Shown here one piece after another: positions 1 to 64,000 of a stretch of DNA of 64,000 nucleotides. Source of the DNA: a virus; IMG/VR virus record IMGVR_UViG_3300016644_000052, positions 1 through 64,000 of that record, one strand, 5' to 3'. The notes beneath the pieces are model-generated. The model saw nothing but the letters and a program-made list of their open reading frames with translations, was not told where the DNA came from and searched no databases. How positions within the stretch are numbered: position 1 is the stretch's first letter; each line of letters opens with the position of its first letter. A program made the translations under genes and the position numbers.

Positions 1-1844
1 CCGCGATTGACCCTATCTTGCTGCGATCCAGCAGCAGCTTGATCGGCAGCCTGTGCCGCAGCAAGAAGCGGACCAAGATTGATGTTCTTGCCTTCGTTCT
101 CGTTCATGAACTTGGCCCGGTTGTAGCGATCCCAGGCCGCAGTGGCTTTGGCAACTGCGGCCTGATGTCCAGCATCCAGACGAGCTTGGGTGTCATTGGC
201 AGCAACAGCCCGTTCTACGTTTTCGTTGCTGTACTCTTCGATCAGCTTACTGGCTCGGCTATCATCAAAGTAGTTACCAGCTTGATTGCCACCAAAGAAC
301 CAAGTCGGCAGATTGCGCGTAAAGATGTTCGAGTTGAGGCTGTTGCCAGCAATCACCCCAGCAGACGCTGCGTTGATCGATTTGCCCTTATTGGCCGCAT
401 CGCTGATAATGCTGATAAGCTTTTCTCGGATAAAGCCTTGGCCCATACCTTGTAGGCCAGGATGGCTCTTATCCAGTTCCGCGGCAATTTCGTCGACCGA
501 GCGGCGGTCCCTAGCAGCAGCAATATACTGCGTTGCCATGTTGTTGGGATTACGCTCCATGTCGGCATTGGCTGAGCCAATCTCGCCATAAATCTCACCC
601 AGGCTGGAATAAGCCGTCGTTGCAGCATTCATGCGCTTACCCCGGTGCTCGCCAGAAGAACGTTCATAGAACTGGTCAATCAGACGAGCAGCTTCGGCAG
701 GATCCTTGGCATTGAGAATTGCATCACGCTGTTGAACCGTCATTCCAGCTTGAGCGGGATTATCAAATTCCCACTTCACAAACTGGGCTTGCTGCTCCAC
801 CGTAGCCTTGTGCGGATCGACGCCGAACATTTTGACGAAGTTGTCTCGACGTTCTTTGCGCCACTGAGCAATACCCGAAGCCGAGCCGCCATCACCCTGA
901 GCGCCGCCATAGCCACCCTCAGCGTGGAAATTGCCCAAGAGGCCTGCAACTACCGGAGCACTAAATCCGCTGTTCTTGAGCGTCGTTGCAACAGCTTTCT
1001 GTTGGGAGCCAAGAGTGAAATCACTAGCCCCGCCGCCACCATTGGCACTGCCAGAGTAGCCACCGCCATCTGAGCCAGACATGCCGCTTGTATCTGGAAA
1101 GCTCGAATTAATGCGGCCCATCACCAGGTTGAATGCTTTAGGGCTGAGATTTCCGGAGCGAGCGATACGCAGAGCATCGCTGCGATCAAACGCATCACGA
1201 TCGACTTGCATGTAAAACTTGTCGGCTTCATCGGCTGCCGCTCGGTCGGTAGTTTCCCAACCAAAGCGAGTCCCGCTCTGATCGTAGGCTTGTTGGGTTG
1301 TCGCCCGATTCCAGTAGTTAGTGAGACCGGAGAAAATTTTGCTCTGGGCGTCTGTCGCACCCTTCAACGAGAAATTCTTGAACAGGTCAGGATTTTCATC
1401 CCGCAGTTTTGCTAGACCGACCGTATTACCCGTCTCGGCCAGAGCCATAGCCTGCATAAGCAGCGGAGCCTTGGAGTCTTCGGTCTTAGTCTGGTTGAAC
1501 TCGTAGTTGCTCTTTTCCAGACCAAGCTTGCTATTGGCTTGGTTGTAGAGTGAACCAGTCCGAGCACCAGCGGCTGCCAGGCTTTCACCCGACAGGCGGT
1601 TCTTGTCGAACCCGTTGAACAAAGCGCCAGTCCGCAGCGCTTCTTCGTAAGCAGCCGGATCCTGATACTTCAGGAGTTCCGCAGCAAAAGCCTTGTTGAC
1701 CCGATCATTGATGCTGGCATCAACTTCGTTGATCCCGTTGCGGGCAGCATCGAATGCACTAGCCAGAGTACGAGAGAAGCTCTCGACACCGGACATGCTA
1801 TTCCGGAAGTCGGGAGCTGCGACTTCACGCCAGGTAAGAGCCAT
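1..1844 (-). CDS. virion-associated peptidoglycan hydrolase / internal virion protein, partial (3' end lies left of the window)
   Basis: Absent from the ORF track because there is no stop in the window. ATG at 1844 with AAGGA upstream; my own translation stays open to position 1 (about 614 codons). Contains GLLGNFHAEGGYGG..GSASGIAQWRKERRDNF, which resembles the phage tail lysozyme domain. Lies in the late structural block. Confidence 0.6.
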   Translation of the reverse strand, partial: MALTWREVAAPDFRNSMSGVESFSRTLASAFDAARNGINEVDASINDRVNKAFAAELLKYQDPAAYEEALRTGALFNGFDKNRLSGESLAAAGARTGSLYNQANSKLGLEKSNYEFNQTKTEDSKAPLLMQAMALAETGNTVGLAKLRDENPDLFKNFSLKGATDAQSKIFSGLTNYWNRATTQQAYDQSGTRFGWETTDRAAADEADKFYMQVDRDAFDRSDALRIARSGNLSPKAFNLVMGRINSSFPDTSGMSGSDGGGYSGSANGGGGASDFTLGSQQKAVATTLKNSGFSAPVVAGLLGNFHAEGGYGGAQGDGGSASGIAQWRKERRDNFVKMFGVDPHKATVEQQAQFVKWEFDNPAQAGMTVQQRDAILNAKDPAEAARLIDQFYERSSGEHRGKRMNAATTAYSSLGEIYGEIGSANADMERNPNNMATQYIAAARDRRSVDEIAAELDKSHPGLQGMGQGFIREKLISIISDAANKGKSINAASAGVIAGNSLNSNIFTRNLPTWFFGGNQAGNYFDDSRASKLIEEYSNENVERAVAANDTQARLDAGHQAAVAKATAAWDRYNRAKFMNENEGKNINLGPLLAAAQAADQAAAGSQQDRVNR

Positions 1845-1859
1845 GATCTATCCTTTGGT

Positions 1860-2258
1860 TCAGCCGCCGTTCCAGGCAGCCATCCGGTTCTGGTCGACGT
1901 ATTGCTGGATCTGTGCGGGCGTCTGACCTTCAGTGAAGCCACGAGCACGGGCACGATCTTCGATCGAGGTGTTGTAGGTCTTGATCGAGTTGGCCATGTT
2001 GGCGTTGGCAAACTTCTTCTGGAACTCGAACTGCTTGTTGGCCAAGCTCAGCTGCTTGAAAGCACCAAACAGGCTGCCCAGCGTCTGGAGACCGGCCAAG
2101 GCCATGCTCGCCTTGTCTTTGAAGTTCATCTGACCAAAGCCGCCTTGGCTCGGCATCAGCGCCTGATCGAAGCCATTAAGCCAACTAGCCTGCTGATCCA
2201 GGAAAGACTGCGGCAGAGAGAACGATGGCTGACCAGTATCAACATTGAGCAAAGACAT
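1860..2258 (-). CDS. hypothetical virion protein
   Basis: 132-aa track ORF, tightly packed between structural genes on the same strand. Confidence 0.5.
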   Translation of the reverse strand: MSLLNVDTGQPSFSLPQSFLDQQASWLNGFDQALMPSQGGFGQMNFKDKASMALAGLQTLGSLFGAFKQLSLANKQFEFQKKFANANMANSIKTYNTSIEDRARARGFTEGQTPAQIQQYVDQNRMAAWNGG

Positions 2259-2270
2259 GGACGCGACTCC

Positions 2271-4658
2271 TTAGATACTTGACGGCAACGCTGGAGTCAG
2301 AGTTGCGGTAGTGAATTCTGAGATCATTCCCAGGGAGATTTCTGCGATGTCAGAACCTGTCATTAAGGTTCGAGCGAGAAACTGGCCGGGAGTTTCCAAT
2401 GCGTTTCCGAAACTAGTGCCGGTTAAACTCATTGGATCAAGCATACCTTTATCATAGCCGACAATTTGTGCATAGGTGTTAGCAGCTTCAGCTGCTTGCT
2501 TTTCGTAAGAAGCCTGGAGATCAGTGATCTTTCCCATGACTTCACGGGCCGAAGCTTCAACATAGCCGGCAATGCCTGTACCAACGGCGCTGGTCAGTCC
2601 GATCAATCCCTGAGCAGACATCAGTCCGTTCCAGGCAGACGAAAGATTGCCACCAGCCAGCAGGTTTCCACCAACCGCCATACCAACGAAGGTGGTGATA
2701 GAAGCGATCAGCGCCCCCCACTTCTCACCAAAGATCGCAACCGAGACTTTGCCCAGGATCTGCATGATCAGGGAGGAGGCAATGGTATAAACAATGGCGC
2801 CGGCGATCAGAGCCAATGTCCCAGACAGACCGATTGCTGTACCGATGGAGGTCAGGATTGCTGCACCTTCCGCACCAAAAGGCGGAAAAACAATGGTGAG
2901 CGTAACGATCGCAGCAAAGAGGATGAACTTGAAGAAGCCGGTTTGATACCACTTCTTTTTGACGATCACGTAAGAGTTGAGCACCAGGTAGACGCAGGTC
3001 GTCATGAGCTGCGTGCTCTGGATCAAGCTCATCTCGTCGAGCGTGGCATAGTGCAGCGGCACCAGAAATCCACTCTCTTCCAGGTCTTCCAGCGCTGACC
3101 TGGCACTGATCAGAACAGCCTTATCGCGGTACACGTTGTTGTGATGGAAAGCGCTTATGATCGTCAGCTTACGCCAGGTGCTCGGGCCATCCTGCCAGCT
3201 GATCGTGAAGGACGTTCGATTGACTGAAATCGTGTCCAGGTAGGAGACGGGATCAGTTGCAACCCAATAACCAACAGGGTCGGGATTCAGGTCGATCCAG
3301 AGATCACCAGTCTTGGCTCCGTCCCTGACCAGACCTGTTCCGACTACCTCGGAAGCATCTTCAAAGTGAACGCCCACATCATAGACCACAGGATCACGAT
3401 TGGTGCTGACGTACACATTGAAGCCGGGCTGGCTGTCCTGGTTTGCTCCATCTGCTTCCGGCAGCAGACCAAGTTCGGCAAGCCAGGCTCGCTTGAAGAA
3501 ACGGTAGATGTACTCTTTGCCAGCGTTTTCCTTGGTATTCAGGGGAACACCATGAACAATGTAGGCATAGTCGATATCCCCGATGTCGGGGTTTTCCTTC
3601 ATCTTGGATACGAGGTCATCGTACCGCTGACCGGTGACTTTTTTGAAAGCCTTCTTGGAATAGGTATAGACGTTGGGAGCCGGGTGGTCGGGCACGAACA
3701 CGTTGTCCAGCATGACCGGAATAATAGGCAGGAATTCACCTTCCAGCTGCGAAACCCAGATGGCGTTGTCCAGCACATCATTGCCGCTGCCGTTCTTGTA
3801 GATCCAATAGATCGGACTGGACTCGCTTACGCCTGTGAGACGCTGTGTGTCTGATTTGGTTCGATAGTAGTACGTGCCATCGTAGAGGTGATAGTAGAAG
3901 TCGACAGTTAGTCTGGTCTTAATTGAGTAGGCTACGCCGTCTGACCCAATACCAACGTAAGATACTTTCTCGTAAACATTGGTGTAGCTCCACGAAACGT
4001 CATCAGATGTATCCACGCTTTCTTCAAGAATGGCCACATACGAATCAAAATCTTGGGCTAAAGGATCTGCATTGACCCACTCGCCATAAGCCCACGGCCC
4101 AATCGTCGTGTGATTGACCCTGGTGTACATCGCATAGATGTATGTGCTGCTCGTGCTGAAGTCGGCAGGGACAAAACTACCCAGCGTTGAGCTGCCGTAA
4201 TATACGGTTATCGTGTTGGCAGCTGCATTGTAGGTCGAGGTCCAACCAAGCCCATAGATTGTCGGGTGGTTCTGCAAAACCCACTGCTCAGCCCAGTAGG
4301 TATAGACGCCCTTCTTGGTTTCCAGCTTGTAGAAGTTGATCCCCTCGTTCCGCCCACGGGGAATCTGTGCAGCCACCTTTTGCTGGTTGATGATAGCCCG
4401 ACCACCCAGACCACCTACAGGCACACCGACCCAGCGATCATATTCGCTATCCAAAGCCCAATTGAAGAACTTGCGCATGTTGAGTCCGGGGCTACGCAGG
4501 TAGCCTGACCGGATCACATCTGCGGCAGAGTAGCGGGAGTTGGTGATGATATTTGCCGTCACCAACCCTTTGAGGAAGTTGGCGCGCTCAGTGATGTCGC
4601 CGGCCAGGTTATAGACCGTCGAAGCGACATAGACTTCTTCTCCGCCAAAAAACCCCAC
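2271..4658 (-). CDS. large virion structural/ejection protein with a C-terminal multi-TM Gly/Ala-rich region
   Basis: 795-aa ORF. The last roughly 230 aa are hydrophobic and Gly/Ala-rich (FILFAAIVTLTIVF.., GLSGTLALIAGAIVYTIASS.., FVGMAVGGNLLAGG). Position matches the N4-like structural module. Confidence 0.6.
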   Translation of the reverse strand: MGFFGGEEVYVASTVYNLAGDITERANFLKGLVTANIITNSRYSAADVIRSGYLRSPGLNMRKFFNWALDSEYDRWVGVPVGGLGGRAIINQQKVAAQIPRGRNEGINFYKLETKKGVYTYWAEQWVLQNHPTIYGLGWTSTYNAAANTITVYYGSSTLGSFVPADFSTSSTYIYAMYTRVNHTTIGPWAYGEWVNADPLAQDFDSYVAILEESVDTSDDVSWSYTNVYEKVSYVGIGSDGVAYSIKTRLTVDFYYHLYDGTYYYRTKSDTQRLTGVSESSPIYWIYKNGSGNDVLDNAIWVSQLEGEFLPIIPVMLDNVFVPDHPAPNVYTYSKKAFKKVTGQRYDDLVSKMKENPDIGDIDYAYIVHGVPLNTKENAGKEYIYRFFKRAWLAELGLLPEADGANQDSQPGFNVYVSTNRDPVVYDVGVHFEDASEVVGTGLVRDGAKTGDLWIDLNPDPVGYWVATDPVSYLDTISVNRTSFTISWQDGPSTWRKLTIISAFHHNNVYRDKAVLISARSALEDLEESGFLVPLHYATLDEMSLIQSTQLMTTCVYLVLNSYVIVKKKWYQTGFFKFILFAAIVTLTIVFPPFGAEGAAILTSIGTAIGLSGTLALIAGAIVYTIASSLIMQILGKVSVAIFGEKWGALIASITTFVGMAVGGNLLAGGNLSSAWNGLMSAQGLIGLTSAVGTGIAGYVEASAREVMGKITDLQASYEKQAAEAANTYAQIVGYDKGMLDPMSLTGTSFGNALETPGQFLARTLMTGSDIAEISLGMISEFTTATLTPALPSSI

Positions 4659-4676
4659 GGCCTTATATCCCCGCTA

Positions 4677-5867
4677 TTAGGTGAGACCGTTGTTTGTCTT
4701 GACCTTGGTAAGAACCGCATCGAGCGAAGCATTTTGGAACCCGCTGGGGGCCAACAGACCTTCGTCGATCGTCTTCTGCGTGATCCAGGCATCAGTAAAC
4801 AGCTTGGCTGCTTTGAGTTCCGCATCACGTTGGTAGGAAGTGATCTGCTGGGTGTAGAGATCCTTTTGCTTACCGATTGAACCAGTGATGGTTGTGCCAT
4901 CAGTGCGATTGTTAAGCGTCTGTGCCCGCTGCACTTCAACCTGCTCACCAATCAGTGCCAATTGCTTGGGCAGAATATTAGTCAGGTTGTAGCTCTGAAC
5001 CGAGTTTTCGGTAGCAAGATTGGTTGTCTTCTGGGTCGTTTCAGCTTTCTGGGCATCGACCAACAGTTTTTGAGCCGGCAGCATGGTTGCCAAGTTGTAA
5101 TCGAGGATCGAACCCTCTTTGCCCAGATTGCTTGTCTGAACGAGAACCTGCGCAGCCTTGTTGGTTTCATTTGACTTCTGGGCATCAACCAGGAGTTTTT
5201 GCGCTTCGACCATCAGCTTTTGGGCTGGCAGCATCGAAGTCAGGTTATAGGTCTGGACGCTGTTTTCCGTGACCAGATTAGTGGTCTGCTGCTGGATCTG
5301 AGCCAGCTGTGCTGGCATCGTGTTGGTCAGTTGGTAACGGGCAGTGCTGAACGCAATGCTTTCGTTGGAGAGCTTGATCTTGGTTAGGGCGTAGTTGATC
5401 TTCTGATTAATCGCTTCGCCGCGAACCGTTGCATACTGGACCTTTGCAGTCTCTAGCTGCACCTTGGCGGTATAGGCATCAATCTGTGCCCGCTGAGCTA
5501 CCCAGAATGCCTGATCCCGGCCAAGCAGGAACTGAACTGCACCGCTCATGGCCGCTTCGGTCATGGCAATATAAGCACGAGTATAATCAGCGCCGGTTAT
5601 CCGGCCTTTGTCAAATTCCTCTTTTAGGTGCGTGCTGAAGCTCTTCATCAGCACATCAAACGTTCCAGTGCCCCCGACAATTCCAGTAGTCAGGTTAGCA
5701 TTGGTCAGCTTGGAAACTTCGGCGGCAATATTGGTATTGGTTACAGTGGGCAGGGTATATCCCGTGCCAGACAGATCGACAGCCGGAATCGTGAATGTTT
5801 CAGCTGCCGTTAGCGAAACGGTCAGCTCATTAGCACGAACATCAATGTTATCGACGAGTTCAGGCAC
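4677..5867 (-). CDS. virion structural protein with internal coiled-coil repeats
   Basis: 396-aa ORF with a three-fold internal repeat (NL.TENSVQ.YNLT..LPAQKL.V.AQK). Structural-module context. Confidence 0.55.
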   Translation of the reverse strand: MPELVDNIDVRANELTVSLTAAETFTIPAVDLSGTGYTLPTVTNTNIAAEVSKLTNANLTTGIVGGTGTFDVLMKSFSTHLKEEFDKGRITGADYTRAYIAMTEAAMSGAVQFLLGRDQAFWVAQRAQIDAYTAKVQLETAKVQYATVRGEAINQKINYALTKIKLSNESIAFSTARYQLTNTMPAQLAQIQQQTTNLVTENSVQTYNLTSMLPAQKLMVEAQKLLVDAQKSNETNKAAQVLVQTSNLGKEGSILDYNLATMLPAQKLLVDAQKAETTQKTTNLATENSVQSYNLTNILPKQLALIGEQVEVQRAQTLNNRTDGTTITGSIGKQKDLYTQQITSYQRDAELKAAKLFTDAWITQKTIDEGLLAPSGFQNASLDAVLTKVKTNNGLT

Positions 5868-5894
5868 AGGATATTCCTTTGATCAACGCTTGGC

Positions 5895-6521
5895 TTACTC
5901 GACGCTACCGGCTGCCATCTGGGCAGCAGCCAGATCCTTCAGCTCTTCTTCGGTGAGCTGGGGCAGGACTTCGAGAGCGAATTCCTTGGCCCAGGTAGTA
6001 ACCGGGGTGGTGACACCAGTACGGCGATCACGAACCACGCGAATGCTAAGGAATCGACGGTCTTCCAGAAGGTTGTAGATGCACTTCGGAATATGGTAGC
6101 CATCATCGGTGTGCTCCCCGAACGGGACGAACTTGCGGATCGTGCCGATGTACTCGTTGGCCACCGTAATGATTTCGCCAGGCAGATCCTTCTTCTTGGG
6201 ATCCAGATTGGTAATCCGGACCCGGATCAGCTTGGTTGCCTCGGCGATCAGCTGCTCACGCAGCGAAGCCTTCTTGGCTTCGGGGCTGGCCAGCGGATTG
6301 ACTTCAGGCTCAGCCGCAGCTTCTTCCTGGCTTTCTGCTTCACCGGCCAGGTGAGCATCAATCTTTTCACGAAGCTTTTCTGCGCTGATGTTGTTCGAGA
6401 AGCTGATACCCATCAGCTTGGCTCGCTGCATCAGGACTTCCTTCTCGCTCAGAGTGGTGTCAGCGGCAGCTTCGGTGGTTTCTTCGGTCATGGATCGTGG
6501 TCCTGTTTGCTGGGATTTCAT
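5895..6521 (-). CDS. hypothetical head-associated protein
   Basis: 208-aa ORF immediately downstream (in the direction of transcription) of the major capsid gene. Acidic N-terminal half. No family recognised. Confidence 0.45.
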   Translation of the reverse strand: MKSQQTGPRSMTEETTEAAADTTLSEKEVLMQRAKLMGISFSNNISAEKLREKIDAHLAGEAESQEEAAAEPEVNPLASPEAKKASLREQLIAEATKLIRVRITNLDPKKKDLPGEIITVANEYIGTIRKFVPFGEHTDDGYHIPKCIYNLLEDRRFLSIRVVRDRRTGVTTPVTTWAKEFALEVLPQLTEEELKDLAAAQMAAGSVE

Positions 6522-6572
6522 GGGGAAATGGGGAGAAGCCTAAGCTCCCCCCCATTTATCCCTTGGCTCAGA

Positions 6573-7757
6573 TCAGAGCGGTGCAACCGTCTTGATCAGG
6601 CCGATGCGCTCGGGGCGCTTGACCAGGATACCGTAGTACCACTTGATCGAGCTGAACCCGGTCTCGCCGAACGGATCGTTGCGATCCGCGGTTTCCTTGC
6701 CCGGCATCTTGGTGAGAACCGAGAACTTGACCGACTTGCCGTCGGTCTGGAAACCGATGGTCGAGAAGCTGTCGTCACCGACAACCAGCATCGGATACAC
6801 ATCGTACTTGCCGCTGGTGGTGCGATAGCCGGGGTTGGTGCCAACCGTGGCGCCGACACCAGCCCAGTGCAGCATTTCCGGGACCTGAACGATACGGAAG
6901 GTATCGATCGTGCCGATTTCACCGTTCAGCACCGTACCGGCATCGCCGTAGTGCTGGACCGGGATGAACGCCTGGTTGTTAAACAGGTCCTTCATGCCCT
7001 TGAGGTGAGGCACCAGTTCCGAACCAACGAACATCACACGGGCAGCCGGGATGGTCTTGGTGTCGATCATCCGCGAGCCGGTGATGACCTTGGTCTGCTT
7101 CGGGGTGCGGTTGTCGGTCAGGATCTGGTCCAGACGCATCAGGTTGGCGTAGCTGACGATAGCTGCACCAGCGCCTTCACCCGTCACCGTACCATTGGTC
7201 GTTGCCGAACCGGCATAGACCACGACACCAGCAGCAGCCAGAAGGTCCTTCTGAAGGACAGCTTCGGTCAGCTGAACTGCACCATTCATCAGCTCACGGC
7301 TGAGGTGGTCCATCAGTTCTTCGTCCGAATCAAAGTCCATCGCTTCCTGAGTGAACTCAGTGAAGAAACCGAACTTGTACAGCGAGCCTTCGCGCTGAAG
7401 ACGGGTAAAGCCGACGCGGTTAACGCGGCCACCGTTTTCAGTCAGGGTCGGCAGCTTCGACGTAATGGTGCCAATATCCCGGCTCGAACCATACAGGTTG
7501 CCGTTCGAAATCGTGGCACCAGCAGCGTCAATGCCCTGGTCGTTGATGTTACGGGCGTCCAGCAGCGGAACGTACTCATAGACCTTGATCGACTTGCCGT
7601 AGTTCTTCGGCATGTTGACCGTGGCAGCCAGCGGCATGAAGTACTGTTCGGTGCGAGCTTCGATGATTGCCTTCTTCAGGTAGAAGAAGGTGTTCATCTG
7701 GGACGAGCCATCACCATCGATGTCGGAGGTCGAACCCCCGGTATTGTAGTTCAACAT
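6573..7757 (-). CDS. major capsid protein (N4 gp56-like)
   Basis: 394-aa ORF with the size and position expected between the scaffold-like gene and downstream virion genes. Composition is typical of an HK97-fold capsid protein. The antisense 557-aa ORF was rejected. Confidence 0.8.
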
Positions 7758-7807
7758 AGCGAATAAATCCCAAGAGGCCTCTCAGACTCCACGCAGGAAT
7801 GTCTGGT

Positions 7808-8980
7808 TCAGAGGCGTCCGTTCATCTGTTTCAGGAATTCATCATCGCTCATGGCAAGCGGATTGATCTTTCCTGAGGCGGGACGAGTAGAGCTGACCCG
7901 TGTCGGGGAAGCTGCGCTCGCCTTGTCACCATTCGCCACTTGGGTCTTGGGAGCGGCTACACGAGTAGCAACGACTTGCGGGGTGCCCCCTGCATTGGTC
8001 GGCGCATTCTGAGCCGTCTGTCCGCTTAGACCTCGGAAAGCACCTGCTTGATACAGGGCATCACCGACCGTCTGATAGGCCTGGAGGAAAGGTGTGTTTG
8101 CCGGGATTTCTCCGAGAACTCTGCGGCGTTCCAGTTCAGCGGTAATGATATCGTAGATACCGTTTTCGCGCTGAGTATTGATGACCTGCATGATCTCGGG
8201 CTGTGCCCAGCAGGCTTCCTTGCTGGTTGGATCCCAGGTGGAGTCGATGACCTGGACCGTTTCCTGACCCAATGGAGTGGACGTAATGTCTTCCAGGGTG
8301 GAACGAAAAGCGATCTCTTCATCGCTGACCCGGTGATCTCCAGCTTGATAGCCAGAGTCTTCTGACGGATCGATATCCAATGGATCGATCCCCGAATCTT
8401 TGACGAGCTGCTTGATGGCTTCCGGGTTCCGCTTATCCAAATCGATCAGATAAGACAGCTTGCCCTCGTCAAGCAGATCGTTGTTCTGAAGCATCTGTAG
8501 CACTTTTCGGTGCGGTTGTAACTCCTGCATACGCTTGGTGTAGTTAGCACCCATCTGCATGAGCTTGATGGCTTCTTCAGGATCTTTGAGTTCGACAGTC
8601 TTTCCGTTTGCTTTGAACGGAGTCATGATCTGATCGAACGCAGCCTTGTAGCGCGAATACTCGGCCTCGCTGACTTCGATCTTCCGCTCTGCCTCGGGCT
8701 GGCTGTCGCCAGCCTCGGCAGCGGGATCTACGTCAGCCGGCCTCGTTTCAGCTTCAGGAGTAGGGGAGGGAGAGGTGGTATCTTCCTCACTGGCTCCAGC
8801 ATCGGAACCAAGGTCACCAGACTCCTCTTCACCAGCTGCTTCTTCTTCCTCGGCGGGAAGATCAGCGGGAGGCGTTTCATCTGAAGTGCCCTCTTCGCTC
8901 GGCGCCGGAGGGCTAGTGAGGTTGAGGAAGTCCTCGTCCGACATCTCCAGGATGTCTGTGCCGGTTCCGTCTAGGTTCAC
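7808..8980 (-). CDS. scaffolding-like protein
   Basis: 390-aa ORF between the portal and capsid genes. N-terminal third is strongly acidic and Pro/Glu/Ala-rich, followed by helical segments. Confidence 0.5.
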   Translation of the reverse strand: MNLDGTGTDILEMSDEDFLNLTSPPAPSEEGTSDETPPADLPAEEEEAAGEEESGDLGSDAGASEEDTTSPSPTPEAETRPADVDPAAEAGDSQPEAERKIEVSEAEYSRYKAAFDQIMTPFKANGKTVELKDPEEAIKLMQMGANYTKRMQELQPHRKVLQMLQNNDLLDEGKLSYLIDLDKRNPEAIKQLVKDSGIDPLDIDPSEDSGYQAGDHRVSDEEIAFRSTLEDITSTPLGQETVQVIDSTWDPTSKEACWAQPEIMQVINTQRENGIYDIITAELERRRVLGEIPANTPFLQAYQTVGDALYQAGAFRGLSGQTAQNAPTNAGGTPQVVATRVAAPKTQVANGDKASAASPTRVSSTRPASGKINPLAMSDDEFLKQMNGRL

Positions 8981-9342
8981 TGCTCATCCCCCTCGGCATC
9001 GAACAGGTCGAGAGCGTCATCTTCAGCACGAGCTTCAGCCAGAGCTTCTTCCAGCTCGGCCAGGTTACGCTCGGCAGCAGCACCCATTTGTACAGTCATC
9101 GACAGGAAGCGCTTCACATGCCCGGTAGCTTGAGCCATCGAGAGAGCATCTGCCCGCTGCTGGGCATCCATGGCCGGGTCAGACGACATCTGAACCAGAC
9201 GGGCAGCCTCAGTGACGCAGAAGTCTTCCAGGATCAGCTTCCGGAATTCCCGATTATTGGCGAGCTTGAGCGCCATCTGGCGACGGTTAACTAGATCCTG
9301 GGAGTCCTTGAGTTGCTGTTCAAGGGCAGTAACGTCTGACAT
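8977..9342 (-). CDS. hypothetical head-morphogenesis protein
   Basis: 121-aa helical, acidic ORF. Its stop overlaps the start of the next gene by 4 nt. Confidence 0.45.
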   Translation of the reverse strand: MSDVTALEQQLKDSQDLVNRRQMALKLANNREFRKLILEDFCVTEAARLVQMSSDPAMDAQQRADALSMAQATGHVKRFLSMTVQMGAAAERNLAELEEALAEARAEDDALDLFDAEGDEQ

Positions 9343-9375
9343 ACCTAATGGTCCTTAGATATTCGTTTGAGTTTT

Positions 9376-11643
9376 TTAGTAGAAAGCTGGATCCTGATTA
9401 AGATCAGCCATCTGATAATCTAACTCTGCCGGGGCATAACTTGTGTCAATTGGGGCAGGTCCAACATTCGACATGTCGGATTTAGTTCTGCTCAATTCAT
9501 TGAATCCAACGGCAGCTTCTACGTCTGGATCAATTTCGTCGAACTTCTTCGAACGAAGCAGGGCCTTGGTTACTTCAAGATCCTGGTTGCCTTCAGCCTG
9601 GGCACGGTTGCGTTCCATCTCACGCGCATGGGACGTACCGGTTTCCTGCTCGACATAATCGAGATCGGTCTTCTCAGCCTTGGATTGAGCTTCCTTGGCC
9701 TTGGCCTGGTTGAGCGCTACCTTGCTTTCCAGCTCGGCCACTTCAGCTTGAAGCTTGCGCATTTCCAGTTGCTTCACCTGTTCCATCATCGGGTCAGGCT
9801 CAGGCTTGAAGCTGCGGATCTTGCGAGCCAAAGCAGGCATACGCTTAAGCTCAGCGATCTCAGCCAGGATCATCCGGCGCATTTCCGGATCTTCGTTCGG
9901 GCCAATCGTCTGAAGCATGAAGGCCAAGTCTTGCGACTTGGCATTGTCGACTTCAGCCGTCGAGATATCGACTTCCAGGTCAAACTCGCCAGCCAGGTCT
10001 TCGCGGTTGACGGTGACAAACTCTTCGTTGGTCAGGCGAACCACTTCCTGTTCGGACAGGAACTCCTGGTTCATAGCGATGATCTTGCGGCCAACCTCGC
10101 TCATGCCTTTGGCCAGACGGCGCAGGATTGCCATTTCCCGCTTCGAGGCAGCATCCAGCACACCGCGAATACCGGCAGCCACATCGCCATAAGCTTCGCC
10201 CGACATACCGCCTGCAAAGCTCTTGACCCCGGTCAGGGCTTCGGCTTCCTGGTTCTGAAGATTGAGCATCAGCAGGGCTGACTGCGGAATCTCCGGATAC
10301 TTGTGTTCAATCAGGCCGGCCTGAGGCGGCATGTTGGGATTGAACTCGTAATCCTGCCCATTCTCGTATCGGCGCCGGTTGAGAGGATCAAGCATCCCCT
10401 TGGCAAAGCCCTGCTGACCATTGGCAGAGCGGCCCAGAAGATCGACCAGTCCACGGCTGACAGCACCCAGGATTGCCTGGTTGTCTTCCAGCAGCTCGGC
10501 ATCCGGCTCACCGTACAGCTCCCGCTTGACCGGAAGATAGGGAACCACAACAAACGGCAGCTTCTGATCGGGGAACGGGTTCAGCTCCATCCGGATCATC
10601 ACATCGCCAATCCAAGTGGCGACGATCGGAACCAGAACGCCATCACCCTTGATGTCGTAAAAGCCCCAGTATTCGTAGGCGACCACCTTTTTGCGGGTAG
10701 CATCGTGGTGGTTGAACGTGTCCGGAGTCCGGCTCTCGTGATCGGTCTGAGTCAGCGGCGTGTTCGCTTCCCAGTTGATCTTGTCGAGATTCTTGTAGCG
10801 CTTGCCCTCCTTCAGTAGCTCAGCCTTGTTGGTCTCGAACGAAACAGCAACAAACAGCGCCTTGTCGATATCACCTTCACAGGACGGATCGATGATCACG
10901 TTCTGCGGATTCATCACCTCAACCGTAGGACGGTTCTCGATGATCTTCTCGATCTCGACTTCTTCCTCGCCGGTCTGCTCGGCGTAGGTAGGCTGGCCAG
11001 TTTCCTTGTAGAGCTTGACCGCTTCAATCACTTCAGGCGTCATCGACAGCTCGAAGTTACGCGGATCTTCCTCGCTCAGAGCCAGAGCTTGCTGGAATGC
11101 CTGGGCTTGCTCCTCGGTTTCCAGCGCATAGTGCGTGTAAACCGGAACCTTTTCCTTGACCTTGACGGTAGCCCGCTTCCAGCCAAGCCGAAGGATCGAA
11201 GTGCCCTCATCCACCGTCGAACGGACGTAGTCGTCGATCAGCTTGACCCGGTTGAGCTTGGTGCGGAACTGCCAGTTCAGGACCAGCTCGTTCTGCCGGG
11301 CAGCTTCGGGATCTTCGAAGCTGGTGGGCGAAACCTTGAAGATCTTGTTCGATCCGAGGAACGGTTCGGTCAGCGCCGAGTAGCGCCATTCTGCCTGACG
11401 GCGGATCAGCTTGGGCTGGACCCCGGAACGGTTCTTGACCCGCTTGGGCCGCACCGAACCACGCACATGCAATAGATCGGACCACTTCTTGATCTTGGTG
11501 ATCTGCTCGTCATGCGAAGTCTTCGCATTCTCCAGGTCGAGCTTCAGCTGCCGAACACTGGGTTCGTTCTGCCAGTCCGTCAGTTGAGGACCAATCTCAC
11601 CATTACGGGCAATCTCAACCATATTCTCGGCCTGTTCAAACAA
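9376..11643 (-). CDS. portal protein (N4 gp59-like)
   Basis: 755-aa ORF upstream of the scaffold and capsid genes, with the size typical of N4-like portals. Confidence 0.8.
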
Positions 11644-11752
11644 GAGGGGTGCTTAGACTTTTCGACTATCTATCAGAATTCTGGGTCTGGACTGGAACCA
11701 AACAAGACTATTCCACGAACAGCACAGCAACACTGCCAGTGTGTTCAGCAAC

Positions 11753-12316
11753 TCACGGAGCATGCTTGGTGTCCGGTACGGCCAGCCCTGCGTTGACCAG
11801 CTGGATCAGGAAGTCGGCAGCTTCGTCACCTTGCACCGCAGCTTTGGCGAGGCGGCCAAGGTCATATTCCGAGACGGCAACCAGTCCGGTAGGCTGGGTT
11901 TCACCAGCAGATGCTGGGGCACTACCAGACACGGCGGCAGCACTGGCTCTGACGGGGCAACGGTGATTGTCCGGGCGCACCCGGTTAGCAGCAATGTAGG
12001 CAGCAACAGCCCCATCAACCGCAGCGGCATTGGCTTCGTGGTGAAGAGTGACATCGTCAGCAATCCTTTGGCTCAGCAGAGCATTCTCGGAGTTGAGCCG
12101 TTCCTGTTTGAGAGTGGCTTCCTTGCTGGCCAGTTCCATCTTGGCGATGGTCTGCTCAGCCTTAGTGAGCTTGTCCTGGACTCCATCGAACCAGAGGAAT
12201 CCATGCAGCGTGATCCACAGCCAGGCCACAGTAACCAGAAGCGGCAGACCCAGGATCAGCAGCAAGCTGTCCTTGATCCAGCGGATAGTGTCATCGAGGC
12301 GTTGAAACAGGTTCAT
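11753..12316 (-). CDS. i-spanin (Rz-like)
   Basis: Uses the internal ATG at 12316, which overlaps the holin stop as ATGA. One N-terminal TM (SLLLILGLPLLVTVAWLWITL) followed by a coiled-coil periplasmic part. The track's upstream extension to 12640 was rejected. Confidence 0.65.
   Translation of the reverse strand: MNLFQRLDDTIRWIKDSLLLILGLPLLVTVAWLWITLHGFLWFDGVQDKLTKAEQTIAKMELASKEATLKQERLNSENALLSQRIADDVTLHHEANAAAVDGAVAAYIAANRVRPDNHRCPVRASAAAVSGSAPASAGETQPTGLVAVSEYDLGRLAKAAVQGDEAADFLIQLVNAGLAVPDTKHAP
11806..12030 (-). CDS. o-spanin (Rz1-like lipoprotein), embedded in the i-spanin gene
   Basis: Lies in an alternative frame wholly inside 11753-12316. MPLRLMGLLLPTLLLTGC carries a lipobox, and the mature part is Pro-rich (SEPVLPPCLVVP). 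The exact start (12063, 12030 or 12015) is uncertain. Confidence 0.65.
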   Translation of the reverse strand: MPLRLMGLLLPTLLLTGCARTITVAPSEPVLPPCLVVPQHLLVKPSLPDWLPSRNMTLAASPKLRCKVTKLPTS

Positions 12317-12552
12317 GACTCTACCGTTCCATTGGCTTTGCCCCATTCCCGCACGGCAAAGGCAGCAGTGGCTGCCGTGACGTAGGCTGCTGCCGCAGTC
12401 ATGTCGGGGACTTCCCAGTTTACGATCGGGATGATCATCAGGTTGACGACTGCGCCACCAGCAATCCCGATGCAGGTGACAGGCCGCCACCACTTGCGGA
12501 CAAAGCACAAGACAACGTCCTGGCTGCGGAGGATGGCCGACTTCAGGCTCAC
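12313..12552 (-). CDS. holin candidate
   Basis: 79 aa with two hydrophobic helices (CIGIAGGAVVNLMIIPIV; AAAAYVTAATAAFAV). Has 4-nt overlaps with the endolysin stop and the spanin start. Confidence 0.55.
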   Translation of the reverse strand: MSLKSAILRSQDVVLCFVRKWWRPVTCIGIAGGAVVNLMIIPIVNWEVPDMTAAAAYVTAATAAFAVREWGKANGTVES

Positions 12553-13019
12553 TTACCGCTCCGATAGAGAGCAGCTTCAACCTGACGGCGGCGAACCAGA
12601 CCAGGAAGACGCCTTCCGCCAGCATTGACCCATTTACCAAACTCGGTTGCAGCTTCGCTGAACTTGCCTGCCTTGTGCAGCTTGGTCAGTGTCGCCTTGG
12701 AGATTGCACCCGTGTTGTAGTGAAACGAGACCAGCGCATCGAACTGGTTTTGCGTGACCTTGGCCCCACCCAGTGCAGCGTTTACTTCAGCGACAAAACG
12801 CTGGATGTGCTTGCTGAACCGGGCATCACATTCTGCTTGGGTCCAGATAACACCCGGACGAATGTCCGGACCAGTCGATCCCCAGCCAATCGTCCACGGA
12901 TCACCACCAGTACCGGGATCGGGGTAGGCTTCAAACTTGCCGTCAGCCCGCTTCTTCGCGCAGCCTTCGAACTGCTTGATCATCGCCTCACCCTTGGGGC
13001 TTAGCTTCATCGCCGTCAT
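12549..13019 (-). CDS. endolysin, GH24 T4-lysozyme-like muramidase
   Basis: IKQFEGCAKKRADGKFEAYPDPGTGGDPWTIGWGST fits the Glu-Asp-Thr lysozyme signature. NQFDALVSFHYNTG is also typical of the family. Confidence 0.85.
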   Translation of the reverse strand: MTAMKLSPKGEAMIKQFEGCAKKRADGKFEAYPDPGTGGDPWTIGWGSTGPDIRPGVIWTQAECDARFSKHIQRFVAEVNAALGGAKVTQNQFDALVSFHYNTGAISKATLTKLHKAGKFSEAATEFGKWVNAGGRRLPGLVRRRQVEAALYRSGK

Positions 13020-13375
13020 GCCGGTTCTCCTGCACGCTTACGGATCAGCAGCTCCAGACGAGCCAGGGCATTCCAGGCAGCATGAGCTGCATGGAGCAGG
13101 TTGCTGTCAGCATCGAAATCACCTTCGATCACTTCCTTGACAATGTGCCGGGCAAGGGCGTCACCGTAGCGGTTGATCCCGTCGGGCACGGATTCCCAGC
13201 CATGCCAGGTGTACTTCCTGGCTCCGAACGAGCTGACTTCAGCGACAGCCGAGACAGCATTGGGAAAATAGCGCAGCACGCCCCGCATGATCTCAGCCTT
13301 GCCGGCATCGAGCTTGGCGCCGGGGGAGTGGGCATCGACCCCGTTGGGATCGAGTTCGAGCTTGGTCAGGCTCAT
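13016..13375 (-). CDS. DUF5664-type (dATP/dGTP diphosphohydrolase N-terminal-like) protein
   Basis: ATG at 13375 overlaps the upstream stop as ATGA. KLDAGKAEIMRGVL..P.AVSAVAEVSSFGARKY..W..YGDALARH matches my memory of this family. The track start at 13495 was rejected. Confidence 0.55.
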   Translation of the reverse strand: MSLTKLELDPNGVDAHSPGAKLDAGKAEIMRGVLRYFPNAVSAVAEVSSFGARKYTWHGWESVPDGINRYGDALARHIVKEVIEGDFDADSNLLHAAHAAWNALARLELLIRKRAGEPA

Positions 13376-14553
13376 TTCTTCAGTTCCTTGAGTACCAACG
13401 AACCACACCGGATCCGGTCGACTTCGCCCAGAGTCCGATCGTAGATGATCGCTTTCATGTCCTTGTAAGAGCGGTAGCCTTCGTGGCGGTGCCACGAGTC
13501 ATTGGCAGCCAAGGTCCGGTGAGTTTCTACCCGGCAGCCGATGTAATCCTTGACCTGATCGTGGTGAAAATGACCGCAGTGCCAGACCCGTTCTTCGGCA
13601 TCGGCCCAGTCCTGTTTGGCATCGGTAGCCATGATCATAGGCAGATCAGCCAGCTTGGCTCCGTCACCGTGGGTCGAACCAATCAGCGTCACCCCGAAGC
13701 GGTGATAGTAGAAGCTGCTTGGCTCCAGCTCGACCTGAACCCGAGGTTCATTCGAGAACATTCCGCTAAGAGCCAAGGACAGCATGAATGCCTGATGCGG
13801 ATCGTGATTGCCCCTGTTGTTCCGGATAATCACCTTCTCGTGCTTTTCCAGCAGCCGGCGAATACAGCGAACCATGGCCCGGAAGCCAACCTCGGCAATC
13901 AGCGGAAAGCGGCCATCGACATCGAGCGCATTGCCGCTCTGCGGCGTGCGGTTGCTGGAATTATCAGCATGGAAGAAGTCACCGAGGTTGAGCAGCAGGG
14001 CGACCTTGCTCGACGGTGTCCTGGACGAAAGCCAATCTACCGCAGCAAAGGTCACTTCTTCGGCAATCTTGAGATTGAAGTCTTCACCAACTTCGCGTGC
14101 CCAGGCCAGCATCCCAAAGTGGGGATCACCCATGGGAACCACTGTCAGCAGGTCTGCATCATGCTGCTTGGGTGCAGCCACCGGGGGCATGACCCCACGA
14201 GCATCTTCAATGATAGCATTGATCGACGAGGTCAGGATCTCCAGTGACCTGGCTTCATCCGGTGACTGGCGTTCCCAGGTCCGTTCGACCATGCCGTCAG
14301 CACCACGCTGGATGGTCACCTTGCCCATCAGAAAGCCTGGGGCCGTACCGCTTTCGAAGTGTCCGGGAGCTATACCGCTGAGAGCAGCCTTGGCTCTGAG
14401 CGAGCGGACTGCCTTGGAGAGCACATCATTGCCCAGGCCCAAGGCCTTGTTGGCTGCATGTTCGGAGCCATGCTCACGAACGGCATCGAGGTATTCGATC
14501 TGGCGCTTGGTCGCAAACGGGTACAGGGCAGTGTACTTGTCGTGAATGGTCAT
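13372..14553 (-). CDS. calcineurin-like metallophosphoesterase with an N-terminal HTH-like region
   Basis: Motifs GDPHFG, NLGDFFHADN, GNHD and GHFHHD appear in the canonical order. Confidence 0.75.
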   Translation of the reverse strand: MTIHDKYTALYPFATKRQIEYLDAVREHGSEHAANKALGLGNDVLSKAVRSLRAKAALSGIAPGHFESGTAPGFLMGKVTIQRGADGMVERTWERQSPDEARSLEILTSSINAIIEDARGVMPPVAAPKQHDADLLTVVPMGDPHFGMLAWAREVGEDFNLKIAEEVTFAAVDWLSSRTPSSKVALLLNLGDFFHADNSSNRTPQSGNALDVDGRFPLIAEVGFRAMVRCIRRLLEKHEKVIIRNNRGNHDPHQAFMLSLALSGMFSNEPRVQVELEPSSFYYHRFGVTLIGSTHGDGAKLADLPMIMATDAKQDWADAEERVWHCGHFHHDQVKDYIGCRVETHRTLAANDSWHRHEGYRSYKDMKAIIYDRTLGEVDRIRCGSLVLKELKK

Positions 14554-14563
14554 GTCTGGGCCT

Positions 14564-14848
14564 TCACTTGGTCACAAGAGCGAGGGCTGCCGCTTTGATG
14601 ACGATGTATCCGGCGACGATCCCGGTCAGGATTCCGCTCGCCCACTTGATGAACTTGCCCATCAGCTTGACTGCGCCCCAGGCGGCGACGATGTCTTTGG
14701 TCTCGGCAACGTCAGACTTCATGGTGGCGACATCGCCTTGAAGCCCTCCGATCGCGGTCCGCATCTCATCCATGAAATGCGACATCTTTTCTTCCATGCG
14801 ATCCATGCGCTGGGCGATGTCCAAATGAGTGGGACGTGTCTGGCTCAT
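14564..14848 (-). CDS. small membrane protein with a C-terminal TM
   Basis: ATG at 14848. Coiled-coil N-terminal part, then GILTGIVAGYIVIKAAALALV. Confidence 0.45.
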   Translation of the reverse strand: MSQTRPTHLDIAQRMDRMEEKMSHFMDEMRTAIGGLQGDVATMKSDVAETKDIVAAWGAVKLMGKFIKWASGILTGIVAGYIVIKAAALALVTK

Positions 14849-15067
14849 GGCGTCAGCCCTGAACAAAAGAATTAAGTCCGGAGATTATCTCTGCCGGACC
14901 TAATACTTTGTTGGAATAGAGTGGAGATGAGCGCACGGCATACGACCCCTTCAGCAAATTGAGGAGACGCTACCATAAGGTGCGCTGTGCTTTCGCTGCT
15001 ATAAAGCTCGATTCAATTAGTCTAAGCCAAGAATTATGTCGAAAGACTTGATTGAGTGCTGTGTGTT

Positions 15068-15529
15068 TTAGTTTGTAGGTTTGTCTGGCCAGACAATATT
15101 AAATGGATCTGTTTGATCTGTTATGTCGCGCAATGCTTGGCGGTAAGTTGCCCAGGTTTGTGCCTGAATGTTAGACACCGGCGCATCGGCCAGCTGCGTC
15201 CAATCACTTTCAGCCAGCTTAGCGTTGCGTTCACTGCGGACGTTGGCCCACTGATCGGCTTCGATCTGCGCGATTTCTTCTGCCGTGCGGTCAGTGACGA
15301 TCCACGCCTGAACCCACCCGCCGTTGACTAACTGCGGATCGGCTTCGGTTACGGCCTGCGTATAATCGACCGCAGGGATGTCAGTGCGCGTGACAGGGAA
15401 CACGCCATACTCAGCAAGCAGCGCGTTGGTCGGCTGGGCCGGGAAGCTGGTCTGGGGATTGTCTCTCCGCAAGTCACCGATTGAGTAAGGGTATTTCTCG
15501 ATGACTGCGTTGGGTGCGAGAACGTACAT
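15068..15529 (-). CDS. tail fibre assembly/chaperone-like protein (DUF4376-like)
   Basis: The C-terminal part (WANVRSERNAKLAESDWTQLADAP...W..YRQALRDI) resembles the tail assembly chaperone repeat. Lies downstream of the fibre genes. Confidence 0.55.
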   Translation of the reverse strand: MYVLAPNAVIEKYPYSIGDLRRDNPQTSFPAQPTNALLAEYGVFPVTRTDIPAVDYTQAVTEADPQLVNGGWVQAWIVTDRTAEEIAQIEADQWANVRSERNAKLAESDWTQLADAPVSNIQAQTWATYRQALRDITDQTDPFNIVWPDKPTN

Positions 15530-15535
15530 GGTGGG

Positions 15536-15769
15536 TTACTCCACTTGGGACTTGATAACGTCCAGCATCACTTGTGCTTTGCGCTGCTCAAACAGAGAAG
15601 ATGCCAGCAGCCCTTCCAGCTGGGCTTTGAACTCCTGCAATTCCGCATCATCGCCAATGCGCTCAATGGCAAGGCGGAAATTGTCGATGTTGACCTGATA
15701 CTCCGTCACCTCTTTGATGCGAGCATCAAGGGCAGAAGTCAGTATTTCATTGCGGTATTCGTTGTTCAT
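15536..15769 (-). CDS. hypothetical small coiled-coil protein
   Basis: 77-aa track ORF, directly abutting the propeller gene. Confidence 0.4.
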   Translation of the reverse strand: MNNEYRNEILTSALDARIKEVTEYQVNIDNFRLAIERIGDDAELQEFKAQLEGLLASSLFEQRKAQVMLDVIKSQVE

Positions 15770-16804
15770 TTAAATTTCTCCGAAGGCTACACCGTAGCCA
15801 GTGCCAGTAGGCAACGTAGCGGGGTTGGCGTACTTGGCGCCGAAGCCTGTGGATGAGGACCACGGATAAGCGGTAATGTAGGGGGAGCCGTTATGCGCGA
15901 CGGCGATTGCGTCACCGGAGGGAGAGAATGCTACGCTGTAGCTCGTGAGGGTAGGTAACGTAGCCGGATTGGAATACTTAGTCCCGAAGCCAGAACTGCT
16001 CCACGGATAGGCAGTGATGTAGGGGCTGGTGGCATGGGCGACTGCGATTGCGTCACCGGAGGGAGAGAACGCTACACCAAAGCCAGTTCCGGTAGGTAAC
16101 GTAGCCGGATTGGAATACTTAGCCCCAAACCCAGAACTGCTCCAAGGGTAGGCTATGATATAAGGACTGGCATTATTAACAACTGCAATCGCATTACCAG
16201 ATGGTGAGAACGCTACGCTGTAGCTCGTGCCGGTTAGCGCCACACCCGGATTGGAATACTTAGTCCCAAATCCAGAGCTGCTCCAAGGGTAGGCGGTGAT
16301 ATAGGGACTAGTGGTATGGGCAACTGCGATAGCATCACCAGAAGGTGAGAAGGCTACGCCGTTACCAGTTCCGGTAGGCAAGGTGGCTGGGTTAGTGAAC
16401 TTAGTCCCAAACCCAGAACCGCTCCAAGGGTATGCAGTGATGTAGGGGCTGACGCTATGAGCGACTGCAATGGCGCTTCCAGAAGGCGAGAAGGCTATGC
16501 CGCGACCAGTTCCGGTAGGCAGCGTGCCGGGATTAGCATACTTAGTCCCGAACCCAGAACTGCTCCACGGATAGGCGGTGATATAAGGAGATCCGTTGGA
16601 AGCCACTGAAATTGCATCGCCGGATGGCGTGAAGGCCGCGCTATACGCTGTATCACCCGCAGGTAAGGTGCTGGGATCGCTGAACTTGGTTCCAAATCCA
16701 GAGCTGCTCCACGGGTAGGCGATGATGATACCATCGCTGTGTCCTACCGCAATAAACTGCTTCTTAGCAGCAGCAGTCCCACCAATAGCCTTCTGCCACA
16801 ACAT
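15770..16804 (-). CDS. seven-blade beta-propeller repeat protein, probable distal tail/receptor-binding component
   Basis: Seven copies of a roughly 43-aa unit (FSPSGDAIAVAH..SPYITAYPWSSSGFGTKYSNPATLPTGTG.GVA), similar to the TolB-type PD40 motif. Its start overlaps the tail fibre stop. Confidence 0.7.
   Translation of the reverse strand: MLWQKAIGGTAAAKKQFIAVGHSDGIIIAYPWSSSGFGTKFSDPSTLPAGDTAYSAAFTPSGDAISVASNGSPYITAYPWSSSGFGTKYANPGTLPTGTGRGIAFSPSGSAIAVAHSVSPYITAYPWSGSGFGTKFTNPATLPTGTGNGVAFSPSGDAIAVAHTTSPYITAYPWSSSGFGTKYSNPGVALTGTSYSVAFSPSGNAIAVVNNASPYIIAYPWSSSGFGAKYSNPATLPTGTGFGVAFSPSGDAIAVAHATSPYITAYPWSSSGFGTKYSNPATLPTLTSYSVAFSPSGDAIAVAHNGSPYITAYPWSSSTGFGAKYANPATLPTGTGYGVAFGEI
15800..16700. 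repeat. tandem 129-bp coding repeats (7 units)
   Basis: Long near-identical DNA stretches recur with a 129-bp period, for example gtaggtaacgtagccggattggaatacttag at about 15953 and 16093. Confidence 0.8.
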
Positions 16805-18903
16805 TAAACATCACCCACGCGAGCGCCGTAGATCGTCGTGCCGACCTTCCAAAGCGTGATGACAGTGTAGCCAGTAGTGGCCAGTGTCGGGGCCGTGCCG
16901 CCGTTCGTCTCCCAGACAACGCCGAGGGTCGTCCAAGTGATCGAGTACGCCGTGCCGTCATCGACCATCAGTGTGATCGACTGACCCGAAGCCCAATTGG
17001 CTTGTCCCGGTGTGCGGCTTGCCCCCAGCGTCCAGGTCTGGATCGAACCGTTGTTGGGATCGAGGTTGACGGTGGCACCGTCAGTGATGGCGAACACCTC
17101 TTCGGTGTAGCCGTCGTTCAGCACCGGCTTTGACAGCGTCTTGTTGGTCAACGTTTGTGCATCGGTAGTGCCTACCGCATCACCGGTTGGCGCAATCTTG
17201 CCTGCCCAATTGACCAGATCTGGGTCATAGGCCTGGACAGTTACGCCAATGGCGCCACTAGAAAGATAGCCGGCAGAAGCGTGATTGCCCCAACCGTGGG
17301 CTGCGTCCCAGTTGCTGATCTTGGCTGTGGTTACCCCAGCAGCAGCCGAAGCTGCAAACACCGGGTCTGTCTCAGTATAATTAGTCAGGTATCCAGCGGA
17401 GGCATGGTTACCCCAGCTGTAAGCGGTATCCCAATTGCTTACATTACCGGCAGTAATTGCGCCTGCCGGGCTGGCAGCAAACACCGGATCTGTTTCTGTA
17501 AAACTGGTAAGATAACCTGCATCATTAACAAATGCAGAAACGCTAGTCGGCTTGCCGGTCAAATTGGCCCAGGTAAAGTTGACCGTAGTAATGTAAGAAC
17601 CAACCGGCTGCTTACCATCGAGTGCGGTCTGGAGACCGGTAATGGCAGAGATAGCGTGCTCATGCTCGATTGGAGCATAGAGACTGCCACCACCGCTATC
17701 TGCCGTCACATATGCCGCAACCCAGGTGTTGTTGGTGGTGCGGATCCGCATCTCATTCGAAGTTGAGTTGAAATACAGCGCTCCAGGAATGAGAGCATTA
17801 CCGTCATTGTCCAGCGTTGGGTTGCTCGACTTTGCGCCGAGGTAGCGCTTACCAAAGTCAGCAAAGGTAGTGACTGCTGCATCACGGGCCGCTTCAGACG
17901 CAGCTTTAGCAGTCTCAGCGTTGCTGGCACTGGTCGCTGCATTGCTGGCGCTTGTTGCAGCTTCAGATGCCCTGGTCGTAGCTGTAGCGGCTTGCTGACT
18001 GGCAGTGGTAGCAGAACCGGCAGCAGAAGTAGCGCTGTTAGCTGCATTGGTCGCACTGGTTCCCGCAGCTGTTGCACTTGCCGAGGCAGCTGTTGCTGAA
18101 TTGCCAGCATTGGTCGCCGAGGTGGCAGCAGCAGACGCCTGGTTGGTTGCGGTGGTTGCAGAAGAAGCCGCAGCAGTCTTGCTGTTATCAGCCGCAGTTG
18201 CACTGCTTGCTGCATTGGTGGCAGAGGCAGCAGCAGCTGTCTTGGAACTGGCTGCGTCATTCTTGCTAGTAAGAGCGGCTGCTGCACTGGCCGCAGCTTC
18301 GTTAGCTTTAGTCGTTGCTGTGGTTGCTGAAGCACTTGCAGCGGTTGCACTGTTAGCAGCCGTGCTAACACTGGAGCCAATGGAGGCGAGGCTATTAGCC
18401 GCAGACGTTGCGGAATTAGCTGCACTGGTTGCACTACTGGCAGCATTGTTAGCCTGGGTAGTTGCTGTGCTTGCTTGAGTGGTGGCGGTTGCTGCCGATT
18501 GGGCAGCAGCAGTCTTACTTGCTTCGATCGCAGCTACGTCAGTATTGATAGAAGCAGCAGCCGCAATTGCTCCGCTTTCTGCGGACTGGGCGGCAATCTT
18601 GCTGGCATTGGCCGCAGTAGCCGCAGCCTCGGCTGCGTTTTTAGCGGTTACCGCAGACTGGGCAGAACTGGTTGCACTGGTCTGAGAAACAATCGCACTT
18701 TGAGCCGCTTCCACAGCATCGTCGCGGGCTGCGACCAGATCGCCGACTGCACCAATTGACTCAAGCTTTTGGGCTACCAGAGCAATCTGAGGCAGGTTGG
18801 CTTCAACCGTCTCGACCACATCGTAGGCCTTGCCCAGTTGGTTCTCAACCGTAGCAGTCTGCGGATTTCCCTTGGGATCGTTGATATTACGGATCATACC
18901 CAA
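16804..18903 (-). CDS. tail fibre protein
   Basis: 699 aa. The N-terminal third is Ala/Ser/Thr-rich quasi-repeat coil (AASSATSAANSATSAA...). The C-terminal part has repeated ETDPVFAAS..W..GNHASAGYL units and a beta-rich distal domain. Confidence 0.7.
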   Translation of the reverse strand: MGMIRNINDPKGNPQTATVENQLGKAYDVVETVEANLPQIALVAQKLESIGAVGDLVAARDDAVEAAQSAIVSQTSATSSAQSAVTAKNAAEAAATAANASKIAAQSAESGAIAAAASINTDVAAIEASKTAAAQSAATATTQASTATTQANNAASSATSAANSATSAANSLASIGSSVSTAANSATAASASATTATTKANEAAASAAAALTSKNDAASSKTAAAASATNAASSATAADNSKTAAASSATTATNQASAAATSATNAGNSATAASASATAAGTSATNAANSATSAAGSATTASQQAATATTRASEAATSASNAATSASNAETAKAASEAARDAAVTTFADFGKRYLGAKSSNPTLDNDGNALIPGALYFNSTSNEMRIRTTNNTWVAAYVTADSGGGSLYAPIEHEHAISAITGLQTALDGKQPVGSYITTVNFTWANLTGKPTSVSAFVNDAGYLTSFTETDPVFAASPAGAITAGNVSNWDTAYSWGNHASAGYLTNYTETDPVFAASAAAGVTTAKISNWDAAHGWGNHASAGYLSSGAIGVTVQAYDPDLVNWAGKIAPTGDAVGTTDAQTLTNKTLSKPVLNDGYTEEVFAITDGATVNLDPNNGSIQTWTLGASRTPGQANWASGQSITLMVDDGTAYSITWTTLGVVWETNGGTAPTLATTGYTVITLWKVGTTIYGARVGDV

Positions 18904-19595
18904 CCATTCCTGGCAAAGCGGTTAGAACTGGTGCTGACGGACTCGATGACGAGATCTCGATCGATCACCTCGGAAACGATGGCTTCGTAGCGAGTCATGT
19001 GTTCCATGGCTTTGGCAGCTGACTCCTGGGTGTTCATATGGCTGAACACGAAGTAGGAAATCAAAGCGGTGAGGGCTTCTTCGAGAACTTCCGGGATCTC
19101 GATGACCTGGCTCGGAGTGTTGTAGTTAAGCGGAGCGTGGCGAGCCTGATAAGATACACCCAGCGGTGCGCCATCGACAGGATGCGAGAGCTGCAACACA
19201 TCCGGCTGCGGAATAAAGACCGAGAGCGGATCATCAAGATCGTTGATTGGCAGCTCCACTCCGTTCTGGTCATAAACAGAGGTGATACGGATCACATCGT
19301 TGTCGAACAGGTTATCGGCTGTATCCTGGATATAGCTGTAATAACCAGCCACCGGATTGGTGACCGAATGCTTCTTGTCCAGGCGATAGAGCGTCACGTT
19401 CTCCATCTGCGTGATAAGCAGTGAGTTTTCTTTCAGCAGCATCCGTGAAAATATTCGCAGCAAGGCGGTATTGGCATAATGAATAATGCGCGGACGCTTA
19501 GCCGCGACAATGGTGCCGCTTCCTTCATCACTAATAGAGAGATTAGACAGCTCCCCATAAGAAAGCTTCTCAAAGAGATTGTTGATGTCCATCAT
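18894..19595 (-). CDS. virion structural protein (tail/adaptor-associated)
   Basis: 233-aa ORF between the terminase and tail fibre genes on the same strand. Confidence 0.5.
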   Translation of the reverse strand: MMDINNLFEKLSYGELSNLSISDEGSGTIVAAKRPRIIHYANTALLRIFSRMLLKENSLLITQMENVTLYRLDKKHSVTNPVAGYYSYIQDTADNLFDNDVIRITSVYDQNGVELPINDLDDPLSVFIPQPDVLQLSHPVDGAPLGVSYQARHAPLNYNTPSQVIEIPEVLEEALTALISYFVFSHMNTQESAAKAMEHMTRYEAIVSEVIDRDLVIESVSTSSNRFARNGWV

Positions 19596-19620
19596 GGCCC
19601 CACTTCGCTCAGTGTGGTTT

Positions 19621-21234
19621 CTACACGATGTAAGAGGACAGGCCCCCGCTATTCATCTCTTGTTCCTCTTCTTCCCACAATTCTACTTCGTGAGGGGTAG
19701 TTGCTGGGGTATCTGATGGCTTCCACGGTTTGAGATAACCCAGCATCGAGATCGTATCGATGCAGTCATCTTTGCCTTTGATCCCGGACTGGGTGACCAG
19801 TCGGAGCTGGCCCATGAAGTGGCCCATGATCTGGCTCGTCTTGAGTTCCTGCGGAAAGTAGAATTTGCCGGCCTTGAACCAGGGAAGAACCAGATTGAAG
19901 CGGGTCAGCTTGTCGACCGTCGGGCGAATGCCTGGGCTGCCGCTCTTTTCGGACGAGGCGAAGTTGAACCAGATGTTCCGGTTCATCATCTCCTGCTGGA
20001 GCCAAGAGATGAATGCACCTTGCTGCCCAGTGACTTCCACCCCGACAGCTTGCGGTCTGTATTCCTGGACTAGACGGAACAGATCGTTGACCGACTTGTC
20101 CATGGTCTGGCGTTCGCACACCCCGTCGACCCAGAACCAATCGCCGTTGGCGTTATAGGCCCAGACTGAGATCACCGAGAAGTCAGCAGTCTGCTTCTTC
20201 GAGGTGGCAAAATCAGTGGTGATGTAGAAGTTAAAGGCGTGTTTGTTTTGAAGCAGGCGGGTGCGCTCGTACCAGCGGATCTCGGCGTCCTGGACCAGGC
20301 GCTCTTCTTCGGAGGTAATGCGCAGCATCAGCTCCTGCATGAAGGCAGCAACCTTGCCGGTGAGCACCGCCTTTTCATACTGCTCTCGCACGAACTTGTA
20401 GGTAAAGCGGTCCGGCCAGGCGCCTTCGAACTCTTCTTCCGAGCAAGGAAAGCGCTCGCATACCGGCCAGACGTTTACGTCCCAGGCGCCTGATTCCACC
20501 GCTTCAATCAGGATGTCTTCCTTGTTGAAGGGCGTACCGTTGAAGATCACCTTGCGCCGGGTCGGATCGAGCGCGTAGTCGACACCCTTATAAACCGTGT
20601 CCTTGATCGCCTGCATGTTGGCCTTGGACTTTGAATCATCGTCGCTGACCAAGTCGTCCATCACGCAGATGGTTGGACGTTTTCCAAACACCTTAGTACC
20701 ACGTAATCCGGTCTTCGCGCCGAATAGCTTTATACCGACGTGATGACCTTCTTGGTTCACGAACTCGATATAGTTGTCAGTGAACTTAGCTTCTGGAATC
20801 CATTCCTGGAGAAATGGGCTGTTGTAGTAGCGAAACTCGATGTTCTTGCGAAGCGACTTGACCCCGTTGTCCATCGAATCCGAGACGTAGATGCAGCCTG
20901 ATACTTCCCCAAAGTTAGGAAGGTAACCGAACACTCCAAGGAACAGGAAGAAGTATTCACCAAAGATACTGGTCTTCCCTGCCCCGCGAAAGCATAGGTT
21001 GGCAACGTAATTGGTGGGCTGCGCCACCTTGTCGAGCATCTTGAGGTGAACCGGAGGCGTCTTGTGCGATTCCCCGGCCTGACCATTACACAGTTTGATG
21101 AAATTCATGAAGGTCAGGGCGAACTCACTAGGAACATAGTTCCCTGAGTTCAGCCCTTTATAATCAACCCGGTCTAGCCACTCGTCCAGCTCAAGCTTGA
21201 TTACTTCCCCCGACATCAACGTACTCCGCGTCAT
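19621..21234 (-). CDS. terL: terminase large subunit (N4 gp68-like)
   Basis: Walker A-like CFRGAGKTS, Walker B-like ICVMDDLVSDDD, and a nuclease domain with FYITTDFATS..DFSVISVW. Confidence 0.85.
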   Translation of the reverse strand: MTRSTLMSGEVIKLELDEWLDRVDYKGLNSGNYVPSEFALTFMNFIKLCNGQAGESHKTPPVHLKMLDKVAQPTNYVANLCFRGAGKTSIFGEYFFLFLGVFGYLPNFGEVSGCIYVSDSMDNGVKSLRKNIEFRYYNSPFLQEWIPEAKFTDNYIEFVNQEGHHVGIKLFGAKTGLRGTKVFGKRPTICVMDDLVSDDDSKSKANMQAIKDTVYKGVDYALDPTRRKVIFNGTPFNKEDILIEAVESGAWDVNVWPVCERFPCSEEEFEGAWPDRFTYKFVREQYEKAVLTGKVAAFMQELMLRITSEEERLVQDAEIRWYERTRLLQNKHAFNFYITTDFATSKKQTADFSVISVWAYNANGDWFWVDGVCERQTMDKSVNDLFRLVQEYRPQAVGVEVTGQQGAFISWLQQEMMNRNIWFNFASSEKSGSPGIRPTVDKLTRFNLVLPWFKAGKFYFPQELKTSQIMGHFMGQLRLVTQSGIKGKDDCIDTISMLGYLKPWKPSDTPATTPHEVELWEEEEQEMNSGGLSSYIV

Positions 21235-21886
21235 AGATCGGGGATGCTGCGATTTCGCGCGTAGTAACCCCGCTTTCTATAGCCTTCTGTTGCTGTTGGG
21301 CGACTTTTACTAGAGTGTCCTTCAGCTCTTTCATGCCAGAACTGTCGGTAACCTCCATGCGAATGTCGAGACCTTTGGCTTCGGGCCGCTTAAGGTGAGT
21401 GAGCAGGCTGTTGGCTGCCTCGGTCCTGACCTTCTCGCTCGATGCTGTGATCATCAGCTCAGCCTGGACGTTGATCGCTTTCTGGAAGAGGTCCTGATTT
21501 AAGACCCAGGTCGGGACCAGGGTCTGCTCCATGATCAAGTTGACCAGCTTACCCTTGTGGTAGGCCGAGACGTAGGCAGAGATCTCTTTCTTGCTGGCGC
21601 CTTTGGCGAGCAGCTGCTGATGCCGGGCAGGGAAGGTCCGAGCATAGGCTTCCTCATTGTTATACCCCATCAGCTTGAAGCTGACATAGGTGACCGCGTG
21701 GAGGTAGTCTTCGGTCTTGAACTTCCCGTCCTTGAGGACAGCGGCATAAGAAATGAAGTTGTCGCGGACCTGTTCGGCCACGATCGGATCAGCAACGATG
21801 TTGTTGATCTTGTCGGTCAGCTCCTGGGTCGCAGCGCTACGCAGCGTGGCGGGCAGGGCTTGCTTAACGTCTTGAACTGAAAGCAC
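21191..21886 (-). CDS. conserved late protein, possible small terminase
   Basis: 231-aa ORF directly upstream of terL and overlapping it. Function inferred from position only. Confidence 0.4.
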   Translation of the reverse strand: MLSVQDVKQALPATLRSAATQELTDKINNIVADPIVAEQVRDNFISYAAVLKDGKFKTEDYLHAVTYVSFKLMGYNNEEAYARTFPARHQQLLAKGASKKEISAYVSAYHKGKLVNLIMEQTLVPTWVLNQDLFQKAINVQAELMITASSEKVRTEAANSLLTHLKRPEAKGLDIRMEVTDSSGMKELKDTLVKVAQQQQKAIESGVTTREIAASPIYDAEYVDVGGSNQA

Positions 21887-22048
21887 GGCTTACCTCGATC
21901 TATCTGGGATTGCACTTGGAGCCAAACAGGTCATACTCACCCGTATCGCCGCAGCGTTTCTGGGTTTTCCGTTGCTGTGAACCAATGGGATAGACCGGGG
22001 CCAGGCTGGTCACCGTGCTGCTAGGCAGCGGCCCCGGTCTTCCTCATC

Positions 22049-22714
22049 TTACTTGGCCATCATTTCGTAGGATTGGTGGAACACGGCTGCCGGCGACCAG
22101 GACACGTAGCCAGCGATGCCGCGGACATTGCCTTCCTGATAGTCGGCATATTCGACCATGTAGCCCGCATCGTTGCCGTTCTCGTCTTCCGGCACCTTCC
22201 ACCCGCGAAACTCATTGTACTCGCGGCGGGACATCGGCACGGCATGGACCACCTTGGTTCCCACGTAGGTCCGGGCCGAAGGAAGGCTGGCAGGCAGAGC
22301 GTCGTCGCACATCTTCAGCTTGGTACGCAGCTCATAGCCGAGCAGCCCCCAGACCTTGGACCGGGCATCTTCACGGGCCAGGCGCTTGCCGATCTCCCAG
22401 TTGAAGTTGGCCGGATCGGCGCAGGCACTCTGTCCAGTGACGGTGAATCCGTTTTCCAGAACCAGAACACAGAACGTCAGGAGTCCCAGGCTTTCCGGGA
22501 GATCACGGCGTTCTTCGCGGTGTTCGCCTACTGCCCCTGCCATGCCGGTGAAGTAATGTTCACTGACAATGGCATTCTCGACCTGGGCTTCGGTAACACG
22601 AACACCACGACTACGGTGGATCAGTTCTTCTTCACTGACGGGCATTTGAGACTCCTCGGGGTTTATACATACAGTATCATTACCCGACATCTCCCTTGCC
22701 TTTAGGTTACCCAT
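22049..22714 (-). CDS. N4 Gp49 / Sf6 Gp66 family protein
   Basis: CVLVLENGFTVTGQSACADPANFNWEIGKRLAREDA and GYMVEYADY..GYVSWSPAAVFHQSY resemble the signatures of that family. Confidence 0.6.
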   Translation of the reverse strand: MGNLKAREMSGNDTVCINPEESQMPVSEEELIHRSRGVRVTEAQVENAIVSEHYFTGMAGAVGEHREERRDLPESLGLLTFCVLVLENGFTVTGQSACADPANFNWEIGKRLAREDARSKVWGLLGYELRTKLKMCDDALPASLPSARTYVGTKVVHAVPMSRREYNEFRGWKVPEDENGNDAGYMVEYADYQEGNVRGIAGYVSWSPAAVFHQSYEMMAK

Positions 22715-22763
22715 AGAACTTATCCACCGTCAATACTTATGTTCATTTTGGTTCTATTTAGAT

Positions 22764-23297
22764 TCAGAGCAGAACCATCCAGTCTTCCGCCAGGAGATCG
22801 GTCTGGCTGGCAGTCCAGGGGACCAGGCAGTCATCGACGGTCTTGATGGCGATGTAGGGGAGGGGGGTGAGGTCATCGTCGGCCACCCCGATCCAGGCGT
22901 TACGCTCCGGGTCGATCGCCACTAGGTACTGGTTCTTGCCGTTCCAGCCCCCTCGGGTCAGCATGTAGCCTTCCTTGAGGAAGCGCAAAGCGTAGGAGAA
23001 GTCGAAGCTCTGGGCGTCAAAGGGACGCAGCTCGCCGTCTTCCATTTCCTCGACCACAGTCTCGTCGTAGCCATTGGCACGCAGGACCGTCTCAATTGCT
23101 TCCCTGGCAATGTCGCCGTCGGTGTTGAGAGCATGGGCCAGCTGGTCGAGCGCTTCGCTCAGGTCATCAAAGTTGGGCGGGGTAGGGGGCGATGGCTCGT
23201 TCTTGGCTGCCTCTTCGAGCAGGATCCGGTTCATCTGGCAGAGCAGGCAATCGCACTCTGCACCGTCGCCCACATCCGTATTGTTGATCGCACCCAT
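22764..23297 (-). CDS. DUF2829 (Tad2-like) domain protein with an acidic, Cys-containing N-terminal extension
   Basis: C-terminal FDFSYALRFLKEGYMLTRGGWNGKNQYL...PYIAIKT.D..LVPWTASQTDLLAEDWMVL fits the DUF2829 pattern. Confidence 0.65.
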   Translation of the reverse strand: MGAINNTDVGDGAECDCLLCQMNRILLEEAAKNEPSPPTPPNFDDLSEALDQLAHALNTDGDIAREAIETVLRANGYDETVVEEMEDGELRPFDAQSFDFSYALRFLKEGYMLTRGGWNGKNQYLVAIDPERNAWIGVADDDLTPLPYIAIKTVDDCLVPWTASQTDLLAEDWMVLL

Positions 23298-23587
23298 GTC
23301 CGGACCCTTTCTGAAGGAGTATTATGTTCAATCCACCGGTCGGCCCCCCTGCTCTTTCCCTATCGGCCCCCTGGCGGGGGCCTGGGGAACGCGGTGGGCC
23401 TCCCTGTGGTGAGGGGTATGGACAATGATCTTTAGAGGGACTATTGATTTCCTTCAGTTTTCGACACTTTGGCAGTCTCTTCTTCTAAAAGTATAGAGGG
23501 AGGGAAGGCTACTCCTATTGTCTAAACCCCATGTAAACATGGGATTTTATTCCAAAAATAGGAGGAGGAAACTCTCACAGAGTCCTC

Positions 23588-23692
23588 ACTCAGTTGAAGC
23601 GAATCAGACTCCAGTCTGGACTCAGTTCGAACTCTGTCAGACTTTGTTTGGCTTCAACTCCCTCAGACATTCTGTTCAATACAGACTCAGTT
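23588..23692 (+). repeat. three copies of ACTCAGTT
   Basis: Copies at 23588, 23620 and 23685. The palindrome CAGACTCCAGTCTG lies between the first two. Confidence 0.5.
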
Positions 23693-24369
23693 CCCACTCA
23701 CTCCAGGTTGAGCTGGGGCTTCCTTGGCTCCAGTCAGGGTTCTCTTTGGCTCACTCGCCCAGCGAGTTTTCCACGAGGGGAGCAAAGCTAGAGATATCTT
23801 CAGGGTTCTTTGGGGCTTTAGTTCCCCTTAAGATTACACCCAAGACATTCATGGTTCACCGCCTGGTTGGGCGGCGTCAAACCCCAGTGACAGGTGGGGA
23901 CAATAACAGTCACAGCGAGGGGGGCGAACTCCTCCTCAGGTAAGCAGGCTCCGGCTTTCTTATCTGGGTACAGCCTTGAACTCGCAGCGGTACTAGGTCC
24001 GCTTGATCAAAGCCTGGAACGAAGTTCCCTAACAGGGGGGCGGGTCGCAAGGGAAAGGAGAGGTTGAGCAGTGCATGGCTCCCTCTCCTTTTTCTTTTCT
24101 CACGCTGAAGCGCTGGAACCAACGGGATAGACAGCCGGCCAGGCTCTCCCTCCTAGTTATCTCCCTATAGGGACCATTCTCATATAATTTTTGGGACAAG
24201 CCTCACTGGCTCATCTCCTGGATTACTCTGTCCCAGGAACCAAGAGGCTCACCAGGACAAGGTCCCCCCATGCTTATCTCGCTAGGGCAGTGGGGATTTT
24301 TGCTCATGTAGGTTCTGGTGCAGTGTATCTACACCACCACCCACCCCAATATCAGAGTACCCCCCCCGG

Positions 24370-24416
24370 TACACTGGGATACACTGGGTCACCTACCCCC
24401 ACTTCATTACACTGGG
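24370..24416 (+). repeat. three copies of TACACTGGG
   Basis: Copies at 24370, 24380 (10-bp spacing) and 24408. The third runs into the hairpin at 24414-24426. Confidence 0.7.
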
Positions 24417-24440
24417 CCTTCGGCCTGGCGCTTACGCGCC
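24414..24440 (+). promoter_or_regulatory. two adjacent short hairpins, candidate vRNAP-type early promoter or early-region control element
   Basis: GGCC-TTC-GGCC has a 3-nt loop that reads GAA on the template strand. It is followed by GGCGC-TTAC-GCGCC. Both lie about 180 nt upstream of the first early ORF. N4 vRNAP promoters are small hairpins with 3-nt loops. Confidence 0.3.
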
Positions 24441-24621
24441 TTGAGGAGTGAATTGAGCGTTCACTCTGCACGGCGTAGCCCTCTGCTCACAGCCACTCAG
24501 GCCTGTCCTATGCCTTAAGCAAGCATAGCTTCAGTCTCATGGGTAAGTCCCCAACAGCACCACCAGTTGCTGGCTAATACTGGTCCCCTTTCTCTTTCAA
24601 CCTTTTGATAGGAGTCCTCTT

Positions 24622-24807
24622 ATGGCTCAGCTTGGTCATTCCATCCGCACTGAATCGGATGATTACTACGAAGAACTCGCCTCAGAGTTCCGTGAATACA
24701 TGGCTCAGCATGATGCTCATGTCATCACTCGTGGCTTCCACCTTAACAACCTTCGTCTCGTTGCTTCGGGCCGTCAGCCCAATCCTTCCCCTGTTCTCGA
24801 ACTCTAA
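24622..24807 (+). CDS. early hypothetical protein
   Basis: First plus-strand ORF after the non-coding region. AGGAG lies 7 nt upstream of the ATG. Confidence 0.5.
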   Translation: MAQLGHSIRTESDDYYEELASEFREYMAQHDAHVITRGFHLNNLRLVASGRQPNPSPVLEL

Positions 24808-24824
24808 TCTAGGAGATTACTCTC

Positions 24825-25154
24825 ATGGCTTCTCTCAATGCTACCCTTGGCTCCATCTATGGTGCCACCTCGAATGCCGCTAACTCTGTTGGCAAAGTCT
24901 TCGCCGCTACCGGTGAAGGTATCGATATGCTGCATCGCGCTATCAGCGAAGCAAGCAATGCTCAGAACCTGCGTTATGTCATCAACCGTGACAACGTAGA
25001 ACAACGCCTCATTGAAGAATCTGCTGAAGAATGCTCGGAGCGCCAGCTCCGTGTAGATGCATTCTGCAACCAGTCTCAGCGTCATGCTGAACTCTTCAAC
25101 TCCAACTACGCTCGTATCAAAGCGCTAGTGGATGCGTCCAAGAACCGTGTCTAA
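24825..25154 (+). CDS. early hypothetical protein
   Basis: 109-aa ORF with an AGGAG RBS. Confidence 0.55.
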   Translation: MASLNATLGSIYGATSNAANSVGKVFAATGEGIDMLHRAISEASNAQNLRYVINRDNVEQRLIEESAEECSERQLRVDAFCNQSQRHAELFNSNYARIKALVDASKNRV

Positions 25155-25161
25155 CCCTAAA

Positions 25162-25183
25162 GGGTCGGAGGAAACTCCGGCCC
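25162..25183 (+). terminator. stem-loop (GGGTCGGAG-GAAA-CTCCGGCCC) after an early ORF
   Basis: 9-bp stem with one G-T pair and a GNRA-type loop. No U-tract, so its function is uncertain. Confidence 0.3.
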
Positions 25184-25256
25184 TGAGGTTGGGCCGTAGA
25201 TAGGCAAGCCGATAGGCACAGCCACATCTCAACTCACCTCTACTCAAGAGGCCTTC

Positions 25257-25370
25257 ATGCACATCGTCAAAACCTACGTCATGCCCATCCTGATGGGCGT
25301 GATGATCGCTGCTGCTGGCCTCTACATGGTCATGCACCAGTCCACCTGTCGCTACGAGGAGGTCTGCTAA
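25257..25370 (+). CDS. small membrane peptide (37 aa)
   Basis: My own translation gives MHIVKTYVMPILMGVMIAAAGLYMVMHQSTCRYEEVC. Below the track's length cut-off. Confidence 0.4.
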   Translation: MHIVKTYVMPILMGVMIAAAGLYMVMHQSTCRYEEVC

Positions 25371-25498
25371 TGCTGTCTCCTCAACTCTCTAAACTCGTAG
25401 ACCAACTAGTCCGCATACTCCGGGCTGAGGGCTACATCGAAGAGGCAGACCTCATCACTCGTATGCTCAGCCCGCTTATCCCCAAACCCAAGGAGTAA
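25370..25498 (+). CDS. small hypothetical protein (42 aa)
   Basis: The ATG overlaps the preceding TAA (TAATG). My own translation. Confidence 0.35.
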   Translation: MLSPQLSKLVDQLVRILRAEGYIEEADLITRMLSPLIPKPKE

Positions 25499-25503
25499 CA
25501 CTC

Positions 25504-25773
25504 ATGCTTACCCTTAGCCGAACCGTAGTCGAGGCAACCGAACTCGACGGTGTCATCTACCTTTGGGGAGATGGCACTACCTGGTGCTGGGAAGAGGACC
25601 ACAGCGAGTGGGACTATTCCGATATGTCGGACGACTACGCTCGTCTCGATCTCAGCAATCCTTACCACCTTGCCCAAGTTCCAGCGTCGGTCCTCGACGA
25701 TATCCTGGACAACTACGGCACTGATCTCAGCTCCATTCCCTCGCAGTGGAGCCAATGGGAGAACATTTCATGA
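25504..25773 (+). CDS. early hypothetical acidic protein
   Basis: 89-aa track ORF. Confidence 0.5.
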   Translation: MLTLSRTVVEATELDGVIYLWGDGTTWCWEEDHSEWDYSDMSDDYARLDLSNPYHLAQVPASVLDDILDNYGTDLSSIPSQWSQWENIS

Positions 25774-25985
25774 ACGTCCTTACCGAATCCCTGCGTGGAC
25801 TGGTCCATCCGCTCCTCACCATCAGCGTAGCCATGCTCATCATGATCCAACAGGATCCTGAGGGCGGGCTGCTGATCAACAACTTCCACGGCCTTGGTCT
25901 GGCAGTCTTCGTGCTGCTCACTTCGGCCATCGTCCACTGCATCCTGGGCATCCGTGCTCTCAATGACTACGACAACCAACGCTAA
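25770..25985 (+). CDS. early membrane protein
   Basis: ATGA overlap with the upstream stop. Two hydrophobic helices. Confidence 0.5.
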   Translation: MNVLTESLRGLVHPLLTISVAMLIMIQQDPEGGLLINNFHGLGLAVFVLLTSAIVHCILGIRALNDYDNQR

Positions 25986-26127
25986 CTTCTGGGCCGGGTT
26001 TACCCGGTCCCAGATCATCGCCCTGAGGGGCGACAGAGTAGATCACTGCAAGTCATGTGACCGTGTCACTTACCGCGTCGATCGCACTCACAAGAACCAC
26101 TGCAATCACTGCAACTCTGCTCTTTGA
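25963..26127 (+). CDS. small zinc-ribbon-like protein
   Basis: 54 aa with CKSCDRV...CNHC, starting from an internal ATG of track ORF 25894-26127. Confidence 0.4.
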   Translation: MTTTTNANFWAGFTRSQIIALRGDRVDHCKSCDRVTYRVDRTHKNHCNHCNSAL

Positions 26128-26140
26128 GCAACCGTAACAA

Positions 26141-26162
26141 GGGGCGCTTGCGCGCCTTTTGG
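26141..26162 (+). terminator. rho-independent terminator-like hairpin
   Basis: GGCGC-TTGC-GCGCC followed by TTTT. Confidence 0.5.
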
Positions 26163-26245
26163 TGGGTTTCGGCCTGTCCGGCATCTCCCCTTATTCCAAC
26201 GGGTCGGAACCCACACCAACCATCATCATCACAAGGAATCTTACC

Positions 26246-26662
26246 ATGGCAGTTGCCAACACCAAGTCCGCTCCCATCACCTTCGGCCAGCGTTATGCCA
26301 ATGCAGCTGTTCCGCCTCAGGAAAAGCCGAAGGCCGAATTCTGGCTGAACATCGGCTATACCCGCGAGGTCGAAACCGAAGAGGGCATTGACTCCAAGTT
26401 CGTCAGCCTGCCGATCGGCATCCCGCTTGACACGCAGGAACGTGTCAACGCCAACTCGCGTAACAATGACTTCGCTGAATTCCAGTCGGCTCGTAACGAC
26501 CTGCTCGACGAGATCATGGAATTCGCCCGCACTATGGAACCGGGCAAGGATGCGATCCTCAACCTTGAGATCCAGCTGCGCCGGGTCAACGAAGACCGTC
26601 CGTCGGTTCCCTCGACCAGCAACAAGTTCAGCCGCACCGGTCTGTCCTTGGTCAAGGCGTAA
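26246..26662 (+). CDS. early/middle hypothetical protein
   Basis: ATG at 26246 within track ORF 26159-26662. Bracketed by terminator hairpins, which suggests a monocistronic, highly expressed gene. Confidence 0.55.
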   Translation: MAVANTKSAPITFGQRYANAAVPPQEKPKAEFWLNIGYTREVETEEGIDSKFVSLPIGIPLDTQERVNANSRNNDFAEFQSARNDLLDEIMEFARTMEPGKDAILNLEIQLRRVNEDRPSVPSTSNKFSRTGLSLVKA

Positions 26663-26683
26663 ACCGCTAAACTAATCTCCAGT

Positions 26684-26720
26684 GAACCCTGTCACCTCAC
26701 GGTGGCAGGGTTCGTTTTAT
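26684..26720 (+). terminator. rho-independent terminator
   Basis: 13-bp stem GAACCCTGTCACC/GGTGGCAGGGTTC (one G-T pair), loop TCAC, followed by GTTTTA. Confidence 0.6.
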
Positions 26721-26838
26721 CTCTGGATAGATAGACTTCGGTTTTAACTTTCTAAAACCTAACTCAGCCGGATTTGGCAGATGCGATCTAAATCCCATTG
26801 CCCATAAAATCTGACTGATTTCAAACAAGGATCAGGCC

Positions 26839-27351
26839 ATGCAATACTATGCTGGCATCGGATCCAGATCCACTCCACCAGAAGTTTGTAGAACGCTTGG
26901 CAACATTGCCAGGCACCTTGGAGAATCTGGACTCGTCCTGCGTTCAGGCCATGCAGCCGGCGCAGATCAAGCCTTTGAACGCTATGCCTGGGCTATGGAA
27001 ATCTTCCTGCCCTGGAACGGCTTCAACGGCGCCATCGCAGATAACCAGAATTACTTCTGCGAACCTATCACCCACGATTCCGAACGGATTGCCAGGCAGT
27101 TCCATCCGGCCTGGCAGAACTGTTCACCAGCTGCCCGCAAGCTGCACATCCGCAACGTCCACCAGATCCTTGGCCGCAAGCTCGACGAGCCTGTGGACAT
27201 GGTCGTCTGCTGGACACCTGGCGGTTCCGGCTCCGGCGGGACTGGCCAGGCCCTCAGGATAGCCAGCGCCTGGGGCATTCCCACTTTCGATATCGCCAAG
27301 CTCTCTGACCAGGAAGCCTTCTCAGACTTCCTCACCAGCAAAGGACTCTGA
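26839..27351 (+). CDS. DprA/Smf-like SLOG Rossmann-fold protein
   Basis: YAGIGSRSTP....LRSGHAAGADQAFE follows the DprA-type GxGSR...SG.A.G.D pattern. Confidence 0.6.
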   Translation: MQYYAGIGSRSTPPEVCRTLGNIARHLGESGLVLRSGHAAGADQAFERYAWAMEIFLPWNGFNGAIADNQNYFCEPITHDSERIARQFHPAWQNCSPAARKLHIRNVHQILGRKLDEPVDMVVCWTPGGSGSGGTGQALRIASAWGIPTFDIAKLSDQEAFSDFLTSKGL

Positions 27352-27354
27352 TCC

Positions 27355-27537
27355 ATGTCCATCGACAGCGAAGTCATCCACGATGACTTCAGCCCCTACA
27401 GCGATGATCCCATGACTCTCGAAGAAATCGACGGGCTGCTCGATGAGATCATCACTGATCGCAAAGAACGCTCACGCCTCGATTTCATCGGCACCTTCGG
27501 CAATCCTGCCCGCAAGCACTACCCGAAAAAACGCTGA
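27355..27537 (+). CDS. hypothetical acidic protein
   Basis: 60-aa track ORF closely following the previous gene. Confidence 0.45.
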   Translation: MSIDSEVIHDDFSPYSDDPMTLEEIDGLLDEIITDRKERSRLDFIGTFGNPARKHYPKKR

Positions 27538-27555
27538 CCAGATCCTGGTCTCGAC

Positions 27556-27579
27556 CCTGCTTGCCTGTCGGCAAGCAGG
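27556..27579 (+). terminator. perfect 10-bp hairpin (CCTGCTTGCC-TGTC-GGCAAGCAGG)
   Basis: Seen directly in the sequence. The U-tract is weak. Confidence 0.4.
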
Positions 27580-27620
27580 CTCTCGCGTTTGGCGGATAGA
27601 CAACTCTTGAGGAACCAAAG

Positions 27621-28079
27621 ATGTTCATCATTTTCGATCTCGATGGCACCCTTGCCAATATCGAGCACCGACTGCACCACATTCGCAAAAGAGATGATGC
27701 AGGCAACAAACTCACACAAAACTGGGATGCTTTTCACACCAGCTGTGTCGATGACCAAGTCATTTGGCCCATCCGATCCATCTACCAAGCCCTCGAAGCT
27801 CAACGTCACACGATTGAGATCTGGTCTGGCCGCTCTGACAAGGTGCGTGCCGAAACCGAAGCTTGGTTAAACAGGTTTCACATCACCGGTTATAACAAGC
27901 TGCTGATGCGTTTCCATGGGGATTACACCCCAGACCATGAACTCAAAGAGTCCTGGCTAAACCAACTCAAAGCAACCGGCGTCATTCCCGATCTAGTCTT
28001 CGATGACCGCTCTCGCCTGGTCGAGATGTGGCGGCGCAACGGCATTCGCTGCTGCCAGGTTGCCGAAGGCAACTTTTAA
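27621..28079 (+). CDS. HAD-superfamily phosphatase (polynucleotide 3'-phosphatase / nucleotidase-like)
   Basis: N-terminal FDLDGTL motif I and later FDDR motif. Confidence 0.7.
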   Translation: MFIIFDLDGTLANIEHRLHHIRKRDDAGNKLTQNWDAFHTSCVDDQVIWPIRSIYQALEAQRHTIEIWSGRSDKVRAETEAWLNRFHITGYNKLLMRFHGDYTPDHELKESWLNQLKATGVIPDLVFDDRSRLVEMWRRNGIRCCQVAEGNF

Positions 28080-28092
28080 AAGGACTGAGCCA

Positions 28093-28497
28093 ATGGCTTC
28101 AAAGCCCAAGCAACCCAAGTGCATCTTCGTCTTCGGATCCAACGAAGCCGGGATCCATGGAAAAGGCGCTGCCTTGTTCGCCTTCAAGAATATGGGCGCA
28201 CAGTTCGGCAAGTGCTATGGTCACCATGGCCAGAGCTTCGCCATTCCCACCAAAGACGAGCTGTTCCAACCGCTCCCGATCGAGCGGATCAATCAATATA
28301 TCCAGGGCTTCCTGGCTTACGCCACCGGCCACCGCAAACTCAAGTTCGCCGTCAGTTGTATCGGCTGCGGCCTGGCCGGCTTCAAACATGAGCAGATTGC
28401 TCCTCTCTTCAAAGATGCGCCCAAGAACTGCGAGTTCGATCTGAACTGGCAGCCCTATCTGGGCGACAAGCATAACTACTGGGGCACTTTCGGATAG
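28093..28497 (+). CDS. A1S_2505-like phage non-structural protein (SLOG-related)
   Basis: FVFGSNEAGIHGKGAA...FAIPTKD...SCIGCGLAG...IAPLF matches my memory of that family. Confidence 0.6.
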   Translation: MASKPKQPKCIFVFGSNEAGIHGKGAALFAFKNMGAQFGKCYGHHGQSFAIPTKDELFQPLPIERINQYIQGFLAYATGHRKLKFAVSCIGCGLAGFKHEQIAPLFKDAPKNCEFDLNWQPYLGDKHNYWGTFG

Positions 28498-28541
28498 CTC
28501 CCAATCCCGACTTTGCCTCAATTCCATAAAAGGAACGAAAC

Positions 28542-28718
28542 GTGAACCGCATTCTTCCTGTCCTCATTCCCGATGACGGCCTCAGGGTCGTTTCCGCTGG
28601 AACCATCGGGTCCTACGCCATGACCCTACTCAACAACCCAAGCCACATCATCGAGGTCATCGCCGAGAAACGGCGCCGGGCCTTGATCAAGGAAAACAAC
28701 TTCCGCCGCTGGAGCTAA
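28542..28718 (+). CDS. small hypothetical protein (58 aa, GTG start)
   Basis: AAGGAA lies 7 nt upstream of the GTG. My own translation. Confidence 0.35.
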   Translation: MNRILPVLIPDDGLRVVSAGTIGSYAMTLLNNPSHIIEVIAEKRRRALIKENNFRRWS

Positions 28719-28722
28719 GACC

Positions 28723-29559
28723 ATGGCAAGCCAACCCATTACCGAAACCGACTCCAAGCTGGCTCACCAGCTGGAGTTGGAAAGGCTGTTCAACAAGAAC
28801 CAGCTGATCCCCAGGATCCGCAAAGAATTTGTCGAATCCAAGGATCCCAACTTTACCGAGTACATGGAAGCTCACGGAATCCCGGTTCCGTTTGGCTATG
28901 ACCTGCTCGTGCAGATGGTCCTCCACAAGCGGACCACGCTGCCGATCCTGGTCGGCATCCTGAAGCGTCACTTTGACAGCCTTCAAGACTGCGCTGATAT
29001 GCTGCTCAGAGCTGCCGAAGTCGACCTGGTCGACTGGCTGCCACTAACCCAGCAGTTCTGCCTCATCTTCGATATTACGCCTGACGTACAAGCGGAGCTG
29101 GATCGCTTCCAGTTTCCGCTGCCCATGGTCGTGCCGCCCAAGCGGATCACCAACAACAAGGAGTCAGGCTATCTGACCTCCGGTGGTTCAGTGATCCTCA
29201 GGCACAACCACCACGACGATGATGTTTGTCTCGACCATCTCAACCGGGTCAACGCTATCAAGTTCACCATCGACGATGACACCTCGCTGATGGTTCACAA
29301 CAAGTGGCGTAACCTCGACAAGCCCAAAGAAGGCGAAACCAAATCCGACTTCCAGAAGCGTGTCAAAGCCTTCGAGAAATACGATCGCTCTGCCCGTGAG
29401 GTCATCGACCTGATCGTCCAGGAAGGCCGGGAATTCTACCTCACCCACAAATACGACAAGCGAGGCCGGATCTACTGCCAGGGCTACCATGTCAATTACC
29501 AGGGTGCGCCCTGGAACAAGGCCGTGGTCCAGCTTGCCGACAAGGAGTTCGTGACATGA
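28723..29559 (+). CDS. phage RNA polymerase II small subunit (N4 gp15-like; N-terminal part of a T7-like RNAP)
   Basis: The C-terminal KYDKRGRIYCQGYHVNYQGAPWNKAVVQLA aligns with T7 RNAP NMDWRGRVYAVSMFNPQGNDMTKGLLTLA. Size is close to N4 gp15. Confidence 0.8.
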   Translation: MASQPITETDSKLAHQLELERLFNKNQLIPRIRKEFVESKDPNFTEYMEAHGIPVPFGYDLLVQMVLHKRTTLPILVGILKRHFDSLQDCADMLLRAAEVDLVDWLPLTQQFCLIFDITPDVQAELDRFQFPLPMVVPPKRITNNKESGYLTSGGSVILRHNHHDDDVCLDHLNRVNAIKFTIDDDTSLMVHNKWRNLDKPKEGETKSDFQKRVKAFEKYDRSAREVIDLIVQEGREFYLTHKYDKRGRIYCQGYHVNYQGAPWNKAVVQLADKEFVT

Positions 29560-29867
29560 AATGCACAAAATGCCGCGGCGAACGCCGCCTTTTCTTCACC
29601 CGTGAAGACGGCAATCTCTGGGTCAACTGTCCCCGCTGCCTTGGCACCGGAACTATGACAGAAGAACCAGAATCCAATGAATACTTCACCATCACGGTTC
29701 GCCGTAAGGGAACCAAGGATGAGCCTTACGAAAGGCATTATCTGGGCAGCTACCTCGAAGCCGAGCGGATCTGCGGACATCTGTGGAACTACTTCGACAT
29801 CGATGACCGCTTCAGGCTCACCCTTCGCAAAGAGGGCGAGCGCAAGATCCTCATGAGCATTGGATAA
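29556..29867 (+). CDS. DnaJ-type zinc-finger protein
   Basis: CTKCRGER and CPRCLGTG motifs. ATGA overlap with the RNAP small-subunit stop. Confidence 0.5.
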   Translation: MKCTKCRGERRLFFTREDGNLWVNCPRCLGTGTMTEEPESNEYFTITVRRKGTKDEPYERHYLGSYLEAERICGHLWNYFDIDDRFRLTLRKEGERKILMSIG

Positions 29868-29871
29868 CGCC

Positions 29872-30132
29872 ATGATCACCGCCGTCCACCCGATCGCTTC
29901 CAGCATCGCTGCCAATGACCTAGTCAATCTGCTGACCAGGTACGGCCTGTCCAAAGACAAGATCCAGGGCACCTTTGCCTCGATTGTCCAGGACTGCCTT
30001 TCCAACCTTCCGATCGCTATCTCCCATGACAGCGTCATGGGGGAGAAAAACGCCAGTGCAGATCTGGCCTATGCCAACATCAAGACTGCGGTTGAGAACC
30101 ACCGCATTATCAGGAGTGCTCTGCATGACTGA
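29872..30132 (+). CDS. hypothetical protein
   Basis: ATG at 29872 inside track ORF 29860-30132. Confidence 0.4.
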   Translation: MITAVHPIASSIAANDLVNLLTRYGLSKDKIQGTFASIVQDCLSNLPIAISHDSVMGEKNASADLAYANIKTAVENHRIIRSALHD

Positions 30133-30469
30133 ACGCACCAAATCCGACATCGTCAAAGAATACGCCATGGCCAACAACATGAAGATCATCGATCTTCAGA
30201 TGTCCGGCCAACCCCTCAAACCAGCCAAGCTCCCTGAGCTGCTGGTCCGCGACAACGAGACTGACTTTACCGCCAATACCAAGCCAGGAGATTCCTTCTG
30301 GATCGGGATTGGTAAGTTCAGTCTCTGGGTCCAGCACCTCAACGAGGGCGTCGTCATCGACGCCTATCCCCGCTCCAACGAAATGCTTCCCGAAGTCGGC
30401 AGCCTCCAGCTGTGGAACGACGACCTCGAAGAAGAGGAGGAACATAATGAGAACTCTGCATACGCGTGA
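30125..30469 (+). CDS. hypothetical protein
   Basis: Internal ATG at 30125 of track ORF 29975-30469; overlaps the previous stop. Confidence 0.45.
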   Translation: MTERTKSDIVKEYAMANNMKIIDLQMSGQPLKPAKLPELLVRDNETDFTANTKPGDSFWIGIGKFSLWVQHLNEGVVIDAYPRSNEMLPEVGSLQLWNDDLEEEEEHNENSAYA

Positions 30470-30728
30470 CGGTACTGCCTATGGCAATGCCATCATGATC
30501 CGCATCATTCCCGATGAAGACCTCGAACCAACCCTGAAGGACTACCTGAAGGGCCGGCCTATGTGGCTGATCGAGACTGACTACGGAAACCGTATCCGCC
30601 TAACCGAACGAGAAATTGACGAAATGTTTACCCGAGGGATTGCTATCAGCTACGCTGAGTGGGCGCAAAAACGCCGCATCCTGCAAGGTCGCAATCTTCT
30701 CGCTGACGAACAACTCGAACTCGCCTGA
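30447..30728 (+). CDS. hypothetical protein
   Basis: ATG at 30447 preceded by GAGGAGG. Confidence 0.45.
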   Translation: MRTLHTRDGTAYGNAIMIRIIPDEDLEPTLKDYLKGRPMWLIETDYGNRIRLTEREIDEMFTRGIAISYAEWAQKRRILQGRNLLADEQLELA

Positions 30729-30729
30729 C

Positions 30730-31182
30730 ATGAGGACATATACGATGCTCAAGTATCTGTTTGCGGCTGCCCTGCTGGCCGCTCCGTTAACCGCCGCTGC
30801 CCAGTCTGAAGATGTGCCCGAATGGTATCTGATCGATACCACTACATCCAACACAGACTTCTATGCCCGCACCGAAGATCTTCTGAAAGGCCGTGACTAT
30901 CAAACCGATGCCCGTGTCTGGGTTCGATTGGATGCTTCACGCGATCGCACTGTGGACTGGAAAGAAATGGTAGTTCTCTATTCCGTCAACTGCCCAGAGC
31001 GGACCACAAAAGTCCTTCACATGACGACCTATTACCGCAATGGTCGTAATGTAACTGACCGGGTCCCCGGTACTATCGAATATATCGTTCCCCGGTCCAT
31101 CATGGCTGCGACTGCTGACATGCTTTGCTACTCACCCAGCTCTAAACCTACCAGCTACGTGCCCGACAAGCACACCATCTAA
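30730..31182 (+). CDS. secreted protein, surface-adhesin-E-like fold candidate
   Basis: Signal peptide MLKYLFAAALLAAPLTAAAQ. The mature part (W.LID......FY......ARVWV......Y.VNC..R....L....YY..G) resembles the Adhesin_E pattern. Confidence 0.5.
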   Translation: MRTYTMLKYLFAAALLAAPLTAAAQSEDVPEWYLIDTTTSNTDFYARTEDLLKGRDYQTDARVWVRLDASRDRTVDWKEMVVLYSVNCPERTTKVLHMTTYYRNGRNVTDRVPGTIEYIVPRSIMAATADMLCYSPSSKPTSYVPDKHTI

Positions 31183-31200
31183 TCATCCTACACATCATCA

Positions 31201-31238
31201 GCACCTAGCCCACTGCTTTTTGCGGTGTGGTTAGGTGC
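31201..31238 (+). terminator. imperfect long hairpin after the secreted-protein gene
   Basis: GCACCTAGCCCAC...GTGTGGTTAGGTGC. Confidence 0.4.
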
Positions 31239-31258
31239 GTCTATTTGAGGAACCAGAC

Positions 31259-31312
31259 ATGCAGACTTTCACCGGCAAGGAATACCTCAAGATCGACATT
31301 GCCAACAACTAG
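31259..31312 (+). pseudogene. orphaned original 5' end of the RNAPII large-subunit gene (17 codons, then TAG)
   Basis: MQTFTGKEYLKIDIANN* has its own GAGGAA RBS and duplicates residues 6-18 of the gene starting at 31999. Confidence 0.65.
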
Positions 31313-32052
31313 GTTTTGACAAACGAAACCGCAGCTAATAAGGGTGTCTCGATAAGGAGAACCCTTGTGAAACAATGCTCTATTTGTGCCCAAACCCTAC
31401 CCCTCACAGCTTTTGATAAGCAGGCTACCGGCAAGCACGGTAGACGAGCCGACTGCAAAGATTGCCGTAAACGGTTCAACCGAACCCCCAAAGGCTTGGT
31501 CAAATCGCTCTACTCAAACCAAGTGGCCAAAAGCAGAAAACGAGGCCACCCGGCACCTGCCTATACTGAAGCAGAATTATTCGATTGGCTTTGGTCACAG
31601 CCTCACGCTCAAGCACTTTATGATGCCTGGGTGTCTGGCGGCTACGTCTCAGACAACAAGCCTTCAGTAGACCGTCTCGATGACTATTTGCCGTACACCC
31701 TGACCAACATACGCTTGGTCACTTGGAGCACCAACAACCAGCGGCAGTATGCTGATCGTGTTGCAGGTATCAATGTTAAGGCCTGTCATGCAGTGGACCA
31801 ATACTCTCTGGACGGGCAATTCATAACAACCCACCACTCTTATAAAGCCGCCGCTCGGGCCGTAAAAGGCAACTTCGCCAACATCAGAAATGTTGCTGAA
31901 CAGCGACCGATACATCGGGCAGAAAAAAACGGCCTTATCCGCAGCTACACCCCAATGAGCGCCAGCGGTTACATCTGGCGAAAGCACGGAGAACCTTTAT
32001 GACTTTTCAATCTTTTACGGGACGGGAATATCTTAAAATTGATATTGCGAAC
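31313..32052 (+). mobile_element. homing-endonuclease cassette with a recoded target-site duplicate
   Basis: Bounded by imperfect 39-nt direct repeats (31268-31306 and 32014-32052). They differ at 12 positions, 10 of them synonymous third positions. Confidence 0.6.
31367..32002 (+). CDS. HNH/His-Me-finger homing endonuclease with a NUMOD/IENR1-like C-terminal DNA-binding repeat
   Basis: GTG at 31367 with AAGGAG 7 nt upstream. N-terminal CSIC...CKDC zinc finger, then VDRLDDYLPYTLTNIRLVTWSTNN, then YSLDGQFITTHHSYKAAARAV.GNFANIRNV. Its stop overlaps the RNAP gene start (ATGA). Confidence 0.6.
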   Translation: MKQCSICAQTLPLTAFDKQATGKHGRRADCKDCRKRFNRTPKGLVKSLYSNQVAKSRKRGHPAPAYTEAELFDWLWSQPHAQALYDAWVSGGYVSDNKPSVDRLDDYLPYTLTNIRLVTWSTNNQRQYADRVAGINVKACHAVDQYSLDGQFITTHHSYKAAARAVKGNFANIRNVAEQRPIHRAEKNGLIRSYTPMSASGYIWRKHGEPL

Positions 32053-33201
32053 CATATGGGCCTCGACAAGCTCACCTGGGATGAGCGCATCACCTGGTTC
32101 GACGCCAACGAAAATTCGTTGGAGACCTTAATTGACCAGGCTGACGAACCAGCCCTCTACTATGCTGGCGTCAAGGCCTGGCGTAAAGTCCAGGCAGGTG
32201 AGCCAACCGGCTACATGATCAGTCTCGATGCAACTTCGTCAGGCTTGCAGATCCTGGCTGCCCTGACCGGCGATGGCTCTGCTGCCGAGCTGTGCAACGT
32301 CACTGGCAAGGGCCAGCGCATGGACGCCTATACCGCGATCTACCGGGCTATGCTCGACAAGGTCGACGACTCTGCCAAGATCGACCGGGACGGCGTCAAG
32401 CGGGCGATCATGACCAGCCTCTATGGTTCTACTGCCGTGCCCAAAGACGTATTCGGCGAAGGCTATCTGCTCCAGACCTTCTATGACACCATGAAAGAAC
32501 TGGCTCCAGCTGCCTGGGAACTCAACGAAGCATTCCTGGCGCTATGGGATCCTGAGGCTCTTGAGAACTCCTGGATCCTGCCCGACAACTTCCATGTCCA
32601 CATCAAAGTCATGGACCGCGTCAAGGAAACTGTTCACTTTCTGAACCAACCCTTTGATGTCTACTATAATGTGAACACTCCGATCGAGAATGGCCGCTCC
32701 CTGGGCGCCAATATCGTTCACTCGATCGACGGCATGATCGTCCGAGAAATGACCCGGCGCTGCACCTATGATCCGGCCATGCCGGCCCAGATCCGCAAGG
32801 TTCTGGAAATCGGCTGCGGCATTCGCCAGAAAACCCATGACGATATTATGGTGATGACCCTGTGGGGTCATTACCTCAAGTCAGGATTTCTCTCGGCCCG
32901 GATCCTCGATCATCTCACTGCCGACAACTGCGGGCATGTTCATGCCCAGACCATCTACAACTTGCTTGATACCCTACCGGAAAAGCCTTTTCCGGTCATC
33001 TCGGTCCACGACTGCTTCCGCTGTCATCCCAACTACGGCAACGACCTGCGGCTGCAATACAACCTTCAGCTGACCATGCTGGCACAGAGCGATTTGCTCC
33101 AGTTCCTAATCAGCCAGCTGCTCGACAAGCCGGTCAAGATCGGCAAGCTCAATCCGCAGCTCTGGACCCAGATCCCTTACACCAATTACGCACTCTCCTA
33201 A
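31999..33201 (+). CDS. phage RNA polymerase II large subunit (N4 gp16-like; catalytic part of a T7-like RNAP)
   Basis: Motif A MISLDATSSGLQILAAL, motif B RDGVKRAIMTSLYGS and motif C VISVHDCF. Confidence 0.85.
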   Translation: MTFQSFTGREYLKIDIANHMGLDKLTWDERITWFDANENSLETLIDQADEPALYYAGVKAWRKVQAGEPTGYMISLDATSSGLQILAALTGDGSAAELCNVTGKGQRMDAYTAIYRAMLDKVDDSAKIDRDGVKRAIMTSLYGSTAVPKDVFGEGYLLQTFYDTMKELAPAAWELNEAFLALWDPEALENSWILPDNFHVHIKVMDRVKETVHFLNQPFDVYYNVNTPIENGRSLGANIVHSIDGMIVREMTRRCTYDPAMPAQIRKVLEIGCGIRQKTHDDIMVMTLWGHYLKSGFLSARILDHLTADNCGHVHAQTIYNLLDTLPEKPFPVISVHDCFRCHPNYGNDLRLQYNLQLTMLAQSDLLQFLISQLLDKPVKIGKLNPQLWTQIPYTNYALS

Positions 33202-33215
33202 AATTGCTGCCTTTC

Positions 33216-33250
33216 GGGACACCCTTCATCGGGTGTCCCGTATTTTTTTA
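33216..33250 (+). terminator. rho-independent terminator
   Basis: GGGACACCC-TTCATC-GGGTGTCCC followed by GTATTTTTTTA. Confidence 0.8.
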
Positions 33251-33337
33251 CCTAACCCCAACAGCCTAGCCTGATCTCTTTCTTGGTTTTCACAAGACTC
33301 CACGGAGACTCCTGGAGCCAACCAGAAAGGATATACC

Positions 33338-33514
33338 GTGACCAAGATAGACATCGTGTGCAGCCAGTGTGGCTCTGACTCTGTCGTCAAAGACGCCTTT
33401 GCCCGCTGGGATGTCGAGGAGCAGGATTGGTATCTCAGCTCAGTCTATGACTTTACCGTCTGCGACGACTGCGGCGCAGAAGACTGCGCCAAAGAGGTGC
33501 CTTATAATGACTGA
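33338..33514 (+). CDS. small zinc-ribbon protein (58 aa, GTG start)
   Basis: AAAGGA RBS. CSQC...CDDC motifs. My own translation. Confidence 0.45.
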   Translation: MTKIDIVCSQCGSDSVVKDAFARWDVEEQDWYLSSVYDFTVCDDCGAEDCAKEVPYND

Positions 33515-33722
33515 AACCGCAATTCGTGAACTGAACGCAATCCGCCTGCCTGTGAACAACGAACTTGGCGACCAGATCGTAACGGCTTGGCTCAAGCTGC
33601 ACATGGAATGGGCGCAGGACAGCTTCGACAAGGCGACCACCCGCGAAGACAAGGACGATGCGGAACTGGACCTGATCGCTATGCGCCGGGTGCTGAAATA
33701 CGCGGGAGGCGGCGATGACTAA
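33507..33722 (+). CDS. small hypothetical protein
   Basis: Starts at an ATGACTGA junction that overlaps the upstream stop by 8 nt. Confidence 0.45.
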   Translation: MTETAIRELNAIRLPVNNELGDQIVTAWLKLHMEWAQDSFDKATTREDKDDAELDLIAMRRVLKYAGGGDD

Positions 33723-33894
33723 GCGCAAGCCATACCCCGCATGGATATGCTTTGACTGCGGCGACAAGTGGGGGCGCAGGGAATGCGGCATTGCAACGTG
33801 GCACACGGACACTTGCTGCATCTGCGGTGAGCGTCGAGCTGTGACAGAACCCCGCGACTACGGCCACCTCAAGGAGGGATGGGAGAAGGCATGA
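33715..33894 (+). CDS. small Cys-rich zinc-binding protein (59 aa)
   Basis: CFDC...CCIC motifs. Overlapping start and stop. My own translation. Confidence 0.45.
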   Translation: MTKRKPYPAWICFDCGDKWGRRECGIATWHTDTCCICGERRAVTEPRDYGHLKEGWEKA

Positions 33895-33983
33895 CTGATT
33901 GCAACATCAGCACCCGACCAATCGCTCATCCTTGCAAATTGGGAGCGGCGCTCCGGATATTTGGGAGTGAAGGCCATGACTGA
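33891..33983 (+). CDS. very small ORF (30 aa)
   Basis: ATGA overlap upstream and an ATGACTGA junction downstream. Weak on its own. Confidence 0.25.
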   Translation: MTDCNISTRPIAHPCKLGAALRIFGSEGHD

Positions 33984-34212
33984 CCTTGTGAAGCTGCTAC
34001 GCGACGAGGACAGCTATTACCGCCTTCAAGAGAAGCATTGGTGCGTCGATCACGAAGAACTGGAGCGACAGCGCCTCGCCGCTGCTGACCGCATTGAAGA
34101 ACTGGAAGCCGCGCTAAAGCGGATTGCTGACTTCGGCACTAACAATCCGGGGCATGGTCGATCCTGTGCCGTAATCGCCCTTCGCGCATTGGTAGGAGAT
34201 GAACGTGACTGA
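33976..34212 (+). CDS. small hypothetical protein
   Basis: ATG at 33976 in track ORF 33961-34212. Confidence 0.45.
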   Translation: MTDLVKLLRDEDSYYRLQEKHWCVDHEELERQRLAAADRIEELEAALKRIADFGTNNPGHGRSCAVIALRALVGDERD

Positions 34213-34432
34213 CATTCGCATTGAATGGCTGACCGCCAGCAGCGACTGCGACCAAGCCGGTTGCAGCGGCGGCTACTCCGAAGGCGCACGGGTCTGGTTC
34301 GACGGCGAACTGGCGCTCGACCTTCCGCCAGAGCCATCCTGCTACGGCTCGACCTTCTACGATCAAGAGGCAGTGTTTGGCCTGATCCTAGCCAAGCTGG
34401 GGCATAACCTTGTGGAGACTAGCTATGACTGA
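34199..34432 (+). CDS. small hypothetical protein
   Basis: 77-aa track ORF. Confidence 0.45.
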   Translation: MNVTDIRIEWLTASSDCDQAGCSGGYSEGARVWFDGELALDLPPEPSCYGSTFYDQEAVFGLILAKLGHNLVETSYD

Positions 34433-34826
34433 CATTAAACAAGTTAGCGATTGGGCGCTATCCATCGCAGCGGAGGCCGCAGGGTCTAAGCTGCACCATT
34501 ACGAGCGAATGTCGGACGATAACCGACTGGCGCAGTCTATTGAGGCCCATGCCCGCGCCATAGAACAGCACGAAGCCTACAAGCGCGAGGTTAGCGATGC
34601 GGTGGAGGGTTACACCAGTATGGTTGGCCTCGACCCCAAGCGCTACTTTGCCCGCTTCATCATCGCCAAGCCCGACCCGCTGGTTGAGGTGATTAGCAGC
34701 GCCCTGCGCGAAGGCTCTCCATTCGATGAAGACCTAAGCCACGACTACACCGCAGAGGCAAAAGTAATTGCTGCGGCCATTCGAGCTAGTGGCCTTGAGG
34801 TTCGCAAGATCGGGGAGGGGGAGTGA
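34425..34826 (+). CDS. hypothetical protein
   Basis: ATG at 34425 at an ATGACTGA junction; track ORF 34410-34826. Confidence 0.5.
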   Translation: MTDIKQVSDWALSIAAEAAGSKLHHYERMSDDNRLAQSIEAHARAIEQHEAYKREVSDAVEGYTSMVGLDPKRYFARFIIAKPDPLVEVISSALREGSPFDEDLSHDYTAEAKVIAAAIRASGLEVRKIGEGE

Positions 34827-35170
34827 TGAGCGCGCCTTATCTTACCTCGGTGCGCTGGCACTGCCTGCAAGCGTTCAAGCGCCATCCTGCTTTGATGCGC
34901 CGCCCATTCCTCGCAAAGGAACTGAGGCTTCCGGCTCGTTAGAATGATGCCATTCTGCGCCCCGCCACCGGGCCGGCGCTGGCCGGTCTGGAAAAGGCTG
35001 GCTGGGTTGAGCGCACGGTATGGGGTGAACCCGGAACTGGTATGCCGTTTCGCACTGGCGGGCCGATCAGCGCATGGCAGGTGACAGACGCAGGACGGGA
35101 AGCAATTGCAGCCTGTCCAGACACATTCCCCGGCGAGCCGGTATATGGCGAAAGGACCACGCATGACTGA
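34826..35170 (+). pseudogene. winged-helix (MarR-like) DNA-binding gene interrupted by an in-frame TAG at 34940-34942
   Basis: My own translation gives MSAPYLTSVRWHCLQAFKRHPALMRRPFLAKELRLPAR*NDAILRPATGPALAGLEKAGWVERTV.... The two halves are in the same frame, and the distal half has no plausible start of its own. Confidence 0.5.
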
Positions 35171-35393
35171 CGAAGCAAAGGCGCTGGTGGAAGCGTTGAA
35201 ACGATACGCGCTGACCTACAACCAACGGTGGAAACTGGTTGGATTAGTTGAAACCCAAGCCCGCGAAATCGAGCGGCTGCGGGATACTCCGAACCGCATT
35301 TGGGCAGAGGCCCGCGACAGCGAATGGGATGAGGGGTTTAACTACGCCGTAAAACTGTTCCGCGCAGCACTCGCAGGAGACAGCCATGAGTGA
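35163..35393 (+). CDS. small hypothetical protein
   Basis: ATG at an ATGACTGA junction. The protein ends in AGDSHE. Confidence 0.45.
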   Translation: MTDEAKALVEALKRYALTYNQRWKLVGLVETQAREIERLRDTPNRIWAEARDSEWDEGFNYAVKLFRAALAGDSHE

Positions 35394-35550
35394 AGAGCAG
35401 TTCGAGGCTCTCGGTAACTGGATCGCCGCCTATATCCAGTTTTACCATGACCGCCGATCCACCGAAGTTGAGTGCAATAGAGCCATCTTGAAAGGTGCAG
35501 AAAACCATGCGCGGCAGCTTCTTGTCGCAGGAGACAGCCATGACCAGTGA
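35386..35550 (+). CDS. small hypothetical protein (54 aa)
   Basis: Preceded by GGAGACAGCC. The protein ends in AGDSHDQ. My own translation. Confidence 0.4.
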   Translation: MSEEQFEALGNWIAAYIQFYHDRRSTEVECNRAILKGAENHARQLLVAGDSHDQ

Positions 35551-35737
35551 ACCCAAACTTGAGCGGCTAAGCCAGTCCATTGAACGCGTCCGTTACCGCA
35601 TGACCCGCGAAGCGGTGCGCCGTGCAATGGAAGATTACATGGACAGCAAGCACGGCATCATTCTGCCCGATAATTGGACAACCGAAGATCAGGGCGATGG
35701 CGGCACCTTCATTGTCGCTGACTACATTACGGAGTGA
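35540..35737 (+). CDS. small hypothetical protein
   Basis: Preceded by GGAGACAGCC. Begins MTSEPK. Confidence 0.45.
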   Translation: MTSEPKLERLSQSIERVRYRMTREAVRRAMEDYMDSKHGIILPDNWTTEDQGDGGTFIVADYITE

Positions 35738-35742
35738 CAGCC

Positions 35743-36048
35743 ATGACCAGTGAACTACGCCCTGCGGTGGAAGTGGCAGAGGATTGTTGGGGAGCAGCGG
35801 AGTTTTGCAACATAGCAGAAGCCGCTGCCGTGATCGAAGCCGACCGTGAAGCAGTCCGCGCCGAGCAAGCTGCGGAGATTGAGCGCCTGACCCTGACCGT
35901 CAGAAAGTTGCAGGGCCACCAAGCTGCGCTGGAAAGCTATCTGCGCGAAATACGTGACAAGCCAGTGGCGCGGTCAAGCGACGCATGGAAGCGGCATTGT
36001 CTGAAACTACAAGCAATTGCCGCCGAAGCACTAGGAGATGTTGCATGA
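35743..36048 (+). CDS. small hypothetical protein
   Basis: Preceded by GGAGTGACAGCC. Begins MTSELR. Confidence 0.45.
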   Translation: MTSELRPAVEVAEDCWGAAEFCNIAEAAAVIEADREAVRAEQAAEIERLTLTVRKLQGHQAALESYLREIRDKPVARSSDAWKRHCLKLQAIAAEALGDVA

Positions 36049-36305
36049 AAAACAACGACTGGCATGAAGCCTATTTCGATCTGGTCAACAAGGTTGAGTG
36101 TGAATGTGTTCAACAGGGCGACTTGGTTTCAATCTGGGATCAGTTCAAAGCAATGTCTGCCGAAATCGCCAAGTTCAAGGCGCTGGCTGAGACGCTGGCG
36201 GGGGCTTTGGAAGCTGGAACTAGGTTTATGTCACCCAGTGCAACCGTATGGCATCGTGAAGCCGCCAAAGCCCTGCGCGAATACAAGGAAGCTACCAATG
36301 TTTGA
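36045..36305 (+). CDS. small hypothetical protein
   Basis: ATGA overlap with the upstream stop. Confidence 0.45.
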
Positions 36306-36495
36306 CAATTTCCAGTGGCCGCTAGGCACCCGCGTAACCAAGACCAAAGGCAGTCAATGGACCGGCAAGGTCGTTGGCTTTTATTCCACTAGCCTGACCG
36401 CTGAAGGCTATGCCGTAGAGAGCGAAACCGAGCGTGGCTCAGTGCAGATCTACCCAGTAGCAGCCCTTAAGGAGCTGGACGATGCAAACCTATGA
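36298..36495 (+). CDS. dfrB: type II (R67/DfrB-like) dihydrofolate reductase
   Basis: The 65-aa product is [65 protein letters not shown]. It aligns over about 55 residues with R67 DHFR as I remember it (..[49 protein letters not shown]..), including the SVQIY active-site strand. Confidence 0.75.
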
Positions 36496-36712
36496 TCCAG
36501 CTCTGCTTCAGCAAAGCCTTCACAACGCTCAGGCTGATGTCACCGCTGCCTGTGAACGGATCCTTCAGCTTGAAAGCTGCCTAGATGACTTCATGAACTG
36601 GGCAGGAGCATTGGCCCTTACCGGCATTCCTACTCCGGAATCCTGGACCTTGCTTAACAAGGTCATGACCAATGCCACGCTGCTACTCACACCGTCCCGA
36701 CAAACTCCTTAA
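36482..36712 (+). CDS. small hypothetical protein
   Basis: 76-aa track ORF. Confidence 0.45.
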
Positions 36713-36866
36713 GTGTCGGTTCGTATTGTGCCCTGATCCAAGACCTCTAAATGGCCACCCCACTGCGGCGCTAGACGGCTAACGTGGGGTCCGGGCCTGC
36801 GTGGTACGAGACAAGGGAGCTAAAATTCCTGCGCCGCAGACTTACCAATAACTGACAGGCTTTTTC

Positions 36867-36895
36867 GGCTCCTTGGCTCACCAAGGGGCCTTTTT
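36867..36895 (+). terminator. rho-independent terminator
   Basis: GGCTCCTTGG-CTCA-CCAAGGGGCC followed by TTTTT. Confidence 0.7.
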
Positions 36896-36917
36896 CATAT
36901 CCACCACAGGACCTGCT

Positions 36918-37145
36918 ATGCCACTCTCGGAAGTATTCCGGGCCAACTTGCGTGCGGCTATCAAGGCACACCCGTTGCCGACCAAGGCTATCAGCCACAA
37001 GGCCGGCTACAACTACGCCTACGTGCGCAAAGTCATGTCCGGCTCCAAAACCAATCCCACCCTGCAATTCGTCGAAGCCCTGGCTCAAGTCTTGGGCGTC
37101 ACTGCGACAGACTTGCTGACCAGCAATGGATCCAATCATGCCTGA
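36918..37145 (+). CDS. XRE/Cro-CI family helix-turn-helix regulator
   Basis: ATG at 36918. LRAAIKAHPLPTKAISHKAGYNYAYVRKVMSGSKTNPTLQFVEALAQVLGVTATDLL fits the HTH_3 pattern. Confidence 0.6.
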   Translation: MPLSEVFRANLRAAIKAHPLPTKAISHKAGYNYAYVRKVMSGSKTNPTLQFVEALAQVLGVTATDLLTSNGSNHA

Positions 37146-37359
37146 CTATGTCATTCTCTCAATCGATAACTGCGCCTTCTGCGACAAAGCCAAGGCTGCT
37201 CTCAATAAGCACGGCATTTCCTATGCCGAGATCAACTGCGCCGATGAGCCAGAGGTCGCCATGCTGCTTGGCAAAGTAGGCCGCACCACGTTTCCCTTGG
37301 TTCTCCGCGTCGTCGGTGGCTTCACCGAACTCGACGCTCAGCTCCAGCAAGCCGGATAG
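37138..37359 (+). CDS. glutaredoxin/NrdH-like redoxin
   Basis: CAFC active-site motif near the N-terminus, TFPLV, and a size typical of the family. The start could also be 37126. Confidence 0.7.
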   Translation: MPDYVILSIDNCAFCDKAKAALNKHGISYAEINCADEPEVAMLLGKVGRTTFPLVLRVVGGFTELDAQLQQAG

Positions 37360-37363
37360 ACCC

Positions 37364-37723
37364 ATGATCTTCTACCTTGCCACCGATGAGCGAGGATTTC
37401 GCCAGCTGCGCAAGACCCAGGACGAAGCCCGCAAGATCAACAAGGACTACACCAAGATAGACATCCCCACGGATGCTACCGGCCTCATGGCCGCTATCCA
37501 GGAACTCCTAACCATCGCTGACGCAGCAATTTTGAACCAAGGCAGCCCAGCAGCGAAGCCAATCCCTGCTCCGGCACCAGCCCCAGCTCCGCCCAAGCAG
37601 CAAAGTTATTCTGAACGCTCTGTCCAGATCGACGAGCTGTTCATGCACTTGCCGCTACCGCACCAGCTTTCTCTGGCTGCCGTCGCACTTGAGACGGCAC
37701 GCAGTCATCTCAAGCCGCAATAA
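37364..37723 (+). CDS. hypothetical protein with an (AP)n linker
   Basis: ATG at 37364 in track ORF 37316-37723. Confidence 0.45.
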   Translation: MIFYLATDERGFRQLRKTQDEARKINKDYTKIDIPTDATGLMAAIQELLTIADAAILNQGSPAAKPIPAPAPAPAPPKQQSYSERSVQIDELFMHLPLPHQLSLAAVALETARSHLKPQ

Positions 37724-37803
37724 CTGACCAAATCACCACCATCACAGAGCCTCGCTTCCACCCGGAAGCGGGGCTTTTTGCATTTGCAGGAACCATCATC
37801 ACC

Positions 37804-38847
37804 ATGTCCCACGATCTCTATCGCTGCACGCCGCGGCAGACCCGTGAATTCATCACTGACGCTCTCTATGCTGGCCTGGTTCCCATGGTCGTGTCTTCGC
37901 CTGGCACCGGCAAGTCCAGCATTTACCGTCAGGTCGCCAATGACCTCAATCTTAAGCTGATCGATCACCGGCTTAGCACTTCGGCCCCGGAAGACCTGTC
38001 TGGTCTGCCGCGGTTCTATACCGACGAAGACGGCATCGAACGTGCTCAGTTCGTGCCGTTTGATTTCCTCCCGATCGAAGGCACCAAGCTGCCTAAGGAC
38101 AAGGATGGCTGGCTGATCTTCTTCGACGAGTTCAACTCGGCGCCCAAGCAGGTCGAAGCTGCTGCTTACAAGACCGTGCTGGACCGCATGACCGGCCAGG
38201 AACGACTGCATAAGCGTGTCGCCATGGGCGGTGCTGGTAACCTCAGCACGGACCGGGCCATCGTCAACAACCTCAGCACGGCAATGCAAAGCCGTCTCGT
38301 CCACATCGAGATGTATACTGTCTTCAAGGAATGGCTCGAAGATGTCGCCATTGCTCACGGCTACGATTACCGGATCAAGGCGTTTCTGAGCTACAAGGAA
38401 CAGTACCTGATGGACTTCCGTCCGGATCACCACGAGAAGACCTTTTGTTGCCCTCGCACCTGGGAGTTCATGGACCGTCTCATCCGTGGCCGTGAAGTCT
38501 CTGAAAAGAAGACAGCACTTTATGCTGGCACAATCACCAGCGGTGTTGCTGCCGAGTTCGTCACCTTCTGCCAGATCTACGGCAAGATCCCGACTCTGAA
38601 GGAAGTCCTGGCGGATCCACTGGGCACCCCAGTTCCGCACCAGACCGACATGAAGTGGGCGATCATTTCGAGCCTGATGGACAAGGTCGACGAGCACAAC
38701 TTCACTGACCTAGCCAAGTACATCAACCGCTTTGAAGGTTCGATGCGGATCCTGTTCTATCGCAACTTGGCTCAGAATCTGACGCTCAAGCAGCATCCGG
38801 CTTACCGCGATGCTCTGCTGGAACTGTCCAAGTATCTCCACGACTAA
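37804..38847 (+). CDS. MoxR-like AAA+ ATPase
   Basis: Walker A SSPGTGKSS and Walker B LIFFDEFN. Paired with the downstream vWA gene, as in N4-like phages. Confidence 0.8.
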   Translation: MSHDLYRCTPRQTREFITDALYAGLVPMVVSSPGTGKSSIYRQVANDLNLKLIDHRLSTSAPEDLSGLPRFYTDEDGIERAQFVPFDFLPIEGTKLPKDKDGWLIFFDEFNSAPKQVEAAAYKTVLDRMTGQERLHKRVAMGGAGNLSTDRAIVNNLSTAMQSRLVHIEMYTVFKEWLEDVAIAHGYDYRIKAFLSYKEQYLMDFRPDHHEKTFCCPRTWEFMDRLIRGREVSEKKTALYAGTITSGVAAEFVTFCQIYGKIPTLKEVLADPLGTPVPHQTDMKWAIISSLMDKVDEHNFTDLAKYINRFEGSMRILFYRNLAQNLTLKQHPAYRDALLELSKYLHD

Positions 38848-38864
38848 ACTCAAAGGAACAGCTC

Positions 38865-40001
38865 ATGGAAATCATCACCGATGATCCAGAGCTGGACTTC
38901 TATACCCTCAACCGTGAACTTGATCGAGCCAAGTCCCAGGTATTTCTCGGCAAATCTGCCGCGTTCCTGGGACCGCTCATGTGCAGTCTCGACTTTGTCT
39001 GGACTCGCTCGATCGAAACTGCGGCTACGGATGGAGTCCGGTTCTACTGGAATCCTGCGGACTTCCTGCGCTGCTGCGCCGAAGAACGCAAAAGCACTAT
39101 CCTGCATGAGCTGTGGCACGTTGCCCGGCTGCACATGCTGCGCCGGGGAGATCGTTGCCCGCAGATCTGGAACGTCGCTTGCGACGTTAAGATCAACCGC
39201 GATGATCTTAAGAACCAAGGCTATTTCATTGGCCCGGACTGGATTAACCGGCCTGACATCACCCTCGACATGGAAGAGGACATCTACGATCTCCTTGCCA
39301 AGCCAGGCAGTCCCAAGCTGCCCGATCAATTCCATTTCAAGGACGACATGCTGCCGATGGATCCAACCACGCAGCAAAAGGCCGTCAACAACGTCGTCAG
39401 GGCCATGACTGCGGCCAAGATGGCCGACAAGGCCGGGGACATTCCCGGCGATGTCGAGCAGGTCATCTCCAAGTTCCTGACTCCAATCATTCCCTGGCAT
39501 GTCCAGCTGCAACGCTGGTTCACAGATATGATCCACTCAGGCTGGACCTTCCGTAAGCCCAACCGGCGCTATCACCACATGTACCTGCCTTCGATCGACG
39601 AAGAAGAAGGCCGGCTAGATCACATCATCGTTTACGAGGATGTTTCTGGCTCGGTCAACGACGACGAAACGCTGCGTTTCAACAGCGAAGTCAAGTACAT
39701 CAAGGACACTTTCAATCCCAAGAAACTGACTCTGGTGCAGTTTGATACCCGTATCACCAAAGAGGTAACCCTGACCGAAGATCAGCCATTCGAAGAAGTG
39801 GTAATAGTGGGCAGGGGAGGGACCTGCCTTCGTCCGGTGCGTGAGCACATGATGAAGCATAGACCCACGGCGGCTATCGTCTTCTCAGACCTCTACGTCG
39901 AGCCAATGGAACCAGGACCAACCAACCCGATCATCTGGGTAGTGGTCAACAACAAGAACGCCGAAGTTCCCTTTGGCAGGAAAATACACATCAATGTGTA
40001 G
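38865..40001 (+). CDS. vWA-domain protein with an N-terminal putative metallopeptidase domain (DUF2201-like)
   Basis: ILHELWHV motif and a C-terminal DVSGS MIDAS-like motif. Confidence 0.75.
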   Translation: MEIITDDPELDFYTLNRELDRAKSQVFLGKSAAFLGPLMCSLDFVWTRSIETAATDGVRFYWNPADFLRCCAEERKSTILHELWHVARLHMLRRGDRCPQIWNVACDVKINRDDLKNQGYFIGPDWINRPDITLDMEEDIYDLLAKPGSPKLPDQFHFKDDMLPMDPTTQQKAVNNVVRAMTAAKMADKAGDIPGDVEQVISKFLTPIIPWHVQLQRWFTDMIHSGWTFRKPNRRYHHMYLPSIDEEEGRLDHIIVYEDVSGSVNDDETLRFNSEVKYIKDTFNPKKLTLVQFDTRITKEVTLTEDQPFEEVVIVGRGGTCLRPVREHMMKHRPTAAIVFSDLYVEPMEPGPTNPIIWVVVNNKNAEVPFGRKIHINV

Positions 40002-40012
40002 AAAATGAAAAA

Positions 40013-40042
40013 CCCCGGAGCTATGCTCCGGGGGCTTTTCTT
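40013..40042 (+). terminator. rho-independent terminator
   Basis: CCCCGGAGC-TAT-GCTCCGGGG followed by GCTTTTCTT. Confidence 0.8.
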
Positions 40043-40191
40043 ATTCAGAGATCATGTACTTCGCTACGTTGTATATGATCCACCATATGGTTGTGGGTTC
40101 CATGTTACCATCCTCGATTGTGTGTTTTGGGAGTTATCGCCTCGGCGATGCACCATCTATACTTTAGGCTTACTTTAGACGCAAGCTTAAA

Positions 40192-40524
40192 ATGGAGAAA
40201 AGCACTATGAGCACTCAACCTCTTACTCGCAACAACCCCCAGAGCTGGCTCGACACCATCTGGGATGCTCTTGGCGGCTACCGCGAAGACTGCATCCCTG
40301 AATCCGAAGGCGACCCAATCTATGACGCCCTGTGGGACGACATCTGCACCGCCATGGCCTGGATCAGCGAAGAACTGGGCATCGACTCTGCTGAATCGGA
40401 ATCCATGCACAGCATTCTAGACCTGCTCAGGCGCTTGGCTCACCCGCTCAACGAAGCTGAACTCCACATTGCGCAGCAAGAAGCCAAAGATCTGATCTCT
40501 CAATTCAATGGAGATAATCCATGA
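40192..40524 (+). CDS. hypothetical acidic protein
   Basis: 110-aa track ORF. The start may instead be 40207. Confidence 0.5.
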   Translation: MEKSTMSTQPLTRNNPQSWLDTIWDALGGYREDCIPESEGDPIYDALWDDICTAMAWISEELGIDSAESESMHSILDLLRRLAHPLNEAELHIAQQEAKDLISQFNGDNP

Positions 40525-41051
40525 GCGTCGTCAACGGAGCAAACCTGTTCCAGTTGGCTCCTATTGCCAACATGCTCCCCACCAAGGAACGCAACCACGG
40601 CGTCAGCCATGGCTTGGCCGAAGCAGGTTATGACATCCGCATCAAGCAGACTGTTCGTTTTGCGCCTCAAACACCTGACTACGTTAATTGTGTTCATTGG
40701 GTAATTGAGCCGGGAGACGAACACACTCAGTGTGTACTCCCATACCGGCCAGGTCGCTTCACTCTCGCATCTGCGATTGAAGAGTTTACTATGCCAGAGA
40801 ACCTAGTCGGCATTGTTCACGACAAGTCGACTTGGGCCAGACAAGGTCTGTCAGTATTCAACACCGTAATCGAGCCAGGCTGGAAAGGTTTCCTTACCCT
40901 AGAACTGGTCTATCACGGCAATAAACCTTTAACAATTCCAGCAGGCGCCGGAATTGCCCAGGTTCTGTTCCACCGGCTCGACAGCTTCGCCTCATACACC
41001 GGCAAGTACCAAGACCAGGCTGATGAGCCTGTCGCCTCAATCTTCACTTGA
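40521..41051 (+). CDS. dcd: dCTP deaminase family protein
   Basis: GYDIRI, KSTWARQGLSVFNTVIEPGWKGFLTLELVYHG and YTGKYQDQ. Confidence 0.8.
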   Translation: MSVVNGANLFQLAPIANMLPTKERNHGVSHGLAEAGYDIRIKQTVRFAPQTPDYVNCVHWVIEPGDEHTQCVLPYRPGRFTLASAIEEFTMPENLVGIVHDKSTWARQGLSVFNTVIEPGWKGFLTLELVYHGNKPLTIPAGAGIAQVLFHRLDSFASYTGKYQDQADEPVASIFT

Positions 41052-41068
41052 TATAAAAAGGAGCACGT

Positions 41069-41425
41069 ATGAACATTCATACCAGCTTGCCTGCCCCCTT
41101 TTCAGTCTCCCAGCTGGCTCACCGCTGGGGCTGCTCGGAAGGATTGATCCGTAAACTCATCCGAGAAGGGCGGCTGCAATGTTTTCGTCCCGGAACTCTG
41201 ATCCGGATCGCAGTCTCGGAAGTGGAACGCTACGAATGCCAAAACATGCAGACGAATATTCCGTCCAGCGATTCCGCGGCGGATTTGCCATCGTCTGGCA
41301 AGAACCAGATGGAACAGGCAATCGAGTCCGCCGTCGCCGTCAGCTTGCCTCGGAAGATCGGGCGAGCGCCGAAGCGGAAGCCCGTCAACTTTGGGAAGGA
41401 ACGGATCCTGCCGCCTGGACCGTAG
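41069..41425 (+). CDS. excisionase/AlpA-like helix-turn-helix protein
   Basis: FSVSQLAHRWGCSEGLIRKLIREGRLQCFRPGTLIRIAVSEVERY fits the family. The last 60 or so codons overlap the integrase frame, so the true C-terminus is unclear. Confidence 0.5.
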   Translation: MNIHTSLPAPFSVSQLAHRWGCSEGLIRKLIREGRLQCFRPGTLIRIAVSEVERYECQNMQTNIPSSDSAADLPSSGKNQMEQAIESAVAVSLPRKIGRAPKRKPVNFGKERILPPGP

Positions 41426-42237
41426 GCAAGATCATGCGGGCCTACATGGACACGCTGACCCACAAGCCATCATACCCCCGCCGCAAAGACGCATGGAAAG
41501 CCATGCAGATCTACTGGGAAAACGTCGATCCAGCCCTGATCGACGAACCCATGTGCCGGCAGTACCGGGAACGACGTAAAGTCAGCGATGCCACGGCCCG
41601 CTACGAGCTGCTGCAACTATCCACTGCGCTCAACTGGGCCAGAACCAATGGCCCCAAACTTTCCTACAAGCGGACCATCTGGCTCCCATCCACGCCTGAA
41701 CGCAAAGAGCGTCACCTTACGCGGGAAGAATTTCACCGTTTCTTTGCCGAAGTAAGGGCAGACCATGCCCGGCTCTATGTTATGATCGGAATCTACACCC
41801 TGGCCCGGCCAGGGGCGATTCTCGAACTGACCTGGGACCGGGTCGATTTCATGCGCCGCCTGATCGATTTCAGTCCAGCGGGACGAATCGGTACACGCAA
41901 GCGGCGCACTGTCACTCCGATCAGCGACAATCTCCTGCCTCATCTCCAGCGAGCGTTCGAAGCTCGCACTTCACAATTCGTGATCGAGCATGGCGGCGAA
42001 CCCCTCAAGAGCATCAAGAAAGCCTTCGAGGCGGCCAGCAAGAGGAGCGCTGTCCACGCAACCCCCTATACGCTGCGTCATACCGGCGCTGTTTGGGCTG
42101 CCGAAGCAGGCGTTCCCATGGCGGAACTCGCTCAATTCATGGGACATGATGACGATCGGACGACTCAAAAACACTATGCCCGCTTCAGCCCGAATTATCT
42201 GTCGGGCGTAGCCAATGCCATCGGTGCAGTGGCCTGA
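41236..42237 (+). CDS. int: tyrosine recombinase / phage integrase
   Basis: Arm-binding-like N-terminus (YSVQRFRGGFAIVW). Catalytic elements ARPGAILELTWDRVDF, HTLRHTGAVW and GHDDDRTTQKHY. Confidence 0.85.
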   Translation: MPKHADEYSVQRFRGGFAIVWQEPDGTGNRVRRRRQLASEDRASAEAEARQLWEGTDPAAWTVGKIMRAYMDTLTHKPSYPRRKDAWKAMQIYWENVDPALIDEPMCRQYRERRKVSDATARYELLQLSTALNWARTNGPKLSYKRTIWLPSTPERKERHLTREEFHRFFAEVRADHARLYVMIGIYTLARPGAILELTWDRVDFMRRLIDFSPAGRIGTRKRRTVTPISDNLLPHLQRAFEARTSQFVIEHGGEPLKSIKKAFEAASKRSAVHATPYTLRHTGAVWAAEAGVPMAELAQFMGHDDDRTTQKHYARFSPNYLSGVANAIGAVA

Positions 42238-42304
42238 GGTTCACGTTGAACCTTGGGCCACTGTTTTTTTAGTCAGTAAATGTGGTCTAAGTCATTGAAA
42301 AGAT

Positions 42305-42350
42305 TGGTCGGGGAAAGAGGATTCGAACCTCCGGCCCCTGCCTCCCGAAG
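42305..42350 (-). other. attP-like core: 3' half of a tRNA-Pro(CGG), from the anticodon loop to CCA
   Basis: The reverse complement reads TTCGGGAGGCAGGGGCCGGAGGTTCGAATCCTCTTTCCCCGACCA. There is no matching 5' acceptor or D-arm upstream. It lies 68 nt downstream of the integrase stop. Confidence 0.7.
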
Positions 42351-42789
42351 ACGCTTCTCCGGGCCGAATACCGCAGATTTCCGTGGTACGGTCCTCGTCT
42401 TTCGTGGCTTTTGGCACCCTTTGTTCCGTCCTTGTTCCGGTCCAAGGTTCAAGGCGAACCTTGAACCCCTGTCTGTTTCGGCTTCGCCGTTAGCAACCAC
42501 CCCTGGCTCTGACAACCAGGACCGGATGGTCAGCCATGCCTGGGCAGGGCGTGCAAAACTATTGCTCTCATTCTGGAAGTAACTAGCAAGTAAAACGTCA
42601 CTCACCTTTGAGATAAAAAGAATTAATCCCCCTGTTTTCTGATTCAATAGTTCTGTTCATCTCTTGTTCTCGTTAACCATTAGAGTTATTATGTTAAGCA
42701 GACGGGAAGAAAAGCCCCTGCATTAGTGGCCTAATTCCCGATCTGTGTCGCACAACTAGAATTGTCTTCAGACAATCGGGGGTCAACTA

Positions 42790-43101
42790 ATGCCTATCCC
42801 AGTTGCACAACTTGTCGAACAAGCCGCAGATCTATTCAATGTTCCGACCAAGGACATTCTCTCGCCTTCTCGTCTCCAAGAGCACGTTCGTCCGCGTGGA
42901 GCCATTGCCCTCGCTGCTTTGCTCAGTGGCCGTGGCCAGGTCGACATTGCCCGTCGGCTCCAGCGCAAATGTCACAGCTCGATCCATTCGCTCATCAAGA
43001 GCACCCGTCAGCGGATCGAAGCCAATGCTGATTACCGAGCCAAGGTCGAAGCACTGATTGCAACCGCTACCGACTGGAACAGCAAATACGCCATCCAATG
43101 A
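42790..43101 (+). CDS. DnaA domain IV-like (Bac_DnaA_C) helix-turn-helix protein
   Basis: SRLQEHVRPRGAIALAALLSGRGQVDIARRLQRKCHSSIHSLIKSTRQRIE parallels E. coli DnaA [47 protein letters not shown]. Confidence 0.65.
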   Translation: MPIPVAQLVEQAADLFNVPTKDILSPSRLQEHVRPRGAIALAALLSGRGQVDIARRLQRKCHSSIHSLIKSTRQRIEANADYRAKVEALIATATDWNSKYAIQ

Positions 43102-43246
43102 CGATCCTTGTTTGGGTCTCAGTACATGTCTGAGAGCCTGGGTAACTCGCCCTTCGAAACGAGGAACGCCGGATGGTTCGGCATCGACGGGGGAGGGATC
43201 AGCTATCTCTCCCCCCAAACATAAGAAACTCAGGGGTCTTTTCGCC

Positions 43247-43789
43247 ATGACATTCATGCGAGCACTCGAAAGCGGACTGCATTATCTGTCCGACCGAACC
43301 AAGAATATCATCCGCTGCCGCCAACAGGCTCGATCGCAGAGCCTGACAAAAACCAAAGAGCCAATGGTGCAAACCGTGGCTCCAATCCCGCAGCGGGTAA
43401 CTGTCCCTATCGTCCGCAAGACGACTTCCAACCAGGCTCGAACAGCCAGCAGGCTCTATGGCCAGATGATGAACAGCGACCACCCGGTCAGTGACCGTCA
43501 GGTGGCCGCCAATGAACTCAGTTTCCTACGCAAGACCAACAATCTGAGCTGGCTGGAGCTGGGCCTGCCAATGCATACCCAGAACCACATCAAGCAAGTC
43601 CTCGCACTTGCTATCCCGGCTTCTACCAAGGCTCCTGGCCGCCAGACCGCTACGCGGTCTGAGCGGGCAAGGGCCTTGTACGAAGCCGGTAAATACTCCG
43701 AGCTTCGCCAATTCAAAAGAAAAGTGAAGATCGGATGGTATAGTCTCGGCTTCAATGACTTCGAGATTTCCACGATCACCCAGAGTTAA
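43247..43789 (+). CDS. hypothetical basic protein
   Basis: ATG at 43247 in track ORF 43058-43789. The start is uncertain. Confidence 0.4.
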   Translation: MTFMRALESGLHYLSDRTKNIIRCRQQARSQSLTKTKEPMVQTVAPIPQRVTVPIVRKTTSNQARTASRLYGQMMNSDHPVSDRQVAANELSFLRKTNNLSWLELGLPMHTQNHIKQVLALAIPASTKAPGRQTATRSERARALYEAGKYSELRQFKRKVKIGWYSLGFNDFEISTITQS

Positions 43790-43824
43790 CTCGCATAAAA
43801 GTAACTCGAACAAGTAGAGAACAT

Positions 43825-43858
43825 ACCCCGGTTTACATTATAAAACCGGGGTAATTTT
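43825..43858 (+). terminator. rho-independent terminator
   Basis: ACCCCGGTTT-ACATTATA-AAACCGGGGT followed by AATTTT. Confidence 0.7.
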
Positions 43859-43876
43859 CAACAGGGTGTATCTGCT

Positions 43877-44215
43877 ATGTCCAAAGTGTTTCGTGCTAAC
43901 CGCAAGGCTACTGACGAGGACATCGTCCGGCTCAACAGTGTCGGACTGTCCCTGGCAACCATCGGCAAGATCCTTGGCTGTCACCAGACGACCATCAAGG
44001 TCCGTCTTGAGCAGCTAGGCATCCGTCCCGCCGATACCCGCCGCACATTCATGGAAGACATCTACAATGCCTTGCCTGAGGCCCAGAAGCGTTGGCTCGA
44101 AAGCGAGCTGAGCGGGCACCACTCGGTCAAGGACTACATCAAGGGCCTGCTCACCAAGGCCTTCATCAAGGAAACCTCTAATGACTTCCCAGGTAACGCT
44201 CTCGGCAGTGCTTGA
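43877..44215 (+). CDS. helix-turn-helix DNA-binding protein
   Basis: LSLATIGKILGCHQTTIKVRLEQLG. Confidence 0.5.
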   Translation: MSKVFRANRKATDEDIVRLNSVGLSLATIGKILGCHQTTIKVRLEQLGIRPADTRRTFMEDIYNALPEAQKRWLESELSGHHSVKDYIKGLLTKAFIKETSNDFPGNALGSA

Positions 44216-44633
44216 GTTCTTCGAAAAGGCCGTGCCTGAACCAACGGAAACCAATTTCCTGGTTCAGCTCGGCTGTCACTTCGAAGAGATCGAAGAGCTG
44301 CTGCACGAACTCGACTGCAAGAGTCCGGTTGGTGACATGCTCATTCGGGATGCCATCGTCAGCGTCGGATTGCTTGCCGACTATCTCAAGAATGCCAGCA
44401 ATCCGGTCGATATTGTCGATCGCACCAAGTTCCTCGACGCCCTATGCGACCAGATCGTGACTGCCACTGGCTCAGCCTACATGGCAGGCATGAACATCGA
44501 ACAAGGCATCGACGAAGTTGCCCGGTCAAACCTTTCCAAGTTTGATGCTGAAGGCAATCCGATCTTTAACGAGCAGGGCAAGATCATGAAGGGACCGGAC
44601 TATCGTCCGGCAGACCTTCAGCTCTTTGTCTGA
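44181..44633 (+). CDS. MazG-like all-alpha nucleoside triphosphate pyrophosphohydrolase
   Basis: HFEEIEELLHE and DALCDQIV acidic motifs, plus SNLSKF. Confidence 0.65.
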   Translation: MTSQVTLSAVLEFFEKAVPEPTETNFLVQLGCHFEEIEELLHELDCKSPVGDMLIRDAIVSVGLLADYLKNASNPVDIVDRTKFLDALCDQIVTATGSAYMAGMNIEQGIDEVARSNLSKFDAEGNPIFNEQGKIMKGPDYRPADLQLFV

Positions 44634-44658
44634 AGCTCATACTTTTCATCACATTGCG

Positions 44659-44690
44659 AAAGGCCTCTTCCCACCGGGAAGAGGCCTTTT
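44659..44690 (+). terminator. rho-independent terminator
   Basis: 14-bp stem AAAGGCCTCTTCCC-ACC-GGGAAGAGGCCTTT. Confidence 0.8.
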
Positions 44691-44711
44691 GCTTATCAAG
44701 GATAGACACCA

Positions 44712-46016
44712 GTGGACCACGTTACAGTGCTGCCATTGAACCAAGGCCAACAAGCAGCGGCTGACGGGTTCTTCAAATTCCTCTTCACGCCGGAGAAGGA
44801 ACTGATCCTTTCTGGCCCAGGCGGCGTCGGCAAGACCTTTTTGATGGGCTACCTGATTGACCGCATCATGCCGCGGTATTTTGAAACCTGTCAGCTGATG
44901 GGTCAGAAGCCGGCCTATGATGAAGTCGTCATGACGGCCACTACCAACAAGGCCGCAGAAGTCCTGGCTCTGGCCACTAATCGTCCGACCTCGACGATCC
45001 ACTCGTTCCTCAACCTCCGGGTCAAGGACAACTACACCACAGGTAAGAGCGAACTGACCAAGACCGGCGCCTGGGAAGTCCATGAGCGCAAGATCATCTT
45101 CGTCGACGAAAGCTCAATGATCGACACTCCGCTGCGCCGAGCACTGCTCGAAGGCACCCATGATTGCAAGATCGTCTATGTCGGGGATCACTGCCAGTTG
45201 GCTCCCGTGATGGAAACCATTTCCCCGATCTACAACACCAACCTGCCGTTCTTCGAACTGACTGAGCCAATGCGCAATTCAGGGCAGCCAGCCCTGATCA
45301 ACCTGTGCAAGCAGCTGCGTCACACTGTCGAGACCGGCGAGTTTCTGCCGATTCAGATTGTGCCAGGCGTGATTGATCACCTCAATGACGCCGAGATGCA
45401 GCAAGCTATCGACACCACATTCCTGCACCAGACCCGTGATAGCCGGATCCTGGCCTATACCAACAAGCGAGTAGTCCAGTACAACGACCACATCCGCTTG
45501 CTGCGCCAGCTTCCAGACCAGGCCTGCAAAGGCGAACTTCTGGTCAACACTTCGGCTATCCAGCTGCGTAACGGAATGCTGACCGTCGAAGACGAAGTCG
45601 AGATCCTGTCAGCAGACCGGACGGAACTGGTCGAGGTCCTCCCCGAACTGGATCCACTCGAAGTGCAGATGGTCACTCTGCGCACTTCGCTGAACGTGAT
45701 CCATACCCGTGTCCCGCTTCCGGCCAACAAGCCATACTTCGACCAGCTCTTGGCCTACTTCAAAAAGCACAAGCGCTGGGAGCGCTACTTCTATCTCAAG
45801 AACACTTTTCCCGACCTCCGTCAGCGTGATGCTGCCACGATCCACAAAGCCCAGGGTAGTACCTACCAGTCGGTCTTTGTCGATGTCGGCAATATCAGCA
45901 CCTGCCATCAACCCGATGTCGTTGCCCGTATGCTCTACGTGGCATTCACTCGGCCCCAGCAGAGGATCTTCCTCTACGGGAACCTGGCCAAAAAATACGG
46001 AGGTCTCATCGACTAG
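44712..46016 (+). CDS. Dda/RecD-like SF1 DNA helicase
   Basis: Walker A GPGGVGKTF, Walker B IIFVDESSMI, and C-terminal TIHKAQGSTYQSVFVD. GTG start with AAGGA upstream. Confidence 0.8.
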   Translation: MDHVTVLPLNQGQQAAADGFFKFLFTPEKELILSGPGGVGKTFLMGYLIDRIMPRYFETCQLMGQKPAYDEVVMTATTNKAAEVLALATNRPTSTIHSFLNLRVKDNYTTGKSELTKTGAWEVHERKIIFVDESSMIDTPLRRALLEGTHDCKIVYVGDHCQLAPVMETISPIYNTNLPFFELTEPMRNSGQPALINLCKQLRHTVETGEFLPIQIVPGVIDHLNDAEMQQAIDTTFLHQTRDSRILAYTNKRVVQYNDHIRLLRQLPDQACKGELLVNTSAIQLRNGMLTVEDEVEILSADRTELVEVLPELDPLEVQMVTLRTSLNVIHTRVPLPANKPYFDQLLAYFKKHKRWERYFYLKNTFPDLRQRDAATIHKAQGSTYQSVFVDVGNISTCHQPDVVARMLYVAFTRPQQRIFLYGNLAKKYGGLID

Positions 46017-46028
46017 GAGACTCCAGCC

Positions 46029-46529
46029 ATGGAAGGCCGTACATTATTCGCTCTCATTCAAGTCCTTTGCAACAAGCTGTTTGAGCGGGAAGAGGCCCGG
46101 ATCGACTCGGTTCTCAAGACCATCTGGACCAAGAATATCGCCCTGAGCCGGGTCAACCATGACGGCTTCATCTACAAGGGTGACTATTATCGGCCCAAGT
46201 CTCTTCCCAATGCGGCCTCGGTCAAGGCAATCCTCCACTCCGAACTGGATGACACCATGGAGGCTTTTCTTGCCGACCAGCGGCGGGTCAAGGACGAGCG
46301 CAAGACCATTGAGCAAGTCCTGACCAAGCTGCTGCGTCCGTGCCAAGACTTCACGGAAATCCGCAACGCTCTGCCCAACTGTCTGGCCGACCTGCTCGAA
46401 CAGACTCAAGGCATCCAGCGAACCAGCGAGGAAGCATGGACCCTGGCTCAGGATGAGCGGGGAATGCGCCAATACCTCAAGGTTCGCCCCCTGATGGAAT
46501 TCTATTCCGCAGCCAGGCTACTTTATTGA
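46029..46529 (+). CDS. hypothetical replication-module protein
   Basis: 166-aa ORF between the helicase and polymerase genes; its stop overlaps the polymerase start. Confidence 0.5.
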   Translation: MEGRTLFALIQVLCNKLFEREEARIDSVLKTIWTKNIALSRVNHDGFIYKGDYYRPKSLPNAASVKAILHSELDDTMEAFLADQRRVKDERKTIEQVLTKLLRPCQDFTEIRNALPNCLADLLEQTQGIQRTSEEAWTLAQDERGMRQYLKVRPLMEFYSAARLLY

Positions 46530-48541
46530 TGCGACACCTGACCTTCACCAATGCCAGCACCTACCCGGTCTGTTTCCTGGTTCCGACCATCCGCAAGGAT
46601 GAAATCGAAAAGGAATACCTTGATCCGTTCCAGGTCAATGCAGACCAGGTGTTGGTCCTCGACCTCCATTATTCCCAAGACAAAAAGAAGACCCCGGCAG
46701 CTGAGATCAAGCAGTACATCGAAGAGGAACTGGTTCCGACCTTCGAGCAGATGGGCTGCCAGTACCTGCTCGTTGCTGACGGCGACTACTTCAAGGCCCT
46801 GACCAAGGCGAGCAAGGTCGAAGCCAATCTCGGCTACGTCCTTGACTGCGCCTGGGGCGACTGGAAGGTGATCTATGTTCCGAATTATCGGGCGATTTTT
46901 TACGATCCTGACAAGACGAGAGCCAAGATCAACCAGGCTATGCAGGCCTTCACCGAGCACCGCACCGGTGTTTACCAGGCGCCTGGGGCACACATCATCA
47001 AGACTGCCCATTATCCGGCGACTTACGGCGATATCTTCGCTTGGCTCAACCGGCTCCTCGACATGGACTGCGATCTTGCCTGTGACATCGAGACCTTCAG
47101 TCTCAAGCACCACACCGCAGGAATCGGCACTATCAGCTTCGCCTGGAACCAACACGAAGGAATAGCCTTCGCCGTTGACCTCAACGAGGCTGAAGCCCAG
47201 CAAATCCGCAGTGCTTTGCGGATGTTCTTCTGCGCCTTCCAGCACAAGCTGGTGTTCCACAACATCGCTTTCGATGCCTACGTGCTGATCTACCAGTTGT
47301 TCATGACAGACATCCTCGACACCGAGGGTCTGCTGAACGGCATGGAAGTCATGCTCCGGGACTGGGACTGCACCAAGCTGATCACCTATCTCGCCACCAA
47401 TTCGTGTGCGGGCAACAAGCTCAGTCTCAAGGACCAGGCCCAGGAATATTCTGGCAACTATGCCCTGACGGACATCAAGGATATCCGCCAGATTCCTTTG
47501 GAACACTTGCTGCGCTACAACCTGATCGACACGTTTTCGACCTGGTATGTGCATAACAAGCATTACCAGACCATGGTCAATGACCAGCAACTCGGCGTCT
47601 ATGAAGAGATCTTCAAGCCCGCCACGCTGGACATCATTCAGATGCAGCTGACCGGGATGCCGCTCAACATGGAGCGGGTGAAGGAAGTCAAGCAGCTGCT
47701 CGAAGCTGACTACAGCCGTGAGCTGGACCGGATCATGAACTCACCCATTGTGGGCCGGTTCACTTATGATCTCAACGAGGCCTGGGTCGAAAAGCGCAAC
47801 GCCAAGCTCAAGAAAAAGCGAGTCAGCTTGGCTGACGCCAATGAGACCTTCAATCCCAATTCCAACCCGCAGCTGCAAAAGCTGCTCTACGAAATGCTTG
47901 GTCTGCCTGTCTTGGCTCTGACTGACAGCAAGGAACCAGCGACAGATGGCTCAACCCTGAAAGCGCTCAAGAACCACACCCAGGATCCGCAGATCGTCGA
48001 GTTCCTGGATGCCTTGCTCGGCTACTCTGCCGTCAACAAGATCCTGACCAGCTTTCTTCCAGCCATGGAGAATGCAGCTCAGGGACCGGATGGCTGGCAT
48101 TACCTGTTCGGCAACTTCAACTTAGGCGGCACGCTATCGGGCCGCCTCAGCAGTTCTGATCCAAACCTTCAGAATCTGCCGGCCAATTCCAGCTATGCCA
48201 AGCTGATCAAGTCCTGCTTCCAGGCACCGCCTGGTTGGCTGTTTGTTGGTCTGGACTTCGCTTCGCTAGAAGATCGCATCTCTGCGCTTACCTCCAAGGA
48301 TCCCAACAAGCTCAAGGTCTATAAAGACGGTTACGATGGTCACTCCTTGCGGGCTTATGCCTATTTCAAGGAGCAGATGCCCGACATCCTGCAAGCTGAG
48401 GGTCGGCGTGTCTTTGAAGTGCAACAAGATGGCCAGATTTTCTATCTGTTCGAGGGTGATGAGATCATCACTCCGAACGGACAGACCATGACAATTGAAG
48501 CTTATCAATCCAGAATGAAACAATTGGAGAGTGCGGCATAG
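46526..48541 (+). CDS. family A DNA polymerase, N-terminal fragment (3'-5' exonuclease, thumb, motif A)
   Basis: Exo I CDIETFSL and motif A VGLDFASLEDRISAL. Ends at TAG after a non-conserved 45-50 aa tail. Confidence 0.85.
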   Translation: MMRHLTFTNASTYPVCFLVPTIRKDEIEKEYLDPFQVNADQVLVLDLHYSQDKKKTPAAEIKQYIEEELVPTFEQMGCQYLLVADGDYFKALTKASKVEANLGYVLDCAWGDWKVIYVPNYRAIFYDPDKTRAKINQAMQAFTEHRTGVYQAPGAHIIKTAHYPATYGDIFAWLNRLLDMDCDLACDIETFSLKHHTAGIGTISFAWNQHEGIAFAVDLNEAEAQQIRSALRMFFCAFQHKLVFHNIAFDAYVLIYQLFMTDILDTEGLLNGMEVMLRDWDCTKLITYLATNSCAGNKLSLKDQAQEYSGNYALTDIKDIRQIPLEHLLRYNLIDTFSTWYVHNKHYQTMVNDQQLGVYEEIFKPATLDIIQMQLTGMPLNMERVKEVKQLLEADYSRELDRIMNSPIVGRFTYDLNEAWVEKRNAKLKKKRVSLADANETFNPNSNPQLQKLLYEMLGLPVLALTDSKEPATDGSTLKALKNHTQDPQIVEFLDALLGYSAVNKILTSFLPAMENAAQGPDGWHYLFGNFNLGGTLSGRLSSSDPNLQNLPANSSYAKLIKSCFQAPPGWLFVGLDFASLEDRISALTSKDPNKLKVYKDGYDGHSLRAYAYFKEQMPDILQAEGRRVFEVQQDGQIFYLFEGDEIITPNGQTMTIEAYQSRMKQLESAA

Positions 48542-48554
48542 CCGCAAACCCTAA

Positions 48555-48594
48555 GGGAACCGTCCGCTCGTGATGATGGTGGCGGGCGGTTCCC
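48555..48594 (+). other. 13-bp-stem hairpin in the polymerase spacer
   Basis: GGGAACCGTCCGC...GCGGGCGGTTCCC, immediately after the TAG. Confidence 0.6.
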
Positions 48595-48722
48595 ACCAAA
48601 TTGAAAACGAATCTGTACTGAATTGAGAAATATTAACCAAGTAGGGTCAGATTTTCTTAACGTAGGTGAATAGATTGTTCATCTGCAAATCAGACTAAGC
48701 GCTTGGGAAAAGGAGACTTATT

Positions 48723-49466
48723 GTGGGAAGTGCTGTCGTTATAAAAGCTAACGCAGAGATCAAAGAGCTTGATTCGACGGCATTCGATGTAGCGCAAATT
48801 AACTCCATTGAGACCCGTTATAAACCGCTGCGCCAAGACTCTAAGGCACCGACATTCGCCCTTACATACCAGGGCACTTATCGTACCCTGATGGTCAACT
48901 GCGGCTTTCCGGAAGCCAAGGCCAAGTCGATCGAGCAACGCTACCACGAGATGTACGAAGTCAGTGATCGCTGGGTCGCTGCCAAGCTCGATGAAGCTAC
49001 CCGCACTGGCTACGTCACCGTCGCTTTCGGTCTGCGGGTAAGAACCCCGCTGCTCAAGCAAGTCATTCGCGGCACCAGCAAGACCCCATTTGAAGCAGAG
49101 GCTGAAGGCCGGACTGCTGGCAATGCGCTCGGTCAGTCCTGGTGCCTGCTCACTTCCCGTGCTGGCTCCGAATTTCTCGGCAAGGTCCGCAAGAGCCAGT
49201 ACAAGTACGACATTCGTCCTACCTCTCAGATCCATGACGCCCAGTATTTTCTGGTGCGAGATAACATCAGCGTCGTCGAGTTTACCAACCGCCATCTCGT
49301 CGAAGCTGTCCAGTGGCAAGACCACCCAGAGATCTATCACGACCTCGTGAAGCTCGGCGGCGAACTCTCCATCTTCTATCCTTCCTGGAAAGAAGAGATC
49401 GGCATCCCCAACGGGGCAAGCCGTCAAGAGATATTCGCCATCATAGACAAAGTAATGAGCAACTAA
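48723..49466 (+). CDS. family A DNA polymerase, C-terminal fragment (motifs B and C)
   Basis: GTG start with AAGGAG 7 nt upstream. Motif B RQDSKAPTFALTYQG and motif C SQIHDAQYFLV. Confidence 0.8.
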   Translation: MGSAVVIKANAEIKELDSTAFDVAQINSIETRYKPLRQDSKAPTFALTYQGTYRTLMVNCGFPEAKAKSIEQRYHEMYEVSDRWVAAKLDEATRTGYVTVAFGLRVRTPLLKQVIRGTSKTPFEAEAEGRTAGNALGQSWCLLTSRAGSEFLGKVRKSQYKYDIRPTSQIHDAQYFLVRDNISVVEFTNRHLVEAVQWQDHPEIYHDLVKLGGELSIFYPSWKEEIGIPNGASRQEIFAIIDKVMSN

Positions 49467-49595
49467 TTACCTGCTAATTAGTTCTAACTACTTTCCATCT
49501 ATTGTTACCGGCCTGCCTTTATGCAAGACAGGTCGCCCTTTGAGTGTGTTTTTCTGGCCTGTAACTTTTGGGCCAATTAAAAGACCACGGCTCAA

Positions 49596-49931
49596 ATGCC
49601 GAAATTCCGGAGTCAACACATGGACAAACAGCACTACCATCTCGTCGCGGGCGAGGTACTTTTCGTCAACAAGGACGGAAACTCAGGCTGCGTCCGACTG
49701 AACACCATGCTGACCAGCACGGACGGGAACATTCCTGTGCGCCTGATCGGCAAGGCACAGCAGGCTCTCCAGATGCGCTTCTTTGAGCAGCTGGAAGATC
49801 CTGACCTGCAAGTCGTGGACGTATTCCTGCACGGCATCAGCCACCTTGGCGTGATGACCGCAGAAGAGTTCTCGGCACCGCCCGAAGGCTATCAGGAGCA
49901 GGAGATCAAGGCTCCTGCCTTGGTGTCGTAA
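49596..49931 (+). CDS. hypothetical protein
   Basis: 111-aa track ORF. The start may be 49620. Confidence 0.45.
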   Translation: MPKFRSQHMDKQHYHLVAGEVLFVNKDGNSGCVRLNTMLTSTDGNIPVRLIGKAQQALQMRFFEQLEDPDLQVVDVFLHGISHLGVMTAEEFSAPPEGYQEQEIKAPALVS

Positions 49932-50089
49932 TGCGACACTCTGCCCACTCCACTTGGATCACCAGTGAAGACGACCAGCTGGAACTACCGTTCCCGCCGC
50001 AGCCGTCTCGCCAATGATCCACTCCCTGTCGCAGCTCCGACTGGAACCCCTAGCCAGGACCGGAGCTGCGACAGCACCAACGCCAAATA

Positions 50090-51133
50090 TTGGAGAGTTT
50101 CGTGGCCGTCACGAATAACAGCGGGATATCACTATCCCTCGCTGTTTGGCTCCTGCACGACGAGTATGACTACGTCGACGAGCCAAACTATATCTCAGCT
50201 ACCAAGCTGATGCGACCTATTCGTCACATCGTCTTGCCGCCTCGGGTTCCCGATGCACAGCGCAATGTCGATGTTGAAGATTTCATTGCTCGCTCGATGG
50301 GCACTTCGCTTCACGATTCCATCGAGAAGGCCTGGACCAAGGGCCACAAGCGGGCACTGCGTCTACTAGGCTATCCAGATAGCGTCATTGACCGGGTCAT
50401 GGTCAACCCGAGCCAGGAAGACCTGGCCAAAGTCGAAGACCCAATTGCAGTCTATCTCGAACAGCGCCTGCTGCGTCAGCACAATGGCTATACCATTGGT
50501 GGCAAGTTCGACATGGTGACCGAAGGTATCGTCCAGGACAACAAGTCCACTTCGGCCTTTGCCTGGGTTAATGGAACCAGGGACGACGAACATCGGCTCC
50601 AGATGAGCATCTACCGGTGGCTCGACGCAGCCCAGGAATTCCCGGTCATCACCGAGGATTTCTGCCGAGTGAATTACATCTTCACCGACTGGCAGAAAGC
50701 TGCTGCCCTGTCCAATCCCAAGTATCCGCAAAAGCGGGTCGAGCATAAGGACATCAAGCTCCTGTCGCTCAAGGAAACCGAAGACTGGATCAATCACAAG
50801 CTGGCCGAGATCAAGCGCTACGCCGATAAGGCTGAGCACGAGATCCCGGAATGCACCGACGAGGAACTGTGGCGCTCTGCCCCGCAATTCAAATACTACG
50901 CCGATGCCAGCAAGACGACGGGTCGTTCGACCAAGAACTTCGACAACCTGGTTGAAGCTCGTCAGTTCCAGGTGAGCAAGGGCGGGAAGGGCGTCATCGT
51001 CATGAAGCCCGGTGAACCCAAGCGCTGCGGCTACTGCGATGCCTTCCCAATCTGCACGCAGAAGAACCAGTTCAACCTTGGTTCCGCCCCCCAGCAATTC
51101 AGCAACGACGTGCTCAATGCTGTCCTCGCCTAA
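50090..51133 (+). CDS. PD-(D/E)XK (RecB/Cas4-like) exonuclease
   Basis: GGKFDMV...VQDNKST core and a C-terminal CGYCDAFPIC (C-x2-C-x5-C) cluster. The start (TTG 50090 or GTG 50102) is uncertain. Confidence 0.65.
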   Translation: MESFVAVTNNSGISLSLAVWLLHDEYDYVDEPNYISATKLMRPIRHIVLPPRVPDAQRNVDVEDFIARSMGTSLHDSIEKAWTKGHKRALRLLGYPDSVIDRVMVNPSQEDLAKVEDPIAVYLEQRLLRQHNGYTIGGKFDMVTEGIVQDNKSTSAFAWVNGTRDDEHRLQMSIYRWLDAAQEFPVITEDFCRVNYIFTDWQKAAALSNPKYPQKRVEHKDIKLLSLKETEDWINHKLAEIKRYADKAEHEIPECTDEELWRSAPQFKYYADASKTTGRSTKNFDNLVEARQFQVSKGGKGVIVMKPGEPKRCGYCDAFPICTQKNQFNLGSAPQQFSNDVLNAVLA

Positions 51134-51146
51134 CGGAGATCACCCC

Positions 51147-53303
51147 ATGATAGACCTTACCGGGGTCCAGCATCATCCGGCGATCGAAGAGATCGTCGAG
51201 GTGTTGTGTAACAAGACCCAGAACACAGACCGCGGATTCTTCCGGGTCGAGACTGCTTACTTCCTGTGCAAAGTCGCATCGATGATGCGAGCCACTGTCG
51301 TCACCAAAGATCGTGGTGACGTTCCGGTCAATTGCTACGCCCTTAACCTGGCCACTTCTGGCTTTGGTAAGGGCTACTCGGTCAATGTCCTGGAAAACGA
51401 ATTCCTGAAAGGCTTTCGTCGCCGTTTCATGGACGACACTTTCCCGGTCATTGCCGAGAAACACTTGTGGGACATTGCCAATGATCGTGCTGCCCGCAAC
51501 GGCACCGATCAGACCGAAGAGTTCCAGAAAGCTGAACGGGAATTCAAGAGCTACGGCGCTTATCCGTTCACCTTTGACAGCGGTACACCGCCTGCGGTCA
51601 AGCAGCTGCGTAGCAAGCTGCTTATGGCCAACATCGGTGCAATCAGTCTTCAGATCGACGAAATTGGTTCCAACCTGATTGGCGCCACCGATGTCCTGAC
51701 CTTGTTCCTGGAACTCTACGACCAGGGCATGGTCAAGCAGAAGCTCGTCAAGAACACTGCCGAGAACCAACGCGCAGAAGACATGGACGGCAAAACTCCG
51801 ACCAACATGCTGTTGTTCGGCACTCCGTCCAAGCTGCTCGACGGTGGCCAAACCGAGGATCAATTCTACGAATTCCTCGAGACTGGCTATGCTCGGCGCT
51901 GTTTCTTTGGCTTCGGTCAGCACCATCACCGGGCATCCGAAGTCAAGTCGCCTGAGGAAATCTTCAAGGCGTTGACGCAGCCAACCAATCACTCGGTCAT
52001 CAACAAGTGGGCGCAGCAGTTCCACCTGCTGGCTGATCCGTCCAAGTACCACTGGAAGATGACCATGGATGACGATGTCGCCATCCAGCTTATCACTTAT
52101 AAGATCTGGTGCGAACAGCGGGCCGACCAGCTCAAGGAGCACGAAGAGATCCGCAAAGCTGAACTCAGCCACCGCTACTTCAAGTCGCTCAAGCTGGCCG
52201 GCGCCCTGGCTTTCATCGATGAAAGTCTCGAAGTCGAGATGGAACACCTGATGGCAGCCATCCTGCTCGCCGAGGAATCTGGCAATGCGTTCCAGACCAT
52301 CCTCAACCGCGAGAAGGCCTACGTCAAACTGGCCAAGTACATCGCCAATGTCGGCACCGAGGTCACTCACGCCGACCTCCTGGAAGCGCTGCCGTTCTAC
52401 AAGAGCGGCAATGCAGCCCGGACCGAGATGATGACCCTGGCTACTGCCTGGGGCTACAAGAAGCACATCATCATCAAGAAGAGCTTTGTCGACGGGATCG
52501 AGTTCTTCCAGGGTGAAACCCTCAAGGAAACCGATCTCAATGCGGTCCGGGTGTCTTACTCGGACCACTGGGCCTACAACTATGCTGGCGAGGAAGTGCC
52601 CTTTGACCAGCTCCATGTGCTGACCCAATCGCCGGGAATGCACTGGGCTAATCACCACTTCCGCAAGGAACACCGAGCGGAAGAGAATGTCATCGCCGGG
52701 TTCAACCTGGTGGTCATCGATGTCGATGGCGGCGTGTCCCTCCAGACAGCTCACGAGCTGCTGAAGGACTACAAGTTCATGACCTACACGACGAAGCGGC
52801 ACAGCGACGAGCAGAACCGGTTCCGGTTGATCTTCCCGATCAACTACCACCTTGAACTCGACTCCGACGAGTACAAGGAATTCATGAATTCGTTCATGGA
52901 ATGGCTGCCGTTCAATTCGGATGAAAGCGCCAACCAGCGAGCCAAGAAATGGGAAACCTTCGGGGGCGGCAGCTATCACTACAACCTTGATGGTGAAGTG
53001 ATCGATGCTCTTCCGTTCATTCCCAAGACTTCCCGCAACGAGCAGTACGTCCAGCAATCGAAGCAGCTCCAGTCACTGGACAATCTCGAACGCTGGTTCG
53101 CTCAGCGGATCGCTCAAGGCAACCGCAACAACCAGATGATCAAGTACGCGCTTGCTCTGGTCGATGGTGGCATGAGCCTGATCGATGTGAAGAACCAGGT
53201 CCATGCCTTCAACAAGAAGCTCAACACGCCGCTTGGCGAGGACGAGATCGAAACCACCATCATGCAGACGGTAGCCAAGCGCTTCCACTCTGCTGCGGTC
53301 TGA
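51147..53303 (+). CDS. DNA primase (primase-polymerase type with a PriCT-like C-terminus)
   Basis: ATG at 51147. FNLVVIDVDGG...FRLIFPI catalytic region and a C-terminal NNQMIKYALALVDGG...EDEIETTI module. The antisense 647-aa ORF was rejected. Confidence 0.7.
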   Translation: MIDLTGVQHHPAIEEIVEVLCNKTQNTDRGFFRVETAYFLCKVASMMRATVVTKDRGDVPVNCYALNLATSGFGKGYSVNVLENEFLKGFRRRFMDDTFPVIAEKHLWDIANDRAARNGTDQTEEFQKAEREFKSYGAYPFTFDSGTPPAVKQLRSKLLMANIGAISLQIDEIGSNLIGATDVLTLFLELYDQGMVKQKLVKNTAENQRAEDMDGKTPTNMLLFGTPSKLLDGGQTEDQFYEFLETGYARRCFFGFGQHHHRASEVKSPEEIFKALTQPTNHSVINKWAQQFHLLADPSKYHWKMTMDDDVAIQLITYKIWCEQRADQLKEHEEIRKAELSHRYFKSLKLAGALAFIDESLEVEMEHLMAAILLAEESGNAFQTILNREKAYVKLAKYIANVGTEVTHADLLEALPFYKSGNAARTEMMTLATAWGYKKHIIIKKSFVDGIEFFQGETLKETDLNAVRVSYSDHWAYNYAGEEVPFDQLHVLTQSPGMHWANHHFRKEHRAEENVIAGFNLVVIDVDGGVSLQTAHELLKDYKFMTYTTKRHSDEQNRFRLIFPINYHLELDSDEYKEFMNSFMEWLPFNSDESANQRAKKWETFGGGSYHYNLDGEVIDALPFIPKTSRNEQYVQQSKQLQSLDNLERWFAQRIAQGNRNNQMIKYALALVDGGMSLIDVKNQVHAFNKKLNTPLGEDEIETTIMQTVAKRFHSAAV

Positions 53304-53310
53304 CCCTTGG

Positions 53311-53344
53311 GGGACTGGTAGCCGGTTTTTCTGGCTCCAGTCCC
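53311..53344 (+). terminator. hairpin after the primase gene
   Basis: GGGACTGG..GGTTTTTCT..CCAGTCCC with an extended imperfect stem. Confidence 0.4.
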
Positions 53345-53352
53345 TCTAGCCA

Positions 53353-54105
53353 ATGGGAAAACCCATGTCTGATATCGAACAAGTAAACGACCAGCTGGTT
53401 CTGATCGGCGGCGAGTCCGCTGCCGGTAAGTCAGCCAGCTTGAGGAACATCCGTAACCAGGAACGGTGGATGTACCTCAACACCGAGGCAGGCAAGCGCC
53501 TGCCATTCAAGAATGCTTTCCAGACTTTCCGGATCACCGATCCCTGGCAAGTCCATGAAGCATTCGACCATGCCATTGCCAACCGTGACCAGTTCGACGG
53601 TATTGTCATTGATACCCTGACCTTCCTCATGGACATGATGGAAACCCAGTATGTCCTGGGAGCAGCCAATACCCAGAAGGCCTGGGGCGATTTCGCCCAG
53701 TTCTTCAAGGTCCTGATGCAAGAGAAGGTCGCTGCCTTTGGCAAGCCGGTCCTGATCTTGGCTCACGTTCGCTCGGATCTCGACGAGAAGGCCATGGAAA
53801 TGCGGACCCAGGTCCCCATCAAGGGCAGTCTCAAGAACAACGGCATCGAGGCTTACTTCTCAACGGTAGTCACCGCCAAGAAGGTCTCAATCAAGGACCT
53901 GGCCGACTACGGTTCGGAGATGCTGCACATCACCGAGGAAGACGAAGAGCTTGGCTACAAGCATGTCTTCCAGACCCGTCTGACCAAGACCACCGTTGGC
54001 GAGCGTATCCGCTCACCGATGGGCATGTTCTCGAAGAAGGAAACCTTCGTCGACAACGACGCCCAGATCCTCCTGGATCACCTCAAGGAATATTACGGAA
54101 GCTGA
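53353..54105 (+). CDS. RecA-like AAA ATPase (Sak4/AAA_24-like)
   Basis: Walker A GGESAAGKS and Walker B GIVIDTLT. Confidence 0.7.
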   Translation: MGKPMSDIEQVNDQLVLIGGESAAGKSASLRNIRNQERWMYLNTEAGKRLPFKNAFQTFRITDPWQVHEAFDHAIANRDQFDGIVIDTLTFLMDMMETQYVLGAANTQKAWGDFAQFFKVLMQEKVAAFGKPVLILAHVRSDLDEKAMEMRTQVPIKGSLKNNGIEAYFSTVVTAKKVSIKDLADYGSEMLHITEEDEELGYKHVFQTRLTKTTVGERIRSPMGMFSKKETFVDNDAQILLDHLKEYYGS

Positions 54106-54163
54106 GAACACTTCAGCTTTTTCTGGGGCTTACAGACCCAGAGCCAAGAAAGAGAGCACCCAC

Positions 54164-54904
54164 ATGAATGCAATGTTTGGAACCCTGACCACTGAAGGTC
54201 TCGAAGAATCTACTGACCGCGTAGGCGGATATGGTCCCCGTGACTCCGGTATCTACACTGGCACGATCAAGGCAATGTATGCTGGCGAAAGCCCGGGCGG
54301 AGCCAAGAGCGTCACGGTACTGGTCGACCTGGAAGATGGCCGCGAATACCGCGAGACCATCTACATCACGGACCGCACCGGCAAGAACTGGTTCGCCAAC
54401 AAGCAAGACCCTTCAAAGAAGGTCCCGCTGCCGGGCTTTACCACGATCGACGACATCTGCCTCGTCACCACCGGTGAGCCGCTGGCCAGCCAGAGCGTCG
54501 AAGACAAGATCCTCAACATCTATGATGTCGAGCAGAAGAAGGAAATGCCCAAGTCGGTTCCGGTCCTGACCGGTACGATCGGCAAGCAGGTCACTCTCGG
54601 CATTGTTCGCCAGATGGAGAACAAGAGCGAGAAGGACGGTTCGGGCAACTATGTCCCGGTTGCTGACACCCGCGAGATCAACTTCATCGACAAGGTGTTC
54701 CACACCCAGACGAAGATGACCGTGGTCGAAGCCCGTAACGGCGCCGAAACGGCTGTCTTCCATGACACCTGGGCCGAGCGCAACAAGGGCCAGACCCGCG
54801 ACAAGCGCACCATCAAGGACGGTGAAGCCGGCAAGTCCGGTCGTCCCGGTGCTACCCCGTCGGCCAGCTCCGCAGCACCTCGCAAGAGCCTGTTCGGAGC
54901 CTAA
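54164..54904 (+). CDS. putative single-stranded DNA-binding protein (N4 gp45-like by position)
   Basis: ATG at 54164 in track ORF 53996-54904. Position between the ATPase and resolvase genes. Flexible Ala/Pro/Ser C-terminal tail. Confidence 0.45.
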   Translation: MNAMFGTLTTEGLEESTDRVGGYGPRDSGIYTGTIKAMYAGESPGGAKSVTVLVDLEDGREYRETIYITDRTGKNWFANKQDPSKKVPLPGFTTIDDICLVTTGEPLASQSVEDKILNIYDVEQKKEMPKSVPVLTGTIGKQVTLGIVRQMENKSEKDGSGNYVPVADTREINFIDKVFHTQTKMTVVEARNGAETAVFHDTWAERNKGQTRDKRTIKDGEAGKSGRPGATPSASSAAPRKSLFGA

Positions 54905-54907
54905 CCG

Positions 54908-55462
54908 ATGCGGATCCCTGTAGTAGGCTTTGACCCCAGTCTCAGGAACTGGGGCATCGCCTTTAGCCAACTCGACTTGGAAACAGGGTATCTGGATACC
55001 CCATCTCTGTCTTTGGTTCAGCCCAAGGACGAGATGGGGAAACAGGTCCGCAAGAATTCCAAGGACCTGTGCATTGCCGAGCAGCTGGCCACGGCTGCCT
55101 TGCAACATGCCCGCCTGGCCAAGGCCGTATTTGTCGAGACTCCGGTTGGCTCCCAGTCAGCCAGAGCCATGGCATCTTACGGTGTTTGTGTCGGCGTACT
55201 CGGAGCCATCCGGGCAGAGGGCATTCCCTTGATCGAAGTCAGCCCGACTGAGGTCAAAGTTGCGTTCACTGGCAACAAGAACGCGACCAAGGAGATGATG
55301 ATCGCCGAGGCGGTCAAGCTCTATCCTGACGCCAAGTTTCCGGTTCATGCCGGAAAGATCAGCCAGAAAGCTGAACACCTGGCCGACGCCATTGCCGCCA
55401 TTCACGCCGGAGTAGCCACTCCGATGTTCCAAAACCTCATGCGCCTCTACTCGAAGGTATAA
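54908..55462 (+). CDS. RuvC-like Holliday junction resolvase
   Basis: N-terminal VVGFDPSLRNWG, then FVETPVG, and C-terminal EHLADAIAAIHAG. Confidence 0.7.
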   Translation: MRIPVVGFDPSLRNWGIAFSQLDLETGYLDTPSLSLVQPKDEMGKQVRKNSKDLCIAEQLATAALQHARLAKAVFVETPVGSQSARAMASYGVCVGVLGAIRAEGIPLIEVSPTEVKVAFTGNKNATKEMMIAEAVKLYPDAKFPVHAGKISQKAEHLADAIAAIHAGVATPMFQNLMRLYSKV

Positions 55463-55467
55463 CACCC

Positions 55468-55842
55468 ATGCAGATCATCATTGCCCAGGACGAAATCGAA
55501 CTTGCCATCCGCCGCTACATTGCTGAACAGATCAATGTCCGTGACGGCATGGAAATCGACATCGACCTCAAGGCCACTCGCGGCGAAGCCGGGATGCAGG
55601 CCTTTATCGACATTCGCGCCTCCAACACCGCCAAGACTGAAGTGAAGGCCGAGACCAACCTGAACCTGGTCAAGACCATCAACACCGCCAAGGAAGAACC
55701 CAAGGCCGTTGAGGCCAAGGCTTCGAACGACAAGGCTGAGCCGGCTCCGGCTGAAGCTGAAGCAGAAGCCGCAGAGGACGCTCCGGCTGAAGGCAACCGC
55801 CAGTCGCTGTTTGGCGGCCTCAAGCGCCCCGTTAACGCCTGA
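55468..55842 (+). CDS. hypothetical protein with an Ala/Glu/Pro-rich tail
   Basis: 124-aa track ORF. Confidence 0.45.
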   Translation: MQIIIAQDEIELAIRRYIAEQINVRDGMEIDIDLKATRGEAGMQAFIDIRASNTAKTEVKAETNLNLVKTINTAKEEPKAVEAKASNDKAEPAPAEAEAEAAEDAPAEGNRQSLFGGLKRPVNA

Positions 55843-56003
55843 TGATCAGGATTCTCGGGGTCGTGGTTGGTGCGATCCTGTGTTTCTTCATCGTCAGTTC
55901 GATGATCGTCTTCACAGCACCCTACATTGCAGTCCTGGTTGTCCTCATCGTGGCTGTAAGAACTGTAGTTAAAATGCTTGAAGGCGAACGGTCTGAGCAG
56001 TAG
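55842..56003 (+). CDS. small two-TM membrane protein (53 aa)
   Basis: My own translation gives MIRILGVVVGAILCFFIVSSMIVFTAPYIAVLVVLIVAVRTVVKMLEGERSEQ. The ATG overlaps the upstream TGA. Confidence 0.4.
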   Translation: MIRILGVVVGAILCFFIVSSMIVFTAPYIAVLVVLIVAVRTVVKMLEGERSEQ

Positions 56004-56050
56004 CAAAGCCTCGTGCAATCCTGCACGAATTTGCGACCCGACTTAGACTT

Positions 56051-56085
56051 AAAGCCCCCCAGGAAACTGGGGGGCTTTCTTTTAT
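56051..56085. terminator. bidirectional rho-independent terminator between convergent blocks
   Basis: AAAGCCCCCC-AGGAAACT-GGGGGGCTTT, flanked by A-runs and T-runs. Confidence 0.8.
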
Positions 56086-59000
56086 CAGTTCACCAGATTG
56101 AGCCAAGGCAAGAGCATCGGCGCCCTAAACATCTGGCCTGGACCAATCGAGTAGGGCAGTTTGCCTTCGAGGCCCAGAGCCACAGCATTGTCGACGATTG
56201 GTGAACCCACCGAGCCAAGGAAATCTGGCACCGGGATAAAGCTGGCCAGCAGCGCATGAACCGGGTTGTTCCGCAGCATCGACATGGCGATCTTGGTCGA
56301 GCGGATCTTGAAGTGGTAGAACCACATCAACCCGTTGTTTTCCAGGGCACCACGGAACCGGCCAGGCAAGCGGTCATAGTTGACGAACTCTTCGCTGATC
56401 CGGCCCAGTGCTTCTGCCTGGCTCTTTCCGCCACGGGTAGTCAGGTCGTCATAGAGCACGGCCTTGGCAAGGAAGTCGCCGTATTGCACCGCCCGCTGGA
56501 GACCAGCAAACAGGGCAGTGTCCCGGCTGATGATCGCATAGCGACCAGCAGTGCGAACTTCCTGCGGCAGCTTGTCGACCTGCTTTTCGATGTAAGCGTT
56601 GAGCTTACCCGAAGAGAGCAAGATCTCGTCGTGCGTAATGGCAACGTCGGAGATCGAGCTGAACTCGCCTGCTTCGATCAGCGGCCAGATCGACAGACGA
56701 CGGTGTCCGTCCTGGATCGACTGGATCTCGTTCTGGAGCTTGCGCCGCTTGAGCGGATCGTCTTCTACCGCGGCAAGCTCTGCCTGGGCATCGAGCAAGC
56801 GCAGCCGGGACCGGGTATAGCTATCAACCTCGGCAGTTTTCTTTTTCATGCCGCGAACGATATCCAGCATTGGCACACCGCGAGACGAAAGTTGGATTAC
56901 GTTAGCCGCCATATTGCTGACTGGAACGATTACCGACTTGATCACGATGAACAGCTTGGCTTCGATCACCAGGTTCTGAAGCAGCTTCTCGGCATTGACC
57001 AGGTAACGGTAGGCATCATTGCCGAATGCCGCAGTAGCAACATTCTTGATCCCTTCCTGGACAGGCTTGGGCAGACGGGTATTGCCCGTCCAGCTATCAC
57101 CGATCGAAGCTGAGCGGTAACCGACCACATCCTCGACCATGTCCTTGCGGACCATGAACCGGTCCCCAAACACACCGCGAATGTAGAACTTCATCTCGTC
57201 GGTCATCAGCTTCATGCTGTCTTGCAGCACCGGATCGAGTTTTGTGGTGTCGAACAGATCGACGTATTCCCGCTTCTTGTCCGGATTTTCGTTCAGATCT
57301 CGATCGTACATCGCCTTGAGATTGTCGACCAAGGTCTCGTTGACGTTCTCAGCCAAAGACTCTTCAACCTGGCGGCCCCGCCAGGCGCCAAGCATCTTGG
57401 CAAGGTGCGTGCTCTGCTCAAGCCGGGCCAACTGGACCGGATCAACGCTGCGTTCAAAAGCAACAACCTCACCGGCTGAGCTAAAGACCGGGAGCAGGGC
57501 CGAACCCTGTTCGGTCATCGGAAAATCAAGAATGTCCTTGATCACTACCGGGTCGGTAATTCTCCCGGCAGTCATGATCCCGGTGGTATAGCCCGTGTCG
57601 AGATCGACCCCGGCAGCCGTCGGGCGAATATTCTGGGCAATGCCCTGATTGTAACCAGCCCGAGCCGAGACCGGAGCATAGTAATAGCTGCGGCGGGCAT
57701 AGTTGCCGCCACCGATCAGTTCGAGCGAGGAAGGCTGATACGGCGCCACTCGGATATAACCGCGTGACACCAGGTCAGCGTAGTTCCGATCGTCTTCAAT
57801 CACCAGCGACGAAGAACCATCGGACTCCATCGGGGCATAGCCCTTGTAGTGATTGTACTTGGCACCATTGGCATCAGCTTTCAGCACTTCCTGTTTGCGG
57901 TTGTACTCAAGCTGGGCAAGCGAAAAGCCCATGCCTTTGCTTTCGGTCTGAGCCAAGGCAACCAGGGTGTCCTTGGTGTTCTGGTCCAGCTCGTTCACGG
58001 CATAAAGCGAGATCAGCTGATTGAGCGCCGAGATCATTTCTTTGCTGGCAGCAGGACGATTGCGGACCTTCTCACCAAGCAGATCAGCCACAGCCACAGC
58101 ATTACGCAGCTGGTTCTGGGCAGCTTCACGGGTCACCATGAAGTGGGCCAGTTCCTTGGACTTCTTCTGGAGCAGGTTCCAGTGCTTGGGATCCATCTGC
58201 CGGATATCGTTCTCCAGCGAGCGAATCTTGTCAGCCCGCAGCGAACTGTCTGCCAGCAGCTCGATTACCTGCGTTTGGCTCATCCGGCCAAAGGTCTTGA
58301 GCGCTGCCAGATCAGTCATGGCCATGCCCTTGAACATTGCCGTCCACTCGTGATCCTTGATCTTGCGGGTGAACTGATTGGCAATCGTGTCGGGCAAATG
58401 TTCGCGGAATTGCTGACGGACAGCCTGGACCGTCGAGCGAACCAGCTTAATCATGTCATAGACTTCCTGATTGCTCAGGGTTCGTCCGACAAAGTCACTG
58501 ACCAGACGCTTGAATGCCAGCGGTAGATCAGACTTGTTGACCAGCGACATGGCTCCGGAAGCCACAGCTTCGCCGCCTTCTTCTGTAACCATCTGGGCTG
58601 CGATCTTGACCACTTGAGCAGCAGCTTTGGCAGCCTTGCTGTTGGTCGTATCGATTACGCTCTGAGCCTTGTCAGCCGCAGCACGGGACAGGGCGCCCAT
58701 GCCGTCGACTACCCACTGGTTCAGCTGATCGATCTTGCGTCCCGTCGGGGCAGCAATCTGATCAATGATCCCTTGGCGCTTCTGCGTCACGGCAACCATG
58801 GCAGCGTTGAGCGAGTCCAGCGCATCCTTGATGTTGGTAGCCTTGGCATCCTGACCAGACATCTTGAGCGAGAGGCTTTCCATTGCTTCGTTACCGAGGT
58901 TCTGGAGCACACCGTCCAGATCCTTGGCTTTACGCCGGCTGTTCTTCGGAACTTCCATCTTGGCTAGGACATCCCGGAACCGCGCATTGGTCGTAGCCAA

Positions 59001-62000
59001 AGCCAGGAATGAAGACATCAGCGTCGAACGACCTTTGGTGTCCTTGAGCGTGAGGAACTTGCCCATCACCGCGTCATAGCGTTCCTGGGCCGCAGCTTCT
59101 TCAGCCGGATCAAGCGATTCAGGGTCAGCCATGAAGTCTGACGGAGTCAGGGTCTTCTCGACATGGGCGTAGAGTTCCTGAACGCGGGACATGACATTGC
59201 CGTCGAGCTTGATGCTGGTGGCCATCACCTGCATCATCATCTCGAAGGTGGTCTGTTCCTGGGCAGTCATCGGGAAACCGTGAGCCTGGAACATCAGCGC
59301 CATGTTGCCACCAACCGTGATCGCATCTTGGACTTCGTTGTCGGCACGCGTCTTGGCGTAAACATCGCCGCTATCCAGGAAGGCTGCAATCTTGTCGTTG
59401 AGCATCTGGTTCAGAGCAACCAGACGATCGTCCTGACCATAGGCAGCATTCTGGTAGCTGACCGTGTCACCCAGCTGGGCAGACAGGCTGGGCTGACCCT
59501 GCATCAGAATTGCAGTGTTGAAGCGCAGCTGGCTGAACATGTCGTTGCCGGGCAGAGCTACCTGCTTGCGGCCAAACACCAGCTTCTTGATGAAAGCCAC
59601 GGCCTTCTGAGCCAGGAGTGCAATGCCCTTGGCCTGGTTGGCCTTGCCCTGCTTGATAAGGGCTTCGTTGCTCAGCGACCAGGCCATGAACTCGTTGAGC
59701 GCCTTGGCTCGTGCCAGGATCGGACTGATCGTGGCGTCGTTCAATGCAGCCTGAATTGCCCGGCGTGCAGCCATGTTGGCTTCGGCCAGACCTTCTTCGA
59801 TGCTGAACGTCTTGCTGATGTCCATGAACTGGCTCATCAACGCCTCAATCCGCTGCACCGCCTCGACCTGTTCGGCGTTCTTGAGATCGCCATTCAGAGC
59901 GCCGACAACCTTCTCAAAGGTGGCAGCGTGGATCAGTTCGTGGACCAGCGTTTCAAGCGACGGCTCGTAGAGGTAGATCGTCTTGTCCGAGTAACGCACC
60001 ACGCCCTTGTCGCCACTGTTGTACGGCACATGGCTCTTGCCGTGATTGCGGGCATAAGCCTGGGTCTGGGCAGGGCTGCCCACTACTACCGTGTAACCCT
60101 TGCTGGCGAGGGAGCGCAGCACATCGGACAGCACTTCCTGCTGGCTCGTCGGGAACGCCTTCAAGATCCGGTTGAGGTTCTTGACCGCCGTAAACGACAA
60201 GACACGGGCACCACTCCTGGCATCGACCCGGCCTACCTGTTGGAGAGCCTTTTCAATTGGCTCAACCGTTTTGGCCGGAGCTTCATCGCCAAACAAGTAG
60301 CGGGTGTTAGTTTCCGCTTCCTTGGTTTGGTTCAATTCTTCGGCCAATGCTTCATTGAGAATTTCAGCCTGATCTTCGGGCGAAAGGCCAGAGAGATCAA
60401 TCTCACCTTCGTTGACGTAAGGCGACGCAACCGAGGCCATTTGATCAACACTGAACTTGAACCGGGCCATTACCCGCTGCCGGGCAGCAACCTCATCAGC
60501 AGCCCGTTTGATCTGACCCGGCATGGCTTCAAGCCGCGCCTTGATTGATGCAACGCTGATTGAATTCTCATCTTCAGCCAGACCATAAAGTGCCTTGGCC
60601 AAAGCTCGGTGCTCAGCCGTGCTGAGGTTGTCGAGCGAGATATTCTGCGCAGCTACGACAAAAGCGTCATAGACCGCCTGCATCGGATTGGACTGCCAAG
60701 CCTGGTAAGCTGCCTGGTTGGCCTTGACGCTGTCTTCCTCGATCGAGGACAGCTTCATGTGCATCCCGTCAAAGACCTTGAGCGTCCCGGTTGGGGCGCC
60801 GTCCATAGTCGCCAGGTTTTGCATCATCTGTCCGTCACCGGTGCCAATCACCAGGAACGGAATACCGGACACTCCAGAGTCAGCCGGACCATAGACTTCA
60901 GCTGCCGTGCGCAGAGACTCATCAAAAGCACGGCTCAGCTCAGGGCTGCTCTTTTCCTTGAGCTTCCCGTTCTTCATGGCTTGGGCTTCGGTAGCCTTGC
61001 TCGCTTGAGCCAAGGAAACCGCATCAATCTCAGCAGAAGTTGAGCCAGCAATGAAGAAATTCTGGTGCTCGGTTTTGACCAGCGGGTACTTTGTCAGCAG
61101 GTTCTTCAGGATCTTCTGAAGCTCGCTGCGATAAAGAAAGTCTCCGACCTTCCAGTTCGGATCCTTGCGCTTGCTGTCATAGAGCTTGGCAACTTCACGC
61201 TGGAACTCGAACTGCATAGCAATCGACTGGACCTGTGTTGCCTGTCGCAGCAGATCGGCGTTCTCCAGCATATTGCCTGCCAATGTGCTTTCAATGGCTG
61301 CTCGCAGCGGAGAAACAAAGACCTTCAACAGGTTATTCTGAAGTGCTCTGAAGTCGTCCCGGTTGAACGTCAGCTCCTGGAACGTAGTCCCACGCTTCGG
61401 CGCAAACTTGCGGCGGGTTGCTGCCAGAAATGGACCTTGCTTGCCGTTAGCCAGCTGGAACTCGATCAACTGGTTAAGCGAAGTGTGGAACTTGTTCCAC
61501 AATTGTTCGGCCCGTTCCGGATCGCCGTTGGCTTCCTTGCCGAACATGGCCATGGCATTGCTCAAGCTGGGATCTTTAGCCTGGGCTTCGCTTGCCGCGG
61601 AAAAGCGAGCATAGACCTCGTCGAGCAAGGCCTTGGCAAAGTTGTTGGCAATGCCGTTCTCACCCGAGCCATAGATCGTGATGGTGAGGGGATTCTTGGC
61701 AATTCCACGCTTTAGCTCAAGCTCGCCGTTCTTGAATTCAAGATCAGGCAGGATCAGGTCCATCAGATCCAGGACCGAAGTCAGCTGCTTACCAAACGGC
61801 CCATTCCGATTACCGTTTAGCACACTGCTCAGACCTTGCTTCAAAGCATCGGTGACAGTCTGGTACAGATCCTTACCATCAGCAGCTCGCTGCTCGTGCA
61901 TGGTCTTGGCGTTGCCAAAAAGCAGACCGCCCTTTGCCATGTTGCGGATCCATTCTGCACTGAACTGACCAGAAGTCAGAATTGCCATGGCGTTGATCGG

Positions 62001-64000
62001 GCCATTGGTGACCCCATCCGCTTCGACGTAAAGCGCAGTTCGGAAAGCTTTGCGCTGCTCGGTGCTGGCATTCTGATAGCGGGCATATTCCATCAAGGCA
62101 TGGACAGCGACAGCCGAAGGGGCACCGCCAATTTCTTGCTTGATCGCCTCGATCCACGCAGGATCGAAACCGGCAGTCTCGCTCAGACCTTCGTTGTCGA
62201 GCCAGTTGCGCATGATTTCCAGAGACTTCGGCAGCTCAGTTTCGAGCTTCTTGAAGACCTCTTCGGCAGATTCTTCGCGCGAGACACGTTCAACCTTGAT
62301 CCCTAGAGCTTGAGCCAGGGCCAGAGAGAATGCCCTGAAGTCTTTGGTTCCACGGCTCGACAGATCCAGTTCCGACCAGCTCGGCAGAATGGCTTCACGC
62401 ACTAGCTTGCTGGCCTGCGGATTGTGCCGGCCTTGCATCTGCATACGGTTCACTCGGCTAAACTCGTATTCGTAGTAGATCGGCAGCTCACCAGCTTCGA
62501 TGTCTTGCGCCTCAGCCCGGTTCCGGACATCAGCAATCAGGCTCATTAGCGAGACATAGGCAGAATGAACCGTCCGGTTCTTACCATCGAGCGACTTCAG
62601 GTGATTCTTGTTGAGCGGTTTGCCATCGGTTTGACCGACCCCAAACAAGCTGACGACACCCATCTCGCCCAGCGCTTCGTAAAAACGAACCATCTGGGAG
62701 TTAATGAAGTGCGGCGTTTGCTGCTCTGCTTCGATAGCAGCTTTCTGCTGTTCAGTCAGCGGTGCCAGCTCGTTGCGCAGCTGCGAACGGGGAACTCGCT
62801 TTGATGGTTCGCCAATAAAGCGAGTCTCTTCTGGCTCGACCAGGACTGCATCTTCGATTGCTGTAGGGTATGCGTTCAGCGCTTCCTCAGCAGGAAGCCT
62901 AAAAGGGGCATACACATCTAAGGTTTTACTATCATACTCAAGTCTGGTTCTGGTTAGGCCACCAGAACTCATCAGGCCTCGGATGATTTCTTTAGCAACA
63001 GCTTCTGGAATACCTTCGACATAACCAGCCGAAGTTTTGCTATTGGAATCCAATCCCCAAAACTTTTTGATCTCTTGAGCCAAAGACCTAGAGATTTGAG
63101 GGGCGCCAACCCCATCGCTCAAAATAGTTAGGATATCAGTTTTTAGATTACCCTTATCATCCAGATAAGAGTACTCGGTGTACTCGTCAGCCGCGACTTC
63201 AATGTTCAAGCCATCAAACTCGCTAGAGCTTACTCCGAGGATCTCGGCAGCAGCATCTTCATCGACAGCGCCAATGTGCTTGTCAGCATTCAAGATCCAC
63301 TGAAGCCCGGCCAGAATAGCGCTTTCCAGCAATTCCTGGTTGTAAGAGAACGTACCATCTTCGTTCTCTTCAACGATGTTGAGTGCTTTGCCGCGTAGCT
63401 CGCGGTTGATTGCCTTGCCTTCAGCCAAGTGCTGGGCAACGCTTTTGCCATTGTAGTCGCTGTTCAAGAACTCCAGCAGATTGGCTTCCACCGCCTGCTT
63501 GATCTCGTCAGCCTGAGCTAGGAAACGCTGATACGACTGGGCAATGTCACTGTTGTAGCGCTTCTCCAGGATCTGCGAGCCGGTGAATGCCCCCAGCTTT
63601 GCAGCACTACTCAGCGCATCCCGGATAACCGACAGCGGAGCCTCTGATCCCGTGGTCCTGGACTTGGGATTTTCCGGAAGCTTGAATGCTTTTGTGAACC
63701 AGTTGGTCAGAGCCTTGACCTTTGAGCCAAGCAGGTTCGGAAACATTCCTTCAATCCCCTTCTTGGCAGGCTGGGGCTTAGCCTGCTCTGAAGGAGTTTC
63801 TTGATCCGCGTTGGTTACCGGGGCGGTTACCGTTAACTCTGAATCTTCTACGGGATTCGCGCTATCCGGTGCATCAGATTGGTTACCGGCTACGGATCCG
63901 GTATCGTCTGCTTTACCTTCGGACTGCGCTTCCGCCTGGGTCTGATCCGTGCCTTGGTTCTGAGCTTCTGGCTTGGAAACAGGATCGGAAGGAGCATCGG
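56085..64000 (-). CDS. virion-encapsidated RNA polymerase (N4 gp50-like vRNAP), partial; the 5' end lies beyond the window
   Basis: The frame has no stop from 56085 to 64000 (I checked it upstream of the track's first Met at 63746). Motifs: T/DxxGR-like RVNRMQMQGRHNPQ, motif A YVEADGVTNGPINAMAIL, motif B RGIAKNPLTITIYGSG, motif C LKVFDGMHM. Confidence 0.9.
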   Translation of the reverse strand, partial: DAPSDPVSKPEAQNQGTDQTQAEAQSEGKADDTGSVAGNQSDAPDSANPVEDSELTVTAPVTNADQETPSEQAKPQPAKKGIEGMFPNLLGSKVKALTNWFTKAFKLPENPKSRTTGSEAPLSVIRDALSSAAKLGAFTGSQILEKRYNSDIAQSYQRFLAQADEIKQAVEANLLEFLNSDYNGKSVAQHLAEGKAINRELRGKALNIVEENEDGTFSYNQELLESAILAGLQWILNADKHIGAVDEDAAAEILGVSSSEFDGLNIEVAADEYTEYSYLDDKGNLKTDILTILSDGVGAPQISRSLAQEIKKFWGLDSNSKTSAGYVEGIPEAVAKEIIRGLMSSGGLTRTRLEYDSKTLDVYAPFRLPAEEALNAYPTAIEDAVLVEPEETRFIGEPSKRVPRSQLRNELAPLTEQQKAAIEAEQQTPHFINSQMVRFYEALGEMGVVSLFGVGQTDGKPLNKNHLKSLDGKNRTVHSAYVSLMSLIADVRNRAEAQDIEAGELPIYYEYEFSRVNRMQMQGRHNPQASKLVREAILPSWSELDLSSRGTKDFRAFSLALAQALGIKVERVSREESAEEVFKKLETELPKSLEIMRNWLDNEGLSETAGFDPAWIEAIKQEIGGAPSAVAVHALMEYARYQNASTEQRKAFRTALYVEADGVTNGPINAMAILTSGQFSAEWIRNMAKGGLLFGNAKTMHEQRAADGKDLYQTVTDALKQGLSSVLNGNRNGPFGKQLTSVLDLMDLILPDLEFKNGELELKRGIAKNPLTITIYGSGENGIANNFAKALLDEVYARFSAASEAQAKDPSLSNAMAMFGKEANGDPERAEQLWNKFHTSLNQLIEFQLANGKQGPFLAATRRKFAPKRGTTFQELTFNRDDFRALQNNLLKVFVSPLRAAIESTLAGNMLENADLLRQATQVQSIAMQFEFQREVAKLYDSKRKDPNWKVGDFLYRSELQKILKNLLTKYPLVKTEHQNFFIAGSTSAEIDAVSLAQASKATEAQAMKNGKLKEKSSPELSRAFDESLRTAAEVYGPADSGVSGIPFLVIGTGDGQMMQNLATMDGAPTGTLKVFDGMHMKLSSIEEDSVKANQAAYQAWQSNPMQAVYDAFVVAAQNISLDNLSTAEHRALAKALYGLAEDENSISVASIKARLEAMPGQIKRAADEVAARQRVMARFKFSVDQMASVASPYVNEGEIDLSGLSPEDQAEILNEALAEELNQTKEAETNTRYLFGDEAPAKTVEPIEKALQQVGRVDARSGARVLSFTAVKNLNRILKAFPTSQQEVLSDVLRSLASKGYTVVVGSPAQTQAYARNHGKSHVPYNSGDKGVVRYSDKTIYLYEPSLETLVHELIHAATFEKVVGALNGDLKNAEQVEAVQRIEALMSQFMDISKTFSIEEGLAEANMAARRAIQAALNDATISPILARAKALNEFMAWSLSNEALIKQGKANQAKGIALLAQKAVAFIKKLVFGRKQVALPGNDMFSQLRFNTAILMQGQPSLSAQLGDTVSYQNAAYGQDDRLVALNQMLNDKIAAFLDSGDVYAKTRADNEVQDAITVGGNMALMFQAHGFPMTAQEQTTFEMMMQVMATSIKLDGNVMSRVQELYAHVEKTLTPSDFMADPESLDPAEEAAAQERYDAVMGKFLTLKDTKGRSTLMSSFLALATTNARFRDVLAKMEVPKNSRRKAKDLDGVLQNLGNEAMESLSLKMSGQDAKATNIKDALDSLNAAMVAVTQKRQGIIDQIAAPTGRKIDQLNQWVVDGMGALSRAAADKAQSVIDTTNSKAAKAAAQVVKIAAQMVTEEGGEAVASGAMSLVNKSDLPLAFKRLVSDFVGRTLSNQEVYDMIKLVRSTVQAVRQQFREHLPDTIANQFTRKIKDHEWTAMFKGMAMTDLAALKTFGRMSQTQVIELLADSSLRADKIRSLENDIRQMDPKHWNLLQKKSKELAHFMVTREAAQNQLRNAVAVADLLGEKVRNRPAASKEMISALNQLISLYAVNELDQNTKDTLVALAQTESKGMGFSLAQLEYNRKQEVLKADANGAKYNHYKGYAPMESDGSSSLVIEDDRNYADLVSRGYIRVAPYQPSSLELIGGGNYARRSYYYAPVSARAGYNQGIAQNIRPTAAGVDLDTGYTTGIMTAGRITDPVVIKDILDFPMTEQGSALLPVFSSAGEVVAFERSVDPVQLARLEQSTHLAKMLGAWRGRQVEESLAENVNETLVDNLKAMYDRDLNENPDKKREYVDLFDTTKLDPVLQDSMKLMTDEMKFYIRGVFGDRFMVRKDMVEDVVGYRSASIGDSWTGNTRLPKPVQEGIKNVATAAFGNDAYRYLVNAEKLLQNLVIEAKLFIVIKSVIVPVSNMAANVIQLSSRGVPMLDIVRGMKKKTAEVDSYTRSRLRLLDAQAELAAVEDDPLKRRKLQNEIQSIQDGHRRLSIWPLIEAGEFSSISDVAITHDEILLSSGKLNAYIEKQVDKLPQEVRTAGRYAIISRDTALFAGLQRAVQYGDFLAKAVLYDDLTTRGGKSQAEALGRISEEFVNYDRLPGRFRGALENNGLMWFYHFKIRSTKIAMSMLRNNPVHALLASFIPVPDFLGSVGSPIVDNAVALGLEGKLPYSIGPGQMFRAPMLLPWLNLVN

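What the first reader, a model, noticed from the sequence alone, without database searches (positions are those of the whole stretch)
31201..32060. Homing-endonuclease cassette carrying a recoded duplicate of the RNAPII large-subunit 5' end
A 17-codon orphan ORF with its own RBS (31259-31312, MQTFTGKEYLKIDIANN*) repeats the start of the RNAP large-subunit gene (31999..., MTFQSFTGREYLKIDIANH...).

The two 39-nt copies (31268-31306 and 32014-32052) differ at 12 positions. Ten are synonymous third-position changes. The downstream copy uses A/T-ending codons, unlike the resident gene, which reverts to GC3-rich codons right after 32052.

Between the copies sits an HNH/NUMOD-like endonuclease gene whose stop overlaps the RNAP start (ATGA).

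This is the pattern expected if a free-standing homing endonuclease gene invaded the gene start and brought a cleavage-resistant, recoded version of its own target. The essential middle-transcription polymerase would then be translationally coupled to the selfish gene.
Basis: partly seen in the sequence, partly recalled or inferred. Interest (0 to 1): 0.65.

Follow-up and report, generated by a model that had tools for sequence, protein, structure and literature searches.

The report
Endonuclease cassette replacing polymerase gene start
A selfish endonuclease gene in an N4-like phage has displaced the original start of an essential RNA polymerase gene and supplied its own replacement start, a strategy described so far in yeast rather than in phages.

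Summary
ORF 31259-31312 (MQTFTGKEYLKIDIANN*) is the canonical N-terminus of the N4 gp16-type RNAPII large subunit (16/17 identical to an unrelated relative, E=7e-8). The gene at 31999 starts with a second version. The 39-nt copies differ at 11 positions, not 12; nine are synonymous third-position changes.

The gene between them (31367-32002) encodes an I-HmuI/PacI-like His-Me-finger endonuclease. It has Arg in place of the catalytic His.

A phage with about 5-13% flank divergence carries the same cassette with 2 differences in 833 nt. Two other phage pairs show similar tracts. All three end at gp16 codons 20-23.

The same layout (GC3-rich displaced start, endonuclease gene, AT3-richer new start) recurs independently in two other lineages. 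A target-like motif with a 1-nt deletion lies about 70 nt upstream of the endonuclease start in five lineages.

The mobile unit is therefore pseudo-target + endonuclease gene + the first ~20 codons of gp16. This matches the logic of yeast WHO elements, at a 5' end and with an unrelated nuclease. Cleavage, target immunity and translational coupling remain untested.

The parts
28723..29559 (+). gp15-type small subunit of the N4 RNAPII heterodimer (context). In other phages the endonuclease gene follows it directly.
   Evidence: tblastn matches to gp15 homologues in all related loci. Neighbouring genes are annotated RNAP1/RNAP2 in Schitoviridae records.
31201..31238 (+). Strong hairpin between the adhesin-like gene and the native gp16 ribosome-binding site.
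   Evidence: dG -30.5 kcal/mol, z -5.2. It is kept in L035 through a compensatory change (T31206C with A31233G). The terminator scan did not call it.
31247..31312 (+). Displaced native start of gp16: SD GAGGA (31247-31251) plus a 17-codon ORF (31259-31312) with resident-type codon usage (GC3 0.82).
   Evidence: 16/17 identical to the gp16 N-terminus of an independent relative, E=6.8e-8. The canonical family N-terminus is shown. GC3.
31298..31323 (+). Pseudo-target m1 (ATTGCCAACAAC TAGGTT TTGACAAA). It is a copy of the gp16 'IANN(F/Y)GLDK' coding site with a 1-nt deletion in the Phe/Tyr codon, and it marks the left edge of the mobile tract.
   Evidence: Motif spacing is 6 nt, against 7 nt in 10 native sites. 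It lies 69-72 nt before the endonuclease start in the window, L188, L036, L039 and L187, and at -79 in L181. The last window/L035 difference on the left is at 31300, immediately before it.
31334..31359 (+). Second, degenerate copy of the motif (m2), overlapping the endonuclease SD (AAGGAG, 31354-31359).
   Evidence: A regex finds m2-type copies 36-39 nt before the start in L036, L039, L187, L175, L178 and L040. The window's own m2 was placed by eye and by a one-mismatch pattern. A predicted SD-containing hairpin has z -3.9, but SD pairing is no greater than in control 5' regions.
31367..32002 (+). Free-standing homing endonuclease gene (211 aa, GTG start). It has an N-terminal CxxC...CxxC motif, a His-Me-finger core with invariant D102-R103...Y110...N114 and nearly invariant N123, and a C-terminal NUMOD1-like domain.
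   Evidence: PHROG 1035 E=6.6e-20. A family profile hits I-HmuI (E=0.009) and PacI (E=0.022). The AlphaFold model has pLDDT 93.9. The top Foldseek hit is I-HmuI, prob 0.99. NUMOD1 is weak. dN/dS is about 0.14 between homologues.
31999..32052 (+). Cassette-borne replacement start of gp16 (codons 1-18, GC3 0.28). Its SD GGAG (31988-31991) lies inside the endonuclease gene, and its ATG overlaps the endonuclease stop (ATGA).
   Evidence: No window/L035 differences here, against 4.2% in the rest of gp16. GC3 switches after 32052.
32044..32070 (+). Variant target site T* in the working gene (ATT GCG AAC CAT ATG GGC CTC GAC AAG = IANHMGLDK). It marks the right edge of the mobile tract and is the inferred immunity determinant.
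   Evidence: The first window/L035 difference is at 32067, the third base of the Asp codon. The L036/L037 tract ends at the same codon. Met at the Phe/Tyr position occurs in 0 of 119 homologues but in 3 of 8 endonuclease-linked lineages.
31999..33201 (+). gp16-type large subunit of RNAPII (400 aa), a chimera of the cassette-borne start and the resident body.
   Evidence: Pfam RNA_pol E=2e-20. It is 57-63% identical to annotated RNAP2 of Schitoviridae.
31234..32066 (.). Low-divergence tract shared with the related phage contig L035, which marks a recently exchanged unit.
   Evidence: 2 differences in 833 nt, against 12.6% on the left and 4.8% on the right; Poisson P about 1e-18.

Best explanation
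The region is a mobile homing-endonuclease cassette sitting inside the start of the gp16-type RNAPII large-subunit gene of an N4-like phage.

The cassette has four parts:
- a pseudo-copy of the enzyme's likely target, with a 1-nt deletion (m1, 31298-31323), plus a second degenerate copy (m2);
- the endonuclease gene (31367-32002);
- a foreign first ~18-20 codons of gp16 with their own SD and ATG (31988-32052);
- a variant target (IANHMGLDK) in the working gene.

Inferred mechanism. During co-infection, the enzyme cuts cassette-free gp16 within the sequence coding IANN(F/Y)GLDK, at codons ~17-23. The right end of the break is repaired from the donor's gp16 body. The left end pairs with the donor's pseudo-target upstream of the endonuclease gene. 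The recipient therefore gains the endonuclease gene and a new gene start. Its own SD, ATG and first 17 codons are pushed upstream as a dead orphan ORF (31259-31312).

Shown: the anatomy, the foreign composition, recent horizontal spread with edges at the two target copies, recurrence in other lineages, and purifying selection on the endonuclease.

Inferred: the cut site, the immunity of the two target copies, the pseudo-target's role as a homology arm, and co-translation of gp16 with the endonuclease.
For: 1. The orphan ORF is the canonical gp16 start. It continues out of frame as GFDK.

2. Composition: remnant GC3 0.82, endonuclease gene 0.54, new start 0.28, gp16 body 0.73. In L188 the values are 0.94 / 0.25 / 0.39 / 0.69. 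In L184 they are 0.80 / 0.57 / 0.50 / 0.70.

3. Three independent phage pairs have near-identical tracts covering the endonuclease gene and the new start. P values are 1e-18, 5e-15 and 7e-49. The right edge falls at gp16 codons 20-23 in all three. The left edge is 0-7 nt from m1 in two pairs.

4. m1 sits at a fixed -69 to -72 from the endonuclease start in five lineages, always with 6-nt spacing. Ten native sites have 7-nt spacing. Synonymous sites between the window and L183 endonuclease genes are saturated (pS 0.84).

5. The left half of m1 in the window and L188 uses resident-type C-ending codons (GCC AAC AAC). Its right half resembles the other cassettes.

6. The endonuclease family lies directly upstream of gp16 in more than 12 N4-like lineages.

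7. Enzyme identity. dN/dS about 0.14.

8. The Phe/Tyr codon deleted in m1 is Met or Trp in 4 of 8 endonuclease-linked lineages, against 1 of 119 homologues (P=3e-5).

9. No intron model matches.
Against: - No cleavage data exist.
- The canonical general-base His is Arg in all 29 aligned homologues. Activity would need a PacI-like tyrosine mechanism.
- No cassette-free close relative was found to show the empty site. The only close relative, L035, also carries the cassette.
- One prediction failed: P0034 has Trp at the Phe/Tyr position, but its upstream gene is ECF-sigma-like, not an endonuclease.
- m1 is short (~26 nt) and imperfect for a homology arm.
- The 67 nt of remnant left of m1 carry 1 window/L035 difference. 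This does not separate independent invasions from shared ancestry.
- The lineages counted in the Fisher test are not fully independent.
Confidence: 0.8

Rival explanations
1. An ordinary intergenic free-standing homing endonuclease gene. The duplicated gene start would be a one-off by-product of illegitimate recombination, and the upstream motif a decaying leftover with no role in mobility.
For: More distant members of the family sit cleanly between gp15 and gp16 with no remnant or motif: L013, L042/43, L048/49, L028, L005. In L178/L179 the left edge of the exchanged tract lies in gp15, so ordinary two-gene homology suffices there. m1 is short.
Against: Intact remnant plus new start arose in at least three lineages with different sequences: the window, L188 and L184. 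m1 keeps the same 1-nt-deleted spacing and the same distance from the endonuclease start in five lineages, although synonymous sites are saturated. Tract edges coincide with m1 in two pairs.
Confidence: 0.25
2. The target-like motifs m1 and m2 are mainly regulatory. They could be operators bound by the endonuclease (autorepression, as known for I-TevI, recalled from memory) or parts of an SD-masking RNA hairpin. This is not exclusive of the main explanation.
For: The motifs are conserved and positioned relative to the start codon. Stable hairpins including the SD are predicted in 7 of 8 loci, z -1.6 to -4.6. The TTTGACAAA core is a near-palindrome (read from the sequence).
Against: Predicted SD pairing is no higher than for gp16 or remnant 5' regions. 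RNAalifold found no consensus structure. No sigma-70-like promoter was called on the + strand. No binding data exist.
Confidence: 0.25
3. The endonuclease-like protein is catalytically dead and domesticated, for example as a DNA-binding regulator of gp16. In that case the cassette spreads only passively by recombination.
For: The catalytic His is Arg in every aligned homologue. There is no Pfam HNH hit. The protein is under purifying selection, which also fits a domesticated protein.
Against: Three pairs show sharp exchanged tracts with edges at the same target site. This is the footprint of break-induced conversion. PacI is active without the His, using an omega-loop Tyr (PMC5714182). This family has invariant Y110 and near-invariant Y107 in that loop. 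Its distribution among N4-like phages is patchy.
Confidence: 0.08
4. A group I intron, or another spliced arrangement, in which 31259-31312 is exon 1.
For: Endonucleases of this general kind are often intron-encoded (I-HmuI).
Against: No Rfam family matched 28500-33500 at E<=1 apart from a spurious snoRNA hit. The remnant is frameshifted at its end. The downstream gene has its own SD and ATG and repeats the same residues, so splicing would duplicate or truncate the N-terminus.
Confidence: 0.02
5. An assembly artefact, or an in-situ tandem duplication unrelated to the endonuclease gene.
For: None specific.
Against: The same arrangement is present in an independent assembly (L035, GCA_037963435.1). 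Analogous arrangements occur in several independent samples (L184-186, L188). Nine of 13 codons differ synonymously, so the two copies diverged as functional orthologues rather than in place.
Confidence: 0.02

Closest known systems
WHO elements of Torulaspora/Lachancea yeasts (Coughlan et al. 2020, eLife; PMC7282813)
   Same: An endonuclease gene lies next to an essential target gene. Each integration replaces one end of that gene with an element-borne allele thought to resist cleavage. The old end is displaced as a fragment, and fragments share a common end point at the cut site. In the WHO model the fragment serves as the second homology arm.
   Different: This case is in a phage, not a yeast. 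The 5' end is replaced, so the element must also supply an SD and a start codon; WHO elements replace the 3' end. The nuclease is a His-Me finger (I-HmuI/PacI-like), not a LAGLIDADG/intein-related WHO/HO protein. The retained pseudo-target is only about 26 nt and carries a conserved 1-nt deletion. Nothing here has been tested experimentally.
Free-standing homing endonucleases of phages (T4 seg/mob genes, F-CphI; general knowledge; PMC10448857 and PMC6083498)
   Same: An endonuclease gene lies beside a conserved essential gene. Distribution is patchy. Flanking target sequence is co-converted. Exchange boundaries lie at nuclease genes.
   Different: Those elements sit between genes or split genes. 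I found no description of a displaced duplicate of the gene start, or of an element-borne replacement start.
I-HmuI (SPO1 intron-encoded HNH endonuclease, PDB 1U3E)
   Same: It is the best sequence-profile and fold match. Both combine a nuclease core with a C-terminal NUMOD/HTH-like DNA-binding part.
   Different: I-HmuI is intron-encoded and has the canonical His. This protein is free-standing, has Arg103 at that position, and has an extra N-terminal CxxC...CxxC motif. The global TM-score is low (0.24-0.28).
PacI restriction endonuclease (His-Me finger group 20; PMC5714182)
   Same: Both have a 'VDR' strand instead of 'VDH', an N-terminal Cys4 motif and a tyrosine in the omega-loop. In PacI that tyrosine replaces the histidine in catalysis.
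   Different: The similarity is weak (E=0.022). PacI is a homodimeric restriction enzyme without NUMOD-like domains.
Prophages that integrate into a gene end and carry a replacement end (e14 and phage 21 in icd; recalled from memory, not checked here)
   Same: An element-borne copy of a gene end restores the gene. The displaced copy remains, and the two differ mostly at synonymous sites.
   Different: Those elements use an integrase and att sites, not break-induced homing, and they replace a 3' end.

Membership tests
Free-standing homing endonuclease gene (functional class) | Encodes a nuclease-fold protein with DNA-binding modules | tested here: met
   PHROG 1035 E=6.6e-20. Family profile hits I-HmuI at E=0.009. 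Top Foldseek hit is I-HmuI, prob 0.99. NUMOD1 is weak.
Free-standing homing endonuclease gene (functional class) | Patchy presence among related genomes, next to a conserved target gene | tested here: met
   It lies directly upstream of gp16 in more than 12 N4-like lineages. It is absent from most of the 32 gp16-bearing IMG/VR loci.
Free-standing homing endonuclease gene (functional class) | Signature of recent horizontal transfer with co-converted flank | tested here: met
   Low-divergence tracts in three independent pairs, P from 1e-18 to 7e-49.
Free-standing homing endonuclease gene (functional class) | Cuts the element-free allele and spares its own genome | not testable with these tools
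   Needs enzyme assays. Supporting only: variant residues at the inferred site.
HNH / His-Me finger endonucleases (Pfam HNH, HNH_3) | Match to a Pfam HNH-type model above threshold | tested here: not met
   The only Pfam hit was NUMOD1 at 17.2 bits, below the 22.8 cut-off.
HNH / His-Me finger endonucleases (Pfam HNH, HNH_3) | Catalytic histidine at the end of beta-strand 1 | tested here: not met
   R103 is invariant in the 29 aligned homologues ('PSVDRLD'). It aligns to the His of I-HmuI 'VDHKD'.
HNH / His-Me finger endonucleases (Pfam HNH, HNH_3) | beta-beta-alpha core with conserved Asp/Asn positions | tested here: met
   D102 and N114 are invariant and N123 nearly invariant. Strands 99-103 and 115-119 are followed by helix 120-132 in the model. 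The core aligns with I-HmuI.
PacI-like His-less His-Me fingers (group 20 of PMC5714182) | No catalytic His, a tyrosine in the omega-loop, and Cys4 zinc motifs | tested here: inconclusive
   Y110 is invariant and Y107 nearly so in the loop. An N-terminal C4/C7/C30/C33 motif is present. The profile match to PacI is only E=0.022.
WHO-like end-replacing homing elements | Nuclease gene flanked by the full-length target gene on one side and a displaced fragment of the same gene end on the other | tested here: met
   Seen in the window, L035, L188 and L184-186. Decayed versions occur in L036 and L175.
WHO-like end-replacing homing elements | Fragments end at a common position in the gene | tested here: met
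   The aligned remnants and motifs (window, L188, L036, L039, L187) end in the IANN(F/Y)GLDK coding site with the same 1-nt-short spacing. L184's more divergent remnant ends in the same region but did not match the pattern. Exchanged tracts end at codons 20-23.
WHO-like end-replacing homing elements | Protein homologous to WHO/HO (LAGLIDADG, intein-related) | tested here: not met
   The best matches are His-Me-finger proteins. It works like a WHO element but is not a member of that family.
WHO-like end-replacing homing elements | Allele-specific cleavage shown experimentally | not testable with these tools
Group I intron with internal endonuclease ORF | Ribozyme structure and exon continuity | tested here: not met
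   No Rfam intron match. The downstream gene has its own SD and ATG, and the remnant is frameshifted.
N4 RNAPII large subunit (gp16 type) | T7-like RNA polymerase domain, paired with a separate gp15-type subunit gene upstream | tested here: met
   Pfam RNA_pol E=2e-20. It is 57-63% identical to annotated RNAP2 of Schitoviridae. The gp15 homologue is at 28723-29559.

The most novel reading that the evidence does not exclude
N4-like phages may carry a family of homing elements that need no conserved neighbouring gene on the left. Each element would bring a short, cleavage-proof copy of its own target as a portable upstream homology arm. It would also bring a replacement SD, ATG and first ~20 codons of the essential RNAPII large subunit as the immune allele.

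Such an element could enter the gp16 gene of any N4-like phage, whatever lies upstream. It would repeatedly overwrite the polymerase N-terminus and leave orphan gene starts that mark the cut site. This would be a phage counterpart of the yeast WHO/HO mechanism, evolved independently with a His-less His-Me-finger nuclease.
Probability: 0.45. Interest if true: 0.8.

Novelty: new variant of a known kind. Interest (0 to 1): 0.68.

Why it matters
The finding would add a third way for a selfish endonuclease gene to sit inside an essential gene without destroying it. The known ways are splicing (introns, inteins) and gene splitting. Here the element supplies a new gene start.

It yields a concrete, testable system. 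The candidate cut site is narrowed to about 25 nt. Two natural candidate 'immune' versions are available: a 1-nt deletion and an Asn-Phe to His-Met change. Donor cassettes exist in several lineages.

It shows that the first ~20 codons of the middle-transcription polymerase are exchanged between phages that differ by up to about 19% in the flanking DNA. That matters for phylogenies and recombination analyses of Schitoviridae.

For annotation, short orphan ORFs that repeat a neighbouring gene's start next to a nuclease gene can be read as footprints that locate homing sites.

The nuclease itself belongs to a largely uncharacterised His-less branch of the His-Me-finger superfamily, with PacI as its only studied relative.

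Tried and rejected
- Megablast of 28700-33300 against GenBank phages found nothing. IMG/VR holds no gp16 more than 62% identical. No DNA-level 'empty site' comparison was therefore possible. The only close relative (L035, gp16 98% identical) also carries the cassette.
- A single-protein scan of IMG/VR with the endonuclease found nothing. The 29-sequence alignment was too diverse for pattern design. A 17-sequence alignment worked.
- The Rfam search for an intron was negative.
- The sigma-70 promoter and terminator scan gave nothing useful on the + strand. I dropped the idea that two tandem motifs form a -35/-10 pair, because the spacing varies from 14 to 17 nt.
SD-pairing probabilities did not differ from controls. 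The translational-masking idea is therefore unsupported.
- Prediction tested and not met: the Trp variant at the Phe/Tyr position (P0034) does not have this endonuclease upstream.
- The 'MTFQ' start is not specific to the cassette. It is common in the family, and in L190 it occurs with an unrelated HNH_3 endonuclease.
- The new start is not consistently more AT3-rich than the endonuclease gene, so I rejected deliberate extra recoding.
- The F-CphI/Endo VII 'DHHRN' family was considered because of the PHROG label. This protein lacks the DHH residues.
- Fourteen exact EYLKIDIANN-coding matches in IMG/VR were all intact gene starts, so no further remnants were found that way.
Full report
**Setting.** The window comes from an N4-like (Schitoviridae) phage with no close sequenced relative. 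Megablast against GenBank phages finds nothing. The protein encoded at 31999-33201 is 57-63% identical to annotated RNAP2 (gp16-type) proteins and matches Pfam RNA_pol. The gp15-type small subunit is at 28723-29559. In N4 these two proteins form the heterodimeric RNAPII that transcribes middle genes (established knowledge). Relatives also have a few small genes between the two subunit genes.

**The observation.** ORF 31259-31312 (MQTFTGKEYLKIDIANN*) has GAGGA 7 nt upstream. It repeats the start of the gene at 31999 (MTFQSFTGREYLKIDIANHMGLDK).
- The 39-nt copies differ at 11 positions, not 12. Nine are synonymous third-position changes and two lie in one Lys/Arg codon. This concentration at third positions has P=1.4e-4.
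- The orphan ORF is 16/17 identical to the N-terminus of an independent relative (E=6.8e-8). It is the only such extra match in the window.
- It has the canonical family form MQTFTG[KR]EYLKIDIANN(F/Y)GLDK.
- After its stop it continues out of frame as GGT TTT GAC AAA ('GFDK'). It is therefore about 22 codons of gene start with one base missing from the Phe/Tyr codon.
- GC3 is 0.82 in the orphan copy, 0.28 in codons 1-18 of the working gene, 0.89 in codons 19-36 and 0.73 in the rest.

**The gene in between.** ORF 31367-32002 (211 aa, GTG start) ends in TGA overlapping the gp16 ATG.
- Pfam gives only a sub-threshold NUMOD1 hit. PHROG 1035 ('endonuclease VII') matches at 6.6e-20.
- A profile of 29 homologues hits I-HmuI (E=0.009) and PacI (E=0.022).
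- An AlphaFold model with pLDDT 93.9 has I-HmuI as its top PDB match (prob 0.99, low global TM).
- The family has an N-terminal CxxC...CxxC motif, the core 'PSVDRLDDYxPYxLxNIRLVTW..N', and a C-terminal NUMOD-like part.
- The HNH histidine is Arg in every aligned member. PacI also lacks this histidine and uses a tyrosine in the omega-loop (PMC5714182). Y110 is invariant and Y107 nearly so in that loop here.
- The protein is under purifying selection, with dN/dS about 0.14 between L039 and L187.
- It is thus a His-Me-finger protein of an atypical, His-less kind. Its activity is plausible but unproven.

**Recurrent location.** Homologues (35-73% identical) lie directly upstream of gp16 in more than a dozen N4-like lineages from metagenomes. 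Most gp16-bearing contigs lack the gene. An unrelated HNH_3/AP2 endonuclease occupies the same spot in L190. The site is a hot spot for such genes.

**Evidence of recent movement.** L035 (GCA_037963435.1) is a related phage with the same layout. From 31234 to 32066 (833 nt) it differs from the window at 2 positions. The left flank differs by 12.6% and the gp16 body by 4.8% (P about 1e-18).
- The last difference on the left (31300) abuts the motif starting at 31301.
- The first difference on the right (32067) is the third base of the Asp codon of 'GLDK'.
- L036/L037 show the same pattern: 1 difference in 782 nt against 4.4-5.1% in the flanks. The left edge is 7 nt before the motif and the right edge is at the same Asp codon.
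- L178/L179 have 5 differences in 799 nt against 11-19% in the flanks. The right edge is at codon 20 and the left edge is in gp15, which there lies directly upstream.
- The endonuclease gene and the first ~20 codons of gp16 therefore move together, and the exchange ends at one short site in gp16.

**Independent recurrences of the full layout.**
- L188 has an intact remnant ORF with its own SD (MQTFTPRQYLQIDIANNF..., GC3 0.94), then the endonuclease gene (GC3 0.25), then a new start (MTFQMFTPREYLQIDIANNWGQDNDK, GC3 0.39) on a gp16 body of GC3 0.69.
- L184-186 show the same in a divergent gp16: remnant MLPNYTPVQWLQIGLANAFEK, working start MPNYTPTEWLQIGLSAAFGKDK.
- L036 and L175 carry decayed remnants.
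- All 14 exact EYLKIDIANN-coding matches in IMG/VR are ordinary gene starts. Remnants were found only beside this endonuclease family.

**The conserved pseudo-target.** Upstream of the close-clade endonuclease genes lies the motif GCYAAYAAY-N6-TTGAYAAA, usually in two copies. One copy sits at -69 to -72 and one at -36 to -39 from the start codon. It matches the gp16 coding sequence for IANN(F/Y)GLDK, but with 6 nt where ten native sites have 7 nt.
- The motif is conserved although synonymous sites of the endonuclease genes are saturated (pS 0.84). It is therefore probably functional.
- In the window and L188, its left half carries resident-type codons (GCC AAC AAC) and its right half resembles the other cassettes. 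This places the junction inside it.
- At the Phe/Tyr codon, which is the one shortened in the motif, endonuclease-linked gp16 genes have Met or Trp in 4 of 8 lineages. Only 1 of 119 homologues does (P=3e-5; the lineages are not fully independent).

**Mechanism.** The best reading is a homing cassette that cuts cassette-free gp16 at codons ~17-23. It is copied in using gp16 homology on the right and its own pseudo-target on the left. It replaces the gene start with an allele that the enzyme presumably does not cut, and it pushes the resident start upstream as a dead ORF.
- This is the logic proposed and partly demonstrated for yeast WHO elements. Those replace the 3' end of FBA1 and leave fragments that serve as homology arms (PMC7282813).
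- Shown here: anatomy, composition, exchange tracts, recurrence, and selection on the protein.
- Inferred: the cut site, immunity, the arm function of the motif, and expression coupling.

**Points that weaken or limit the case.**
- There are no enzyme data and no empty-site relative.
- The His is replaced by Arg.
- One prediction failed: P0034 has Trp at the site but an ECF-sigma-like gene upstream.
- The new start is not consistently more AT3-rich than the endonuclease gene. 'Recoding' is better read as a foreign allele.
- Both N-terminal forms are natural variants.
- The ATGA overlap is found only in the window, L035 and, as GTGA, L183. Other cassettes have a spacer with an SD.
- A masking hairpin around the endonuclease SD is predicted, but it is not distinguishable from controls.

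**Novelty.** Searches of the paper library found no description of an endonuclease between the N4 RNAPII genes. They also found no phage homing element that carries a replacement gene start and leaves the old one behind. I rate this a new variant of a known kind: a free-standing homing endonuclease that uses WHO-like end replacement.

Noticed in passing
window 30730-31182 (+): The gene just upstream of the remnant encodes a likely lipoprotein matching Pfam Adhesin_E (PF16747, E=1.4e-5). A weak Adhesin_E gene occupies the same position before gp16 in L035 and in the P0034 contig. A surface-adhesin-like protein in the early/middle region of a lytic N4-like phage is unusual. It may act in superinfection exclusion.
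   Followed up: partly
window 31201-31238: A very stable hairpin (dG -30.5 kcal/mol, z -5.2) lies immediately before the native gp16 ribosome-binding site. L035 keeps it through a compensatory T-A to C-G change (31206/31233). The terminator scan did not call it, because the U tract is weak. Its role (terminator, processing site or attenuator) is unknown.
   Followed up: partly
window 29576-30136: This 562-nt segment is absent from the close relative L035. It carries most of a 103-aa CxxC zinc-ribbon ORF (29556-29867; weak DnaJ_CXXCXGXG and TFIIB hits) and a 90-aa ORF (29860-30132). It is a second indel between the two RNAPII subunit genes.
   Followed up: no
L190/L191 2407-2991; L178 5769-6251; L184 3781-4323; L188 1427-1942: Unrelated HNH_3/AP2-type endonuclease genes occur at or near the same locus in other N4-like contigs. 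In L190 one lies directly upstream of gp16. In L184 one follows a gp16 ORF called at only 326 aa, so that gene may be split by a second endonuclease.
   Followed up: no
L037 1018-1281 and L038 924-1187: In these contigs the gp16 ORF after the endonuclease gene is called at only 87 aa, followed by a gap and another ORF. The near-identical L036 has a full 420-aa gene. This could be a frameshift, an assembly error, or a further insertion in gp16.
   Followed up: no
L189 690-1187; L190 931-1398: ECF-type sigma-factor-like proteins (Pfam Sigma70_r2) are encoded between the RNAPII subunit genes. In L189 the gene's stop overlaps the gp16 start. A sigma-like gene next to a T7-like polymerase gene is curious.
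   Followed up: no
loci L044-L174: About 125 fetched loci carry homologues of this His-less endonuclease family with no gp16 nearby. The family is therefore widespread in other phage types and presumably has other targets. It has no Pfam nuclease model of its own.
   Followed up: no
window 31342-31368: A predicted RNA hairpin pairs the endonuclease SD (GGAG) with UCUC and part of the GTG start (z -3.9). Similar hairpins with different sequences are predicted in 6 other loci. SD-pairing probabilities are no higher than for control starts.
   Followed up: yes

Follow-up and report, generated by a model that had tools for sequence, protein, structure and literature searches.

The window analysed here, positions 1–64,000 of the IMG/VR virus record IMGVR_UViG_3300016644_000052, carries on its plus strand a dfrB-like gene of 65 codons (36298–36495; ATG at 36298, TGA at 36493–36495). 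The encoded protein consists of an SH3-like core, preceded by just 6 residues and followed by an 8-residue tail. A Shine-Dalgarno-like AAGGAAG motif, read from the sequence (36285–36291, plus strand), lies 6 nt upstream of the ATG and within the 3′ end of the upstream gene. This upstream gene encodes 86 amino acids (36045–36305, plus strand, according to the gene calls on sibling contigs) and matches no Pfam or PHROG profile. Its stop and the start of dfrB overlap by 8 nt (ATGTTTGA). On the other side, a gene for a 76-residue protein (36482–36712, plus strand; from gene calls and sequence, no PHROG match) begins with an ATG 14 nt inside the 3′ end of dfrB, and the AAGGAG motif of this gene (36469–36474), 7 nt before its ATG, is encoded in the dfrB tail.

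The 65-residue gene was independently called on at least five metagenome contigs. Its reading frame could be extended upstream as far as an ATG at 36064, which would yield a protein of 143 amino acids. We rejected this start, because the extension is of low quality and the 86-residue gene occupies another frame there in all sibling contigs, and because the match to the copy of an unrelated phage (contig L009) starts, at the DNA level, at 36294. The closest homologues of 64–65 residues begin with the matching sequence MFD(N/H)F(Q/R)WPLG.

The small genes around dfrB are tightly packed. In the gene calls of a sibling contig, consecutive genes of this block overlap by 1–14 nt, and only one 5-nt gap occurs. 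The initial annotation had described a translationally coupled small-gene array, of which the geometry (the 8-nt and 14-nt overlaps and the Shine-Dalgarno-like motifs) is indeed found. Judged from this geometry, dfrB is probably translationally coupled with its overlapping neighbors via a polycistronic message. A search for attC-like inverted repeats around dfrB returned just weak pairs of 14–17 nt with 80–86% complementarity. Because it has no attC and overlaps both neighbors in a phage operon, dfrB is not an integron cassette.

The dfrB-like protein matches the Pfam family PF06442 (R67 DHFR) with 76.6 bits (E = 1.3e-21, profile positions 23–76 of 78), compared with a gathering score of 25 bits. 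It also matches PHROG_31682 (E = 2.7e-22) and, in a phmmer search of the PDB, the R67 DHFR chain 1vie (E = 1.7e-17). Similarity of this degree greatly exceeds chance. In the ungapped alignment of the core (W7–D61) with R67 (F24–N78), 32 of 55 residues are identical (58%), in good agreement with the ∼60% identity over ∼55 residues estimated by eye when the gene was proposed to be of the R67/DfrB type. The curated cutoff of the NCBIfam model NF000331 (trim_DfrB) is 137 bits, whereas the dfrB-like protein scores 85 bits. By these profile and alignment matches, the protein is a member of the DfrB family, though outside the named clinical alleles, and the 65-residue phage gene is a genuine, strongly conserved R67/DfrB relative.

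The residues K15, W21, S42, and S48-V49-Q50-I51-Y52 correspond to K32, W38, S59, and S65-V66-Q67-I68-Y69 of R67. The S-V-Q-I-Y strand that had been pointed out as common to both proteins is thus an exact match, S48–Y52 being equivalent to S65–Y69. The longer string of residues listed as shared is largely correct, except for three positions (T11, K24, and F28, which are D28, Q41, and W45 in R67). We aligned the window protein with 98 database homologues. Throughout these 99 sequences, K15, W21, V49, and Q50 (K32, W38, V66, and Q67 in R67) are invariant, and conservation reaches at least 90% at S48, I51, and Y52 (S65, I68, and Y69).

The window protein also departs from R67 in several respects. 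The histidine H62 is replaced by a glutamate (E45), W45 by a phenylalanine (F28), and P63 by an arginine, whereas W38 of the dimer–dimer interface is retained as W21. In R67, W38 and H62 lie at the dimer–dimer interface, and protonation of H62 leads to dissociation of the tetramer at pH 5 (PMC9835603). W45, which is located at the monomer–monomer interface, is reportedly substitutable (PMC9835603). At the position of H62, at least 90% of the environmental homologues have a glutamate, and this residue also occurs in a protein of Vibrio phage 1.030.O. Given this conservation, and because the Vibrio phage protein fits the resistance-conferring enzyme DfrB-H4 (see below), the replacement of His-62 by glutamate need not be disqualifying. 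The ∼20-residue N-terminal tail of R67, which is reportedly required for good expression of DfrB1 (PMC9835603), is absent from the window protein.

An AlphaFold2 model of the monomer, calculated on the 99-sequence alignment, has a mean pLDDT of 92.1 and comprises five strands (residues 12–15, 22–29, 37–42, 49–53, and 57–59). The best seven Foldseek matches of this model in the PDB are all R67 DHFR structures (TM score 0.81–0.97, rmsd 0.6–0.7 Å, 55–59% identity). Later matches are generic SH3-like or chromo-like domains with E values above 0.03. The window protomer is therefore predicted to assume an SH3-like, five-stranded β-barrel fold.

The gene content of the remaining window is that of an N4-like podophage of the Schitoviridae type, with a genome of ∼65.7 kb, which bears out the assignment of the gene to a phage. 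The backbone comprises a virion RNA polymerase (phrog_2206, 2322 bits), a portal, a major head protein, and a large terminase (TerL). Pfam matches add a T7-like RNA polymerase subunit (RNA_pol), an AAA ATPase with a vWA/DUF2201 partner, a helicase, PolA, and a primase, and homologues of Phage_N4_Gp1 and Phage_N4_Gp2 are present on a sibling contig. PolA shares 63% identity with its counterpart in coliphage N4, and the major capsid gene shares 73% nucleotide identity with that of Rhizobium phage RHEph16. No close cultured relative was found when 15 kb were searched against the phage collection by megablast (a single match of 46 nt), and the Rfam scan at gathering thresholds and the tRNA scan of the window returned no matches.

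Two independent assemblies of the genome measure 65,752 and 65,719 bp; hence, the window covers all but ∼1.7 kb of it. These ∼1.7 kb are accounted for by the N terminus of the virion RNA polymerase and the end of a structural gene, which run off opposite ends of the window. The polymerase gene (56085–64000, minus strand) is listed with 2553 codons. This apparent length is partly an artefact: the frame continues for 84 more codons to the end of the window without a stop, and the profile match begins at position 909 of 3406, so that the N terminus must lie outside the window. The full-length polymerase would comprise ∼3,100–3,200 amino acids. An exact look-up of its product returned no match. 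Similarly, an apparently ORF-free stretch of 1.86 kb at the start of the window arises because the ORF listing omits frames that cross the edge; positions 2–1844 of the minus strand are open and encode at least 614 residues of a virion structural protein (phrog_6126, E = 4e-41), the central part of which has a tape-measure-like match (phrog_9570).

Within this genome, dfrB is located in a block of small genes that follows the RNA polymerase II genes and precedes the AAA/vWA and replication genes. The block would correspond to the middle-class small genes of N4, a position that is consistent with co-expression of dfrB with the DNA-replication genes.

The genome also encodes a tyrosine recombinase (41069–42237, plus strand; Phage_integrase, 60.6 bits; PHROG_1, E = 2.3e-45), called as a 267-residue protein from ∼41434 and preceded by a gene for a 118-residue HTH_17 protein (excisionase/MerR-like). 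A Cro/CI-like HTH_3 gene lies at 36873–37145. The relatives of the integrase listed in the phage collection are all found in records of 10–52 kb, none of which is N4-sized. N4-like phages are regarded as strictly lytic, and an integrase is unusual in this group. The phage may therefore be a temperate or site-specifically recombining member of the N4-like phages, and its description as lytic-type in the initial annotation is not secure.

Comparison with sibling contigs revealed additional signs of recombination. Directly upstream of the gene for the large subunit of RNA polymerase II, an insert (31312–32011) contains a gene for an endonuclease VII-like protein of 228 residues that includes a Lar-like zinc ribbon (31316–32002, plus strand; PHROG_1035, E = 8e-20). 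The insert is missing from sibling contig L001, which is elsewhere 97–100% identical. The original 5′ end of the polymerase gene persists as a stop-terminated remnant (31266–31311), and a copy of it (32012–32057; 31 of 46 nt identical), whose translation is almost unchanged, now forms the start of the gene. The arrangement resembles the trace that a free-standing homing endonuclease leaves behind. A second variable region (33522–35250) represents a strain-level mosaic swap, in which ∼1.73 kb of the window face ∼0.87 kb of mostly unrelated sequence in contigs L001, L002, and L004, with flanks that are 97–100% identical. Apart from these regions, the only RII-related product is a 243-residue protein (43058–43789, plus strand), which aligns with the last, C-terminal quarter of the profile for RIIB (PHROG_2886, E = 3.5e-13). 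Phages RHEph16 and ZX86 possess large rIIA and rIIB genes; these were not detected in the genome, and their absence may partly explain its small size for an N4-like phage.

We also searched the genome for genes of thymidylate and folate metabolism. Searches by tblastn with ThyA and FolA of Escherichia coli and ThyX of Thermotoga gave best E values of 0.19–2.8. An R67 query, whose residues 21–77 are in accord with the alignment to the PDB entry, served as the positive control and recovered dfrB with E = 2.4e-19. Pfam scans of 57 plus-strand proteins did not contain Thymidylat_synt, Thy1, or DHFR_1, and the minus-strand genes were covered by tblastn only. In agreement with the earlier statement that the window lacks a thymidylate synthase gene, these searches indicate that none is present in essentially the whole ∼65.7-kb genome.

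The only other enzyme of pyrimidine metabolism that we found in the genome is a dCTP deaminase (40521–41051, plus strand; PHROG_1663, E = 2.8e-55; Pfam DCD, 5.8e-20). A glutaredoxin/NrdH-like redoxin (37126–37359, plus strand; Pfam Glutaredoxin, 2.9e-10; PHROG_22 thioredoxin domain, 1.4e-11), an accessory function of nucleotide metabolism, is encoded 0.6 kb downstream of dfrB. Both the redoxin and the deaminase may conceivably be tied to dfrB in function.

Homologues of the window protein are widespread in metagenomes. The protein collection contains 98 of them, mostly 62–75 amino acids long, with 58–98% BLASTP identity over the aligned region, and the 90% cluster of the window protein has 160 members. 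When we compared the window with contigs L009, L010, and L011 by blastn and MAFFT, dfrB proved to coincide largely with a mosaic module (36294–36473, plus strand). The module is 87% identical at the nucleotide level to the copy in the unrelated phage-like contig L009, whereas both flanks are unrelated; homology starts 4 nt before the start codon and ends ∼20 nt before the stop. The copy on L009 encodes the cluster representative P0005, with 93% protein identity, in a completely different phage-like backbone (Prim-Pol/AAA_25 primase, GapR, Lar, ArdC, and PDDEXK), where dfrB likewise overlaps its own upstream gene by 8 nt. Across a 48-codon core, comparison with the copy of the unrelated phage gives a dN of 0.028 and a dS of 0.74 (dN/dS 0.038). 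These values indicate strong purifying selection on dfrB, and the pattern of homology indicates that the gene behaves as a gene-sized mosaic module that moves between unrelated phages.

Other pieces of the small-gene array are also common to the window and L009, where their order differs (33733–33882, 34533–34689, and patches between 35163 and 36292). They show 80–91% identity over ∼150 nt, with patches of 29–53 nt at 93–100%. It seems that modules of gene size and below are often swapped between the carrier phage and L009-type phages, whose hosts are presumably shared. Three more distant homologues with 73–80% identity (on L013, L014, and L015) reside in three further, mutually unrelated phage-like contexts. 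Each of these copies abuts or overlaps a neighboring gene, and no thymidylate synthase was found within 10 kb of them.

DfrB enzymes of phages have been described before. GenBank holds 26 phage records with a DfrB homologue, among them Sinorhizobium phage phiM9, Vibrio phage 1.030.O, Pseudomonas phage PS-1, Ochrobactrum phage ZX86, and a series of 77–78-kb Rhizobium phages, of which RHEph16 was examined. Eight dfrB candidates were counted in lytic phages (PMC12466917), freshwater viral contigs carry DfrB2-like ORFs (PMC7265639), and one Pseudomonas phage homologue and one Vibrio phage homologue were tested in 2023 (PMC9835603). A catalogue from 2025 lists 386 DfrB homologues, 20 of them viral, and reports in vivo trimethoprim resistance from 114 homologues (PMC12486381). 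In the same study, the VQIY motif was exclusive to the catalytic, tetramer-forming cluster I, catalysis was linked to tetramer formation, and the great majority of cluster I proteins were predicted by AlphaFold-multimer to form tetramers (PMC12486381). Because phage DfrBs, including those of N4-like phages, are already annotated in GenBank and have partly been tested, the gene described here is a new example of a known group.

From these data, the window protein is probably a minimal type B (R67-like) DHFR that acts as an NADPH-dependent homotetramer and recycles the dihydrofolate produced by the ThyA of the host. Four of the 65-residue SH3-like protomers would assemble into a homotetramer with a single central pore. 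S48-V49-Q50-I51-Y52 would line the wall of this pore and K15 would cap it, and NADPH and dihydrofolate would be bound inside for hydride transfer. During infection, the dCTP deaminase of the phage would provide dUTP, and hence dUMP, upstream of the thymidylate synthase step of the host. Phage DNA synthesis would raise the demand for dTMP, so that host ThyA releases dihydrofolate, from which the phage reductase would regenerate tetrahydrofolate. As a by-product, the reductase should be insensitive to trimethoprim.

Host ThyA is the most likely source of the dihydrofolate, since the phage encodes a dCTP deaminase and has to depend on its host for thymidylate synthase. Viral DfrBs have been proposed to serve dTMP synthesis, and ThyA was noted in just 3 of 10 viral genomes of cluster I (PMC12486381). 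As published, the metabolic argument builds on a ThyA encoded in linkage by the phage; it is inapplicable here, because the carrier phage lacks ThyA. For the same reason, the recycling role hinges on the ThyA of the host, and its rationale would be weaker in a host that uses ThyX. A VQIY-type DfrB in a ThyA-less phage also implies that linkage to ThyA is not the whole story, and that either a role with host ThyA or a bypass of antifolates has to be considered.

With such a bypass, the enzyme would be retained mainly for growth in hosts in which trimethoprim, natural antifolates, or a host shut-down blocks FolA, rather than for raising the normal flux, and would at the same time be a mobile resistance determinant able to pass to bacteria. 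We consider this unlikely. DfrB enzymes are intrinsically insensitive to trimethoprim (PMC9835603), dfrB passes between unrelated phages as a discrete unit, and the integrase-family gene makes lysogenic conversion conceivable. However, nothing points to antifolate exposure in the source samples, the surroundings of dfrB contain no integron or attC and the gene overlaps both neighbors, and the nearest plasmid alleles are just 65–72% identical over the core. These alleles are a Pseudomonas DfrB family protein (72%), DfrB9 (67%), and DfrB2 and DfrB3 (65%), each compared over 50–52 residues. With this distance, the trim_DfrB score of 85 against 137 bits, and no cassette structure, the data do not support the suggestion, for this lineage, that a resistance determinant has its reservoir or origin here. 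For resistance surveillance, it represents a distant relative rather than a direct source of clinical alleles.

Alternatively, the protein could be a non-catalytic SH3-like module that binds, for example, nucleotides or ADP-ribose, or an oligomerization domain, and thus resemble the DfrB homologues of clusters III–V, in which R67-like tetramers and reduction of dihydrofolate are both lacking. Non-catalytic DfrB homologues occur in ThyX-carrying Streptomyces phages, and binding functions were suggested for the fold (PMC12486381); like those phages, the carrier phage has no ThyA as a partner. However, the non-catalytic clusters are devoid of VQIY and are not predicted to form tetramers, whereas the window protein retains VQIY and the equivalents of K32 and W38 and is 58–72% identical to proven DfrB enzymes, which renders this reading quite improbable. 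That the enzyme instead reduces another pterin- or flavin-like substrate, or belongs to a DNA-modification pathway rather than to dTMP synthesis, is very improbable: the R67-type pore is promiscuous (PMC9835603) and DNA methylases were noted near some phage homologues in earlier work, but cluster I enzymes are not known to use another substrate and the plus-strand genes scanned include no ThyA-like hydroxymethylase, methylase, or other base-modification gene.

With recycling of host-derived dihydrofolate as the preferred role, the locus adds a case to the published pattern in which the smallest known DHFR is carried by many tailed phages. It is a clean cluster I (VQIY) DfrB in a genome that could be shown almost in full to lack ThyA, ThyX, and FolA, and it shows the transfer of dfrB between unrelated phages, as a unit the size of the ORF, under strong purifying selection. 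In addition, a naturally tail-less variant of 65 residues with a glutamate in place of the pH-switch residue His-62 offers a minimal scaffold for tests on the N terminus and on His-62.

All five of the distinct genomic contexts sampled are phage-like, in what is a small and biased sample, and the module boundaries lie near the limits of the ORF. One could speculate from this that the bare, ∼64-residue catalytic DfrB is primarily a phage gene, which travels as a 0.2-kb module, and that phage arrays are the source from which integrons acquired clinical dfrB. We regard this broader proposal as rather doubtful. If true, the self-contained DfrB module would hop from one array of overlapping small genes to another among unrelated phages, most of them lacking a thymidylate synthase gene, and phage arrays, not bacterial chromosomes, would constitute the pool for integron capture of clinical dfrB.

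Compared with R67 DHFR (DfrB1; PDB codes 1VIE, 2RK1, and 2GQV), the window protein belongs to the same Pfam family, shares the five-stranded SH3-like fold, and is 58% identical in the core. Whereas R67 DHFR comprises 78 amino acids with a disordered N-terminal tail, the window protein has 65 and is tail-less. Clinical DfrBs are carried on integron cassettes, whereas dfrB of the window has no attC and is part of a phage operon.

Among the phage proteins, AUR82941.1 of Vibrio phage 1.030.O is 71% identical to the window protein in the core and likewise features a glutamate at position 62. It is probably identical to DfrB-H4, because it fits the description of that enzyme as the product of a Vibrio phage gene ∼2 kb from a DNA methylase; DfrB-H3 probably originates from Pseudomonas phage PS-1. 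Like the window protein, DfrB-H4 is phage-encoded and possesses VQIY, K32, and W38, whereas it is a multidomain protein of 218 amino acids and the window protein is the bare domain. DfrB-H4 conferred trimethoprim resistance at 600 μg/ml, the highest concentration tested, whereas DfrB-H3 did not confer resistance, which was ascribed to a lack of soluble expression (PMC9835603).

Two N4-like phages encode a dCTP deaminase together with a DfrB, as does the carrier phage. In Rhizobium phage RHEph16 (Schitoviridae), the DfrB (QXV74377.1) is just 50% identical to the window protein; its gene, annotated as “dihydrofolate reductase protein”, lies next to that of the virion RNA polymerase, and the phage also encodes a thymidylate synthase. 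In Ochrobactrum phage ZX86, the DfrB (XRA41377.1, annotated as “R67 dihydrofolate reductase”) is 58% identical and comprises 177 amino acids with a hydrophobic N-terminal extension. Its gene is located among small early genes upstream of RNAP1, and no thyA was found within the first 30 kb of this genome. The different genome positions and the identities of only 50–58% suggest that the N4-like phages acquired their DfrBs independently.

A functional analogue is found in phage T4, where frd, a DHFR of the FolA type, together with td backs the supply of dTMP during DNA replication. The T4 enzyme is a monomer of ∼190 amino acids with an unrelated, FolA-type fold, and T4 encodes its own thymidylate synthase, whereas the 65-residue reductase of the N4-like phage would rely on that of its host.

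What the first reader, a model, noticed from the sequence alone, without database searches (positions are those of the whole stretch)
41052..42790. Integration module (Xis-like HTH, tyrosine integrase, tRNA-Pro 3' half as attP) inside an N4-like genome
Seen in the sequence:
- An intact tyrosine recombinase (41236-42237) with the R...HxxR...H..Y catalytic elements, preceded by an AlpA/excisionase-like HTH gene.
- 68 nt after the integrase stop, on the opposite strand, 46 nt that read TTCGGGAGGCAGGGGCCGGAGGTTCGAATCCTCTTTCCCCGACCA. That is the anticodon loop (CGG), variable loop, T-arm, acceptor 3' strand and CCA of a tRNA-Pro.
- The 5' half of the tRNA is missing: there is no CGGGGAA partner and the anticodon stem cannot pair.
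- The fragment is flanked by GGTTCA..TGAACC palindromes (42237-42253 and 42446-42467) and by two TTGTTCCG direct repeats (42421 and 42432). These look like recombinase or accessory-factor binding sites.

Established knowledge: tRNA-targeting integrases carry the 3' part of the tRNA in attP so that integration regenerates the gene. N4-like phages, which carry a virion RNAP, are regarded as obligately lytic.

Inference: either this N4-like phage can lysogenise at a host tRNA-Pro gene, or a small integrative element has been captured between the dCTP deaminase and helicase genes.
Basis: partly seen in the sequence, partly recalled or inferred. Interest (0 to 1): 0.85.

Follow-up and report, generated by a model that had tools for sequence, protein, structure and literature searches.

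The report
Integration module in N4-like sphingomonad phage
An N4-like phage, a type long considered strictly lytic, carries a complete and evolutionarily maintained kit (excisionase, integrase, attachment site) for inserting into the proline-tRNA gene of sphingomonad bacteria. No inserted copy of this phage was found, and integrase-bearing N4-like viruses have already been reported from sequence data.

Summary
The window is an N4-like (Schitoviridae) genome with a virion RNA polymerase. Between its dCTP deaminase and replication genes lie:
- an HTH_17 excisionase-like gene (41069-41425);
- a 333-aa lambda-type tyrosine integrase (41236-42237);
- an attP of about 250 bp (42226-42478).

The attP core (42305-42352, minus strand) is 48 nt identical to the 3' part of tRNA-Pro(CGG). 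No complete tRNA exists anywhere in the window. A 46-nt exact pattern from this core occurs in at least 120 genome stretches; all that are classified to order are Sphingomonadales.

Integrases 60-74% identical sit in ordinary temperate sphingomonad phages and prophages. They show the same xis-int-tRNA-Pro layout and the same flanking 29-nt motif, including genuine attL and attR junctions in chromosomes. The module was therefore captured whole from such a phage.

It is not decaying:
- integrase dN/dS is 0.045 between two N4-like sublineages;
- att elements are invariant between them;
- GC content has shifted towards the backbone.

Integration of this phage is not shown. Every long contig carries the free form. 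One short contig (L027) has a foreign left flank at the core, which is ambiguous.

Zheng et al. 2023 already reported integrase-bearing N4-like genomes, so this is a well-defined new member, not a new kind.

The parts
40521..41051 (+). dCTP deaminase. N4-like backbone gene that forms the left flank of the module.
   Evidence: PF22769 5.8e-20 and phrog_1663 2.8e-55. About 60% identical in N4-like loci L006, L007 and L009.
41069..41425 (+). Excisionase-like HTH_17 gene (xis). The HTH domain is aa 11-59. The ORF tail overlaps the integrase start in another frame.
   Evidence: PF12728 8.5e-8 and phrog_66 2.9e-4. The same overlapping ORF is present upstream of the integrase in all 18 family loci examined. 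A Shine-Dalgarno AAGGAG lies 5 nt upstream of the ATG.
41236..42237 (+). Lambda-type heterobivalent tyrosine integrase, 333 aa (alternative upstream ATG at 41179).
   Evidence: PF00589 1.9e-16 and phrog_1 2e-45. R191, K222, Y278, R281, H304 and Y314 are invariant. The AF2 model (pLDDT 86) has an N-terminal 3-stranded sheet plus helix; the best PDB fold hits are full-length lambda Int 1Z1B/1Z1G. dN/dS is 0.045 against sublineage L021.
42226..42270 (+). P-arm element: a 29-nt conserved motif (42237-42265) that overlaps the integrase stop codon. In this lineage it is embedded in an 18-bp hairpin plus T7, a terminator-like structure.
   Evidence: The motif directly follows the integrase stop in L001, L002, L003, L021 and L149, and follows it within about 15-25 nt in L150 and L157.
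42305..42352 (-). attP core: 48 nt identical to the 3' part of tRNA-Pro(CGG), running from 3 nt of the 5' anticodon stem through CCA.
   Evidence: The 46-nt pattern is exact in at least 120 genome stretches; all that are classified to order are Sphingomonadales. It is a single copy in the window and invariant between sublineages.
42353..42478 (+). P' arm: a conserved TTTCCGTG block, the TTGTTCCG direct repeats (42421, 42432), and the second copy of the 29-nt motif (42445-42474) 141 nt from the core start.
   Evidence: The motif-to-core distance is conserved at 141-142 nt (152 nt in L002 and L003) in 11 family attP or attL sequences, including chromosomal attL junctions L040 and L064. The repeats and the motif are invariant between N4-like sublineages.
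42479..42789 (.). Non-coding spacer (GC about 49%) between attP and the next gene. Its function is unknown; it may hold a promoter for downstream genes.
   Evidence: No significant Rfam match.
42790..43101 (+). Lineage-specific small protein with a DnaA_C-like HTH. It forms the right flank, and its origin (module or backbone) is unresolved.
   Evidence: PF08299 9.6e-6, below the gathering score. Homologues exist only within this phage lineage.

Best explanation
This is a complete lambda-type site-specific integration module: an excisionase-like HTH gene, a three-domain tyrosine integrase, and an attP of about 250 bp. An N4-like phage of sphingomonads acquired it en bloc from a temperate sphingomonad phage and has since kept it under selection.

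Proposed mechanism:
- xis and int lie 17 nt downstream of the dCTP deaminase gene, in the same orientation as the replication genes, so they are probably transcribed with them and stopped by the hairpin+T7 after int (inferred).
- Int binds the 48-bp core through its core-binding and catalytic domains, and binds repeated motifs in the P and P' arms through its N-terminal domain (inferred from the fold and from motif conservation).
- Int recombines a circular form of the phage DNA with attB, the 3' part of the host tRNA-Pro(CGG) gene. This regenerates the tRNA at the int-proximal junction and leaves a tRNA fragment plus the P' arm at the other junction. That arrangement is shown for the integrase family in sphingomonad chromosomes and is inferred for this phage.
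- The HTH_17 protein would direct excision (inferred).

Shown: module identity, target, host clade, donor lineage, purifying selection. Not shown: integration of this N4-like genome, and how a prophage state would be maintained.
For: Backbone. The genome is N4-like.

Reality of the arrangement.
- It occurs in at least 3 independent contigs of about 65.7 kb. One is a circular assembly with a 141-nt end overlap.
- It also occurs in several fragments, and in a second sublineage about 96% identical.

Family context. Integrase homologues 60-74% identical were examined in 19 contexts. None had a match to the N4-like window proteins tested; the four whose gene tables were inspected (L001-L005) look like ordinary temperate phages or prophages. 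All have the xis-like ORF and a tRNA-Pro(CGG) or its 3' fragment 60-100 nt after int on the opposite strand.
- In the Novosphingobium sp. ES2-1 chromosome, the order is prophage, int, complete tRNA-Pro(CGG), thyA.
- Chromosomal attL-type junctions L040 and L064 carry the core fragment and the P' motif at +141/142 nt.

Host. The 46-nt core pattern is exact in at least 120 genome stretches; all that are classified to order are Sphingomonadales.

attP architecture. The P/P' motif, its spacing and the TGTTCC-type repeats are conserved between the N4-like phage and the temperate relatives. The motif is unique to this site in the window.

Selection.
- 20 synonymous against 3 non-synonymous differences; dN/dS 0.045; P = 3.6e-10 under neutrality.
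- This is comparable to the helicase (0.022) and the DNA polymerase (0.053).
- All att elements are invariant between sublineages.

Residence time. Integrase GC is 58.6% (GC3 63%), against 62-67% (GC3 72-85%) in the temperate relatives and 55% for the phage.

Fold. The model has the three-domain lambda Int architecture.

Absence in relatives. N4-like relatives lack the module at this position.
Against: No integrated copy of this phage was found.
- All contigs carrying its genes are at most 67.4 kb, and all that span the site have an intact attP.
- None of 120 sphingomonad tRNA-Pro loci has N4-like genes beside the core.
- None of the top 120 helicase relatives lies on a contig longer than 78 kb.

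No CI/S24-type repressor was found among the products annotated; only a 75-aa Cro/CI-type HTH was seen (and the gene tables). Window 17.8-23.3 kb and 53-56 kb, and several small early ORFs, were not annotated.

xis and int appear to be co-transcribed, which in lambda favours excision.

The His-II position is Tyr. This is invariant in the whole family, including members found at real chromosomal junctions.

The only hybrid-looking contig, L027, is ambiguous. Its left flank is unlike typical sphingomonad tRNA-Pro flanks (GC 50.5% against 61.6±4.9%; no open frame longer than 58 aa). It could also be an assembly chimera across the 48-nt repeat.
Confidence: 0.6

Rival explanations
1. The module is functional and selected, but not for stable lysogeny. 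Int might catalyse transient or abortive integration. It might exchange DNA with resident prophages or other elements that share the same tRNA-Pro core, generating mosaics. Or it might act on attP x attP in replicating DNA to resolve multimers or circularise, in the manner of Cre/lox.
For: Only free-form genomes are seen. No classical repressor was found. xis and int appear co-transcribed within the replication module. Many temperate sphingomonad phages share the same core, so partner sites are abundant. L027 joins the N4-like P' arm, exactly at the core, to DNA that looks neither like a family P arm nor like a typical host flank.
Against: The whole lambda-type apparatus is conserved in the N4-like lineage: both arms, the xis gene, and an exact 48-nt host tRNA match. 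That is what integration and excision at attB require, and it is more than dimer resolution would need. Heterobivalent integrases recombine attP x attP poorly (established knowledge of lambda Int).
Confidence: 0.25
2. A recently captured passenger module with no function in the N4-like phage, on its way to decay.
For: The module is absent from all other N4-like relatives examined. It sits in a variable region of the genome.
Against: dN/dS is 0.045 over dS 0.088, giving P = 3.6e-10 under neutrality. There are no frameshifts or stops in two sublineages and many samples. att motifs are invariant while the surrounding spacer varies. GC and GC3 have shifted towards the backbone.
Confidence: 0.07
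3. Artefact: a chimeric assembly joining an N4-like phage to a temperate phage, or simply a phage-encoded tRNA gene.
For: The 48-nt core is a repeat shared with hosts and other phages, and it breaks de Bruijn assemblies. Contigs L028, L171 and L172 all start at 42323, which is k-1 = 30 nt into the core.
Against: The identical arrangement, DCD-xis-int-attP-DnaA_C-like-helicase, is found in independent assemblies made with different assemblers (ENA, JGI, Logan, NCBI) and in two sublineages. Both module junctions lie in unique sequence. ARAGORN and Rfam find no tRNA.
Confidence: 0.02

Closest known systems
xis-int-attP(tRNA-Pro CGG) modules of temperate sphingomonad phages and prophages. Examples: the prophage in the Novosphingobium sp. 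ES2-1 chromosome CP063445 (L001), the ENA 48.7-kb phage contig L003, and IMG/VR UViGs L149-L164.
   Same: The integrase is 60-74% identical. The same overlapping HTH_17 ORF is present. The tRNA-Pro(CGG) 3' fragment lies on the opposite strand 60-100 nt after int. The same 29-nt P/P' motif occurs with the same 141-152 nt spacing. The catalytic residues are the same, including Tyr at the His-II position.
   Different: The backbones inspected are ordinary temperate phages (S24 repressor, RecT, methylases), and none of the 19 contexts matched the N4-like window proteins tested. Here the module sits in a vRNAP-carrying N4-like genome. Its P-arm motif has been remodelled into a strong hairpin+T7, and its GC content is lower.
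Bacteriophage lambda Int/Xis/attP
   Same: The predicted integrase has three domains, and its best structural match is full-length lambda Int. A small HTH gene lies upstream and overlaps int. The attP is about 250 bp, with repeated elements on both sides of the core.
   Different: Sequence identity is about 18%. The core is a 48-nt tRNA 3' part rather than lambda's 15-bp overlap region. His-II is replaced by Tyr. The arm motifs are unrelated. Arm binding and any IHF dependence are untested.
Integrase-bearing N4-like UViGs and proviruses (Zheng et al. 2023, mSystems, PMC10654107)
   Same: An N4-like backbone carrying an integrase, interpreted as a sign of a lysogenic strategy.
   Different: That paper reports gene presence and proviral regions, mostly in Moraxella. 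It does not mention attP, an excisionase, a tRNA target or sphingomonads. The present lineage was not found in the IMG/VR collection searched.
T7-like HTVC019P-type pelagiphages with integrases (Zhao et al. 2018, bioRxiv 10.1101/410191); also cyanopodovirus P-SSP7 (from my own knowledge)
   Same: Podoviruses of a 'lytic-type' family with their own RNA polymerase that carry an integrase and an attP matching part of a host tRNA gene. For the pelagiphages, integration was shown experimentally.
   Different: A different phage family (Autographiviridae rather than Schitoviridae), different integrases and different tRNA targets (Cys, Leu, Arg). In N4-like phages early transcription depends on a virion-delivered RNAP, which raises different questions about how a prophage would be silenced and induced.

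Membership tests
Tyrosine recombinase / phage integrase (PF00589), lambda-type heterobivalent subclass | Catalytic domain matching the family profile | tested here: met
   PF00589 E 1.9e-16, 60.8 bits (cutoff 27.1); phrog_1 2e-45.
Tyrosine recombinase / phage integrase (PF00589), lambda-type heterobivalent subclass | Catalytic residues R-K-H-R-H/W-Y | tested here: inconclusive
   R191, K222, R281, H304 and Y314 are present and invariant. The first His is Y278, which is also invariant across the family, including members at real chromosomal att junctions. So 5 of 6 canonical residues are present, and the substitution is a family trait.
Tyrosine recombinase / phage integrase (PF00589), lambda-type heterobivalent subclass | N-terminal arm-binding domain in addition to the core-binding and catalytic domains | tested here: met
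   The AF2 model (pLDDT 86) has strands 9-13, 16-24 and 30-36 plus helix 42-56. The top Foldseek hits are full-length lambda Int 1Z1B/1Z1G over about 346 columns, E 1e-9. This is a predicted fold only.
Tyrosine recombinase / phage integrase (PF00589), lambda-type heterobivalent subclass | Site-specific recombination activity | not testable with these tools
   Needs an in vivo or in vitro attP x attB assay.
tRNA-targeting phage attP | attP contains the 3' part of a host tRNA gene, identical to the host copy, so that integration regenerates the gene | tested here: met
   48/48 nt identity to tRNA-Pro(CGG) of Novosphingobium. The 46-nt pattern is exact in at least 120 genome stretches; all that are classified to order are Sphingomonadales.
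tRNA-targeting phage attP | The fragment is not itself a functional tRNA gene | tested here: met
   ARAGORN finds 0 tRNAs in the window. Rfam finds nothing at gathering scores, and only 16.7 bits to tRNA-Sec at the site.
tRNA-targeting phage attP | Homologous integrases are found at attL/attR junctions at that tRNA in bacterial chromosomes | tested here: met
   attR-type junctions: L001, L151, L152, L157, L158, L160, L162, L062, L095. attL-type junctions: L040, L064.
tRNA-targeting phage attP | Integrated copies of this particular phage bounded by the core repeat | tested here: not met
   None in 120 genome loci, in any contig carrying its proteins, or in JGI metagenome pattern scans. One ambiguous junction contig, L027. 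The search was limited to assembled contigs; raw reads were not searched.
Excisionase / AlpA-type HTH_17 (PF12728) | Profile match, and position directly upstream of the cognate integrase | tested here: met
   PF12728 E 8.5e-8 (32.8 bits, cutoff 27); phrog_66 2.9e-4. The position upstream of and overlapping int is conserved in all 18 family loci. Directionality function is untested.
N4-like viruses (Schitoviridae) | Giant virion-encapsidated RNA polymerase together with N4-type replication and structural gene order | tested here: met
   phrog_2206 E=0; vRNAP Pfam domains; PF00940 RNAP; portal, capsid, helicase, DNA polymerase and primase in N4-like order. DNA similarity is found only to N4-like phages.
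Temperate phage (able to form lysogens) | Integration functions plus a maintenance (repressor) system plus observed prophages | tested here: inconclusive
   Integration functions are present and under selection. No CI/S24 repressor was found among the products annotated, only a 75-aa HTH_3 protein. No prophage of this lineage was observed.

The most novel reading that the evidence does not exclude
This lineage is a genuinely temperate N4-like phage. It would integrate at tRNA-Pro(CGG) of Novosphingobium or Sphingobium-type hosts using a module taken from a lambda-like phage. It would persist as a prophage without a classical CI repressor, possibly because N4-type early transcription needs the virion-delivered RNA polymerase, which a prophage lacks. 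That would be the first mechanistically defined, experimentally tractable case of lysogeny in the Schitoviridae. It would also raise the question of how such a prophage is ever induced.
Probability: 0.35. Interest if true: 0.8.

Novelty: new member of a known kind. Interest (0 to 1): 0.55.

Why it matters
N4-like phages are textbook strictly lytic viruses and are widely proposed for phage therapy and biocontrol for that reason. Metagenomic surveys have reported integrase genes in some N4-like genomes, but without attachment sites, targets or evidence that the genes are maintained.

This case provides a full and testable specification:
- the integrase and the excisionase-like gene;
- a 250-bp attP with conserved arm motifs;
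- the exact attB (the 3' part of tRNA-Pro CGG);
- a culturable host clade (sphingomonads);
- the donor phage family;
- population-genetic evidence that the N4-like lineage keeps the integrase under selection.

If integration is confirmed, it would show that the N4 infection programme is compatible with lysogeny. It would also caution against assuming lytic behaviour from family membership alone.

Tried and rejected
- **Complete phage tRNA.** Rejected.
- **Second att-like copy flanking the module** (self-insertion of a mini-element). None within 3 mismatches of a 24-nt core probe.
- **Known phages with this integrase.** The best INPHARED hits are only about 34% identical (cyanophages), and none of the 30 listed is N4-like.
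- **N4-like relatives in IMG/VR.** Helicase at most 62% identical, with no integrase between DCD and helicase. The nearest relative in the large protein collection (66%) also lacks it.
- **Integrated copies.**
  - The genome-contig scan with the L027 junction 29-mer found nothing.
  - The scan with the 46-nt core gave at least 120 sphingomonad loci, none with N4-like genes.
  - Two JGI metagenome pattern scans found nothing. That collection evidently lacks this phage, although JGI samples 3300016657 and 3300016674 hold it.
  - Exact-protein look-ups of DCD, int, the DnaA_C-like protein, the helicase and cluster members showed only free-form or truncated contigs.
- **Identity of the L027 left flank.** No match to the window, to any fetched locus, to phages, to plasmids or to Rfam.
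- **DnaA_C-like gene as part of the captured module, or as a regulator.** Homologues exist only within this lineage, so this is uninformative.
- **TTGTTCCG as a significant motif on its own.** Not significant window-wide. It gains meaning only from its conservation in family P' arms.
- **First motif search.** It used the wrong spacer length and found nothing. The corrected search is.
Full report
**What is in the sequence**

The window is an N4-like (Schitoviridae) genome.
- ORF 56085-63746 on the minus strand matches the virion RNA polymerase family phrog_2206 with E=0.
- Near-identical contigs encode a 3628-aa vRNAP with the Pfam vRNAP domains, a PF00940 RNAP, a portal, a capsid, a Dda-like helicase, DNA polymerase A and a primase, in N4-like order.
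- At the DNA level the region resembles only N4-like phages, and only at 65-70% identity within the helicase and MazG genes.

Directly after the dCTP deaminase gene (40521-41051) come three elements.
- An HTH_17 ORF at 41069-41425 (PF12728, 8.5e-8; phrog_66 'excisionase and transcriptional regulator').
- A 333-aa tyrosine integrase at 41236-42237 (PF00589, 1.9e-16; phrog_1, 2e-45).
- On the opposite strand, 67 nt after the integrase stop, the 3' part of a tRNA-Pro(CGG).

Identity to a real tRNA-Pro(CGG) gene runs for 48 nt (42305-42352), from three bases of the 5' anticodon stem through CCA.

ARAGORN finds no tRNA in the whole window. Rfam finds nothing at gathering scores in the whole window, and only a sub-threshold tRNA-clan match at the fragment. 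The fragment is therefore not a phage tRNA gene. A 24-nt core probe with up to 3 mismatches hits only this site.

**The integrase**

The catalytic residues are R191, K222, R281, H304 and Y314. This Tyr at the usual first-His position is invariant in 40 aligned homologues and present in at least 98% of 121.

An AlphaFold model (mean pLDDT 86) shows an N-terminal three-stranded sheet plus helix, followed by a helical core-binding domain and the catalytic domain. Its best matches among solved structures are full-length lambda integrase, 1Z1B and 1Z1G (E about 1e-9 over about 346 columns). It is therefore predicted to be a heterobivalent, lambda-type integrase that needs arm-type sites.

**Where the module comes from**

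The integrase has one 99% relative and hundreds of 60-74% relatives.

I examined 19 genomic contexts of the 60-74% group. None had a match to the N4-like window proteins tested. The four whose gene tables I inspected (L001-L005) look like ordinary temperate phages or prophages, with S24 repressor, RecT, methylases and lysozyme.

All of them carry the same HTH_17 ORF overlapping the integrase start. All carry either a complete tRNA-Pro(CGG) or its 3' fragment 60-100 nt after the integrase on the opposite strand.

In the chromosome of Novosphingobium sp. ES2-1 the order is prophage, integrase, complete tRNA-Pro(CGG), thyA. That is an attR-type junction.

Among sphingomonad genomes that hold the core, L040 (Sphingobium naphthae) and L064 (a Novosphingobium MAG) show the other junction: host flank, core fragment, P' arm. 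The family does therefore integrate at this tRNA in the predicted way.

**Host**

The named records are Novosphingobium, Sphingobium, Sphingomonas, Sphingorhabdus, Tsuneonella and Parablastomonas, all Sphingomonadales. A minority of MAGs are labelled only at phylum or class level. In 101 of 109 usable loci the core continues into the full tRNA.

**attP architecture**

On the + strand it occurs only at 42237 and 42445 in 64 kb (expected 0.00).

The same motif is found in the temperate relatives.
- One copy overlaps or closely follows the integrase stop codon.
- The other lies 141-142 nt (152 nt in L002 and L003) from the start of the core.

Integrated forms keep only the integrase-proximal copy next to the tRNA. 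The attP therefore spans about 42226-42478, a lambda-like size.

I infer that these elements are binding sites for the integrase N-domain or for accessory proteins. That is not shown.

In the N4-like lineage the first copy is also part of an 18-bp hairpin followed by T7, a canonical terminator shape directly after the integrase.

**Is the arrangement real, and is it maintained?**

The same gene order recurs widely.
- It occurs in contigs of about 65.7 kb from three independent assemblies: ENA ERZ3624463, JGI 3300016657 and ENA ERZ27292636.
- It occurs in several shorter contigs.
- The ERZ27292636 contig has a 141-nt end overlap, so it is a circular assembly.

A second sublineage about 96% identical (L021, L015, L025) has the module at the same site, plus an extra Endonuclease_7 gene between the deaminase and xis.

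Several measures indicate maintenance.
- Between the two sublineages the integrase differs at 23 codons, 20 of them synonymous.
- dN/dS is 0.045 at dS 0.088. The probability of so few replacements under neutrality is 3.6e-10.
- The ratio is like that of the helicase (0.022) and the DNA polymerase (0.053).
- The core, the TTGTTCCG repeats and both motif copies are invariant between sublineages, while the spacers between them vary.
- The integrase GC content (58.6%, GC3 63%) lies between the temperate relatives (62-67%, GC3 72-85%) and the N4-like backbone (55%). This suggests long residence.

N4-like relatives lack the module. Their interval between the deaminase and the helicase holds other genes. 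Within the window, orf180 (43247-43789) has a homologue in N4-like phage ort11, so the acquired segment ends before it. The small DnaA_C-like gene at 42790-43101 is a lineage-specific orphan.

**Is the phage ever integrated?**

I found no proof.
- All contigs carrying its proteins are at most 67.4 kb, and those that span the site carry an intact attP.
- None of the 120 sphingomonad loci has N4-like genes next to the core.
- None of the 120 best helicase relatives lies on a contig longer than 78 kb.
- Three Logan contigs (L028, L171, L172) begin at 42323, exactly k-1 = 30 nt into the core. This shows only that another sequence sharing the core was present in those samples.

One 2.6-kb contig, L027 (SRR26153300), is different.
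- From the first base of the core rightwards it is 97.7% identical to the window: core, P' arm and downstream genes.
- The 600 nt to the left are unrelated to anything I could search.
- This is the form expected of an attL junction.
- However, the flank has 50.5% GC and no open frame above 58 aa, unlike the flanks of tRNA-Pro in 109 sphingomonad genomes (61.6±4.9% GC).
- A chimeric join across a 48-nt repeat cannot be excluded.

I treat L027 as unexplained.

No CI/S24-type repressor was seen among the products annotated, only a 75-aa Cro/CI-type HTH at 36918-37145 (and the gene tables). Window 17.8-23.3 kb and 53-56 kb, and several small early ORFs, were not annotated.

**Interpretation**

The best explanation is that this is a complete, selected lambda-type integration module, targeted at tRNA-Pro(CGG) of sphingomonads and captured whole from a temperate phage by non-site-specific recombination. 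The single core copy and intact attP point to that route. I estimate about 0.6 probability that it gives the phage the ability to integrate.

The main rival, at about 0.25, is that the module is used for something short of stable lysogeny: transient integration, exchange with resident elements that share the core, or multimer resolution.

A decaying passenger module and an artefact are both strongly disfavoured.

**Comparison with what is known**

Zheng et al. 2023 (PMC10654107) already reported 54 N4-like genomes or proviruses with integrase or transposase genes and argued for a lysogenic strategy. They describe no attP, excisionase, tRNA target or sphingomonad host.

T7-like pelagiphages provide an experimentally verified precedent for 'lytic-type' podoviruses integrating at tRNA genes (10.1101/410191).

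This is therefore a new, unusually well-specified member of a known kind. It is not a new kind.

Noticed in passing
L027:1-600 (Logan SRR26153300_882611); the junction corresponds to window 42305: This contig joins 600 nt of unidentifiable non-coding DNA (GC 50.5%), exactly at the tRNA 3' end, to the N4-like core, P' arm and downstream genes. It could be an attL junction, an Int-mediated recombinant or an assembly chimera.
   Followed up: partly
L021:4942-5906 and L015:868-1452, compared with window 40661-41051: A sister sublineage has a 194-aa Endonuclease_7 gene inserted between the dCTP deaminase and xis. The 3' two-thirds of its deaminase gene is replaced by a divergent version, and the last ~50 nt of the endonuclease ORF align to the end of the window's deaminase gene. 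This looks like a homing-endonuclease invasion with co-conversion.
   Followed up: partly
window 41236-41425 (overlap of xis and int): The HTH_17 ORF runs about 57-63 codons past the integrase start in another frame. This long overlap stays open in all 18 family loci examined (ORFs of 111-138 aa in most). The excisionase-like protein may therefore carry a conserved Ser-rich tail encoded inside the integrase gene.
   Followed up: partly
window 42067-42069 (integrase Y278): The usually conserved first histidine of the tyrosine-recombinase 'HxxR' box is a tyrosine, invariant across this large integrase family.
   Followed up: partly
window 46526-48541 and 48723-49466: DNA polymerase A is encoded as two ORFs (670 and 247 aa) separated by about 180 nt. 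The nearest N4-like relative (L170) has a single 864-aa gene. No Rfam intron match was found.
   Followed up: no
window 1-1523 and 63904-64000, compared with L166/L167:16247-21088: The window differs from the otherwise 99%-identical 65.7-kb contigs in the segment between the 795-aa structural gene and the vRNAP N-terminus. This looks like a swapped tail-fibre or vRNAP N-terminal region. In the window, the ORF listing starts the vRNAP ORF at 63746 (2553 aa), against 3628 aa in the relatives.
   Followed up: no
window 15782-16582: An internal repeat about 76% identical, offset by 141 nt, lies inside a structural gene on the minus strand. It was seen as secondary BLAST hits.
   Followed up: no
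window 36918-37145: A 75-aa Cro/CI-type HTH protein (PF01381, 9e-6) lies in the early/middle region. It was the only repressor-like candidate seen among the products annotated. The sister sublineage has a divergent gene at this position.
   Followed up: no
window 23300-24800: About 1.3-1.5 kb without convincing ORFs lies between the leftward structural genes and the rightward early genes. It is a likely terminal or early-promoter region.
   Followed up: no
L028, L171 and L172 (all start at window 42323); L015 ends at about 42330: Independent k=31 assemblies break exactly k-1 nt into the 48-nt core. This shows that the core is a shared repeat (host tRNA or other phages) in those samples.
   Followed up: yes
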